Below, piece after piece: positions 1 to 41,439 of a stretch of 41,439 nucleotides of DNA. The DNA is from Thermoproteota archaeon (GTDB lineage Archaea; Korarchaeota; Korarchaeia; Korarchaeales; Korarchaeaceae). The notes below the pieces were generated by a model. The model saw only the letters and a program-made list of their open reading frames with translations. It was not told the DNA's origin and did not search any database. Every line of letters starts with the position of its first letter. Within the stretch, counting starts at the first letter, position 1. The DNA lies in the NCBI GenBank assembly GCA_027491395.1, contig JAOZFI010000023.1, positions 1 to 41,439 on the forward strand, in the 5' to 3' direction. The position numbers were made by a program, and so were the translations under genes.

Positions 1-190
1 CCCTCAGCCCGGTGACTTCTATCTCCTTGGAGCCAAGATTCCTAACGATCAGCCTCAAATCAACGCTCTCCCCTGGAGAAGCCTCTATGTAGGGGGGCTC
101 TATTAGGGCTGTGATGCTCTGAGAAACGAGTTGGGGGAGAGATAGCACGACGACTAACAGGAGGATGACCGCTAGACCATTTGATTTCAT
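1..190 (-). CDS. Secreted/surface protein, N-terminal part only (runs off the window); signal peptide followed by an Ig-like beta domain
   Basis: Manual translation from ATG at 190: MKSNGLAVILLLVVVLSLPQLVSQSITALIEPPYIEASPGESVDLRLIVRNLGSKEIEVTGLR, open to the window edge. Hydrophobic signal peptide plus a PGESV..L.VRNLG Ig-like motif. Confidence 0.7.
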   Translation of the reverse strand, partial: MKSNGLAVILLLVVVLSLPQLVSQSITALIEPPYIEASPGESVDLRLIVRNLGSKEIEVTGLR

Positions 191-261
191 ACGCCTCAGG
201 GTCACCGGTTCAGTAATAAGTTAACTTGTTCGCTTCTAAATCTCTTATTATAGATAGAGAT

Positions 262-822
262 CTAAGGGGTACAGATAACCCTCACATCAATCCCAAGCGC
301 TCCGCAGGCAAGACGTCTCTCCGGGGGCTCTTGACCTACGTGGTGTGCCTGTATACGGGACATATCCATATTCCCTAATCTAGGTAATCTTCTCCCCTGT
401 CAACGTACTCCTTCGCCTCTCTGAACAGCTCGGCATGTATTTCCTCAGCCTCTAAGGCCCATTTAAAGCTTGTGACAGCTCGCCTCTCTCCCTGAAGCTC
501 TGCCACTGATATATAGGTGGGATAAATCTCCTTAATCTCGTATTCCTCCCCCATAATCGCGAGCTCCAAGTTCTTGGAGGTACTCCCGGGACCGAAGGCA
601 CTCCGGCGACTACCTTCAAATCTCCTTTGAGCTCTGGCAGTGCGTCGAAGTGATTGTTTGCATGGACTCTCTCAGCATAGGCGATCGCCCTGAACAATCT
701 GGCGACGTTAGGAAAACCCTCCTTATTCGCCTTCTCGGCGAAGAGGACGTAGAGCATGTGGGCCATGGACTCTCCCCCGAAGGAGGAGGCCAGGGCTCCA
801 AAGTCATGGGCCTGACCAACAT
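262..822 (-). pseudogene. rbr: Rubrerythrin pseudogene
   Basis: Fragments in three frames join to MLVRPMTLE/ALASSFGGESMAHMLY...AIAYAERVHA...VAGVP/FGPGSTSKNLELAIMGEEYEIKEIYP...ALEAEEIHA. Single-base deletions near 796 and 598, TAG at 375-377, then a decayed rubredoxin tail (IWICPVYRH...ACGA). Confidence 0.85.
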
Positions 823-868
823 CCCACCGGGGGATATAACCCCGTGATAATATAAGTTTAACGAATGT

Positions 869-2176
869 TCATACGTAGAACTCTCTGGTAGCGCACCTCG
901 CTCCTCCGCCCCCGGCCTCTACCTGGGGTATGTCCACCTCGATCAGGTCGAGGCCCCACTCTCGCTCCAGATACTTGTTAGCATCCCTGTTAAAGGAGTC
1001 CACCACTATCTTCCCGTCTCCCAAGTTCAGACCGTTCACCATGGTGATCTCGCTGCCCACAGCTGGTATCTCGTCCACCGTGATACCCAAGTCCCTGAAC
1101 ACTTGGCCCAACTCCAATATCTCGAGGGACTCGCCGTACTTCACAAGTGAGTAGAACCCCATCCTGCCCGGGCTCACGAACGTCACGGGACCTGCGTGCA
1201 TCATCACAACATCGAGATGGACGGCCCCCGTCCGCCAATCTCTTATGTAGCCGGGTAGGGGAATTCCGTACATCTCGATATTCAGGCCTTGCGAGATGAG
1301 GAACTCTTGGAGTAATTTAAGAGTGGCTACATTACTCCCTCTAACTCCTATTCCGGTGAACAGAGCCTGTTTCCCTCCATCCCCCTCGATCAGTATGAAG
1401 TTCCCTCCCTCGGCCTTGGCCATGACGAGTAATTTGCCGTTACGCCACCACCTAGGCCTAAACACCGGAGTCAAGCCCTCCTTCTGAAAGAAGGATCTAG
1501 TGACCTCTTCCTCGCCCCTCCTTATGTCCAGCGCCATGTTCATCAGAATGGGCTGCTCGGACCACGCTACGCTGGGATCTCTGGGGTAGCCCAGCTTGGG
1601 CAGGGTCTTCTCGATGCTTACCCTGACGACCTCGTATCCCATCTCCTCCAGCACCTTGCCGGACTCGCCGGCCATGAAGACGGCCCTCGCCCCCTCCCCT
1701 CTTATGGCATCTGCCAATGCGGTCAGGTCCCTGACCCATCCGTCGAAGTCAGGAGCTGGATTTCCATCGTAGGCGGTTCTCTTCCACACCCATTTGGTCC
1801 ACTTTCCCTTAACCTCCTCCAAGTGGCGCCTCTCCGGCAGGGCCAGCGCCACATTGCTCTTCTTCGAGTCCTCAGCCCTCAATCTTACCTTCCTAGATAG
1901 TTCTCTAAGAAGAGATTCGGCACCAGATTTGACCTCATCAGGGGAGGAAGCTCCGGTAAGGGAGACCACGAGATCGACTGCAACGAATAGGTCCGAGTCC
2001 CGCAGATCTTCTACCCTTATTATCTCCATAGATGGTTGAGGTGGAATATCTTCACCATGGAAAACCTGAGAGTAGCTTCTCCTTATCACAGGGGGATCCG
2101 AAACCTCCTCTATGGCCGTACGTATAGATGCATCATCTTCGCTTACTAGTCGCTCTAATAGAGAACGAAAATTCAT
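869..2176 (-). CDS. Arginine deiminase / amidinotransferase (pentein) family protein
   Basis: Motifs YPRD, RRGEE, EGGNF, GIGVRGS, VHLDVV and C-terminal GGGGARCAT with the catalytic Cys. Confidence 0.8.
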   Translation of the reverse strand: MNFRSLLERLVSEDDASIRTAIEEVSDPPVIRRSYSQVFHGEDIPPQPSMEIIRVEDLRDSDLFVAVDLVVSLTGASSPDEVKSGAESLLRELSRKVRLRAEDSKKSNVALALPERRHLEEVKGKWTKWVWKRTAYDGNPAPDFDGWVRDLTALADAIRGEGARAVFMAGESGKVLEEMGYEVVRVSIEKTLPKLGYPRDPSVAWSEQPILMNMALDIRRGEEEVTRSFFQKEGLTPVFRPRWWRNGKLLVMAKAEGGNFILIEGDGGKQALFTGIGVRGSNVATLKLLQEFLISQGLNIEMYGIPLPGYIRDWRTGAVHLDVVMMHAGPVTFVSPGRMGFYSLVKYGESLEILELGQVFRDLGITVDEIPAVGSEITMVNGLNLGDGKIVVDSFNRDANKYLEREWGLDLIEVDIPQVEAGGGGARCATREFYV

Positions 2177-2461
2177 AAGAAGCCGCAGAGGGTGATACTG
2201 AAAAGGATTGAGTTTTAGGTTCCCTAGCTCGGTAAAACGTTGGAGTGTCTCTATCTATAGACAGGGGTGTTAATTAGCTCGTATCTTGAGACCACTACTA
2301 GACGCAGAGGTCGGTCATGGTTTGGGGGATATTGCCATCTTCATCTTCCCACCAAATCTGGGATCGCCTAATGACCTCGCTTAGTTCCAAGGGCGCTGCG
2401 AGAACCGCTGGACCATTAGTGGTTAACTTTAATATAAAAGAACTTGCTTTCTTTACCATAT

Positions 2462-3103
2462 ATGGGAATAGATGAGTCCTCCCTCTTCCTCATATGGCTC
2501 GCCCTTAGGGGACCCCTGACCCCTTCTAGAGCTGCTATTGAGGCGTCTTTACCTAAAACTACTGTCTATAGAAAGATAAAGGAGCTTGAGAATAGGGGAT
2601 GGCTCAGAAAAGAGGAAAATGCCTATATCTCCACCGAAAGGGCCGAGATTCTGGGCAGAATGGAGGTCAAGGATATACTGGGTGTCTTTCATGTAGAGAA
2701 ACTGTTTGAGAAGGCCGTTCGTCTCCAGACTGGTAGCTGGAAGAGATCAATGGAGCTCCTCAAGGAGAAGAGCAGGGGAGGCGATTTCGTGCTGTGCTAC
2801 GAAACAGCTGCTTATATCAGGACCGGGTTCCAGACACCATCCGCAGCCTTCGCTTATGTTAGAGAGTCCGACATGGAGAGATGGACCTCTCTAGGAAGGA
2901 AGGCTAGCAAGCTGGCTGATCTCGTCCTCATACCGGTCCGGGAACTACCGACTAGTGAAATTATATCAGGTTGGCCCGTGGTAACGGAGGAAAGGCTGAA
3001 GCTTGAGCTTATCACATGGTTAGGGAGGGGAGTACTGGATCTGGCGGCACTCGGAGGGGAGATCCCCACGGTCGTGGAGGAGATGACTGATGTCATCTAT
3101 TGA
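2462..3103 (+). CDS. wHTH protein with an AbiEi-like C-terminal domain (putative type IV antitoxin/regulator)
   Basis: N-terminal HTH (LTPSRAAIEASLPKTTVYRKIKELENRGWL); C-terminal ETAAY..TGFQTP...YV and PVVTEERLKLEL pattern. TATA-like TTTAATATA about 30 nt before ATG 2462. Confidence 0.55.
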   Translation: MGIDESSLFLIWLALRGPLTPSRAAIEASLPKTTVYRKIKELENRGWLRKEENAYISTERAEILGRMEVKDILGVFHVEKLFEKAVRLQTGSWKRSMELLKEKSRGGDFVLCYETAAYIRTGFQTPSAAFAYVRESDMERWTSLGRKASKLADLVLIPVRELPTSEIISGWPVVTEERLKLELITWLGRGVLDLAALGGEIPTVVEEMTDVIY

Positions 3104-3674
3104 TGATTTCCTGTCCGTGGCGGAGGAAAGGAGGGTCAGATACGCCCTAATGGGTGCCCTAGCGATATCAGCCATAAGAACCTTCAGGACCACTCATGAT
3201 GTGGATGTGGCTGTGCACCCGGCAGATCTCTGGAAGCTCAAGCGGGGTTTATCGAGCTTGGGCTACGTGTTGGTGGAGAACCCTCGCCTCGGAAAGCTCG
3301 AATTTAAGCACAGGGTGAAAGGGGATATAGATGTATACGTGGACAAGATCTCCGGTTTGAGTGTGAAGCAGCTTCTCAATAGAGCTGTGGAAGCAGAGAT
3401 TGATGGAAGGAGGGTGTGGGTCATATCACCTGAGGATGCCCTCCTGCTTAAGGCCCTAGCCCGCAGAGAGAGGGACCTCGCTGACATAGCGGTCATACTC
3501 ATCGAGGTCGGGGACAGGATCGACTGGGAGTATGTGAAAACTCTGAGCAGCGAGCTGAATCTTGACCTGAAGGAAGTTCTGAGGAGGAGCATTGAGAGAC
3601 TGCCCGTCTCGGTGGACAATCCGCCCAAGGTCAGGAAAATTCTTAGGAGATTGGTAGATAATATGTTAAGGTGA
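3090..3674 (+). CDS. Pol-beta superfamily nucleotidyltransferase (AbiEii/DUF6036-like putative toxin)
   Basis: GALA...RTTHDVDVAV NTase motif and SPEDALLLKALARRERDLADI. Overlaps the upstream HTH gene by 14 nt. Confidence 0.7.
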   Translation: MSSIDDFLSVAEERRVRYALMGALAISAIRTFRTTHDVDVAVHPADLWKLKRGLSSLGYVLVENPRLGKLEFKHRVKGDIDVYVDKISGLSVKQLLNRAVEAEIDGRRVWVISPEDALLLKALARRERDLADIAVILIEVGDRIDWEYVKTLSSELNLDLKEVLRRSIERLPVSVDNPPKVRKILRRLVDNMLR

Positions 3675-3804
3675 TTTACAGTTTCCCATGCTCGAAGAAT
3701 TTAGACGGGCGAGTGTAGTATTTTTCAGCGTTAAATGAGATGAGGAAGGTTTGATCCAGTGGTGAACGCGTAGATCGGCAAGAAGAAAAGAAAGTAAGGA
3801 AGAT

Positions 3805-5166
3805 TTAGGCGGGTCTCATGAACTTGGCGGCCTCTTTGAAGGCTTCTATGGCCCTCTCTATGTCCTCCTTGGTGTGAACCACGCTGACGGTCCACTCGTC
3901 GTCACTTACCACGGGCTCTATGAACACCCCCCTGTTCATCATCGCTATCCAATAGCGCCACCAAGCAGCATCGTCCTGCTGGTAGAATGTTGGCAGGTCC
4001 ACCACCGGTTCTGTCGCACCCGGGTATATGTGACCGTTCGGACCTATCCACTGGACCACTGCGGGTATCCTGTAGTCGTCCACTATGTCTTGGAATGCCC
4101 TGCTGAGCTCGTCGCAGAGCCTGTGAGCCCTCGGGTAGGCATCAATGGTCAGGACCTTCGTGAGGGTCGCCAGAGCTGCGGCCATCACCAGCCTATTGGC
4201 GTTGAACGTGCCAGCATGAACGGCGTTGTGCGGACCCACGACGGACATGATCTCCTCCTTCCCCATGATCGCCGATACAGGGAAGCCACCGCCTATGCTC
4301 TTCGCCGTCACCGCCAGATCTGGCTTTATGCCGAAGAACTCCGCCGCCCCACCGGGCGCGAGTTTAACACCGGTCTTCACCTCATCGAAAATCAGGAGGG
4401 CCCCGTACTCCTCGGTGAGCTTCCTTAACCCTTCGAGGAAGCCCGGCTTAGGGGGCACGACACCAATGTTCATGGCCACAGGCTCCACTATGACGGCAGC
4501 TATCTCCTCCTCATGCATCTTGAACAGCCTCTCCACGGAGTTTAGGTCATTGTATCTAGCTATCAGGACTGACTCCAGAGTGGTGCCTGGTATCCCCGGA
4601 CCTACGGGTATCCTCCTCGGGAACTTCCTGCCCATCTGACCGGGAGGCGACTTTATGCTCACCAAGACGTAGTCGTGAGCCCCGTGATAGTTCCCCTCGA
4701 ACTTCACTATCTTGTCCTTGCCGGTGTACGCCCTAGCTATCCTTATGGCGTGCATCGTCGCCTCAGCTCCCGAGTTGCTGAACCTCACCTTATCAAGACC
4801 CCATCTCCTAGCCAGCTCCTTCGCGACGAGTCTGGCCTCTGGCACATCCGTCCCGAAGGCAGTTCCTTCTTGTATCACCTCCTGAACCGCCTCAACCACC
4901 GCTGGATGGCTGTGGCCCGAGAACACCGCACCCATGGCGAGGTTGAGGTCCACGTACTCGTTGCCGTCAACATCCCAGACCTTTCCACCCTTACCCTTGG
5001 CTATATAGATAGGATAGGGCTCGAAGAACCTCATATTGCTGTTTACACCATGAGGTACGTACTTTCGAGCCTCTCTAAAGATCTGTTCGGACCTACGGGT
5101 CCTCTCCGTGTACCTACCGAGTTCCTCGGAGAAGAAGTCGGGGACTTCCCCTAACCAGCCAGCCAA
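3805..5166 (-). CDS. Class III PLP aminotransferase (glutamate-1-semialdehyde aminomutase-like)
   Basis: Motifs WDVDGNEYVD, FSNSGAEA, GNYHG, IVEPV, LIFDEVKTG, AKSIGGGFP (PLP Lys) and HAGTFNAN. TTG start with a GGTGG RBS. Confidence 0.85.
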   Translation of the reverse strand: MAGWLGEVPDFFSEELGRYTERTRRSEQIFREARKYVPHGVNSNMRFFEPYPIYIAKGKGGKVWDVDGNEYVDLNLAMGAVFSGHSHPAVVEAVQEVIQEGTAFGTDVPEARLVAKELARRWGLDKVRFSNSGAEATMHAIRIARAYTGKDKIVKFEGNYHGAHDYVLVSIKSPPGQMGRKFPRRIPVGPGIPGTTLESVLIARYNDLNSVERLFKMHEEEIAAVIVEPVAMNIGVVPPKPGFLEGLRKLTEEYGALLIFDEVKTGVKLAPGGAAEFFGIKPDLAVTAKSIGGGFPVSAIMGKEEIMSVVGPHNAVHAGTFNANRLVMAAALATLTKVLTIDAYPRAHRLCDELSRAFQDIVDDYRIPAVVQWIGPNGHIYPGATEPVVDLPTFYQQDDAAWWRYWIAMMNRGVFIEPVVSDDEWTVSVVHTKEDIERAIEAFKEAAKFMRPA

Positions 5167-5247
5167 AGTACCACCAACGCTAGGCCCACCAGATCCTTAT
5201 AAAACCTAGCCTCAGAGTTTATTAGAGAGCGATACGCCATGAGGTAG
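5167..5247. promoter_or_regulatory. Divergent promoter region between the aminotransferase and AOR
   Basis: 81-bp spacer with TTTTATAAG on the - strand (~5196-5204), TTTATTA on the + strand (~5218-5224), and an RBS on each side. Confidence 0.5.
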
Positions 5248-7062
5248 GTGAACATGGTAGCCCCGTATGCAGGAAAGGTTTTGAGGGTAGACCTATCCGA
5301 GAATAAAATAGTTGTTGAGAACACAAGGAGGGATTGGGCCGCTCTCTACCTTGGAGGAAGGGGTTTGGGAATAAGGTATCTTTATGAGGAAGTTCCGCCG
5401 TCCACAGGAGCCCTCTGGCCTGAAAACAAGATTATAATTGCTACTGGGCCGCTGACCGGGACCGTGGCCCCTCTCACCGGAAGGTTCACAGTAGTTACCA
5501 AATCACCGAAAACGGGAACGTTGAATGACAGTTATGTGGGAGGCGCCTTCGGTCCCGAGCTCAAGTACGCGGGATACGACCTTATGATAGTTCAGGGGAA
5601 GGCGGAGAAACCCGTCTACATATCTGTTAAAGATGGAGAGGTAGAGATAAGGGATGCTAGCCATCTCTGGGGGAAAGCAATACCGGAAGCCACCGAGGAG
5701 TTGAAGAATGATCACGGCAGGTTGGCTAGGACACTGGTGATAGGACCTGCAGGGGAGAACCTCAGCTACATGGCCTCCGCGGTGGTCGATGAGCACTTCA
5801 TTGCGGGCAGGGGAGGTGTGGGTGCTGTATTCGGATCTAAGAAGCTCAAGGGAATAGTGGTAGAGGCGAGCGAGAGGAGCATAGACTTCCCCAATCCCGC
5901 GAGGTTCAGGGAGACCGTAGCTAGGTTGATGAAGGAGAGCGTGCTCACCGAGACGAACCTCTGGGCTAGGACCGATGGAACCCCCGTCATAGTGGATCTC
6001 AGCAATAATGTGGGTGCTCTGCCACACCTCAATTTCAGGGAGGGCTACTATGAGTACGCGAACTACATAAATACTGATGTGGTGAAGGCCAAGCTCGACA
6101 GCAGGTTCGCCTGTCACTCGTGCCCGCTCGCCTGCAAGAGAAAGATTAAGACGAGGAGAGGGGTGATAAAGGCCCCCGAGTACGAGACGATAGGGATGAT
6201 GGGGTCGAACCTCTCCCTCAAGGACATGGATGAACTGGCCCACCTTGGAGAGCTCGCCGATCAGTTAGGCCTAGACACCATAAGTCTCGGAGCCACCCTG
6301 AGCTTCCTACTCGAGATAAGGGAGAGGGGAATAATTACGGATGAGGAGATAGGGTTCCATGTGGACTGGGGCGAGCCTGAGGCCTTGGCCAAGCTGGTGA
6401 GGATGATAGCTTACAGGGAGGGCATCGGCAATACCTTGGCTGATGGGGTGAAGAGGGCCGCCGAGAGGATAGGGAAAGACAGCGAGAGATACGCAATGCA
6501 CATAAAGGGATCTGAGATCCCCGCCTATGATCCTAGATCGAGCTGGGGAATGGCCTTAGCCTACGCCACCTCAGATAGGGGGGCCTGCCACCTCAGGGCT
6601 TGGACCATAGCGAGCGAGGCCTTCGGAGACATACCGCCCCTCACCTTCGAGGGTAAGGCCAAGCTTACCAAGGACCTGCAGGACCTGAACAGCGTAAAGT
6701 GGAGCCTGATCATCTGCGACTTCTGGATCGTCGGGTACAGGGAAATGGCGGATCTGCTCAGCGCCACGCTGGATGTGGACTTCAAGGAATCCTACCTGCA
6801 GGAAGTGGGGGAGAGGATCTGGAACCTCTCCAGGATGTATAACGTGCGAGCCGGTTTCAAGAGGCAGGACGACTATCCACCCGACAGGTTCTTCGAGGAA
6901 GCGCACACCAAGGGCCCGATAAAGGGGGTCAAGCTCTCGAGGGAGGAGTACGAGAAGGCCCTTGACGAGTACTACCAGCTCAGAGGATGGGACAGGGAGG
7001 GTGTGCCTCTCAGAGAAACCCTCGACAGGCTGGAACTCTCGAGAGATCTCGGGCTCTCTTGA
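5248..7062 (+). CDS. aor: Aldehyde:ferredoxin oxidoreductase (tungstopterin AOR family)
   Basis: Motifs GKVLRVDLS, YLGGRGLG, KSPKTG, IGPAGENL, AGRGGVGAVFGSKKLK, CHSCPLAC, EYET, DQLGLDTIS and RGACH; 604 aa. Confidence 0.92.
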   Translation: MNMVAPYAGKVLRVDLSENKIVVENTRRDWAALYLGGRGLGIRYLYEEVPPSTGALWPENKIIIATGPLTGTVAPLTGRFTVVTKSPKTGTLNDSYVGGAFGPELKYAGYDLMIVQGKAEKPVYISVKDGEVEIRDASHLWGKAIPEATEELKNDHGRLARTLVIGPAGENLSYMASAVVDEHFIAGRGGVGAVFGSKKLKGIVVEASERSIDFPNPARFRETVARLMKESVLTETNLWARTDGTPVIVDLSNNVGALPHLNFREGYYEYANYINTDVVKAKLDSRFACHSCPLACKRKIKTRRGVIKAPEYETIGMMGSNLSLKDMDELAHLGELADQLGLDTISLGATLSFLLEIRERGIITDEEIGFHVDWGEPEALAKLVRMIAYREGIGNTLADGVKRAAERIGKDSERYAMHIKGSEIPAYDPRSSWGMALAYATSDRGACHLRAWTIASEAFGDIPPLTFEGKAKLTKDLQDLNSVKWSLIICDFWIVGYREMADLLSATLDVDFKESYLQEVGERIWNLSRMYNVRAGFKRQDDYPPDRFFEEAHTKGPIKGVKLSREEYEKALDEYYQLRGWDREGVPLRETLDRLELSRDLGLS

Positions 7063-7164
7063 GTTCCCTCACTGAACCTTCCAACCTCCCAAATTTTTGC
7101 GGTGATCTAGCTTCGGACCTATCTGTCAATTCTTTTTCCTGAAGGTACAGGGCCTCAGACATCC

Positions 7165-7182
7165 GAAAAATCAAAATATAAG
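7165..7182 (+). promoter_or_regulatory. Putative BRE/TATA promoter of potABC
   Basis: GAAAAATCAAAATATAAG lies 20-37 nt upstream of ATG 7202. Confidence 0.4.
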
Positions 7183-7201
7183 CCCCTGTTGGGACTCTGA
7201 G

Positions 7202-8311
7202 ATGGAGATGATGGAGAAGGCTGAATATATCACCTCCGAAGTCGAGGATATGGTCGTTCTCCGTAACATCGTTAAGCGGTTCGGGAAAGTTGTGGCATCA
7301 GATCACGTCAACATAGAGATAAAGAGAAATGAATTCTTCTCCCTACTCGGTCCCAGCGGCTCAGGGAAGACGACCCTCCTCAGGATAATCGCTGGTCTCG
7401 AGAAGCCTGATGAAGGCGTAGTCATCCTCGAGGGGAAGGACGTCACGAACCTTCCACCCTACAAGAGGAACATAGGGATGGTCTTCCAGCACCTCGCCCT
7501 CTTCCCCCACATGACTGTCTTCGAGAACATAGCTTACGGTTTGAGGCTCAGAAAGTTCCCTGAAGATGAAATAAAGAAGAGGGTATACGATGCCCTCGAA
7601 CTGGTCAAGATGCCTCCCGAGGTTTTCGCGGGGAGGAAGCCAAGCCAGCTCTCAGGCGGTCAGCAGCAAAGGGTTGCCATAGCCAGGGCTTTAGTGACTC
7701 AGCCAGCCGTGCTACTCTTGGACGAGCCGTTGGGTGCCCTCGACCTGAAGATAAGGCAGCACATGATGCTGGAGCTCAAGAGGATTCAGAGGACCGTTGG
7801 CACGACGTTCGTCTACGTCACCCACGATCAGGGGGAGGCCCTCGTCATGTCTGACAGGATAGCGGTCATCCATGAGGGAAGGGTCGAGCAGGTGGGCACT
7901 CCCTACGAGGTTTACGAGAAGCCGAGGACCAAGTTCGTCGCCAACTTCATTGGGGAGTCCAATTTCTTCGAGGGCATTCTAAGGAACGGTGCTGTTGAGA
8001 CGAGCTTCGGACTCATCAAGGTAATCTCGGACATCCAGAGCGGTAAGAAGGTCGTGATAAGCCTTCGACCCGAGAGGATAAAGGTTGGTAAGGCAGCCGG
8101 GGACGCTGAGAACAGGTTCGAGGGTAAGATAAAGGAGATAGTGTACAAGGGAGATGTCCTGATAGTCATGGTCGCGCTGGATGACGTCGAGGTCAAGGTT
8201 AATGTCCCAACCACCCATCCAGAGGCAAGGAAGCTCGAGGAGGGAGAGATAATCGCAGTGGGCTGGAATGCCGGAGACGAAGCTGGGGTCTTCGAGCTGG
8301 AGGCCGAGTAA
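7202..8311 (+). CDS. potA: Spermidine/putrescine-type ABC transporter ATP-binding subunit
   Basis: Motifs GPSGSGKTT, LSGGQQQRVA, LLLDEPLGALD and YVTHDQ; C-terminal TOBE-like region. Confidence 0.88.
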   Translation: MEMMEKAEYITSEVEDMVVLRNIVKRFGKVVASDHVNIEIKRNEFFSLLGPSGSGKTTLLRIIAGLEKPDEGVVILEGKDVTNLPPYKRNIGMVFQHLALFPHMTVFENIAYGLRLRKFPEDEIKKRVYDALELVKMPPEVFAGRKPSQLSGGQQQRVAIARALVTQPAVLLLDEPLGALDLKIRQHMMLELKRIQRTVGTTFVYVTHDQGEALVMSDRIAVIHEGRVEQVGTPYEVYEKPRTKFVANFIGESNFFEGILRNGAVETSFGLIKVISDIQSGKKVVISLRPERIKVGKAAGDAENRFEGKIKEIVYKGDVLIVMVALDDVEVKVNVPTTHPEARKLEEGEIIAVGWNAGDEAGVFELEAE

Positions 8312-8312
8312 C

Positions 8313-9140
8313 ATGTCGTGGATGGAATCACTCATAGACTTCGTGAGAAAGTACAGGCTCCTCGTGGCCCTGCTGGTACTCGGCCCTCCGCTCATCTATC
8401 TGGCCATTTACTTCTTCGCCCCTTTCTTAATCACCATACTATACAGCTTCGGCTTCATAGGAAGGAGAGGGGTGATCACCTGGGAGTTCACCATCAAGTA
8501 CTACCAACAGGCCCTGAGATGGGTCTATCTAAAGGTCTTCTACAACTCGGTGGTCCTAGCGGCCATAACTACTGTGGGAAGCATACTGATGGCCTATCCC
8601 GTGGCCTACTTCATAGCGGTCAAGGCGCCAAAGAAGTGGAAGAACCTCCTAGTGGTCAGCGTGATGGTCCCGTACTGGGTCGACTTCCTGCTCAGGACCT
8701 ATGCTTTGATGAATATCTTCACAATGCTCAAGATGATGTTTACTTATGAGGCGGTTATTATAGGCATGATATATGACTACCTCCCCTTCATGGTGCTGCC
8801 TCTCTACGCTAACCTAGAGAAGCTAGACAAGTCCCTGCTGGAGGCATCCTACACCTTGGGAGCCACGCCGTTAAAGACGTTCCTCAAGGTGACCCTACCG
8901 CTTTCTAAGCCGGGAATAGCCTCCGGAACAATTCTCGTGTTCGTTCCAGCCATAGGGGAGTTCATAGTTCCCTCCATGCTCGGCGGCGTGAGTGTCACGA
9001 CCATAGGAACCCTGACGTGGGATCTGTTTCTGAAGTTCCACAACTGGTGGCGGGGTGCGGCGCTCTCGATACTCTACATAGCAGTGGTCCTAGTCACCCT
9101 GATCATCTACATGAGGAAGGTAGGTGAGTTGGAGATATGA
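8313..9140 (+). CDS. potB: Polyamine ABC transporter permease
   Basis: Multiple TM helices, YLPFMVLPLY and EAA loop LLEASYTLGA. ATG at 8313 just after the potA stop. Confidence 0.85.
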   Translation: MSWMESLIDFVRKYRLLVALLVLGPPLIYLAIYFFAPFLITILYSFGFIGRRGVITWEFTIKYYQQALRWVYLKVFYNSVVLAAITTVGSILMAYPVAYFIAVKAPKKWKNLLVVSVMVPYWVDFLLRTYALMNIFTMLKMMFTYEAVIIGMIYDYLPFMVLPLYANLEKLDKSLLEASYTLGATPLKTFLKVTLPLSKPGIASGTILVFVPAIGEFIVPSMLGGVSVTTIGTLTWDLFLKFHNWWRGAALSILYIAVVLVTLIIYMRKVGELEI

Positions 9141-9913
9141 GCATAAGGGATAAGGTAATGGGCCTCTATTCGGCCTTCGTGTACGCCTTCCTCTACGTAC
9201 CGATACTGATAGTCATAGTCTTCTCCTTCAACGAATCAAGAACCCTAGGCCATTTCACGGGCTTCTCCCTTAAGTGGTATCAGGTTCTGCTCGAGGACAA
9301 GGTCGTGTGGGTGGCCTTCTACAACAGCCTCAACGTGGCTGTGATAACCACTCTAGTCTCCCTGTTACTAGGGACTCTCTCAGCCTACGGCATGATTAGG
9401 CTCGATATAGGAGGTAAAGGGGCTATAGACAGCCTGCTATATGTTCCTATAATAATTCCGGAGATAGCGGAGGCCCTCTCCCTTCTGCTCTTCTACAAAT
9501 TCTCAGGCTACGATCTGGGTTGGCTAACCGTCCTCTTGGGACACATAGCCTTCGACATATCTTTCGTTTACGTTGTAGTGAGGGCTAGGCTGGCCGGCTT
9601 CGACAGATCGCTTGAGGAGGCTTCTCTCACCCTAGGAGCGAATGAGGTTCAGACGTTCCTCAAGATAACCCTGCCGCTTTCCATGCCCGGCATCATAGCG
9701 GCAGCTCTTATAGCGTTCACCCTCTCCTTTGACGACTTCATAAAAACCGCGTTCACCACAGGCCCCGGCTTCCAGACGCTGCCCCTCATAATATGGTCTC
9801 AATCGGCTAGAGGGGGCGTTGGTCCTGAGCTCAACGCTCTGACCACTGTTATCATGGCTATCTCCATGACGATCGCCTATATTTATGCGAGGCTGACCAT
9901 GGAGAAGCAATAA
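9137..9913 (+). CDS. potC: Polyamine ABC transporter permease
   Basis: Motifs FLYVPILIVIVFSFN, GFSLKWY, LEEASLTLGA and FTLSFDDF. ATGA overlap with potB. Confidence 0.88.
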   Translation: MSIRDKVMGLYSAFVYAFLYVPILIVIVFSFNESRTLGHFTGFSLKWYQVLLEDKVVWVAFYNSLNVAVITTLVSLLLGTLSAYGMIRLDIGGKGAIDSLLYVPIIIPEIAEALSLLLFYKFSGYDLGWLTVLLGHIAFDISFVYVVVRARLAGFDRSLEEASLTLGANEVQTFLKITLPLSMPGIIAAALIAFTLSFDDFIKTAFTTGPGFQTLPLIIWSQSARGGVGPELNALTTVIMAISMTIAYIYARLTMEKQ

Positions 9914-9940
9914 TTTTTCTCCCTCCTTTCCGGCCTTTTT
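9914..9940 (+). terminator. Oligo-T archaeal terminator after potC
   Basis: TTTTTCTCCCTCCTTTCCGGCCTTTTT directly after the stop codon. Confidence 0.45.
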
Positions 9941-10108
9941 GGTAAATATAGTTGAGAATGAAATGGGACATTATAGATCCGATTTTTGTCGGATAAGATC
10001 TCTTCCCCCTAGGGGAGGCTTGAGGGGATCCCCCACCGTTTGGCTACAATCTTAATAGATCGAACCATGTAGAACTAATTTATTTATGTAGGACCGAGTT
10101 CACAAAGA

Positions 10109-10144
10109 TAGTTACTTTTATTGCCAATGTTAATAAAATAACTA
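10109..10144. promoter_or_regulatory. AT-rich inverted repeat (candidate operator) upstream of the TATA box of the 10204 gene
   Basis: TAGTTA(C)TTTTATT-gccaatgtt-AATAAAATAACTA; TATA-like TTTTTATAT at ~10172-10180. Confidence 0.45.
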
Positions 10145-10203
10145 GACATTCACGGCCCTTTATTCGAAGGGTTTTTATATTTCTCCCTCCTTCCTCCTTC
10201 GGG

Positions 10204-11412
10204 GTGAATCGATTGGTTCGCGTTGTAGTTTTGGGAGCTGGGGTCGTAGCTCCAGCGATAGTCTACGATCTTGCAGATGATGAGGTAAGCCCTCATGTGG
10301 ATGAGATATTGGTGGCTGACCTCTATGAGGAGAGAGCGAAGGCCGTTGTAGAAGATGCAAAGAGGTTCACTACCAGAAAGAAGCTCGAATATGCCAGAGT
10401 CGATGTGAGAAACGTTGAAGAGACTGCTAAACTCCTCGAGGGAGCAGACGTCGTGGTCAACGGAATAATCTACTATTTCATACCACAGGTTATGCGAGCG
10501 GCCCTCAAGGCTGGCGTGCACTATACTGATCTGGGTAGCGAGGTCCCCATACTGAAGAAGCAGCTAGAAATGGACGAGGACTACAGGAAAGCAGGCCTAC
10601 TGGCCATTCCGGGCATGGGCGGATGTCCTGGGATGATAAACGTGGAGGCGAGATACGCGGTCGAGCTACTCGACAAGGTCGAGAAAATCCTACTCAGGGA
10701 GGGATGGATAGACTTCAACGACTACGACAAGCTCGGGATACCACTTCCCGTTCCTTACTCTCTAGACTGCATATTCGACGAGTTCATGGACCCGGTGGAG
10801 GTGTGGGAGGACGGAGAAATCAGGCTGGTGGAGCCAGTCAGGGACTACGAGGTCATGGACTTCCCCGAGCCAGTGGGGAGGCAAAAGATGTACTACATCG
10901 AGCACCCCGAAGTCTGGACCGTGGGAGAGGTGTTCAAGCACAAGGGCCTGAAGTTCGTGGATTACAGGATATCATTCCCCGACGACCTGTTCCTCAAGTA
11001 CAAGCTGCTCACGGATCTGGGACTCACCAAGAAGACTCCCGTTAAGGTAGGCGACATTGAAATCGTGCCTAGGGATCTGGTGAGGAAGCTGGTTATGGAA
11101 ACTCTAGAGGGCAAGGAGATACCACCTAACGACTACGACGTTATGAGGGTCATAGCGGAGGGCGAGAAGGGAGGCAAGAGAGTCAGGATAACAGTGGATA
11201 TACATACCGAGTGGCACAAGAAGTGGAACCTGAGCGCGCAGGCCGTGACCGTCGGAACGCCGACCTCTATAACGGTACAATGGATGGCCACTGGCAGGAT
11301 AAAGGCCGTGGGCGTGAAGCACCCAGAGGAGGTAATAGAACCCCTGCCATTCTTCGAGGAACTGAAAAAGAGGGGAATGAAGATATTCGTTGAGGAAGAG
11401 AGGCTCCTCTAA
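10204..11412 (+). CDS. Saccharopine dehydrogenase family oxidoreductase (lysine 6-dehydrogenase / carboxyspermidine dehydrogenase-like)
   Basis: Rossmann VVVLGAGVVA, ADVVVNG, ALKAGVHYTDL, GMGGCPG and HPE; C-terminal GVKHPEE..PFFEELKKRG. Confidence 0.85.
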   Translation: MNRLVRVVVLGAGVVAPAIVYDLADDEVSPHVDEILVADLYEERAKAVVEDAKRFTTRKKLEYARVDVRNVEETAKLLEGADVVVNGIIYYFIPQVMRAALKAGVHYTDLGSEVPILKKQLEMDEDYRKAGLLAIPGMGGCPGMINVEARYAVELLDKVEKILLREGWIDFNDYDKLGIPLPVPYSLDCIFDEFMDPVEVWEDGEIRLVEPVRDYEVMDFPEPVGRQKMYYIEHPEVWTVGEVFKHKGLKFVDYRISFPDDLFLKYKLLTDLGLTKKTPVKVGDIEIVPRDLVRKLVMETLEGKEIPPNDYDVMRVIAEGEKGGKRVRITVDIHTEWHKKWNLSAQAVTVGTPTSITVQWMATGRIKAVGVKHPEEVIEPLPFFEELKKRGMKIFVEEERLL

Positions 11413-12635
11413 GCCGCCTGGACCTCCTCCCACACCTCATTTAATTTGGCCTTCTGTTCATCGGTGAGTACTGGTACGAACCACAGCCTCTTTTGAACAT
11501 CCTCAGGCGGATATACTATCGGATCCTTGAGCACATCCTCCTCCATGAGAGGCTGAGATGCCTTCACGGGGTTCGCGTATTTTATGTAGTTAGAGTTCAC
11601 AGCCGCAACTGCTGGGTCGAGCAGGAAGTTTATGAACAGGTGAGCGGCGATAGGATGCGGAGCGTCCTTGGGTATCAAGAGGTTATCGGTCCACTTGGTT
11701 CCTCCCTCCTCCGGTATGCCGTAGCTGACCTTGTCAGCCAGCTCTGGATGCTCCTCTTCCTTGAAGACAGCTATATCACCGTTGTAGGCGTGAGCCACAT
11801 ATATGCTCCCGTTGGCCAGTCCTTGGAAGTACTCGCTCGTACCAGCGTAGGCAGCAAGGTAGGGCTTCTGTTTTATTAGGACCTCCTTCACCTCCTCCAT
11901 CGTCTTGTCGCTCCAGTCGTTGGGATCCTTGCCGAGATAGGCCTTGGCCGAGAGCACGACCTCTATAGCCTCCTCGAGCATAGTTATCTTCTTCTTGTAC
12001 TTCTCGAGGAATCCATAATTGGGATCGAATATCTGCTTCACCGTAGTAACTCCCTCAGGACAGAGATCGTTCCTCCAAGAGTAGCCTGTGGTGCCCCACA
12101 TGTACACAAAGCTGTACTTGTTGCCGGGGTCGAATGGTGGGTTCAGAAAGTTCGGATCCATGAACTTGGCGTTAGGTATGAGGGATTTGTCCAGCTCCCT
12201 TACGTACCCCCTCCTTATGGCGAGGGCCGCGTCGTTGTCAGGAAGGACTATCACGTCGTAGCCGCTACCGCCAGCCTCGAGTTTGGCGAAGGGCTCGGCC
12301 GGATCCTCGAACACATCGTAAACTATCTTATCTCTAGGTATGCCGGTCTCCTGGGAGAATATGTCGAGAAGGGCCTCTTGGATGTAGTATGACCAGTTAT
12401 ACACGTGGAGGGCGCCCTCATGCTTGGGCATCGCTGATACCGTTTTTGTCACAGTAGTGGTCACCACACCCTTCTCAGCGAGCTGCTTCCTGAGCTTCTC
12501 TATCTCCTTCTCATACTCAGCTATCTTCTCAGGACTTACTCCCGGTCCTCTAAGCGACCAGCCGGCTGCTCCGCCGACAACGAGGCCGGCAACACCGGCT
12601 ATCGCTATCTTCAAAAATTCCCTTCGGCTCGTCAT
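11409..12635 (-). CDS. potD: Polyamine ABC transporter substrate-binding protein (PotD/PotF family) with twin-arginine signal
   Basis: SRREFLK plus hydrophobic helix; motifs YNWSYY, FDPGNKYS..YMWGTTG, AYNGD, PEEGGTKWTDN and AHLFINFLLDP. Confidence 0.85.
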   Translation of the reverse strand: MTSRREFLKIAIAGVAGLVVGGAAGWSLRGPGVSPEKIAEYEKEIEKLRKQLAEKGVVTTTVTKTVSAMPKHEGALHVYNWSYYIQEALLDIFSQETGIPRDKIVYDVFEDPAEPFAKLEAGGSGYDVIVLPDNDAALAIRRGYVRELDKSLIPNAKFMDPNFLNPPFDPGNKYSFVYMWGTTGYSWRNDLCPEGVTTVKQIFDPNYGFLEKYKKKITMLEEAIEVVLSAKAYLGKDPNDWSDKTMEEVKEVLIKQKPYLAAYAGTSEYFQGLANGSIYVAHAYNGDIAVFKEEEHPELADKVSYGIPEEGGTKWTDNLLIPKDAPHPIAAHLFINFLLDPAVAAVNSNYIKYANPVKASQPLMEEDVLKDPIVYPPEDVQKRLWFVPVLTDEQKAKLNEVWEEVQAA

Positions 12636-12821
12636 GATGAACCCTAAGCTGGCCTAATTCGGCTTGCTTTTAACCCTTGCCTCTGATCGAACTTCACCGC
12701 TAGGTTAGGATTTTTCTTTAACTGAACGGGGGTCCCTCAGGGACTACCCTGTATGGTGATCTGTTCAAGCTTATTGGTGATCGAGGTGATATAGTGGACC
12801 TCAAACAGCTGGGAAGCGGCC

Positions 12822-13037
12822 TCAGTCTACGAAATGAATTATAACAGGTCCAGGATAGAGTCCCCTAGACCAAAGCCTCTGGAGGAGGCTGTACCTGTCC
12901 TCGTCGCTGTCCACGACCCTGTTCCCGAGTACCGCCACATACTTACCTCTATAACTCATTCTGAGCAGAGAAGCGTTCCTCTCCAGCCAGTTCCTACCTC
13001 TCCTGTACTCCACGAGGTCGTCTATCAGGGTGGCCAT
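12822..13037 (-). CDS. Small DUF5678-like protein
   Basis: YRGKYVAVLGNRVVDSDED pattern is typical of DUF5678. Confidence 0.6.
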   Translation of the reverse strand: MATLIDDLVEYRRGRNWLERNASLLRMSYRGKYVAVLGNRVVDSDEDRYSLLQRLWSRGLYPGPVIIHFVD

Positions 13038-13094
13038 CAGGGTGTCCCGGATGCTGAAGGGATAAAATGGGTGATAGGAAGATGTAATGCGCCC

Positions 13095-15050
13095 CTATCG
13101 CTTCCCTAGCAAGTAACCGGCGAGGAGCCCTATGAGGAGGGCCCCGAGAAGCAGGACCATCTGGGAAGTGGGGGTGACCATCGTCTTTGGGTTCGATGTC
13201 ACGGTCCGTGGTACCGTGACAGTCACTGTGGTGGGCGTTTTGGTGGGGATCTCTGGTCCGGTTGCGGTAGGAGTCGTGGAAGGGGTCTGCTTGAGCTGGC
13301 TTCCCGCCAAGGTTAGCAGGGACAGCATATGGGCGTGAGCCGAGCTCAGCTCGAAGTATACTATAGAATCGAACTGGCTCCCCGACTTCTCATAGACCTT
13401 GGCAGTCTCCGCATAGCTCAATGCCAAGACGGGGATTATACCCTTTCGAAGGAGTTCGTTTATCGAGGAGTAGCTCATCTTCCTGAGGGCGTCCTGGACG
13501 GCCTTGGGATCGCTGGTGAACCACTGGTGTATCGATGCTGTTGCCTTCGCCAAGGCGCTGGTGGTCATTCCCAAGCTCCCGTACAGGTCTCCCGAAGAGA
13601 ACGCGGCTCCGGCCCTATCGAGATCATCGGAGGCCTCGTTGAGCAGATCAGAGGTGGCTCCAACGTCCTGTAGCAGGCTGACCGCGTATGATACTACGCT
13701 CTCCGCCTCATATAGCATGACCGAAGCCACTTTCCTCAAACGTGATTCCGGCACTATCTTCCCCTTGCCCACCCCGAAGAGCCATGTCCAAGTCTCAGCC
13801 GTCTCTGCCCTCCAGTACGCGTAGGACAGCCAGTGGAGGGCGCCCCAGTCCGTGGAGTCGAAGTAAACCTTCTTGGACGCAAGCAGAGTCGCTCTGGAGA
13901 GCGCGTCCCTCGCCATATAGTAACGGGTCTTGGCAGCTATCAACGCCTCCAAAGAGCTCAGGCTGCTCGGTTTCGTCCCATTCAGCTTACTTCCGACCGA
14001 ATTTATCTTATCACTTGCCCTCTCGGCTATCAGATCGATAGATTTGGGACCAGAGACGGCGAAGTAGACGAGGGACCTCGCGTACTCGGCCTCGAAGGTC
14101 GACTGGAAGGCGAAACTCGAGGCCGTATAATACAGCCCGCTGGCCAACTCCTTCTTGGCCTTGTTCGATAGCTCCTCCGATAATGCCAGAACCTTCTCGA
14201 CCGCGTTCCTGGCCATGTAGCTGAGCTTGCTGAGGTTCGCCTCCACCCACTTCCTTATGGACTCACTTTCCTTCAGGTAGTGATCTACCCACCTCTCTAT
14301 CACCCCTTTGAGTTCCTTCGGGAGGTTCGGTTCCTTAGCTGTTGGGCGCTCCAGCTCTATGCCGATCATGTACCGCGCAGCGTCAGCGATTGTGCTCACC
14401 TCCTTGACTTCCACTCCCAGTTTCTTCCCTAGCTCGACGAGGTCCACCTTCTCCTTCTCCACGGTGGTCATTATGAGGGGCCCTATCTTCACCTGCTTGG
14501 GCACGGTCCTCTCGACCACCCTCTGACCAGCGGGAACCAAGAACACCTTGGCTCCACCCTTAGCGGCAGCTTCCAGCTTCTCCGGTATACCCCCCACCGG
14601 CCCTACCGTTCCATCTGGATTCACCATTCCCGTCATCACAACATCCTGCTTGACCTCCTTTCCTAGAAGAGCAGCTATCGTAGCCACTGTCATGGCCGCC
14701 CCGGCGCTAGGTCCACCTATTATCATGCTATCGGACTCCAAACGATAATAGAAGTTGTAGGAGAGGGGATCCTTGCCCAGAGTGTAGCTAGCGACAAGGG
14801 CGGCAGTTCTGGCTGCCCCTTGAGTATCGATCTGGGTTAAAGGATCGGCGGAGAAGTAAACATAGCCCTCTCCAGGCTCGACCTCGACGGTCAGGTTTCC
14901 CAGTGAACCCATCGATATTCCTTCCGGTGTCTGATATACTGCCGGAACTCTGGTGAATGCTCTGCTCCTGTTAGAGGCCTCAGAGGTTATAGGCGCCAGT
15001 AATGTGAGTATAAGAAGGACAGTTACTGCAATCTTAACCATTCTATGCAT
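13095..15050 (-). CDS. Membrane-anchored archaeal S16 (Lon-type proteolytic domain) serine protease
   Basis: Signal peptide; GPSAG (Ser) and GPVGGIPEKLEAA (Lys) dyad; helical region; Thr/Pro-rich linker; C-terminal TM. ATG 15050 preceded by GGTGA. Confidence 0.85.
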   Translation of the reverse strand: MHRMVKIAVTVLLILTLLAPITSEASNRSRAFTRVPAVYQTPEGISMGSLGNLTVEVEPGEGYVYFSADPLTQIDTQGAARTAALVASYTLGKDPLSYNFYYRLESDSMIIGGPSAGAAMTVATIAALLGKEVKQDVVMTGMVNPDGTVGPVGGIPEKLEAAAKGGAKVFLVPAGQRVVERTVPKQVKIGPLIMTTVEKEKVDLVELGKKLGVEVKEVSTIADAARYMIGIELERPTAKEPNLPKELKGVIERWVDHYLKESESIRKWVEANLSKLSYMARNAVEKVLALSEELSNKAKKELASGLYYTASSFAFQSTFEAEYARSLVYFAVSGPKSIDLIAERASDKINSVGSKLNGTKPSSLSSLEALIAAKTRYYMARDALSRATLLASKKVYFDSTDWGALHWLSYAYWRAETAETWTWLFGVGKGKIVPESRLRKVASVMLYEAESVVSYAVSLLQDVGATSDLLNEASDDLDRAGAAFSSGDLYGSLGMTTSALAKATASIHQWFTSDPKAVQDALRKMSYSSINELLRKGIIPVLALSYAETAKVYEKSGSQFDSIVYFELSSAHAHMLSLLTLAGSQLKQTPSTTPTATGPEIPTKTPTTVTVTVPRTVTSNPKTMVTPTSQMVLLLGALLIGLLAGYLLGKR

Positions 15051-15240
15051 TCGAGTCACCGTATTCAAGTCGTTACTGGGGAAAATTAACTGTTTGTGCG
15101 TCAATTGATTATTCCAAGCGGGAGGGGAGTTCGTCGAGAGGAAGACTATCGGATATGAAAGAAGAGCCCGCAGCTCTCGGAACGGACAAGGTGCGGTGAT
15201 GTTTAAAGCTATTGCCTATTCAAGCTGATCAGGTGATAGC

Positions 15241-15678
15241 ATGTCCCCTGCATGGAAACCTAAGAGGAAGGTCCCCCTCCGAGTCGAGGACATAATGAGT
15301 AAACCTCCGATCACACTCCCAGTTACCGCGACAGTTGATGATGCCATCAAGACCATGTGGGAGAACCAAGTTGGGAGTGTACTCATAGTGGATGAGGATG
15401 GTAAGCTCGTTGGAATCGTCACTCAGAGGGATATATTGTATACGGGATATAGGGGCCTTTGCGGTAAGGGGATACCGGTCAGGGATGTGATGACCGAGAA
15501 CCCGATCACCATCAAGCCTGAGGAGCCCGTTGAAGAGGCCACTAGGAAGATGAAGGATGCCGACATATCGCACCTACCCGTGGTGGATGAGGAGGGCAAG
15601 CCCGTCGGCGTCCTCTCGATGAGGGACGTCATGGACGCCTCGATGCTGTTGCTTAGGGTCCTGCTAGGAGCCGAGTGA
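15241..15678 (+). CDS. Tandem CBS-domain protein
   Basis: VEDIMSKPPIT...LVGIVTQRDI and VRDVMTENPIT...HLPVVDEEGKPVGVLSMRDV. GGTGA RBS. Confidence 0.9.
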   Translation: MSPAWKPKRKVPLRVEDIMSKPPITLPVTATVDDAIKTMWENQVGSVLIVDEDGKLVGIVTQRDILYTGYRGLCGKGIPVRDVMTENPITIKPEEPVEEATRKMKDADISHLPVVDEEGKPVGVLSMRDVMDASMLLLRVLLGAE

Positions 15679-16988
15679 TCGGCGCCCCTCTACCTTTTTT
15701 GGATGTTAGATCTCGATGGAGGGTGCTCCTTTTGTCTAAGGAGGTCGAGTTGATAGAGGTACATGAGGAGCCCGATGAGGAATCTTTAGCCCTAGAAATT
15801 GCTCAGAAGTTAGACGAAGGAACCTCCGTGGTGCTGAAGGGTCCTCCCGAGAGGGTCAAGGTAATTATAGAGCTGATCAGGAGGTATGGAGCCAACTGGC
15901 TCCGAGTGGTTTACTCGCCACCGTGGGAGGATCCAGCAAAGTACGTGGAGTACGCCAGGTACTTGAGATCAGAAGCTCCGTACAGGTTGCTGGGTGAGAA
16001 GCCCCTCAAGAGGAGGATACTCATCAGGAGAATGGCCAAGGCCTCCTTCGACTACATGGATGCTCCCCTCGTAGATAGCAGATGCGCGAGTCTCGACCAC
16101 TGCTACCTATGCATCGACAGCTGCCCTGAGAATGCCATAATTAGGGAGAAACCGGTCAAAATAGACCTGAGTAGGTGCACGGAGTGCGGAGCGTGCGTAA
16201 ATGCCTGCCCCGTCGGCTATCTGACACCCCCTAGTTTCACGCTCATCGGTTTCAGGAGGTTCGCGAGGGAGTCCGATATCATTCACGCAGTTCCCCTATC
16301 GAAGCTTGAGGAAGTGGGGGATGGGAGCATCATTAGATCCCAAGAGGGATCCTTCCCGCTCGTTGCCGTACTGCTCTCCAAGGTGATGGGGGTTGAATTC
16401 AGGGGCGTCGGGCTTGACCTCTTGGATCCGTACTTGAAGGAGCTCAGTAATCTGCCAAGAGGAGAGAGGAGGTCCGTTCGAATAGAGAGGTTCAACGAGC
16501 ATGCATCGCTGGAAGCAACCCTGATTGCATCCGAGCTGGAGGACAGGGATGAATGGATTAACTTGAAGCACCTAAACTTCTTCAGAGTGTCGGTTTCCTC
16601 CGACGAATGCACGCTTTGCGGCGTCTGTCCAAAGGTGTGTCCGACGAAGGCCCTCAGAATCACTAGGGAGGGGGATACACTGAAGCTCGAGTTCTCCCAT
16701 CAGCTGTGCATAGGATGCGGAGCATGTGAGGAATCCTGCCCAGAGAGCGCCATAGAGCTGAGCAGGGAGATAAATCCGCACCTGCTCATCACCGGAAATT
16801 TCGTGGAGGAGGTCGAGGACGAGATAGCTAGGTGCAGGGGATGCGGCGCCCCACTTGATGGGACGGTAAAGATGATCCAAAAGCTCGAGCAGAGGATAAG
16901 AGAGAAGGGTGACGAGAGATACGCGGAACTCGTGTGGTACTGTCCCACCTGTAAGGAGAAGAAGATGTTCGAGGAGCTACTTGGGTAG
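15675..16988 (+). CDS. Polyferredoxin-like 4Fe-4S protein
   Basis: CxxxxxCxxCxxxCP, three CxxCxxCxxxCP motifs, and a C-terminal CRGC...CPTC pair. GTGA overlap with the CBS gene. Confidence 0.85.
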   Translation: MIGAPLPFLDVRSRWRVLLLSKEVELIEVHEEPDEESLALEIAQKLDEGTSVVLKGPPERVKVIIELIRRYGANWLRVVYSPPWEDPAKYVEYARYLRSEAPYRLLGEKPLKRRILIRRMAKASFDYMDAPLVDSRCASLDHCYLCIDSCPENAIIREKPVKIDLSRCTECGACVNACPVGYLTPPSFTLIGFRRFARESDIIHAVPLSKLEEVGDGSIIRSQEGSFPLVAVLLSKVMGVEFRGVGLDLLDPYLKELSNLPRGERRSVRIERFNEHASLEATLIASELEDRDEWINLKHLNFFRVSVSSDECTLCGVCPKVCPTKALRITREGDTLKLEFSHQLCIGCGACEESCPESAIELSREINPHLLITGNFVEEVEDEIARCRGCGAPLDGTVKMIQKLEQRIREKGDERYAELVWYCPTCKEKKMFEELLG

Positions 16989-16999
16989 GCTAGTCCGGT

Positions 17000-18085
17000 T
17001 TAATTCAGGAGCCTACCCTTCCACTCTATTTCAGCGCCTAGGGATGCTCTCACCATGGCCGCGGACAGCAAGATGAGACCGACAGGCGCCAGAGTGAGGG
17101 ACAATGGACTTGTATCCACTTCCTTTAAAGAGATGCTCGCATATCCAAAGATGGATCCCAAGTAGATAATCGAAATTATCGGATTCGTGTAACCCAAAAT
17201 CGCTGTTATTGGGACCAGATAGGAGGCTAGCGACACGTAAATGAGTATTGAAGCCACCAAAAGAGCTGATAACGGCCTTGGCGCCCTAGCGGTCAGTATC
17301 CTCGTGAGAGTGAGCAGGCCCTCGTGCCAGGAGGAGATCCAAGAGCTTTCCGCTATTTCACCCGTGAAAAAAGCTATCCTCATTCCCTTCTCCACAGCCT
17401 CCCTACCCAGTTCCGCGTCCTCCACTGGACTGTCCTTAACGGACTCGTGAGTCCCCACGATCTCGTAGGATTGCCTCTTCCACCACATGAAGGCACCGGC
17501 AAGCCAGCCTTTCCCATAAGTCATGTTCCAGTAAGGGTAAGTGAGCCTGAGCAGCGAGGTGAAGGCCATCTCTATGGAGCCGCAGGCCAGTGAGTCGCAC
17601 TTTATCTTTGGAACCTGAGACAGTGCGTCGTACTCATTGAGCAAACTGCATATCCCCTTCAATCTCTCCTTGACGATAACATCCGCGTCCATGAAGAGAA
17701 GGATGTCGCCGCGGGAGTGCAGATAACCCTGATAACACGCCCAGGGCTTCCCATTCCACCCGTCAGGCTTCTCTAGAACCTTTATCAGGACGCACCTCTC
17801 GTCGCAGTGGTCCACTGCCTCGGAGAAGGTGTTATCCGAGCTGGCATCGTCCACCACCAGAACCTCGTCGTCCGGGCCCAACTTATCCAAGATTGAGGTC
17901 AATGCCTTTCCTATCCTCCCCTCCTCGTTCCTCACAGGAATTATAACAGAGATCTTGCTGCAGTAAGAGGTCTCATCTGGTCTCGGTAATCTTCTGAAGC
18001 CTCTCAAGTTTTCTATGATATTGTAGAGCATGTAAGCTGATATAATTGCGATGCTGAGATTCAGGAGGAGAGATGCTGCTTCCAT
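17000..18085 (-). CDS. Membrane glycosyltransferase family 2
   Basis: Motifs ISVIIPVRNEE, VDDASSDNT, GWNGKPWAC, FMDADV and VEDAELG; N- and C-terminal TM helices. Confidence 0.88.
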   Translation of the reverse strand: MEAASLLLNLSIAIISAYMLYNIIENLRGFRRLPRPDETSYCSKISVIIPVRNEEGRIGKALTSILDKLGPDDEVLVVDDASSDNTFSEAVDHCDERCVLIKVLEKPDGWNGKPWACYQGYLHSRGDILLFMDADVIVKERLKGICSLLNEYDALSQVPKIKCDSLACGSIEMAFTSLLRLTYPYWNMTYGKGWLAGAFMWWKRQSYEIVGTHESVKDSPVEDAELGREAVEKGMRIAFFTGEIAESSWISSWHEGLLTLTRILTARAPRPLSALLVASILIYVSLASYLVPITAILGYTNPIISIIYLGSIFGYASISLKEVDTSPLSLTLAPVGLILLSAAMVRASLGAEIEWKGRLLN

Positions 18086-18146
18086 ATCTACAGCTTCTGC
18101 TGCAGGGACCCTTATAATTCATCTCCCAGTCCTGTGATCGATCGCC

Positions 18147-18926
18147 ATGTGGGGCAAGGAAGTGAGGTTATATAGGATAATGAGGGATGGCAAGATCCTC
18201 TGTGTTCCAATGGATCATGGTTTGACCGATGGACCCATAAGAGGCATAGAGAATGTGGAGAAGGCTGTGGAGAGGGTTTCCTCTGGTGGGGCCACGTGCG
18301 TCGTCCTCCATAAGGGGATGATAAAGGCCCTGAGGAGGGCCCACCTACCAGTGCTGATGCACCTCTCAGCCAGCACATCCCTCGGTCCCGAGCCCAACAG
18401 GAAGGTCAGAGTGGGGGATGTCGTAGAAGCGGTCAGGCTCGGTGCTGACGGTGTTAGCGTTCACGTGAACGTTGGAGGGGAGCCTAGTGAACCGGACATG
18501 CTCATCAAGCTGGGGGAAGTGGCGTCAGAGGCGGACGAGCTAGGCATGCCCCTGCTCGCGATGATGTATGCTAGGGGCCCCAATGTCAAAAATAAGTACG
18601 ATCCGAATCACATCGCCCATGTGGCTAGGGTTGGGGCCGAGTTAGGCGCCGACATCGTAAAGGTTCCCTACACCGGAGATCCTGACACATTCAAGATCGT
18701 CACGGAGGGGGTTAACGTTCCGGTCATAATAGCTGGCGGGCCTAAGATGAAGGACGACTTGGATGTGCTGAAAATGGTAGCCGGCGCCATGGAGGCGGGA
18801 GCCGCTGGCGTAGCCTTCGGGAGGAACGTGTTCCAGCACGAGAATCCGGAGAAGATGGTGAGGGCCATAGCATCAATAATCTTCGAGGGATACGATCCCG
18901 AGGAGGCAGCGGTGCACCTGAAATGA
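18147..18926 (+). CDS. aroA': 2-amino-3,7-dideoxy-D-threo-hept-6-ulosonate synthase (DhnA-type class I aldolase)
   Basis: Motifs VPMDHG, HLSASTSLGP, AMMYARG, AELGADIVK (Schiff-base Lys), AGGPK and GRNVFQ; adjacent to aroD. Confidence 0.8.
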   Translation: MWGKEVRLYRIMRDGKILCVPMDHGLTDGPIRGIENVEKAVERVSSGGATCVVLHKGMIKALRRAHLPVLMHLSASTSLGPEPNRKVRVGDVVEAVRLGADGVSVHVNVGGEPSEPDMLIKLGEVASEADELGMPLLAMMYARGPNVKNKYDPNHIAHVARVGAELGADIVKVPYTGDPDTFKIVTEGVNVPVIIAGGPKMKDDLDVLKMVAGAMEAGAAGVAFGRNVFQHENPEKMVRAIASIIFEGYDPEEAAVHLK

Positions 18927-19561
18927 TGATCGTCACCTCCGTCGGTGGAAGCCCGGAGGAGGCTAGGAAGGAAGCTAAGCAGGCCCTGTTGATGGGAAGC
19001 GATATCGTAGAACTCAGGATGGACCTAATCTGGGATTCCCCTCCAGATCTCGAGAGAGCTAGGGATCTGATAGGGGGGATGGAGGGGAGAACTCTGCTCA
19101 CGTGGAGGACTGAGAAGCATGGGGGAAGGGGATCTGAGCCCTCCCCCCAGTACCTAGAGTCCCTAGCGAGGATCTCGAGGTTAGTGGATGTGGAGTTCGA
19201 GCTCGCTATGAGAGGCCTTAGGATAGCTAACGCCCTCTACTCCTGGCACGACCCTAGTGGTACGCCGGACATGGATGTCCTGTTGCGGGTATCCAATCAG
19301 CTTCTCGGTGCTGGCGGGCTGGCCAAAGTGGTTACATTAGCGAGGGACGAGCTCGAGGCGTACCGCGTCCTGAACCTCTACAAGAGGGTGGATCACCGGG
19401 GAAGGCTGGTTGCCTTCTCCATGGGTGAGAGGGCCTCGTTCAGTAGGAGAATGGCTGCTCTCCTAGGATCACCTCTTATTTACTCCTTCTTGGGGGAAGC
19501 AGTTGCACCCGGTCAGCTTACCTTGAGAGAGGCTCTCCTTATCAAGAAATTACTTTCTTGA
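18923..19561 (+). CDS. aroD: Type I 3-dehydroquinate dehydratase
   Basis: Motifs DIVELRMD, LTWRTEKHGG, VDVE, SWHD, LAKVV, AFSMGE..SR and APGQ. Confidence 0.85.
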   Translation: MMIVTSVGGSPEEARKEAKQALLMGSDIVELRMDLIWDSPPDLERARDLIGGMEGRTLLTWRTEKHGGRGSEPSPQYLESLARISRLVDVEFELAMRGLRIANALYSWHDPSGTPDMDVLLRVSNQLLGAGGLAKVVTLARDELEAYRVLNLYKRVDHRGRLVAFSMGERASFSRRMAALLGSPLIYSFLGEAVAPGQLTLREALLIKKLLS

Positions 19562-20147
19562 GGAGGCCAGGCCTGTCCCTCAACTTATCCACGATCTTGG
19601 AGGGATTCACCTTTCGTAGCTCCTTCAGCGCCATTACCAAGTATTTATCGACGACATCCGATTTACTGAGCACCTTTCCCAAGGACAGCTCTATGTCTTC
19701 CGGCACATACCTGGCGTACCACGCCCAGCTCAATAGGAAGAGATCTCGCCGCTCTAGGGAATCTAAGTAGGATGTGCTCCACAGCCCCAGCACGGGATAA
19801 ACCCATCTCGCTAGAATCATCCTGCCCCCGCAGTCAAGTCCTTTCAGCGATGAGAACACTTCCTCCGGGCAGATCATGGCCAACCTACTCAATACAACAG
19901 CTAGAACCGTTCTAACCTCGTCGTCCAATTCACACCAACATCCCTTCATCGGACTGATGTCCTCTGCGCGGGCTCTCCTACCCATAGCGTCCCCAAGCGA
20001 TATTAGCACGTATCTTGGGACGACCCCTCTCGTGGGAGTCTTACAATCCTCTGTCAACGCATTGAGTAGGTTCCTGAAAGAATCGCATCCCATCCTAATG
20101 GATTTGAGGAGCTCTTCGGCGACCTGCTCCGGATCAGGACAGGGCAT
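19542..20147 (-). CDS. Hypothetical helical protein; weak resemblance to AlkD-like HEAT repeats
   Basis: Last gene of an overlapping four-gene operon; C-terminal VVDKYLVMALKELRKVNPSKIV. Confidence 0.5.
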   Translation of the reverse strand: MPCPDPEQVAEELLKSIRMGCDSFRNLLNALTEDCKTPTRGVVPRYVLISLGDAMGRRARAEDISPMKGCWCELDDEVRTVLAVVLSRLAMICPEEVFSSLKGLDCGGRMILARWVYPVLGLWSTSYLDSLERRDLFLLSWAWYARYVPEDIELSLGKVLSKSDVVDKYLVMALKELRKVNPSKIVDKLRDRPGLLKKVIS

Positions 20148-20859
20148 CCCTGATCATCCCCACTAACTTCCTCACATTCAATCCGCTCAGGGGTGGATGG
20201 AAGTTAGAGAGCATTATATCTCCTACATCCAATTTGAGGAGTTCCTTTGCTGCCCTAACGATTAATTCCTCGCTGCCTAGCTCGAAAGCTATACCCGTGG
20301 CGATCGTGCTACCTATTTTCGATCTGATCCTAGCTGCTGCTCTTAACCAGCTCATATAGTCCGTGAGGTCGCCCCTAGGATGTATGTCGAGCGGATGTAT
20401 GAGGTCCCATATTCTCCCAATCTCTCTGAAGTAGGGTCCGTAGTCTCCGTCAGCGTGCAAGAAGGCTGCAGCGCCAGCGGACCTTATCTCCTCAGCCAGG
20501 AACTCGTGAGAGCCCAAGTAAACTTCCTCAATGTACCACCTAGGCAGGAGAGGCCCCTCATAGGAGGCGCAGTCATCTGCCACCAGCACGAAATCTGGAA
20601 CGGGATTTAAGGATCTGATGAAGCTTAAGATGCTATCTAGGGCCTCTTCGTGGATTCTCTTGAGTGTATCCCTCTCCCACACCGATAGCCTAGCTAGAGT
20701 CCTCAGTCCCATCTTCCTCAGGAGGAGTTCTGTGGGACCGGTTACGGAGACGCCCCACCTCTTTTCGGTGAGGGGGCCCTTGGATAGAACGTAATCCCCC
20801 AGCTTTCCAAGACTTTCATCCACTCCCACTAGGAAGATCTCGGGGGGATCACCCGCCAT
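20134..20859 (-). CDS. Short uroporphyrinogen decarboxylase / corrinoid methyltransferase (URO-D) family protein
   Basis: DFVLVADDCASYEGPLLP and FLHADGD...DLIHPLD motifs; 241 aa. Confidence 0.6.
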   Translation of the reverse strand: MAGDPPEIFLVGVDESLGKLGDYVLSKGPLTEKRWGVSVTGPTELLLRKMGLRTLARLSVWERDTLKRIHEEALDSILSFIRSLNPVPDFVLVADDCASYEGPLLPRWYIEEVYLGSHEFLAEEIRSAGAAAFLHADGDYGPYFREIGRIWDLIHPLDIHPRGDLTDYMSWLRAAARIRSKIGSTIATGIAFELGSEELIVRAAKELLKLDVGDIMLSNFHPPLSGLNVRKLVGMIRDALS

Positions 20860-21739
20860 ACCTCATCAGCTGCCTCCTCAGGTTCTTGGCCTCCCTCATC
20901 AGGATCTCTATCTGCCAAGGATCGAAGACCGGTTGCTCTAGGAGGAACATTATGTCCTCCAAGATCGATCTGAGGTAATTCAAATCTGGTTGGATCCTCT
21001 CCCTCAGACCTGAAACATCTATGCCCGGGGGGTAATCCCTGAGCAGCCTGCAGAAGGTGATTTCATCCATCACCGATCCCAGCTCGACCACCTTTCCATG
21101 CCTAAGCAGACCTATATCCATGCCATATGCGACAAGAGCTCCTCTGCTGTCCCTGCTCCCGAGCAAAGCGGGAGCGAGGAATATCGAATCCACGCCAAGG
21201 GAGTTGGCCTCGTCCCCCAAGATGTTCACATCATCCCTACTCAGGGGCCCCAGAAAAAGGATGACCCTCAACCTTCCTCCTTTCTCCCTGATACTGGATT
21301 CTAAGTCCTCCACTCTCTCCTTGCTGATAGGAGTGGCCACTATTGCGACGACGTCGGAGAGGTCCCTGAGATCGTCTAAAAGTGGTATATCCAGTCCCAT
21401 CTTTCTTACCAGGTTCTCAGCAGCCACTATCCTGCCGAACCTCTGGAGGGTGAATCTGCTCACTATCCTTTTGAGGAGGGAAGAGTTCTCCGAAAGGAGG
21501 ATCTCGAGCGATTCTCCCGCTATGTGCGGATGGGATACGTACCTCAGGATGTGAGGAGTCTCCAATAGGTACACGTTGAAGTCAGGAATCATCACTTTCA
21601 TGAGCCTAGTGAGTCGCCCATCCAGCCCCTCAACCTTCACCTGATGGGTTAGATCCGTTCTTATGCCATACTCATCCCTGAGCACGTTCAAGTCCAGTAT
21701 AGCGCCCCCTATATCTATCTTGGGTTCTCTATCCTCCAA
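20849..21739 (-). CDS. Hypothetical protein, possibly a degenerate phosphoribosyltransferase fold
   Basis: 296-aa ORF overlapping uppS and the next gene; alpha/beta pattern with no canonical PRPP-loop acidic pair. Confidence 0.5.
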   Translation of the reverse strand: MEDREPKIDIGGAILDLNVLRDEYGIRTDLTHQVKVEGLDGRLTRLMKVMIPDFNVYLLETPHILRYVSHPHIAGESLEILLSENSSLLKRIVSRFTLQRFGRIVAAENLVRKMGLDIPLLDDLRDLSDVVAIVATPISKERVEDLESSIREKGGRLRVILFLGPLSRDDVNILGDEANSLGVDSIFLAPALLGSRDSRGALVAYGMDIGLLRHGKVVELGSVMDEITFCRLLRDYPPGIDVSGLRERIQPDLNYLRSILEDIMFLLEQPVFDPWQIEILMREAKNLRRQLMRYGG

Positions 21740-22529
21740 ATCTCCTCTTCCTCCTTTGATAGTCTCTTATTGCCCTTAAGATATCTATCTTCCTCAACTC
21801 CGGTAGATAGACCTCGCAGAAGTACAGCTCTGAATAGGCGGATTGCCACAATAGGAAGTTGCTCAGCCTCTCCTCTCCTGATGTCCTGATTATGAGGTCC
21901 GGGTCGGGAAGATCCGGGGCATAGAGGTGGGACCTTATGACATTCTCATCTATTTCCTCCGGTGCAAGCTTACCCTCCGCCACTTCTCTGGCTATCTTCC
22001 TGACGGCATCCACTATCTCCGCTCTACCACCGTAGGCCACCGCTAGATTCAGGGTCTTACTTCCGAAGTCATTGGTCATGGTCTCCAGCTCCTCAGCGAG
22101 TTCCCTGATGCGGTTGGGGAGAAGCTCCCTCTTTCCCACTATCCTGAATCTTACCCCATTCCTCCTCAATTTCTCTTTTCTCTCCATGAGATCCCTCAGC
22201 TTCTCCTCTATCACTTTGAAAACAGCCTCCACTTGTTCTTTGGGTCTAGAGAAGTTCTCGGTTGAGAAGGCGTAGAGTGTGACGTGGTCAACTCCCAGCT
22301 CAAGTAACCAGTCGAGTAATTCCTCAGTTCTGCTAGCCCCCATCCTGTAGGCGCTAAGGTAATCGAGTCCGAGTTTCTGAGCGAACCTCCTATTTCCATC
22401 AAGTATGAGGGCTACATGCTTGGGAATTTCCCCTTCCCTCACTTTCAACTCCAAGTATCTCTTGTAGAGGGGCATCTCCAGCAGGCTAGCCAATCTGTAG
22501 AGTAGGTCCAGTAGCCCCAATCGAGGCAC
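21729..22529 (-). CDS. uppS: Polyprenyl (undecaprenyl) diphosphate synthase, cis-prenyltransferase
   Basis: Motifs IPKHVALILDGNRR, YAFSTENFSRP, AYGGRAEI and PDLIIRTSGEERLSNFLLWQSAYSE; ends RRFGG. Confidence 0.95.
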   Translation of the reverse strand: MPRLGLLDLLYRLASLLEMPLYKRYLELKVREGEIPKHVALILDGNRRFAQKLGLDYLSAYRMGASRTEELLDWLLELGVDHVTLYAFSTENFSRPKEQVEAVFKVIEEKLRDLMERKEKLRRNGVRFRIVGKRELLPNRIRELAEELETMTNDFGSKTLNLAVAYGGRAEIVDAVRKIAREVAEGKLAPEEIDENVIRSHLYAPDLPDPDLIIRTSGEERLSNFLLWQSAYSELYFCEVYLPELRKIDILRAIRDYQRRKRRFGG

Positions 22530-22577
22530 CTTTCTCAGCTCTTTATTACTCTCTGGAATTTAAACTATTGATGGCTC

Positions 22578-23102
22578 ATGAATTGCGATGCGGCGGTGGG
22601 GATACTCCTCGAGGACTGCAGGGTCCTGATGATTAGGAGGAAACCCGATCCTAGGGATCCGTTCTCATGGAATGTCAGCTTTCCGGGAGGGAGTGTAGAG
22701 CCAGGGGATGAGAGCTGCTTGGATACAGCCATTAGGGAGGTGAGGGAGGAAGTCAATCTCTCACTGGATCCCAATTCCCTGACGGCGAGGATGCCCGTTA
22801 TATCTCCTTTGAGCAGGAAGATGCGAGTCCTACCCTTCGTCTTCAGGGTGAGTCAGGTTAGTCCGAAGGTGGGGGAGGAAGTTGAGGGCTTCTTCTGGAT
22901 GGATCTAAGGGATATGAGAGAAGGTTTTGCGTTCATTCCAAGGAGGAATATTCTAGTCAGAGCTATCTCCTGCTGCGGTTACGTTGTCTGGGGTATGTCC
23001 TACAGACTTCTCAAACTCTTGGCAGCTGTGGTGAGGTGCGATGATCGTATTCAACAGTCACGAGGAGCTGATCAATTTAGACAAATTAATTACTTATCAT
23101 AA
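22578..23102 (+). CDS. NUDIX hydrolase (CoA pyrophosphatase-like)
   Basis: Nudix box FPGGSVEPGDESCLDTAIREVREEVNL; VWGMS. Confidence 0.85.
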   Translation: MNCDAAVGILLEDCRVLMIRRKPDPRDPFSWNVSFPGGSVEPGDESCLDTAIREVREEVNLSLDPNSLTARMPVISPLSRKMRVLPFVFRVSQVSPKVGEEVEGFFWMDLRDMREGFAFIPRRNILVRAISCCGYVVWGMSYRLLKLLAAVVRCDDRIQQSRGADQFRQINYLS

Positions 23103-23122
23103 CTCTATTCCCGGGGAGCCTG

Positions 23123-23533
23123 TTGCTGGATGAGATGGACCGTAAGATACTGGAGATGCTAATTAAGGATGCGAGGACTCCCTATACTGAAATTGCGAAG
23201 AAATTGAACGTTAGCGAGGCGACCATCAGGAAGAGAGTCAGCAAGCTGGTTAAGAGCGGTGTTATTAAGAGGTTCACAGTCGAGATTGGCGAATCTGGAA
23301 TGAAGGCAATAGTTCTCGTGAAGGTGAGGCCTGGACACAACATTCCTGAGATCGCTAAGACCATCTCCGATCTGGGAGATGTCGTCAAGGCATGTGAAGT
23401 GACTGGGGAGTATGATATAGTTGTGGAGATAGCCAGTCCCGACACTATAAGCCTCAATCAGACGATCGAGAGGATCAGGAGCATGAAGGGGGTCAGCGGG
23501 ACTCTTAGTATGGTAGTGCTCGCAGTTTGGTGA
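23123..23533 (+). CDS. Lrp/AsnC family transcriptional regulator
   Basis: LDEMDRKILEML..DARTPYTEIAKKLNVSEATIRKRV and EVTGEYD. Confidence 0.92.
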   Translation: MLDEMDRKILEMLIKDARTPYTEIAKKLNVSEATIRKRVSKLVKSGVIKRFTVEIGESGMKAIVLVKVRPGHNIPEIAKTISDLGDVVKACEVTGEYDIVVEIASPDTISLNQTIERIRSMKGVSGTLSMVVLAVW

Positions 23534-23591
23534 TACTTTTCCCTTTCAATTGACCTTGTTATCCTCCTTTACGAGATAGCCCCCTTCCAGT

Positions 23592-26156
23592 GTGATGAAG
23601 CTCCAGTATAATTTGGTTCCATTCCTCTTGATGTTGATAGTGCTCCTCCCCACTTCGATCCAGAGAAGGGCTCTCGCGTTGGACGATTGCAGTATAGAGA
23701 TAACTAGAACCTCCCCGAGCAGACTCCCCCAAGCGACCAAGCCGGGCGAGATCATCGTAAAATTCTGGTTTGATTTGACGACAAGCGATCCTCAGAACAC
23801 TCAACTGAGTGTGGAGGCCTCCGGAAGCAACATAGATGTTCTTTCTAAGACGATTTCCATGAGTACGAGGAGCGGAAGCGTCAGGATTTACGTGCACACG
23901 AAAGCCGGGGAGCGGGCTAGCCTTATCATAAAGGTGACCTGCAGGGTTAATGGAGTCACCGACACTGACAGCAAGGATATGGGGAACTCTTACATCGTAT
24001 ACATACCCCCCTCATGGTCTCCATCCATAACTCCTAGGGAGATCAGCAAGAGGGATGAGATCGCCCTAAAGGTTGACCGGCTGAACGATGTGGACGATGG
24101 TGTGGGCGAGTTATTCGTCACAGCCAAGCTGGGATCGTCTACCTACAGGCTCAGGAGGGTATCTAGGGGACTCTACAGGTCGGAAGTGGGTGTTAACTTT
24201 GTGGACTCGCCCTCCGGTACTAGGGAGATCACCTTCACCGTCACCAAATCCTATAGTGGGGTCACTGCCGTGTCTAGGAAGGACTCCACAGTGAGAGTGC
24301 TAGGTGAGCCACCCTCCGTAAACTTCACCCCACCAACACAAGTCTACAGGGGAGATGTGCTCAGGGTGGTTGTTTCCGAGAATGATGGAGACTCTCTGAC
24401 GGGCGCTCTAACCGCATTCGGGAGAGAGTATACGCTGGAAAGGGGAGAGAACCTGATAGAGGTTCCCAGGGACATCGAAGCCGGTCAGCATCAGATGGAG
24501 GCTACCGTGGAGGACGTGGACGGGAGCAGCTCCGGTAGTTGGACCTTAGAGATCTTGAATGTGCCTCCTCAGGTTGAGATATCGCTGGATAGGGATATGG
24601 CGATTCCCGGGGATACTGTAAACGTTCAAGTCTCGGTGGAGGATGATTCTCCAGGCACGAATGTTCGATTGATAGTGACGGGAGAGGGGCTCAGGAACGA
24701 GTTCGAGATGGGTGAGAATGGAGGTTCCCTAGAGTTTAGGATCCCTGAAGGATTCTCTGGAGAGCTCACATTCACCGCCAACGCGGTCGATAGGGACGGT
24801 GAATCTTCAACCTCAACTGAAAGTATCACTGTGGGAGTACCTCCCTCGATATCGGGGGAAATTCCCAGTACGGTTCACAGGGGTGAGGAGTATACCGTGG
24901 ATGTTCAGGGGGATGATGTCGGTGGTTATCTGGATTTCATGGGGGAGAGGATCTCGATAAACGGAGCAGGGGTTTACAGGTTAGTTATTCCAAGAGATGT
25001 GAGGGCTGGCGATTATGTGGTATCTGCATACGTGACTAGTCCATTTGGGGGGGTCTCCGAGAGATGGAATGTGTTGCTGGAGAACAGGCCCCCCACAGTG
25101 GATATCGACGTAAATCCAAGCGAGGCGTCTCCCGGGGAGACTGTAGTCGTTAGCGCGAGCTACTCGGATGATGCTCCGGGACTCAGAACGACCCTTTACA
25201 TCGATGGGAGAGCCATTCAATTGCCTGGGTCAAGTTCGGCTGAGGATGTTGAGTTCACAGTACCTGAGGGGAAGGATTCTATCGAGATCTCCATCGAGGC
25301 AGTAGATATGGATGGGGCGGTGGCTAGGGACTCTGCGGTTTTGGTGGTCAGTAATGTGGGTCAAGATGGAGGCAGTGGGTCTGATGAGGACGGTAACGGA
25401 ACAGGTGATGGGTCAAGCGACTCCATGAATACTACTACGGGGAGCAGCGATACGGGGGGATCCGGACATGATGGAGAGGGAGTTAACGATATCCAAGAGG
25501 TAGATGATGTCAGGGACCAGTCTGGAGATTTCATCAGTAATGTCGAATCTAGGACCGAGAAATCTCAGGAATCAACCGAAGAACTGCCTGAAGCATCTCA
25601 ACTTCACTCTAACGTGGGAAACTCGGGATCCGAAAATGGTACGTCAAATATCACGGGCCATAAGGGGACCTTCTCCGTTACTGTAGTGCCGAGCAATCCG
25701 GAGGTGGGAGATGACGTGAGCGTTACCGCGACACCTCACGGAGTTAGGGGGAGTGTATGGATTGTGGATCCCAGTGGCACCACTGTGAAGGAGGTTCCAG
25801 TCAGAAATAGAACGACCTTTCACTTCACCGTTCGTAAGGAAGGCATCTGGCATGTGAGATGGGCTTACTTGGCTGGAGGTGAGACCCTATTCGGCCATAT
25901 GGAGTTAAATGTCACGGCTCCTAGGGAAGGCAACATACTTCATCGAACAAACATGTATCGCGAACTTCCGTCCAGCGAAAATGTATCTAGATTAACCGAT
26001 CATGTTAGAAACAATAGGGGAGAGATAAACCCATTCAGACCTTCATGCCGTGTTCTGAGGAGAGATCGCTCGAGATCTTGGGATATAGAGATTGTGATCG
26101 CGATAATGGCAGTCTCCCTAGCTGGGATGCTGGTAATCAGGAGGAGGATATCTTGA
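23592..26156 (+). CDS. Large cell-surface protein with Ig-like/PKD-like repeats and a C-terminal membrane anchor
   Basis: Signal peptide; beta-rich repeats with NxPP and DxDG motifs; acidic Gly/Ser linker; C-terminal TM followed by RRR. Confidence 0.8.
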   Translation: MMKLQYNLVPFLLMLIVLLPTSIQRRALALDDCSIEITRTSPSRLPQATKPGEIIVKFWFDLTTSDPQNTQLSVEASGSNIDVLSKTISMSTRSGSVRIYVHTKAGERASLIIKVTCRVNGVTDTDSKDMGNSYIVYIPPSWSPSITPREISKRDEIALKVDRLNDVDDGVGELFVTAKLGSSTYRLRRVSRGLYRSEVGVNFVDSPSGTREITFTVTKSYSGVTAVSRKDSTVRVLGEPPSVNFTPPTQVYRGDVLRVVVSENDGDSLTGALTAFGREYTLERGENLIEVPRDIEAGQHQMEATVEDVDGSSSGSWTLEILNVPPQVEISLDRDMAIPGDTVNVQVSVEDDSPGTNVRLIVTGEGLRNEFEMGENGGSLEFRIPEGFSGELTFTANAVDRDGESSTSTESITVGVPPSISGEIPSTVHRGEEYTVDVQGDDVGGYLDFMGERISINGAGVYRLVIPRDVRAGDYVVSAYVTSPFGGVSERWNVLLENRPPTVDIDVNPSEASPGETVVVSASYSDDAPGLRTTLYIDGRAIQLPGSSSAEDVEFTVPEGKDSIEISIEAVDMDGAVARDSAVLVVSNVGQDGGSGSDEDGNGTGDGSSDSMNTTTGSSDTGGSGHDGEGVNDIQEVDDVRDQSGDFISNVESRTEKSQESTEELPEASQLHSNVGNSGSENGTSNITGHKGTFSVTVVPSNPEVGDDVSVTATPHGVRGSVWIVDPSGTTVKEVPVRNRTTFHFTVRKEGIWHVRWAYLAGGETLFGHMELNVTAPREGNILHRTNMYRELPSSENVSRLTDHVRNNRGEINPFRPSCRVLRRDRSRSWDIEIVIAIMAVSLAGMLVIRRRIS

Positions 26157-26839
26157 GATTCGCCGCAGTCCTTCCCCTCTTCTTATTGATTTCGGGGGCA
26201 GTTCTCCTAGTTTACAGTCTGATCCCCAGGGAGAACCTAGCGGGTGACTTGGTATTAGAGAATGGGACGTACGAGATGGTCAGGTGTCAGGGCACGATGA
26301 TCCTCCAAGTCAACGGGAGCTTATGCGTGGATGTCAGAGATATGGAGCTTAGAGAGATTGCAAGAGGGAGTTCCGTTAACGAGCTGGTTTCGTTTCCACT
26401 GCTGAAAGTGAGAGGGAGTAGGCTTGAGCTGACAGTGAGTAATTATGACGCTGTGTGGAGGAGGAGTTACGACTTCTCTGACGGTGGATCCCTAATACCG
26501 ATGGAAAGAGGTGAATGGAACCTTTCAGCCTCCTCTGATGGTCAAATTACGCTGTACGGGATAGAAAGATACAATCCAGCTAGAGGAGACCTAGTCAGGA
26601 GCGATGATTCGGTAAAGGTCGCGTGTGGCAGCATCATCAATGAAACATACCTAATCCTCTATAACCCCTCTCAGGAGTCCATAAGGGTCCGTGTGCTCAC
26701 AGGTCACGACATCGACGTTTATTCCCTCTCCATATCGATCGGACTCGTTCTAGCGGCTCTCCTAGTGAGGAGGTATTCTCATGCTATTGGGAGTGGGGGA
26801 GGAGCGCTCACTGGAGCTGGCCTCTATCCTAATAGCTAG
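26153..26839 (+). CDS. Membrane protein with an extracellular beta domain between N- and C-terminal TM helices
   Basis: TTG at 26153 overlaps the upstream TGA and follows GGAGGA; MRFAAVLPLFLLISGAVLLVYSLI...VYSLSISIGLVLAALLVRR. Confidence 0.65.
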   Translation: MRFAAVLPLFLLISGAVLLVYSLIPRENLAGDLVLENGTYEMVRCQGTMILQVNGSLCVDVRDMELREIARGSSVNELVSFPLLKVRGSRLELTVSNYDAVWRRSYDFSDGGSLIPMERGEWNLSASSDGQITLYGIERYNPARGDLVRSDDSVKVACGSIINETYLILYNPSQESIRVRVLTGHDIDVYSLSISIGLVLAALLVRRYSHAIGSGGGALTGAGLYPNS

Positions 26840-28154
26840 GTGCGGCAAGCACGCTCTAAAAGCATCTCTCGGCATGAAACTGAGTTTCTCCCAAAAGATG
26901 CTCAGGAGGAAATGCAGACCCATTGAAGTCTTAGGACAGCCCATATCTTGGGATATATCCTTCCTTGGAGGATCGCTCGAGATTAGGGGCAGGAAGGCCG
27001 TGGCTCATCCGCTAACATCACGTACCGGTAGACAGGTGGCTTCCATAATTCTCTCTATGATGGTGAGGGGAATATACTCCCATGACTACAGATCCCAAGG
27101 AGATCTGATATGGAAGTCCCTCCAGCTCAGAGTGGACAGGGCTAATGAGATCTTAAAGGAGTTGAATTTGGAGGACGAGGAATTAGCATTGGAGTCTTCC
27201 GTTAGATCCACGAAGCTTTGGCCATTTCTGGCCATAGCCATGACGCCTGATGTCACTGAGGCATACGCTCACTTCAATGGTCCTCTGTACTTGGACCACG
27301 TAGAACTGGGAAGGATAGTAGTGGGGAACTACTTGATGGACCAAGAGGAGGTTAGCAGAATGATGACATTTGTAGAGGCTGATGTGAACGCCGGTGTGGA
27401 TTTCAGCTCTCCTCTCAACGAAGTCGATCTCACATTGGGCGAGTATCACTTCAGGATGGCCTTGGACTTCCCTCCAGCATCGATGGGGGCTGTGGATGTG
27501 AGGAATCTGAGCGCCATGTCGCGGCTGAGCTTACCCCGTCTCATTTCTCTGGGATCCCTGACCGGGTACGAGGCGGCCCTCATGCTGGACTCGCTTGACA
27601 ATGGCGATCCGGTATTGATCTTCGGCAGGACGGGGGTCGGTAAGACTACACTATCTAACGCCTTGCTTGCGAGCCTTCCTAGGCACTGGAGGATAGTGAG
27701 CGTCGAAGAGGTGAGGGAGATAGAGGACCTTACGAGGTATGGGATGCATCACACTCCATATGAGATAACATCAAGTAAGCTGGATTTCATCAAGTTCCTC
27801 CTCCACAGGAATCCGGATCTGGTGTTTCTGGGAGAAATTTTGGGAAGAGAGCATGCTGAGGCCCTAGATCTCACCTCTTTCAGTGGATTGAAGGTGATGG
27901 CGACCACCCACGCTAAGGATTATCGGGGTCTCATCCAGAAATGGTCCTCTTGGGGAGTGAGCCTTCCTGAAGGGACCTTGGCGGTGAAGATGGAAGAGAA
28001 GAGGGTCGTTGAGATGAGACGATGGGTAGATGGGGGGTGGGATGATCCCGGGGGTCCATCGACTGATTGGTTAATGCATGTGAAGAGGTTGGAGGGCGCC
28101 GAGACCAATGAAGAGGTCTATAGGAGGATTAAGGGATTACTTGAGGAGAGCTGA
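26781..28154 (+). CDS. Type II/IV secretion (VirB11/TadA/T4P-type) ATPase, divergent
   Basis: Walker A GRTGVGKTT, Asp box VSVEEVREI, LHRNPDLVFLGEI (Walker B) and His box ATTHA. Confidence 0.85.
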   Translation: MLLGVGEERSLELASILIARCGKHALKASLGMKLSFSQKMLRRKCRPIEVLGQPISWDISFLGGSLEIRGRKAVAHPLTSRTGRQVASIILSMMVRGIYSHDYRSQGDLIWKSLQLRVDRANEILKELNLEDEELALESSVRSTKLWPFLAIAMTPDVTEAYAHFNGPLYLDHVELGRIVVGNYLMDQEEVSRMMTFVEADVNAGVDFSSPLNEVDLTLGEYHFRMALDFPPASMGAVDVRNLSAMSRLSLPRLISLGSLTGYEAALMLDSLDNGDPVLIFGRTGVGKTTLSNALLASLPRHWRIVSVEEVREIEDLTRYGMHHTPYEITSSKLDFIKFLLHRNPDLVFLGEILGREHAEALDLTSFSGLKVMATTHAKDYRGLIQKWSSWGVSLPEGTLAVKMEEKRVVEMRRWVDGGWDDPGGPSTDWLMHVKRLEGAETNEEVYRRIKGLLEES

Positions 28155-28155
28155 C

Positions 28156-29049
28156 TTGGTGCAGAGGCTGGTCTTGGGTTGGAGCGCCTCTCCTGCCCTA
28201 GGACTTAGGGCTATCTCGGCGTATGAGGAGGTGGCTGTAGAGGGTGAGAGGGCTGGCAGTGCGCTAGCTAAGAAGATGGACGAGGCTGAATCTTTACTGT
28301 CTGGGATTGAGGAGGGTGGGGATAAAGATGAATCGCTCAAATCCTCACTCACTCTCATTTCCCAGCTCTTGGAAGCAGATGCTCAAGCGCGAGAGAGATG
28401 GATGTACCTCTCTTTGACCTTGGGGATGGCACTCTCGGTGGGGATAGCGGTAGCCCTCTCGCTGGGAGGAATTAGGATAGAGCCCTTCCATCTCATCCCC
28501 TTAGCCTTGGTGTACCCATTAATCCCAAGGCTTTCCCTCGAAAGGCTATCTGATGACCCGGCAGCGGCGGACTACATAGCATCGACCCTAGAGAAGGGCG
28601 GTGGCAGGATTTACGCCCTGAGGCACCTAGGTCTTTATGAACCTCTTGTAATGGATGTCGATATCAATGATGTGGAGCTACCTCCTTGGGCGAATGTACT
28701 GCGGGAGATGTCCGATAGGAGGATCCTAGCTAAGGTAATGAGAAGGACCTCTACCATGTTGAGGGAGTTCAAGCGCATAACATCGGCTTGGAGATCTCGC
28801 ATAAGGTCTATGAAGACGATATCTCTAGTGATCTCCTCCGCCATCGGTCTGTCTAACGTGGTCCTGATGAGGGTCGTCACTTCCCCCCTGCTGTACCCGA
28901 TGCAGATCCCCGAGGATCTACCCCTGACCCTCCTATTAGCTGGGCTGATCTCCACGCTAATCTCCGCTAAGCCCTTGGACGCCTCCATTGAGTCGGGTGT
29001 TGCTTACCTTTCCGCCTTCTCACTCGCATACGCACTGATTCCCCCGTAA
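28156..29049 (+). CDS. Multi-pass membrane protein, TadC/T2SS-F-like platform (by context)
   Basis: Alternating helical cytoplasmic segments and TM helices directly after the ATPase; TTG start after GAGGAG. Confidence 0.55.
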   Translation: MVQRLVLGWSASPALGLRAISAYEEVAVEGERAGSALAKKMDEAESLLSGIEEGGDKDESLKSSLTLISQLLEADAQARERWMYLSLTLGMALSVGIAVALSLGGIRIEPFHLIPLALVYPLIPRLSLERLSDDPAAADYIASTLEKGGGRIYALRHLGLYEPLVMDVDINDVELPPWANVLREMSDRRILAKVMRRTSTMLREFKRITSAWRSRIRSMKTISLVISSAIGLSNVVLMRVVTSPLLYPMQIPEDLPLTLLLAGLISTLISAKPLDASIESGVAYLSAFSLAYALIPP

Positions 29050-29060
29050 AGGTTAAATTC
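29048..29060 (+). promoter_or_regulatory. Putative BRE/TATA promoter of the smc operon
   Basis: AAAGGTTAAATT about 25-35 nt upstream of the smc ATG. Confidence 0.45.
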
Positions 29061-29082
29061 CTGACCTCTAAGACGCTGATGA

Positions 29083-31389
29083 ATGAAAGCAGCTGTCGAC
29101 GGCATCCACATGGTTAACTTCAAGTCGTTTCGAAGGGCTACGATACCTTTACCCACCGGTCTAGTGGCCATCACGGGTCCCAATGGCTCGGGTAAAAGCA
29201 ACATATTGGACGCCATAGCTTTCGTTATGGGATGGAGGGCTAGGAGGCTTAGGGCTTCCAAGATAGAGAACCTAGTCAGGAAGGGGTCTAACGCGGCGCA
29301 GGTTGGCCTATTCATAAGGAATTCCTCCGAGAAGATAAGCTTGAGCAGGGAAATCAGACCCAATGGAGAGAGCGTCTACAGGGTGAACGGGAGGAGGAGA
29401 AGCGCCACGGAGGTCATGGATCTGCTCGCGGACATGGGTTTCGTCGTCGACAGGTACACATTCGTGACTCAGGGGGACATCACTTCCATAGTGGAGATGT
29501 CTCCCAAGGAGAGGGCCAAGCTCCTAGAGGAGATAAGCGGAGTGGCTGAGTACGATGAGAAGAGGGGAAAGGCCTTAGAAGAGCTGAGAGAGGTCGATCA
29601 GTCCCTGAGAGAGATGGAGTTGCTGTTAAAGGAGAGGGAAAGGGAGTTGAGAAGAGCTGAGAAAGAGGTAAAGGTTCTTCAGGAGAGGAAAGAGTTGGAG
29701 GAGAGGTTAAGGAGGGTGAAGAAGTACCTGCTGATAGTCCAACTAGAGGAGGTCCAAGAGAAACTGGAATCCCTAGACAAGGCGTACATGGAGGAAGATT
29801 TCTCCGATATAGATTCCCTGAGGACCCAGCTCGAGGAGAGGGAGAGGGAACTTAGAAGAATTGAGGAGCTAGTGAAAGACTCCCCGGTCAGGAGGAGGAA
29901 GCATATTGAGGCGGAATTGAGGGCCCTGTCTCACCAAATAGAGACATTGGAGAGGGCTTTAGAGGCCCAAAGGGAAGCCTTAAACGCCCTAGCAAGGGTG
30001 AGAGATGTACCGGAGGTCGTCAGAGACGATCCCTCCTTTCTCGGCGTTGTATCCCAGCTGGTGACCCCCATGGAGGGCTATGAAATCCCCTATCTAGCTG
30101 TTGGGGGAGGTAGGTTGGGAGACATCGTCGTCAAAGATCTAGAGGGGGCCAAGAGGATAGCTAAGGCCTTAAGGAACGTCAAAGGCCGATTCAGGATAAT
30201 TCCTTTGGATGTCATCAGGGTAAGAGACTCACCAGAGGTAGAGGGCACCTTGGGTCCCCTTTACCGCTACCTCCGATACGATGAGGAGTTTGAGACCGTC
30301 GCTAAATTGGTCTTCAACGCGATCCTCGTGGAGGACTTGGATATCATCACTAAGGATCTCATTGGCAGGGCTAGATTCGTGACACTGAAGGGGGAGATCG
30401 TGGAGAGAGAGGGGAGCCTCCTAGCTGGGAAGCCGGAGAGGGACATTGAGAGGGTTAACAAGCTGAGGGAAGAGGTGGAGAGGATCGAAGAGGAGTTAAA
30501 GAATCTCAAGAAGGATGCCGCCAGTAAGAGGGAGGAGTTGGAGGGTCTACCTAAAGAGGATCCCAATCTGGAGGTCTTAGAGGACCTCAGGAGGGAGGTG
30601 TCAATGCTCAGGAGGGCCTACCAAGAGGCTCTCAACAGGAGACAGATTTACCTCTCCAAGCTGGAAGAGATAAGCGAGGAGAAGGGTAGGCTCAAGGAGA
30701 AGATGAAGGTACTTGAATCCGAGTTGATGAAATTAGCTCAAGTGGAACCGCTCTCTGTCCCTGATCCGTTCTCCGAAGTGGCCTCCATACAAACTAGGCT
30801 GAGGCTCATGGGACCCGTGAATCCCAAGGCACAAGAAGATTACGAGATTCGGAGGAGGGCTTTCGATGAAATCAGGGCGAAGTATCATGAGTTCGCCGAG
30901 AGGAAGAGGGACATAGAAGAGCTCATCGAGAGACTTGACAGGGAAAGGAAAGGCATTATAGAAGAGACGCTTCGGAGGTTGTCGGAGGCTTTCGATGAGC
31001 AGATAAAGCTGCTCTTCGAGGGAGGTGGTGGGGAGCTCAGGCTCACGGAGAAGGGACTTGAGATGAGGGTAAGTCTTCCCAACAAGAAGCCGGTCACTAT
31101 AGATTCCCTTTCCGGAGGGGAGAAATCTCTCAGCGCTTTGGCATTCATTCTCGCAGCCCAAAAGCTCAGACCTTCCTCCCTCTACGTGTTCGATGAGGCT
31201 GATGCTATGCTGGATGGTGTGAACTGTAAGAGGTATGCTAGAGCTCTCAAGGACCTGTCTAAAAGGGCTCAAGTCATAGCGATCTCCCTGAAGAAAGAGA
31301 CACTGGAGGAGGCCGATCACCTGATAGGGGTGACCATGAGGAACGGTGAGTCGAAGATCGTGACTGTAACAAAGGAGGCTGCCTCATGA
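29083..31389 (+). CDS. smc: Chromosome segregation ATPase Smc (unusually short, 768 aa)
   Basis: NFKSF, GPNGSGKSN, Q-loop VTQGDI, hinge (GRFRIIPLD; GEIVEREGSLLAG), MGPVNPKA, LSGGEKS and FDEADAMLD. Confidence 0.92.
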   Translation: MKAAVDGIHMVNFKSFRRATIPLPTGLVAITGPNGSGKSNILDAIAFVMGWRARRLRASKIENLVRKGSNAAQVGLFIRNSSEKISLSREIRPNGESVYRVNGRRRSATEVMDLLADMGFVVDRYTFVTQGDITSIVEMSPKERAKLLEEISGVAEYDEKRGKALEELREVDQSLREMELLLKERERELRRAEKEVKVLQERKELEERLRRVKKYLLIVQLEEVQEKLESLDKAYMEEDFSDIDSLRTQLEERERELRRIEELVKDSPVRRRKHIEAELRALSHQIETLERALEAQREALNALARVRDVPEVVRDDPSFLGVVSQLVTPMEGYEIPYLAVGGGRLGDIVVKDLEGAKRIAKALRNVKGRFRIIPLDVIRVRDSPEVEGTLGPLYRYLRYDEEFETVAKLVFNAILVEDLDIITKDLIGRARFVTLKGEIVEREGSLLAGKPERDIERVNKLREEVERIEEELKNLKKDAASKREELEGLPKEDPNLEVLEDLRREVSMLRRAYQEALNRRQIYLSKLEEISEEKGRLKEKMKVLESELMKLAQVEPLSVPDPFSEVASIQTRLRLMGPVNPKAQEDYEIRRRAFDEIRAKYHEFAERKRDIEELIERLDRERKGIIEETLRRLSEAFDEQIKLLFEGGGGELRLTEKGLEMRVSLPNKKPVTIDSLSGGEKSLSALAFILAAQKLRPSSLYVFDEADAMLDGVNCKRYARALKDLSKRAQVIAISLKKETLEEADHLIGVTMRNGESKIVTVTKEAAS

Positions 31390-31910
31390 GGCCAGAAGAA
31401 GTATGGAAGGAGTTTTTAGAGACGAGAGACATAGCTAGAGCGGGTAGGAGGATCTTCCATCTCGCCAAGGAACTCAGGGAGGATGTGATAGGGTACCTCA
31501 GGCCACCCGAGGAGAGCGCCGAGAGGATTTACAAGCCGAGAAGGTTGGAGAGGGGAGTGATAGTGCCTAAAACTTGGAGGGCTCCTAAGAGGTATCCCAT
31601 CAAGGGGGAAATACTCGAGGCCTTCAGATGGGTCGAGAGGAAGATAAGAAGAATGGCCAGTTCCCTTAGCCTCTCCCTGATCACGAAGTGGGATTTAGTT
31701 AGTGAAATCAAAAAGTTGAAGGAGAGGATAATTTCCCTGAGGAGAGGGGGTAAAAAGGTGGTCCCCCTAGGGATGCTCGTTAACTCCTCAGAGGAGCTGG
31801 TCCCAACGCTCATATCGTTACTCTTCATGGAAAAGGACGGAGAAGTGGAGCTCGTTCAGGAGAGGCCCTTCGATGAGATCTACGTGGTGCTGTCAAATGA
31901 AAGGACCTGA
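31386..31910 (+). CDS. scpA: Kleisin ScpA (short)
   Basis: C-terminal winged helix LVPTLISLLFMEKDGEVELVQERPFDEIYV; lies between smc and scpB. Confidence 0.75.
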   Translation: MRPEEVWKEFLETRDIARAGRRIFHLAKELREDVIGYLRPPEESAERIYKPRRLERGVIVPKTWRAPKRYPIKGEILEAFRWVERKIRRMASSLSLSLITKWDLVSEIKKLKERIISLRRGGKKVVPLGMLVNSSEELVPTLISLLFMEKDGEVELVQERPFDEIYVVLSNERT

Positions 31911-32400
31911 ATCGTGGGAGAGGGCGAAGAAGCTACTGGAGGCGGCTCTATTCGCATCAGGGGATGTGATATCAGAGGGTGAGATAAAGAGGCTGACGGG
32001 CCTGTCCGGACCAGCTGTTGAGAAGGCTATCGCGGAGATCAATGAGGAACTGAAGGATCACCCATTCTGGGTGGAGAGAGTGGAGGGAGGTTGGATAATG
32101 ATCCTCAGGAGGGAATACGAGGAACATGTAGCTCACCTCTTCCCTCAGAGACTGCTCTCCAAATCTGAAATGAGGACCTTGGCTCTGATAGCTGCCAACG
32201 AACCGGTGAGCCTGAGCGAGGTGGTGCGCGTCAGGGGAAGAAATGCTAGGGATCACTTGAGGAGGCTCATCCAGCTGGGCCTGATAAAGGAGGCTAAGGA
32301 AGGCAGGAAGAGGACCTACCGCACCACTAAAAAGTTCTCCCTCCTCTTCAGGCTGGAGAGGTCGGATAAGGGTGGAAGTAAGCGGGCTGCTGGAGACTGA
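31897..32400 (+). CDS. scpB: SMC-Scp complex subunit ScpB
   Basis: Motifs LLEAALFASG, LSKSEMRTLALIAANEPV, VRG and YRTTKKF. Confidence 0.88.
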   Translation: MKGPESWERAKKLLEAALFASGDVISEGEIKRLTGLSGPAVEKAIAEINEELKDHPFWVERVEGGWIMILRREYEEHVAHLFPQRLLSKSEMRTLALIAANEPVSLSEVVRVRGRNARDHLRRLIQLGLIKEAKEGRKRTYRTTKKFSLLFRLERSDKGGSKRAAGD

Positions 32401-33286
32401 GGTGGCTGGCCTCAGGCTGAGGAATCCGCTGATCCTTGCATCTGGTGTGCTGGGAAATGCAGCCTCCCTGCTCAGGAGGGCGGAAGAGGCAGGTGCTGGC
32501 GCCGTGACGACCAAGACCATCCTGCCAGAGCCTACGAGAGGTTACGACAATCCCGTGGTCGTTGAGCTTCCTTTCGGGTTAATTAACGCTATGGGACTCC
32601 CAAATCCTGGAGTTGACGAGTTCGAGAGGGAGCTGAGGGAGGCCAAGTCCCACCTGACCATTCCCGTCATCGCGAGCGCCGGCGGGGGGAGTCCCGAGGA
32701 GGTAGCTCACGTCGCTGGGAGGCTCCAAGATGCTGGGGCCGATGCTATAGAGATAAACGCCTCCTGTCCTCACGTTAGAGAGCACGGGTTGGAAATTGGT
32801 TCCTCCCCAGAGCTCATTGAGGAGCTGGTGAGGGAGGTCAGGAGAGGTGTGAAGATCCCCCTCTTGGTGAAGCTCACCCCCATGGTTCCGGACATAGCCT
32901 CCCTCGCTAAGGCAGCCATCAATGCTGGGGCTGATGGGCTCACCGCCATCAACACCGTGAGAGCCACGTACATAGATGTGGAGGCCATGTCTCCAGTACT
33001 CTCTAACAGGGTGGGGGGGCTGAGCGGGCCGGCGATAAGGCCCATCGCAGTCCGAGCCGTGTACGAGATAGCTCACCTAGGAGATGTGATAGGTACTGGA
33101 GGGGTTGAGACTTGGAGGGATGCGGCTGAGATGTTGCTGGCAGGTGCGAAGGCTGTAGGAGTGGGTACTGCCGTGATGACCAAGGGATTGGAGGTCTTCA
33201 GAGAGATAAGTGAGGGCCTCTCATCATACCTCAGCAGGAAGGGGATGACGGTCAAGGAGCTCATAGGGAGGGGACGCGATTGTTAA
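32372..33286 (+). CDS. pyrD: Dihydroorotate dehydrogenase (family 1)
   Basis: Motifs LRNPLILASG, INAMGLPNPG, EINASCPH, VKLTP, AINT and GGLSGPAIRP. Confidence 0.92.
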   Translation: MEVSGLLETEVAGLRLRNPLILASGVLGNAASLLRRAEEAGAGAVTTKTILPEPTRGYDNPVVVELPFGLINAMGLPNPGVDEFERELREAKSHLTIPVIASAGGGSPEEVAHVAGRLQDAGADAIEINASCPHVREHGLEIGSSPELIEELVREVRRGVKIPLLVKLTPMVPDIASLAKAAINAGADGLTAINTVRATYIDVEAMSPVLSNRVGGLSGPAIRPIAVRAVYEIAHLGDVIGTGGVETWRDAAEMLLAGAKAVGVGTAVMTKGLEVFREISEGLSSYLSRKGMTVKELIGRGRDC

Positions 33287-34131
33287 GCTTCAGATTGATC
33301 GCGTTCGACAGCATGGGAGTCAGGAGCATGGCCACAGTCGTGGAGACCAAGGATGTGAAGATTTTCATAGACCCCAGCGTGGCCCTCGCCCCTAGGAGGT
33401 TCGGCCTACCCCCTCACGACAGGGAAGTGGAGAGGATGTATGAGCTAGCTAAGGTAATAGAGGAAGAGGCGTTGGATTCCGATGTCATCGTCGTTACCCA
33501 CTACCACTACGACCACTTCGATCTGGGTCACAAGGTCTCCCTGAAGGTTTACGAAGGGAAGGATGTGCTGATCAAACATCCAAAAGAGAACATCAACAGG
33601 AGCCAGCGGGTGGAGAGGGCCCCTCTCTTCCTCAAGAGCATAGAGGGGCTTCCCAACAAGATAGAGTTCGCTGATGGGAGGGAGTTCAGGTTCGGATCCA
33701 CGACCATCAGGTTCTCCGAGGCGGTTCCCCACGGTACTAACACCAAATTGGGGTACGTTATAGAGTTCCTCGTGGAGAGCGAGGGCGAGAGGTTCCTCTT
33801 CTCCTCTGACGTGGAGGGTCCCTCCTTGGATGAGCAGGTGAAGTTCATGGAGGAGGCTGATCCTCATGTCGCCGTGATCGACGGGCCGATGACCTACATG
33901 CTCGGCTTCAGGTACTCCCAGGAGAGCCTCAGAGCTTCGGAGGAGAACCTGAGGAGAATACTAGATCTCCCATCCTTGGAGCTGCTGGTACTGGATCACC
34001 ACCTCTGCAGGGAGCTAGAGTTCAGGGAGAGATTGCCCTCGATATCTAACATGTTTAAGACAGCAGCGGAGGCCTCGGGCGGGAGGAACGAATTGCTAGA
34101 GGCTATGAGAAGGGAGCTCTACGGGAGGTAA
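33280..34131 (+). CDS. Metallo-beta-lactamase-fold hydrolase (UPF0282-like)
   Basis: Motifs DSMGVRSMA, IDPSVALAPRRFGLPPH, THYHYDH and DHHLCR. Confidence 0.85.
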   Translation: MLSFRLIAFDSMGVRSMATVVETKDVKIFIDPSVALAPRRFGLPPHDREVERMYELAKVIEEEALDSDVIVVTHYHYDHFDLGHKVSLKVYEGKDVLIKHPKENINRSQRVERAPLFLKSIEGLPNKIEFADGREFRFGSTTIRFSEAVPHGTNTKLGYVIEFLVESEGERFLFSSDVEGPSLDEQVKFMEEADPHVAVIDGPMTYMLGFRYSQESLRASEENLRRILDLPSLELLVLDHHLCRELEFRERLPSISNMFKTAAEASGGRNELLEAMRRELYGR

Positions 34132-34135
34132 GCAG

Positions 34136-36334
34136 GTGGTCGATCCCGCTAGTATAGTGGAGGAAGCAATCACCACTAGTGAGAGGAGACTTATAACGAT
34201 CTCCGGGGAGGATTCCTTGGAGAAAGCCTCAGAGATAGCTAAGGAGTGGCTCTCCAAGCGTGGTGGGGGGAAGATCCTCCTAGCTACACACAGGGGCATT
34301 GGTGCTGAGAGGGTGGATCTGGATGAGGGGAGTCTCACCTCCATAGATTTCGATCAGACGGGCGACGTATTGGGAGGGACTTGGGATGTCCTGATAGCCG
34401 ATTTCTCCAAGCAGTTTCGGGCTAACGATTTGGGAAGACTGGTGGAGGTTGTCAGGGGAGGGGGGCTTGTACTGTTCGCCATCCCTCCGGCTGAGGAATG
34501 GCTCTCAACTCTTACGGAGTTCCAGAAGAGGTTTATAGTTCCTCCCTTCGAGGAGAAGGGTGTGAGACAGCTCTTCAAGGCCAGATTCCTCTCCTTTCTG
34601 GGGAGACCTGGTACCTTCCTGCTAGGTGAGGAGGTGCGGGGGCGGCTCGTTGGTAAGGTCTCTCGGAACAGGAAACCTCCGGAGAGAACGGGCGATCCCG
34701 TGATGGATCTTTGCGCTACTCTAGACCAGCAGAGAGTCTTTTCTTCCTTGATACAGGCTGTCAATGAGAGAAAGAGGGCGTTCATACTGACAGCCAACAG
34801 GGGAAGGGGCAAGTCCGCCGTTATAGGGATCGCGCTCGCCCACATACTCACGAAGACGAAGATCAAGAGGGCAGTAGTGACTTCCCCGAGTCTGGAGGGT
34901 ATTCAGACGCTCTTCGAGTTCCTGATGAAGGGCTTGGACAACTTGGGGGTCAAGTACGAGCCCTTGGTCAGAAACGGACATGTCATAGATGTGAAGTTCG
35001 GGGGACGAAACGTCTTCTTCCTCACCCCTGACAGCGCCGCCGAGGTCTCAGTCAAGTTGAAGGTGGTGGACGAGGCCGCTGCCATTCCCATATCTACCCT
35101 CTTCAGGGTCCTCCACACCAGCAGATTCGCAATCTTCTCGAGCACGGTGCACGGTTACGAGGGGGCTGGGAGGGGATTCACCTTGAGGTTTCTCAAGAGA
35201 GTGAGGAACTCCAATCTGCCGTACGCGGAGGAGAGGATGGAGGAACCCATAAGGTACCCACCTGGTGATCCGGTCGAGGCGTGGCTATACGACTTCCTCC
35301 TCCTCAATGCGGAGCCAGGTGACCCTCCAAGTGGTTCCCCTGAGGAAGCCATTTACGAGGGATTGGACCTGTCGAAGGCGGGTGAGGACTTCCTCCGGAA
35401 GTTCTACGGGATTTACGTGCTGGCTCACTACAGGAACAGGCCCAACGACCTCGCGACACTCTTGGACGCCCCTCATCACTTCGCCCGGGTCCTTAAGCTT
35501 GGGGGAGAACCCATCGTCAGCCTGCACATAGCGGAGGAGGGTGGTTTGCCCAACAGCGTCTTGGAGGAGATGATGAGGGGTCAGAGGGATATACCGGGCC
35601 ACATGATCCCGTCTAGGGTTGTGCTTCACTACGACTTCAAGTCCTTCGGCAGGTTGAGGGGCTGGAGGATTGTGAGGATAGCCACCCATCCGGACCTCCA
35701 AGGGATGGGGTTCGGGACCCGGGCCTTAGAGGAGGTGGAATCAGAGGCTGAGATCAAGGGGATCGACTGGGTGGGGGCTGGTTTCGGAGCCACGGACGAT
35801 TTGCTGAGGTTCTGGGTGAGGAACGGCTACATGCCCGTCCACATAAGTCCTAGAAGGAATCATGTCACTGGAGAGTATAGTGTACTAGTGGTGAAGCCTC
35901 TGAGCGGGAAGGCGAAGAACTTGCTTGGGGAGGTGGTTAAGGAGTTCAAGAGGCGCCTGCTCAACAGCCTCCACGACGTTTACTTCCCCCTCAATCCGCT
36001 AGTTGCAAGGCACCTCCTCAAAACCCCTATAAGGTCTGGAAAATTGAAGCTCAGTCAGTCCCAGAGGAGCAGGCTTCTTGGCTTCGTGAAAGGGACTTAC
36101 ATCTACGAGTTAGCGTCTGATGCGATATACGAGGTGGCCAAGTACTATTTCTGGCTCGGGAAGGAATGCTTAACCCCGTTGGAGGATTCAGTGCTCATCG
36201 CTAAGGTCCTTCAGGGGAAGGGATGGGAGATGGTCAAGTCAAGGTTCGGCCTAAAGGTGGACCCATACGAGCTGTTCAGGGAGCTGATTAGGAACCTTCT
36301 AACCTGTCTGAATGGCCTTAGCGACCAAACTTAG
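34136..36334 (+). CDS. tmcA: tRNA(Met)/RNA cytidine acetyltransferase TmcA (Nat10 family)
   Basis: Motifs TANRGRGKSA, VDEAAAIP, STVHGYEGAGRGF, AHYRNRPNDL and RIVRIATHP..QGMGFG. Confidence 0.93.
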   Translation: MVDPASIVEEAITTSERRLITISGEDSLEKASEIAKEWLSKRGGGKILLATHRGIGAERVDLDEGSLTSIDFDQTGDVLGGTWDVLIADFSKQFRANDLGRLVEVVRGGGLVLFAIPPAEEWLSTLTEFQKRFIVPPFEEKGVRQLFKARFLSFLGRPGTFLLGEEVRGRLVGKVSRNRKPPERTGDPVMDLCATLDQQRVFSSLIQAVNERKRAFILTANRGRGKSAVIGIALAHILTKTKIKRAVVTSPSLEGIQTLFEFLMKGLDNLGVKYEPLVRNGHVIDVKFGGRNVFFLTPDSAAEVSVKLKVVDEAAAIPISTLFRVLHTSRFAIFSSTVHGYEGAGRGFTLRFLKRVRNSNLPYAEERMEEPIRYPPGDPVEAWLYDFLLLNAEPGDPPSGSPEEAIYEGLDLSKAGEDFLRKFYGIYVLAHYRNRPNDLATLLDAPHHFARVLKLGGEPIVSLHIAEEGGLPNSVLEEMMRGQRDIPGHMIPSRVVLHYDFKSFGRLRGWRIVRIATHPDLQGMGFGTRALEEVESEAEIKGIDWVGAGFGATDDLLRFWVRNGYMPVHISPRRNHVTGEYSVLVVKPLSGKAKNLLGEVVKEFKRRLLNSLHDVYFPLNPLVARHLLKTPIRSGKLKLSQSQRSRLLGFVKGTYIYELASDAIYEVAKYYFWLGKECLTPLEDSVLIAKVLQGKGWEMVKSRFGLKVDPYELFRELIRNLLTCLNGLSDQT

Positions 36335-37117
36335 GTGGGTACATGGGGGGATGAACTTTTCCATCCTCCTTATGTCTCCGTATATCGAGTCGACACCCCA
36401 GCCAGCCCTCTTGAGTATCTCAGCTAGCTCCGTGGGCGTGTAGACCCTCATCTCCGTGTTGACCTCAAGCTCCTTGGTTAGGTTGCCCTCTCCGTCGTCC
36501 CTCAGGATTATCCACTTGGACGTAAGTCTAGACCACAGCGGGTCGAACTTCCTCTCTTCCATGAGAACGAGGGATCCGTACCTCTGGAACGTCTTGTTAC
36601 AGTACCTCCAGTCTGGGGTCTCCCTGTGAAGGGTGTTTGCTATTATCAGGGTGGCTCCATCCTTCGCTAGGGATCTGAGCTTCCTCAATATCTCCTCGTC
36701 GGTTGTGCCGTCGTAGTAGCCCAGCGACGTGGAAACTATTATGACGGCGTCGAACTCCTCGCCCTTCAATACCTCGTCGATCATCCTAGCATCGGAGACA
36801 ACGAACCTGGTCCTCTCGGAGACCCTGTATCTCTCAGCCTTCTGCTTGGCGTCCTCTATGAAGGGGAGGGAGATATCAACCCCCACAACCTCGTAACCCT
36901 CCATGGCTAGGGGGATGGCCACCCTTCCGTTACCACAGAAGGCATCTAGGACCTTTCCGGAGTCCAAGCCGTTCTCCCTGAGGATTCTGGCTATTGACTT
37001 CGCTATCTGCTCTCCCTCAGACCAGGTCCCATTCATGACCTCGATGTAGAGATCGGCCCTCTCCACGAAAACTCTCTGTACCCAGCTCAGTCTGGCCACC
37101 CATCTTACTGGGGGCAT
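36299..37117 (-). CDS. Class I SAM-dependent methyltransferase
   Basis: Motifs VLDAFCGNGR, GVDIS, FVVSDAR, FDAV and RVYTPTEL. Confidence 0.88.
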   Translation of the reverse strand: MPPVRWVARLSWVQRVFVERADLYIEVMNGTWSEGEQIAKSIARILRENGLDSGKVLDAFCGNGRVAIPLAMEGYEVVGVDISLPFIEDAKQKAERYRVSERTRFVVSDARMIDEVLKGEEFDAVIIVSTSLGYYDGTTDEEILRKLRSLAKDGATLIIANTLHRETPDWRYCNKTFQRYGSLVLMEERKFDPLWSRLTSKWIILRDDGEGNLTKELEVNTEMRVYTPTELAEILKRAGWGVDSIYGDIRRMEKFIPPCTHLSLVAKAIQTG

Positions 37118-37132
37118 GAAGCTAATAAATGG

Positions 37133-38098
37133 TTAAGGGGAGAGGTCCACCTCCCTACCCAGCCTCAACTCCTCAGCCCTCTTGTACACGAAGAACGCGG
37201 CCGCCACATCCAGTGCTGAGGTCCCTACCGATTTGTACAAGGTTATCTCATTAGATGAGGCTCTCCCGATCTTCAAGCCTGCTAGCACCTCACCCAGTTC
37301 CCCGACCACCCTGCTCCTCGGGATCAGTCCTCTCTCCAAGGGTATCTTGAGGTCACCAGCCTGGAGGGCGTCGGCCGTATCGACGACGATCCTATCGAAG
37401 GAGGTTATCGCCGTATCGTCAAGCTCCCTAGCGTCAGGCGTGTACGCACCGACCGCGCAGACATGGGTACCCCTAGCCAAGTCCCTACCGAGCAATACCG
37501 GCTTCTTCGACGTGGTGACCGTGGCTATTATGTCCGCATGCCTGTTCTCAGTGACAGCTTTCGCGTCCAGCCCTCTCTTCCTCAACCAGTCCGCTAGGGA
37601 CTCGGCTCTCGCCCTGTCGACATCCCTCACGAATACTCTTTTGATAGGCCTCACCTCCGGTATGAGGCGTGAGTGGGACCTGCCCTGCGTTCCGGCTCCG
37701 ATGATCAGGAGCGTCTCTGAATCCTCCCTTGCCATCACATCAGCGGAGAGGGCGCTGGCACCTCCGGTCCTGTACTCCGTGATCACGGTCCCATCCATCA
37801 GGGAGAGAGGGATTCCTGTCTCCGCATCTATCAGCAGGACGGAAGCTGGCACTGTAGGTAACCCTTTGCTCGGATTCTCGGGGAAGACGCCGACTATCTT
37901 CACCGCCACCGCGCCTAACTCCTCGGAGTACGCCGGCATGAAGCCTATCCATCCCCTAGGGAGATTGGTGGACGGCCTAGAGGGATACCATCCCTTGCCC
38001 GAGGATTTCTCAACGAGGGCTCTCTTGAGAGTGTACAGAAAACCCCTGATGTCGCTCTCTATAGCTTCCCTCACATCATCAGGTCGCAGGAGGAGCAT
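37133..38098 (-). CDS. Ornithine cyclodeaminase / mu-crystallin / archaeal alanine dehydrogenase family
   Basis: Motifs FMPAY, AVKIVGVFPENP, ITEYRTGG, IIGAGTQG and YKSVGTSALD. Confidence 0.88.
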   Translation of the reverse strand: MLLLRPDDVREAIESDIRGFLYTLKRALVEKSSGKGWYPSRPSTNLPRGWIGFMPAYSEELGAVAVKIVGVFPENPSKGLPTVPASVLLIDAETGIPLSLMDGTVITEYRTGGASALSADVMAREDSETLLIIGAGTQGRSHSRLIPEVRPIKRVFVRDVDRARAESLADWLRKRGLDAKAVTENRHADIIATVTTSKKPVLLGRDLARGTHVCAVGAYTPDARELDDTAITSFDRIVVDTADALQAGDLKIPLERGLIPRSRVVGELGEVLAGLKIGRASSNEITLYKSVGTSALDVAAAFFVYKRAEELRLGREVDLSP

Positions 38099-38193
38099 GG
38101 AAGACCCCTGATTTTAGGGCCGTCTCACTTATCCCGGTTCCCCTTCCGGTAGCGATTTAATCTTTGAACATACAATATTACAATGGTGTTTAG

Positions 38194-39828
38194 ATGTCGT
38201 TACCCTACAACAAGTTCGTCAGCGTTGAGGAGGCCCTCTCTCACGTCCCGGATGGATCGGTGGTAGCTATATCCGGTTTCAACATGGCCACAACTCCGGA
38301 ATACCTGATAATGAAGCTGTGGGAGAGATACAGGGACACGGGCCATCCCAAGGACCTCTTCATAATATCTGACACGCTCCCGGCCACCCCCAACAGGGCC
38401 CTCGACTTCGTGGCCAAGAGGGTTTACGAGGAGGAGGGTCAGGAGTTCATCAGGGGGATGCTCCTCCCATTCACTGGATGGGCACCCTATGTTCAGAAGT
38501 TGGCCATGGAGAACAGGGTAGAGCTCTATTCATGGTCCATAGGGATGGCCGCCTACTGGTTCAGGGAGGTGGCCTCGGGTAGGCCAGGTCTCCTGACTTC
38601 CATAGGCAGAGGGACCTTCCTCGATCCCAGGCAGGACGGTGGTGCGATGAACGATCTGGCTCGGGAGAGAAGGACCTGCCGCGTTTCCCTCATAGAGATA
38701 GATGGTGAGGAGTACCTGTTCTACGAAGCTCCAAAGCCTAACGTTTCCATGATCAGGGGAACTACGGCTGATGAGATGGGAAACATAACAATGGAGAAGG
38801 AGGGCATATTTGGGACCGTGCTGGCCATCGCTCAAGCTGCGAAGGCCCAGCCGAACCCGGGGATAGTGATCGCCCAAGTCGAGAGGGAGGCGAGGTTCGG
38901 CTCCCTGAACCCGAAGGATGTCCACATACCGGGACCCTTGGTGGACTTCTTGGTCGTGGCTCCTCCCCAGTACCACTGGCAGAGCGGGACCATCATGTAC
39001 GATCCCCGAATAAGCGGGACCATCATCCCACCGATAACTCCCAACCTGCTTCCAAAGATGGAGCTGAATGAGAGGAAGGTCGTCGCGAGAAGGATAGCTT
39101 TGGAGATGGTAAAGCTCGTGAACAAGAAAGGTGGCCCGATCCTCGTGAACCTGGGTATAGGCATCCCGGCCATGGTCACCAACGTCGCTGCTGAGGAGGG
39201 GATCTCAGATTACATCGTGACTACCATAGAGTCCGGACCTTGGGGCGGGCTGGCCCTGATGGGGGAGGACTTCGGTGTCTCCATAGGTCCCTTCGCCATA
39301 ATACCGATGCCAGACATGTTCACCAACTATGAGGGCGGAATAATAGACGCTGCTTCTCTGGGATTCATGCAGATAGACAAGGAGGGAAACGTCAACCCGT
39401 CTATGCTCCCCAACAGAATGCCCGGCCCGGGTGGTTTTACAGTGATAGCCGCCGGATCCCCGAGGGTTTTCTTCGGCGGAGGATTCACGGCCGGTAAGAA
39501 GAAGCTGAAGGTTGAGGAGGGGAAGCTTCGCATAGAGATGGACGGTAATGTGATCAAATTCGTTGATAACGTCTACAAGATAGTCTTCAACGGGAAGGTT
39601 GCCTTGGAGGAGGGCAAGGAGGTGCTCTACATAACGGAGAGAGCGGTGTTCAGGCTGACCGATAGAGGGCTGGTGCTCGAGGAGGTGGCGCCCGGCATTG
39701 ACTTGGATAGGGATCTGCTATCCAAGATGGAGTTCAAACCGGTAATAGCAGGCGATCTCAGGGAGATGGATCCGAGAATATTCAGGGAGGGTAAGATAGG
39801 GCTGAAAGACGAAATAAAGAGGGGATGA
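38194..39828 (+). CDS. Family I acyl-CoA:acetate/propionate CoA-transferase (fused alpha-beta, YdiF-like)
   Basis: Motifs GRGTFLDPR, RGTTADEMGN, NLGIGIP, IESG (catalytic Glu), YITERAVF and EVAPGIDL. Confidence 0.88.
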   Translation: MSLPYNKFVSVEEALSHVPDGSVVAISGFNMATTPEYLIMKLWERYRDTGHPKDLFIISDTLPATPNRALDFVAKRVYEEEGQEFIRGMLLPFTGWAPYVQKLAMENRVELYSWSIGMAAYWFREVASGRPGLLTSIGRGTFLDPRQDGGAMNDLARERRTCRVSLIEIDGEEYLFYEAPKPNVSMIRGTTADEMGNITMEKEGIFGTVLAIAQAAKAQPNPGIVIAQVEREARFGSLNPKDVHIPGPLVDFLVVAPPQYHWQSGTIMYDPRISGTIIPPITPNLLPKMELNERKVVARRIALEMVKLVNKKGGPILVNLGIGIPAMVTNVAAEEGISDYIVTTIESGPWGGLALMGEDFGVSIGPFAIIPMPDMFTNYEGGIIDAASLGFMQIDKEGNVNPSMLPNRMPGPGGFTVIAAGSPRVFFGGGFTAGKKKLKVEEGKLRIEMDGNVIKFVDNVYKIVFNGKVALEEGKEVLYITERAVFRLTDRGLVLEEVAPGIDLDRDLLSKMEFKPVIAGDLREMDPRIFREGKIGLKDEIKRG

Positions 39829-39837
39829 GTGGATGGT

Positions 39838-41439
39838 TTAAGGGAGCTCCCTCTTTAGCACTGGTGGGGGGGCTTCCCTTATCAACCTCGCGTCGAAACC
39901 TCTCCTTTTGAGTTCCTTAAGCAGCCCCTCCCTGCCAGTGTATATCGGTATGTCCTCCCTGTCCGCTAGACCCAAAGCGGCCGAAAGCTCCTCATCAGCT
40001 CCCTTCACGACTATCTTTCTCTTAGGGGCTTTCTCGACCTTTATAGCCCTGTCAACTATGAGCTTCTCTATAGAAGACATAAGGGCTTGGTCCTTGCTTA
40101 GCTTATTGAAGGTCTCCATGGGTATCAGTATCTCGTGGTCTTGGACTAGGTCGTCGAGTACACCCCTCCTCACTGCCCACTTCAGCGCCTCGTAATCCAT
40201 CACTATCCTCTTGACCCTTTCCCTCCTTCTCACCGCCAGCAGGAAGGGGATCAGTGCAAAGGGGATTAGTATCACCCACCACGGGATTGACGGGAGGGAC
40301 GGCAGTTCTATGCTGAAGGTGGGTGGTGGAGCAACCCCTCTCTGGGCGGGACTGAACTTCACCTCCACCTTGACGCTCTTCCCGTACTTGGGCAGGGAGA
40401 CCAGCACGCTACCGCTGGTAGACTCCTCATCAGCCGGCGATACCTCAAACATTACGGTGGCCGTGCCGCCCTTTGAAATTGAGACCTGCCATTCCAGCAC
40501 GTTTCCACTCACTTTGGGGGGTGAGGCCATTCCCCCTATTCTAGAGCTTCCCTGCACGTATCTGAGCGATGGGTCCAAATTCACCAGTATCTTGACGGAC
40601 CTCGCCCCGGTCGGGCTTGATACAGTTACCCTTATGCGGCTGTTACCTCCAGAGTTGCTAGCGGATGCCCTAAGGTCGACCACCTCGGGCGGCGGGGCCG
40701 GCGGTTTCGGTTGGGCGGGTTTAGACTTGGGCTTCACCGATATCAATACGCTATCAGATGAGGAGTCGGCCCTAGCTACCACGTTGAAGCTGCCGGATGT
40801 AGCCAGCAATTCAGCCCTGAAGCTGACCTCGACGGCCTTACCCGGATCCAAGGCCCCAATCTCCCACGTTAGCCTGTTATTCTCGTTATCTGGCTCCCTT
40901 CGGAGACCTCCGACCATGGAGGTGCCTTTCACGTAGTCCAAGCCGCTTGTGAGGTCTACTGTGAGGGAGAGATCCTTGGATGGACCATCCCCTATGTTGC
41001 TCACCCTGGCCACGAACGTGATGGGCGTTCCTGTCTCAGCTGATGTCGGTGTGGCCATCAGCTCGACCACCACCAAGGGAGGACTGGTTACCCCAGCCAC
41101 TCCAGATACCCCGTTTTCGCTCCCGCTCTGCGAAGTGGGGGTATTCCCTCTGGATCCTGATCCCGTTTCGGAGCTACCCTGCCCTCTATAAGAGTAGGAG
41201 ATTCCTTGGGATCCTAATGACACAAAGACTATTGGAGGGCTGGTTAGCCTGTAGTTATGCGTTTCTTCCCCATTACTCTGGGGGGCTTGGTCCTCTACGT
41301 CATTGTTCGGGGGTATCCAGCCGCACGGTGGCGGAGTTCTCCTGCGGGTAGACCCACCGATGTTACCACCACTGTCGGGAGGCGGTGGAGGCGGTGGGTC
41401 TCTCACGAGCACGGAGGCAGATGCCATGAAGGAATCGTT
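39838..41439 (-). CDS. C-terminal part of a large surface protein: DUF11-like Ig domains, Pro-rich linkers, one TM helix and a cytoplasmic PIN-like domain
   Basis: The frame is open to the window end. GTPITFVARVSNIG...L.SGLDYVKGTS...LTWEIGAL.PG recurs as LDPSLRYVQGSS...LEWQV; TM IPWWVILIPFALIPFLLAV-RRR; then a RIVMD...IYTG tail. Confidence 0.75.
   Translation of the reverse strand, partial: NDSFMASASVLVRDPPPPPPPDSGGNIGGSTRRRTPPPCGWIPPNNDVEDQAPQSNGEETHNYRLTSPPIVFVSLGSQGISYSYRGQGSSETGSGSRGNTPTSQSGSENGVSGVAGVTSPPLVVVELMATPTSAETGTPITFVARVSNIGDGPSKDLSLTVDLTSGLDYVKGTSMVGGLRREPDNENNRLTWEIGALDPGKAVEVSFRAELLATSGSFNVVARADSSSDSVLISVKPKSKPAQPKPPAPPPEVVDLRASASNSGGNSRIRVTVSSPTGARSVKILVNLDPSLRYVQGSSRIGGMASPPKVSGNVLEWQVSISKGGTATVMFEVSPADEESTSGSVLVSLPKYGKSVKVEVKFSPAQRGVAPPPTFSIELPSLPSIPWWVILIPFALIPFLLAVRRRERVKRIVMDYEALKWAVRRGVLDDLVQDHEILIPMETFNKLSKDQALMSSIEKLIVDRAIKVEKAPKRKIVVKGADEELSAALGLADREDIPIYTGREGLLKELKRRGFDARLIREAPPPVLKRELP

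Follow-up and report, generated by a model that had tools for sequence, protein, structure and literature searches.

A gene cluster of a hot-spring archaeon (genome G000, 98.4% complete) is probably an island of genes for the catabolism of basic, nitrogen-rich amines, a reading to which we assign a probability of roughly 0.55; its trunk would lead from an omega-amine through an amino-aldehyde to an amino acid, with reduced ferredoxin as a product. The cluster lies in a stretch of 41,439 nucleotides, hereafter the window, and its features are listed in Table 1.

Table 1. Features of the cluster, with positions in the window
Feature	Position	Strand	Basis
ADI-like enzyme, 435 aa	869..2176	-	PF02274
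HTH protein	2444-3103	+	Pfam
DUF6036 nucleotidyltransferase	3090-3674	+	Pfam
AT3, HemL-like class III omega-aminotransferase, 453 aa	3805..5166	-	PF00202
AT3/AOR divergent intergenic region, 81 bp	5167..5247	.	direct sequence reading, computed gap
AOR, aldehyde:ferredoxin oxidoreductase of the tungstopterin family, 604 aa	5248..7062	+	PF02730 + PF01314
PotA, ATPase of polyamine-type ABC importer	7202-8311	+	TIGR01187
PotB, permease	8268-9140	+	best NCBIfam match PotB, below cut-off
PotC, permease	9137-9913	+	best NCBIfam match PotC, below cut-off
Spacer, 290 nt	9914..10203	.	A/T-rich box, flanking direct repeat
SDH, saccharopine-DH-family NAD(P) enzyme, 402 aa	10204..11412	+	PF03435 + PF16653
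PotF/SpuD-type substrate-binding protein, 408 aa	11409..12635	-	PDB matches

A reading of the sequence alone had described, over positions 3805-12635, a complete Pot-type importer clustered with a class III aminotransferase, an AOR and an SDH-family gene, with AT3 and AOR divergent. The open reading frames with their coordinates, the family profiles of Pfam and NCBIfam and the recomputed distance between the two starts confirmed this description, but an arginine deiminase (ADI)-like gene of the same unit had been overlooked. Between that gene and AT3 lies the HTH/DUF6036 pair (2444..3674). G010, G012 and G002 share it, but in G006, G011 and G008 the pair is lacking and AT3 adjoins the ADI-like gene; it is therefore an insertion that stands outside the pathway. 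In G011 and G008 the ADI-like gene follows AT3 on the same strand after 39 nt, and it was originally co-directional with AT3 and part of the same unit. Elsewhere in the cluster, the AT3/AOR gap holds A/T-rich, TATA-like boxes (a putative promoter), potA overlaps potB by 44 nt and potB overlaps potC by 4 nt. The spacer that follows potC has its A/T-rich box ahead of SDH, and copies of a 16-nt direct repeat flank it (9913-9928 and 10177-10192).

The comparison across lineages that the sequence-only reading had proposed was carried out, and the neighbourhood recurred. Neighbours were called by tblastn with thresholds of our own setting and a crude ORF caller, and all six of the six close relatives kept the whole arrangement to the extent that their contigs cover it, related genomes not being independent observations. 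The ADI-like gene, AOR and SDH are kept in six genomes of a second Korarchaeum clade, in which a DUF6938 gene takes the place of AT3 and an AT3 relative (AT3-B) is found about 80 kb away; AT3 is therefore not obligatory beside AOR and SDH. Two genomes (G009 and G020) have the ADI-like gene without an AOR orthologue. At a locus of another genus (L050), AOR, SDH and AT3-B stand beside a different ADI-family gene, an APC permease and a carbamoyltransferase. Candidatus Geocrenenecus dongiae (L151) carries, all within 10 kb, the ADI-like gene, OTC and AT3-B in a run, AOR on the opposite strand, and then PotD-B-C-A followed by SDH. At L164, AOR comes 96 nt after AT3 on the same strand, and L189 and L205 also have both. 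The same gene set was thus found in Korarchaeia, in Caldarchaeales (in a single run of 10 kb that also includes OTC) and on unbinned contigs. Because the arrangement is kept in close relatives and for the most part recurs in the second Korarchaeum clade, another genus and Caldarchaeales, the co-location exceeds chance.

AT3 (PF00202, 238 bits) belongs to a large family whose automatic annotation is HemL. HemLs are its closest sequence family; it shares their fold and PLP lysine (K289) and keeps the N-terminal Ser and the Arg of the NSxxR motif. Its best NCBIfam and PDB matches are also HemLs and it just passes the subfamily model NF000818 (402 against 398), which would suit a true glutamate-1-semialdehyde 2,1-aminomutase. 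On the hemL equivalog model TIGR00713, however, it scores 397.9 and misses the cut-off of 527.3 by 130 bits, whereas four true archaeal HemLs score 557-610. In an alignment with archaeal HemLs the gating-loop G-S-G, as named in a passage of PMC4909244, is absent from AT3 and replaced by a loop 7 residues longer. The NSNMR motif, earlier singled out as departing from the HemL pattern, does depart from it (GVNSNMR against GVSSPVR, GVNSPVR or GVNSPIR in the four HemLs); FDEVKTG stands where HemL has FDEVITGFR, and R412 is invariant across the AT3 family but not in HemLs. Since AT3 falls below the hemL cut-off and lacks the G-S-G, and hemA, hemB and hemC of the tetrapyrrole pathway were not found in the 98.4%-complete genome, AT3 is by its sequence not a HemL, as had been supposed; with its catabolic gene context also against it, the aminomutase reading is close to refuted.

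The AOR (PF02730, 261.5 bits; PF01314, 435.8 bits) has AORs as its nearest solved structures (9mqx, 448 bits; 1aor, 438 bits), with the FOR 1b25 at 344. It shares the two-domain architecture of the P. furiosus AOR and FOR and carries the Fe-S cysteine motif CxxCxxxC at 289-296 plus C490, but its clade is a distinct one, linked to a single gene cluster. In our tree it groups with the AORs of L092, L050, L151, L164 and L189 (support 100/99), and the three other AORs of the genome, to which it is about 38-41% identical, fall outside. Of 43 genomes examined from the phylum, 15 have an orthologue with at least 63% identity, and in 14 of these it lies beside the ADI-like gene, SDH or AT3; a contig end intervenes in the last. 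Because the cluster AORs form one supported clade and their orthologues nearly always adjoin cluster genes, this AOR appears to be dedicated to the cluster, which suggests a specific pathway role. A passage of PMC12096430 describes FOR as long suspected of acting on C4-C6 semialdehydes.

The proposal that AOR replaces an aldehyde dehydrogenase (ALDH) is supported at the level of the cluster, where related clusters carry an NAD-type ALDH. The genome encodes one NAD-ALDH elsewhere, of MMSDH type, and AOR is therefore not a genome-wide replacement. Within reach of 80 metagenome loci of the AT3 family we found ALDH at 45, an APC permease at 42, a second class III aminotransferase at 32, a Pot-type ATPase at 25, PotD at 19, SDH at 14 and AOR at 3. 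In Caldarchaeales, the cluster at L131 has an ALDH where L151 has AOR. One metagenome locus annotated in full (L179) contains SDH, AT3, a GadC-like permease, an aminoaldehyde-type ALDH, GabT (TIGR00700 575, over the equivalog cut-off of 507) and a further ALDH. Judging from their named homologues and the 59% GC of L179, these metagenome loci, L179 included, are probably of bacterial origin.

The putrescine transaminase pathway consists in E. coli of PatA (YgjG) and PatD (YdcW) with ydcSTUV, followed by GabT and GabD, and its counterpart in P. aeruginosa is SpuC with the spu transporter. L179 reads as such a pathway, with PatA/PatD/GabT/GabD logic, and the likeness extends to the window, where a polyamine-type ABC importer accompanies a class III omega-transaminase predicted to make an amino-aldehyde for oxidation to an omega-amino acid. 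The window differs in that its transaminase is on the HemL-like rather than the PatA/SpuC branch, that the aldehyde step would be taken by a ferredoxin-reducing tungsten AOR instead of an NAD-ALDH, and that SDH-family and ADI-like enzymes are added; GabT and GabD were not found in the window.

The importer is of the polyamine type, as had been proposed. PotA exceeds the cut-off of the polyamine subfamily model (373 bits against 355.6), and the binding protein is nearest to SpuD, SpuE and PotF, with PDB matches to 3ttm, 3ttk and 3ttl at about 191 bits and to PotF at about 170 bits. It has a twin-arginine signal (RREFLK), and its one TM segment is an N-terminal anchor. Equivalents of PotF W37, Y40, E185, D247, D278 and Y314 are kept, residues that we take to contact the ligand, the acidic ones included; Tyr stands in place of D39 in this and all other cluster-linked archaeal binding proteins.

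The SDH model (AlphaFold2, pLDDT 93) bears out the proposed kinship of fold: Foldseek placed it nearest to carboxyspermidine dehydrogenases (TM 0.83-0.87) and P. horikoshii lysine 6-dehydrogenase (TMt 0.83), with saccharopine reductases at about 0.7. Enzymes of this family use NAD(P) to join an amine to an aldehyde or to split the two; SDH is only 19-25% identical to the carboxyspermidine dehydrogenases and lysine 6-dehydrogenase. The main source of aldehyde might be SDH, working alongside AOR as an omega-dehydrogenase of lysine or ornithine or as a dehydrogenase of polyamines, with AT3 a loosely linked accessory. Besides the closeness of fold to lysine 6-dehydrogenase, this reading is favoured by the six second-clade genomes, where a 76-codon ORF is all that separates AOR from SDH and where AT3 is missing from the locus, and by an SDH paralogue of G000 that, likewise in relatives, adjoins M42 or M20 peptidases and amino-acid permeases. 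We nevertheless consider it improbable, as AT3 adjoins AOR without SDH at L164 and L205, and SDH accompanies few of the metagenome AT3 loci. The SDHs of Caldarchaeales and metagenome clusters have only 27-36% identity to the queries used (29% at L131 against the window SDH) and may not be isofunctional with it. The neighbours might also share no pathway: SDH would then serve polyamine biosynthesis, AOR would detoxify aldehydes in general and Pot would take up polyamines for growth. The nearest solved relatives of SDH, the carboxyspermidine dehydrogenases, are indeed biosynthetic, and detoxification is given as a frequent AOR role in a passage of a 2025 review (PMC12096430). But no carboxyspermidine decarboxylase gene occurs in the cluster, SDH scores only 54 against a cut-off of 800 on the carboxynorspermidine synthase model NF043000, these gene families are grouped in Korarchaeia, in Caldarchaeales and on unbinned contigs alike, with an AOR clade dedicated to them, and the related locus L179 has a catabolic GabT and ALDHs; this reading is very improbable.

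The ADI-like gene, the sole PF02274-like locus in G000 (37.5 bits against 22.8), encodes a protein of the guanidino-group-modifying superfamily that carries some 190 additional residues at its N-terminus. The top nine matches of a 22-sequence family profile to solved structures were all arginine deiminases (best E = 4.9e-8), and D200, R219, E256, R279, H320, D322 and C428 align with D166, R185, E224, R243, H278, D280 and C406 of the P. aeruginosa ADI. The catalytic residues and both carboxylate-binding arginines, with roles described for the M. arginini ADI in part of PMC3474736, are conserved in the family. Contig C8 of G000, outside the window, encodes adjacent OTC (TIGR00658 375, over 281) and carbamate kinase (TIGR00746 436, over 358). 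The ADI-linked carbamoyltransferases of C8, L131, L143 and L151 have both OTC traits given in a passage of PMC3282769 (Lys two residues before STRT, and xSMG); those of L145 and L150 show xSMG, the matched stretch excluding the STRT region. Because in relatives the ADI-like gene runs with ornithine-type OTC, carbamate kinase and an aminotransferase, the polyamine or lysine scope of the sequence-only reading was incomplete, and arginine-derived ornithine is as serious a candidate as putrescine.

These genes could form a purely extended arginine deiminase pathway, in which the ADI-like enzyme, OTC and carbamate kinase convert arginine through citrulline to ornithine and carbamoyl phosphate, yielding ATP, Pot imports arginine or ornithine instead of polyamines, and ornithine passes through glutamate-5-semialdehyde to glutamate (AOR), the semialdehyde being made by AT3 as a HemL-like ornithine delta-aminotransferase or by SDH as an ornithine delta-dehydrogenase. 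The ADI structure matches, residues and OTC traits above, the L151 run, the 39-nt spacing and the Tyr at PotF Asp39 speak for it, as does a Desulfurococcaceae locus (L145) with OTC, carbamate kinase (382, over 358), a class III aminotransferase, AOR, an SSF symporter and the ADI-like gene. We still judge it somewhat unlikely. The metagenome AT3 family sits in putrescine-type ALDH clusters, one confirmed with GabT; the binding protein has the same acidic triad as PotF, and the nearest relatives of SDH are polyamine enzymes. The 8.3-kb contig L164 has a permease, AT3 and AOR but no ADI or OTC, and the L050 carbamoyltransferase shows two of three putrescine-carbamoyltransferase traits, with no Lys and WWVG for xSMG. 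G000 also has six further class III aminotransferases, one above the cut-off of an archaeal 'acetylornithine aminotransferase family' model, which could serve as ornithine aminotransferase in place of AT3. In part of PMC5052871, the ADI, OTC and CK of Candidatus Korarchaeum cryptofilum are already treated as an ADI pathway. Relative to the known pathway (ArcA, ArcB, ArcC), the protein here is very divergent (TIGR01078 26.5 against 489) with another N-terminal region, no ArcD antiporter is present, and the route appears to run past ornithine via the transaminase and AOR.

In the catabolic island that we favour, the Pot-type system would import a cationic compound resembling a di- or polyamine, such as putrescine, agmatine or some longer polyamine, and SDH, embedded in the transporter operon, would open or deaminate a C-N bond of it to give an aldehyde. 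AT3, as an ordinary omega-transaminase and not an aminomutase, would convert the terminal amine of a putrescine-type diamine and/or ornithine to an amino-aldehyde, with a 2-oxo acid as acceptor. AOR would then oxidise 4-aminobutanal, 3-aminopropanal or glutamate-5-semialdehyde to GABA, beta-alanine or glutamate and reduce ferredoxin, a step for which the related, probably bacterial, clusters would use NAD-dependent aldehyde dehydrogenases. The ADI-like enzyme, with the OTC and carbamate kinase of the other contig, would provide an ATP-yielding entry into this trunk from arginine through citrulline to ornithine. The binding protein and the relatives of SDH and AT3 point to a di- or polyamine substrate, which as the main amine of AT3 and AOR we put at slightly under even odds; the ADI-like enzyme, ornithine-type OTC and carbamate kinase point to ornithine, for which the odds are about one in three, and lysine, cadaverine, 1,3-diaminopropane or another amine is unlikely. 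Counting against the catabolic island are the insertion now standing between AT3 and the ADI-like gene, the location of OTC and carbamate kinase outside the window, the loci lacking AT3 or, in G009 and G020, AOR, the other aminotransferases and the MMSDH-type ALDH of G000, and the divergent SDHs of distant clusters. On balance, the most likely function of the cluster is an oxygen-independent breakdown of polyamines and of amines derived from arginine, with a tungsten AOR where bacteria use an ordinary ALDH.

The window is contig C62 of G000, an archaeal assembly of 1.72 Mb and 98.4% completeness, and named homologues of its proteins belong to Candidatus Korarchaeum or Korarchaeota. Its genes were inventoried from the ORF listing together with Pfam and NCBIfam. 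The inventory bore out the genes and coordinates that the sequence-only reading had listed: a HemL-like class III aminotransferase (AT3), an aldehyde:ferredoxin oxidoreductase (AOR), a Pot importer with its binding protein, and a saccharopine-dehydrogenase-family gene (SDH). The extent of the cluster needed correction, as an arginine-deiminase-like (ADI-like) gene also belongs to the unit. An Rfam scan of the entire window returned no matches. A direct repeat encloses the 264 nt that separate the PotC stop from the SDH start. Beyond the cluster lies a protein whose one domain is the C-terminal protease domain of Lon, without the ATPase domain, followed by CBS-pair and polyferredoxin-like proteins; in both Korarchaeum clades the cluster keeps synteny with its Lon-C, CBS and GT2 neighbours. 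A further gene run with a T2SSE-type ATPase may be a surface-filament locus.

Coordinates of cluster genes, other window features and related loci
Feature	Location	Strand	Remarks
ADI-like gene	window 869-2176	-	guanidino-group-modifying superfamily
HTH protein + DUF6036 nucleotidyltransferase	window 2444-3674	+	14-nt overlap; between AT3 and ADI-like gene
AT3, class III aminotransferase	window 3805-5166	-	PF00202
AOR	window 5248-7062	+	divergent from AT3 over 81 bp
PotA, PotB, PotC	window 7202-9913	+	gene overlaps 44 and 4 nt
Spacer between PotC and SDH			290 nt
Direct repeat	window 9913-9928 and 10177-10192		16 nt, pyrimidine-rich, 15/16 identical
SDH	window 10204-11412	+	saccharopine-dehydrogenase family
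PotD/F-type binding protein	window 11409-12635	-	tail to tail with SDH
Lon-C protein	window 13095-15104	-	669 aa
CBS-pair protein, then polyferredoxin-like protein	window 15241-16988	+	polyferredoxin-like protein 437 aa; after Lon-C gene
Two ORFs, T2SSE-type secretion/pilus ATPase, ORF	window 23592-29049	+	first two ORFs 854 and 264 aa, without Pfam matches; last ORF 313 aa
Ornithine cyclodeaminase/mu-crystallin family gene	window 37133-38098	-	PF02423, 225 bits; 25 kb from cluster
MMSDH-type ALDH beside class III aminotransferase (L162)	G000 C45:29361-32057
OTC beside carbamate kinase (L154)	G000 C8:2715-4626
OTC paralogue (L155)	G000 C37:629-1561
Three-gene module	L050:2309-7008; L053:12979-16718; L131:15200-18596; L164:110-3543
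Carbamoyltransferase	L050:11067-12014
DUF6938 gene	L093:6366-7634		syntenic genes in L092, L094-L096

AT3 scored 397.9 bits on the hemL equivalog model TIGR00713 and did not reach its cut-off of 527.3; four archaeal HemLs scored 557-610 bits in the same test. No match to hemA (TIGR01035), hemB (PF00490) or hemC (TIGR00212) was found in the 98.4%-complete G000, and the three models were positive in 14, 11 and 11 of 14 control genomes, respectively. AT3 is the sole HemL-like gene among the seven class III aminotransferase loci of G000; its PF00202 match reaches 238 bits, and the PLP-binding lysine K289 is unchanged throughout both a 12-sequence and a 28-sequence alignment. The 12-sequence alignment also confirmed the motif difference noted earlier, with GVNSNMR in AT3 and GVSSPVR, GVNSPVR or GVNSPIR in HemLs. 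The HemL gating loop has a conserved Gly-Ser-Gly that the consulted part of one study describes as important for closure over, and retention of, the diamino intermediate (PMC4909244). This loop reads GSG in three of four true archaeal HemLs and GSA in the fourth (from L060), whereas in AT3 and its relatives it is seven residues longer and without the G-S-G motif. R412 of AT3 is invariant across 28 family members and variable among true HemLs. On the TIGR00713 score, the missing hemA, hemB and hemC and the absent G-S-G motif, the HemL/GSAM reading of AT3 is rejected, in line with the doubt already raised by the sequence-only reading, and the features fit an ordinary transaminase that would let its product go.

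A search for the AT3 family returned 4378 proteins at E <= 1e-80, true HemLs among them. Many of the matches listed, at 45-55% identity, are automatically named glutamate-1-semialdehyde aminomutase, and some bear bacterial names; a large family carrying this label is probably misannotated. Among the literature matches listed, none described a HemL-like ornithine aminotransferase. The sole ALDH of G000 adjoins another class III aminotransferase on contig C45 and belongs to the CoA-acylating MMSDH subfamily (495, cut-off 448.5); this pair could form an acyl-CoA from beta-alanine or a comparable omega-amino acid.

We scanned metagenomes with the 28-sequence AT3-family alignment and called neighbours by tblastn. 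Among the 80 loci obtained, ALDH was the most frequent neighbour (45 loci), followed by an APC permease (42), a second class III aminotransferase (32), a Pot-type ATPase (25), PotD (19), SDH (14), AOR (3) and OTC (2). One recurrent layout was annotated in full at L179 (59% GC), where SDH, AT3, a GadC-like permease, an ALDH, GabT and a second ALDH follow one another, with a Pot/YdcS-type ABC system upstream. Its first ALDH is closest to betaine-aldehyde and aminobutyraldehyde dehydrogenases, and its GabT exceeds the equivalog cut-off (575 vs 507). The gene order follows the scheme of the putrescine transaminase pathway, AT3 standing in for PatA. AOR was found at L164, L189 and L205; L164 (41% GC) carries a permease, a metallophosphoesterase, an uncharacterised gene, a small ORF, and AT3 with AOR at a 96-nt gap. 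Across clusters that are otherwise related, ALDH thus alternates with AOR, which is the strongest support for the earlier proposal that AOR takes the place of ALDH.

The AOR of the window contains both family domains (PF02730, 261.5 bits; PF01314, 435.8 bits) and the 4Fe-4S cluster motif cysteines C289, C292, C296 and C490, which we take to correspond to the cluster residues of P. furiosus AOR. The closest solved structures are the AORs 9mqx and 1aor, not FOR. From its family membership, the enzyme is expected to use a tungsten cofactor and a ferredoxin acceptor. In a maximum-likelihood tree of 13 AORs, from which L147 was left out for want of a full ORF, the window AOR grouped with those of the second Korarchaeum clade (L092), another genus of the family (L050), L151, L164 and L189 (support 100/99), and the other three AORs of G000 fell outside this clade. 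The sister of this clade (86/91) comprised the AORs adjoining the ADI-like gene in L137 and L140; L145 and L205 had AORs of other types.

The gene neighbourhood is conserved, recurring in Korarchaeia, Caldarchaeales and unbinned contigs. In six genomes with 94-98% identical AT3, the arrangement is kept as far as the contigs extend. Six genomes of the second Korarchaeum clade have the ADI-like gene (57%), AOR (74%) and SDH (76-78%) at the syntenic place, with a DUF6938 gene in the position of AT3 between the ADI-like gene and AOR. Their relative of AT3 (AT3-B), 48-51% identical to it, lies elsewhere and adjoins a permease and a metallophosphoesterase. In the other genus the two loci are merged, in the order AOR, permease, metallophosphoesterase, SDH (75%), an uncharacterised gene, AT3-B, a different ADI-family gene, an APC permease and a carbamoyltransferase. 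Across the 43 genomes of the phylum, an AOR orthologue of at least 63% identity occurs in 15 (the next AORs are at most 46% identical), the ADI-like gene in 18 and a window-type SDH of at least 72% identity in 14; the AOR orthologue is missing from G009 and G020, both of which have the ADI-like gene. The DUF6938 protein is soluble, of 422-478 aa, and was ruled out as a transporter since it has just one weak hydrophobic segment. In the second clade, SDH is followed by a pair of V4R-domain proteins, of which one also has an ACT domain.

For conservation outside the phylum, a scan with the ADI-like alignment, in which each species was represented by a single genome, yielded 41 loci; these were screened by tblastn, with selected loci annotated by Pfam and NCBIfam. 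In L151 (Candidatus Geocrenenecus dongiae), within 10 kb, ADI-like, OTC and AT3-B genes are followed by AOR on the opposite strand and then by PotD, PotB, PotC, PotA and SDH. Three Caldarchaeales/Aigarchaeota loci (L131, L135, L143) combine a class III aminotransferase, SDH, PotABCD and the ADI-like gene; OTC is also present in L131 and L143, and L131 additionally has an MMSDH-type ALDH and AT3-B. A Desulfurococcaceae locus (L145) contains OTC, carbamate kinase, a class III aminotransferase of another subfamily, AOR, an SSF symporter and the ADI-like gene, and L137 has AOR with ferredoxin, an SSF symporter, the ADI-like gene, a carbamoylase-family amidase and a GABA-transaminase-like gene. Among the 29 loci L123-L151, mostly non-korarchaeal and many on short contigs, tblastn detected a class III aminotransferase in 11, an SDH-family gene in seven, AOR in six, OTC in five (six with an additional search) and a Pot system at 40% identity or above in four. 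By our own arithmetic, four AOR genes per 1.7 Mb would place one within 10 kb of a random gene in about 5% of cases. Genomes that are related do not count as independent observations. Linked to AT3-B is a three-gene module of an APC-superfamily permease (about 546 aa), a metallophosphoesterase and a protein of about 270 aa, which is spread over Korarchaeia, Caldarchaeales and unbinned contigs.

The ADI-like protein alone found no match among PDB sequences, and a family profile of 22 relatives had arginine deiminases as all nine of its best matches among solved structures. Aligned to 1rxx, 2abr and 4bof, its D200, R219, E256, R279, H320, D322 and C428 pair with arginine deiminase D166, R185, E224, R243, H278, D280 and C406, respectively. 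It thus has the catalytic Cys, His, Glu and two Asp of ArcA and the two substrate-carboxylate Arg; residue roles were taken from the part of PMC3474736 that gives them in M. arginini numbering and transferred to P. aeruginosa by spacing. The protein scored 26.5 bits on the ArcA model TIGR01078, below the cut-off of 489, and the ESM Atlas gave a weak lead, an "arginine deiminase family" cluster matched at 0.91, level with hypothetical proteins of viruses. The gene has no second copy in G000, and it lies downstream of AT3 on the same strand at 39 nt in G011 and G008 and 331 nt in G006. The HTH and DUF6036 pair is present at this point in the window, G010, G012 and G002 and absent from G006, G011 and G008; the pair resembles a small insertion, mobile or toxin-antitoxin-like, that interrupted an operon.

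On contig C8 of G000, OTC (375, cut-off 281) lies beside carbamate kinase (436, cut-off 358), so that with the ADI-like gene all three members of the ADI pathway are encoded in the genome, as are argG, argH, proC and a second OTC, which is canonical. The C8 pair is unlinked to the window in G000; in L131, L151 and L145 its counterparts do lie with the ADI-like gene. An OTC signature of Lys two residues before STRT plus xSMG is set out in the relevant part of PMC3282769. Both traits occur in the carbamoyltransferases of C8 (KKPSTRTR and xSMG), L131, L143 and L151; on this signature, a putrescine carbamoyltransferase in place of OTC was rejected for G000. In L145 and L150, xSMG was seen and the matched stretch excluded the STRT region. 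The C8 enzyme reads NTWWSMG, with Asn replacing the usual Asp of DxxxSMG, and the C37 paralogue has canonical DTWFSMG with HCQP replacing HCLP. The C8 OTC is 72-75% identical to OTCs adjoining ADI-like genes in Caldarchaeales. As this is well above the roughly 40-60% of the other cluster proteins, the gene may have been transferred between the lineages. In L050, the carbamoyltransferase adjoining an ADI-family gene and an APC permease lacks the Lys before STRT and the C-terminal helix and has DLWWWVG in place of xSMG. It shows two of three putrescine-carbamoyltransferase traits in the text seen of PMC3282769, and that genus may run the agmatine version (an archaeal agmatine deiminase-type pathway). 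The ornithine-cyclodeaminase-family gene on the window's own contig could provide an alternative fate for ornithine.

The importer matched its families at varying levels: PotA passed TIGR01187 (373, cut-off 355.6) and fell below the PotA equivalog (391 vs 482), and scores were below curated cut-offs for PotB (174.5 vs 348), PotC (224.9 vs 326) and the binding protein (186 vs 636 for PotF). SDH scored 54.1 bits on the carboxynorspermidine synthase model NF043000, short of the cut-off of 800. SDH-fold enzymes make or split amine-aldehyde bonds. In the window and in Caldarchaeales the gene lies within the transporter operon, and in metagenome loci it immediately precedes AT3; a paralogue in G000 adjoins peptidases.

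The evidence on the substrate is divided between di- or polyamines and ornithine, and we therefore commit to a trunk and leave the entry compound open: AT3 would act as an omega-transaminase giving an amino-aldehyde, which AOR would oxidise. A putrescine-type amine is a serious candidate, held at a little under even odds. It is favoured by the L179-type clusters in which the AT3 family occurs, by a binding protein closest to SpuD and SpuE (about 191 bits) and PotF (about 170 bits), and by the predicted SDH model (pLDDT 93), whose closest folds are carboxyspermidine dehydrogenases (TM 0.83-0.87). The binding protein retains equivalents of W37, Y40, E185, D247, D278 and Y314, which together with D39 are acidic and aromatic ligand residues of PotF. 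At D39, all cluster-linked archaeal binding proteins have Tyr, which counts towards arginine-derived ornithine; that this makes room for a carboxylate is speculation. Ornithine, which we hold to be only somewhat less likely, is further favoured by the catalytic and carboxylate-binding residues of the ADI-like protein, the OTC-type carbamoyltransferases of C8, L131, L143 and L151, the carbamate kinase beside OTC on C8, and the run of ADI-like, OTC and AT3-B genes in L151. Some other main amine is unlikely. The sequence-only interpretation was supported in part, above all in its idea that AOR takes the place of ALDH; its amine substrate and the direction of SDH stay putative.

A bolder reading, to which we give a probability of roughly 0.35, is that this distinct clade of tungsten AORs would be the physiological omega-amino-aldehyde:ferredoxin oxidoreductase, with 4-aminobutanal, 3-aminopropanal or glutamate-5-semialdehyde as substrate, in an oxygen- and NAD-independent, full fermentation of polyamines and arginine by thermophilic archaea. 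The AT3 family would then be a diamine/ornithine omega-transaminase and SDH a new polyamine- or omega-amine-cleaving dehydrogenase, and energy would be gained as ATP from carbamoyl phosphate and as reduced ferredoxin from the aldehyde step. The cluster is a variation on known amine and arginine catabolism with three new elements: a dedicated tungsten AOR clade substitutes for ALDH, a HemL-like transaminase stands where PatA or ornithine aminotransferase would be expected, and an SDH-fold enzyme is added as a partner.

In open-access papers and preprints, we found no paper that gives AOR a part in the catabolism of ornithine, glutamate semialdehyde or putrescine, and none treating the Korarchaeum cluster; papers that name AOR alongside arginine deiminase or putrescine appeared to be unrelated. 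The ADI, OTC and CK of Candidatus Korarchaeum cryptofilum are treated as an ADI pathway in the section consulted of PMC5052871. For Thermococcus, the portion seen of PMC11032458 describes arginine conversion to ornithine by a different enzyme, with ornithine used for proline, and the catabolism of eight amino acids as unestablished. A 2025 review, in the part consulted, regards the physiological roles of most AOR-family enzymes as still unclear (PMC12096430). The conserved context described here assigns one AOR clade a specific, testable substrate class. The proposed pathway would account for the disposal of ornithine or polyamines by strictly anaerobic peptide fermenters, which would gain extra energy from arginine-rich and polyamine-rich necromass.
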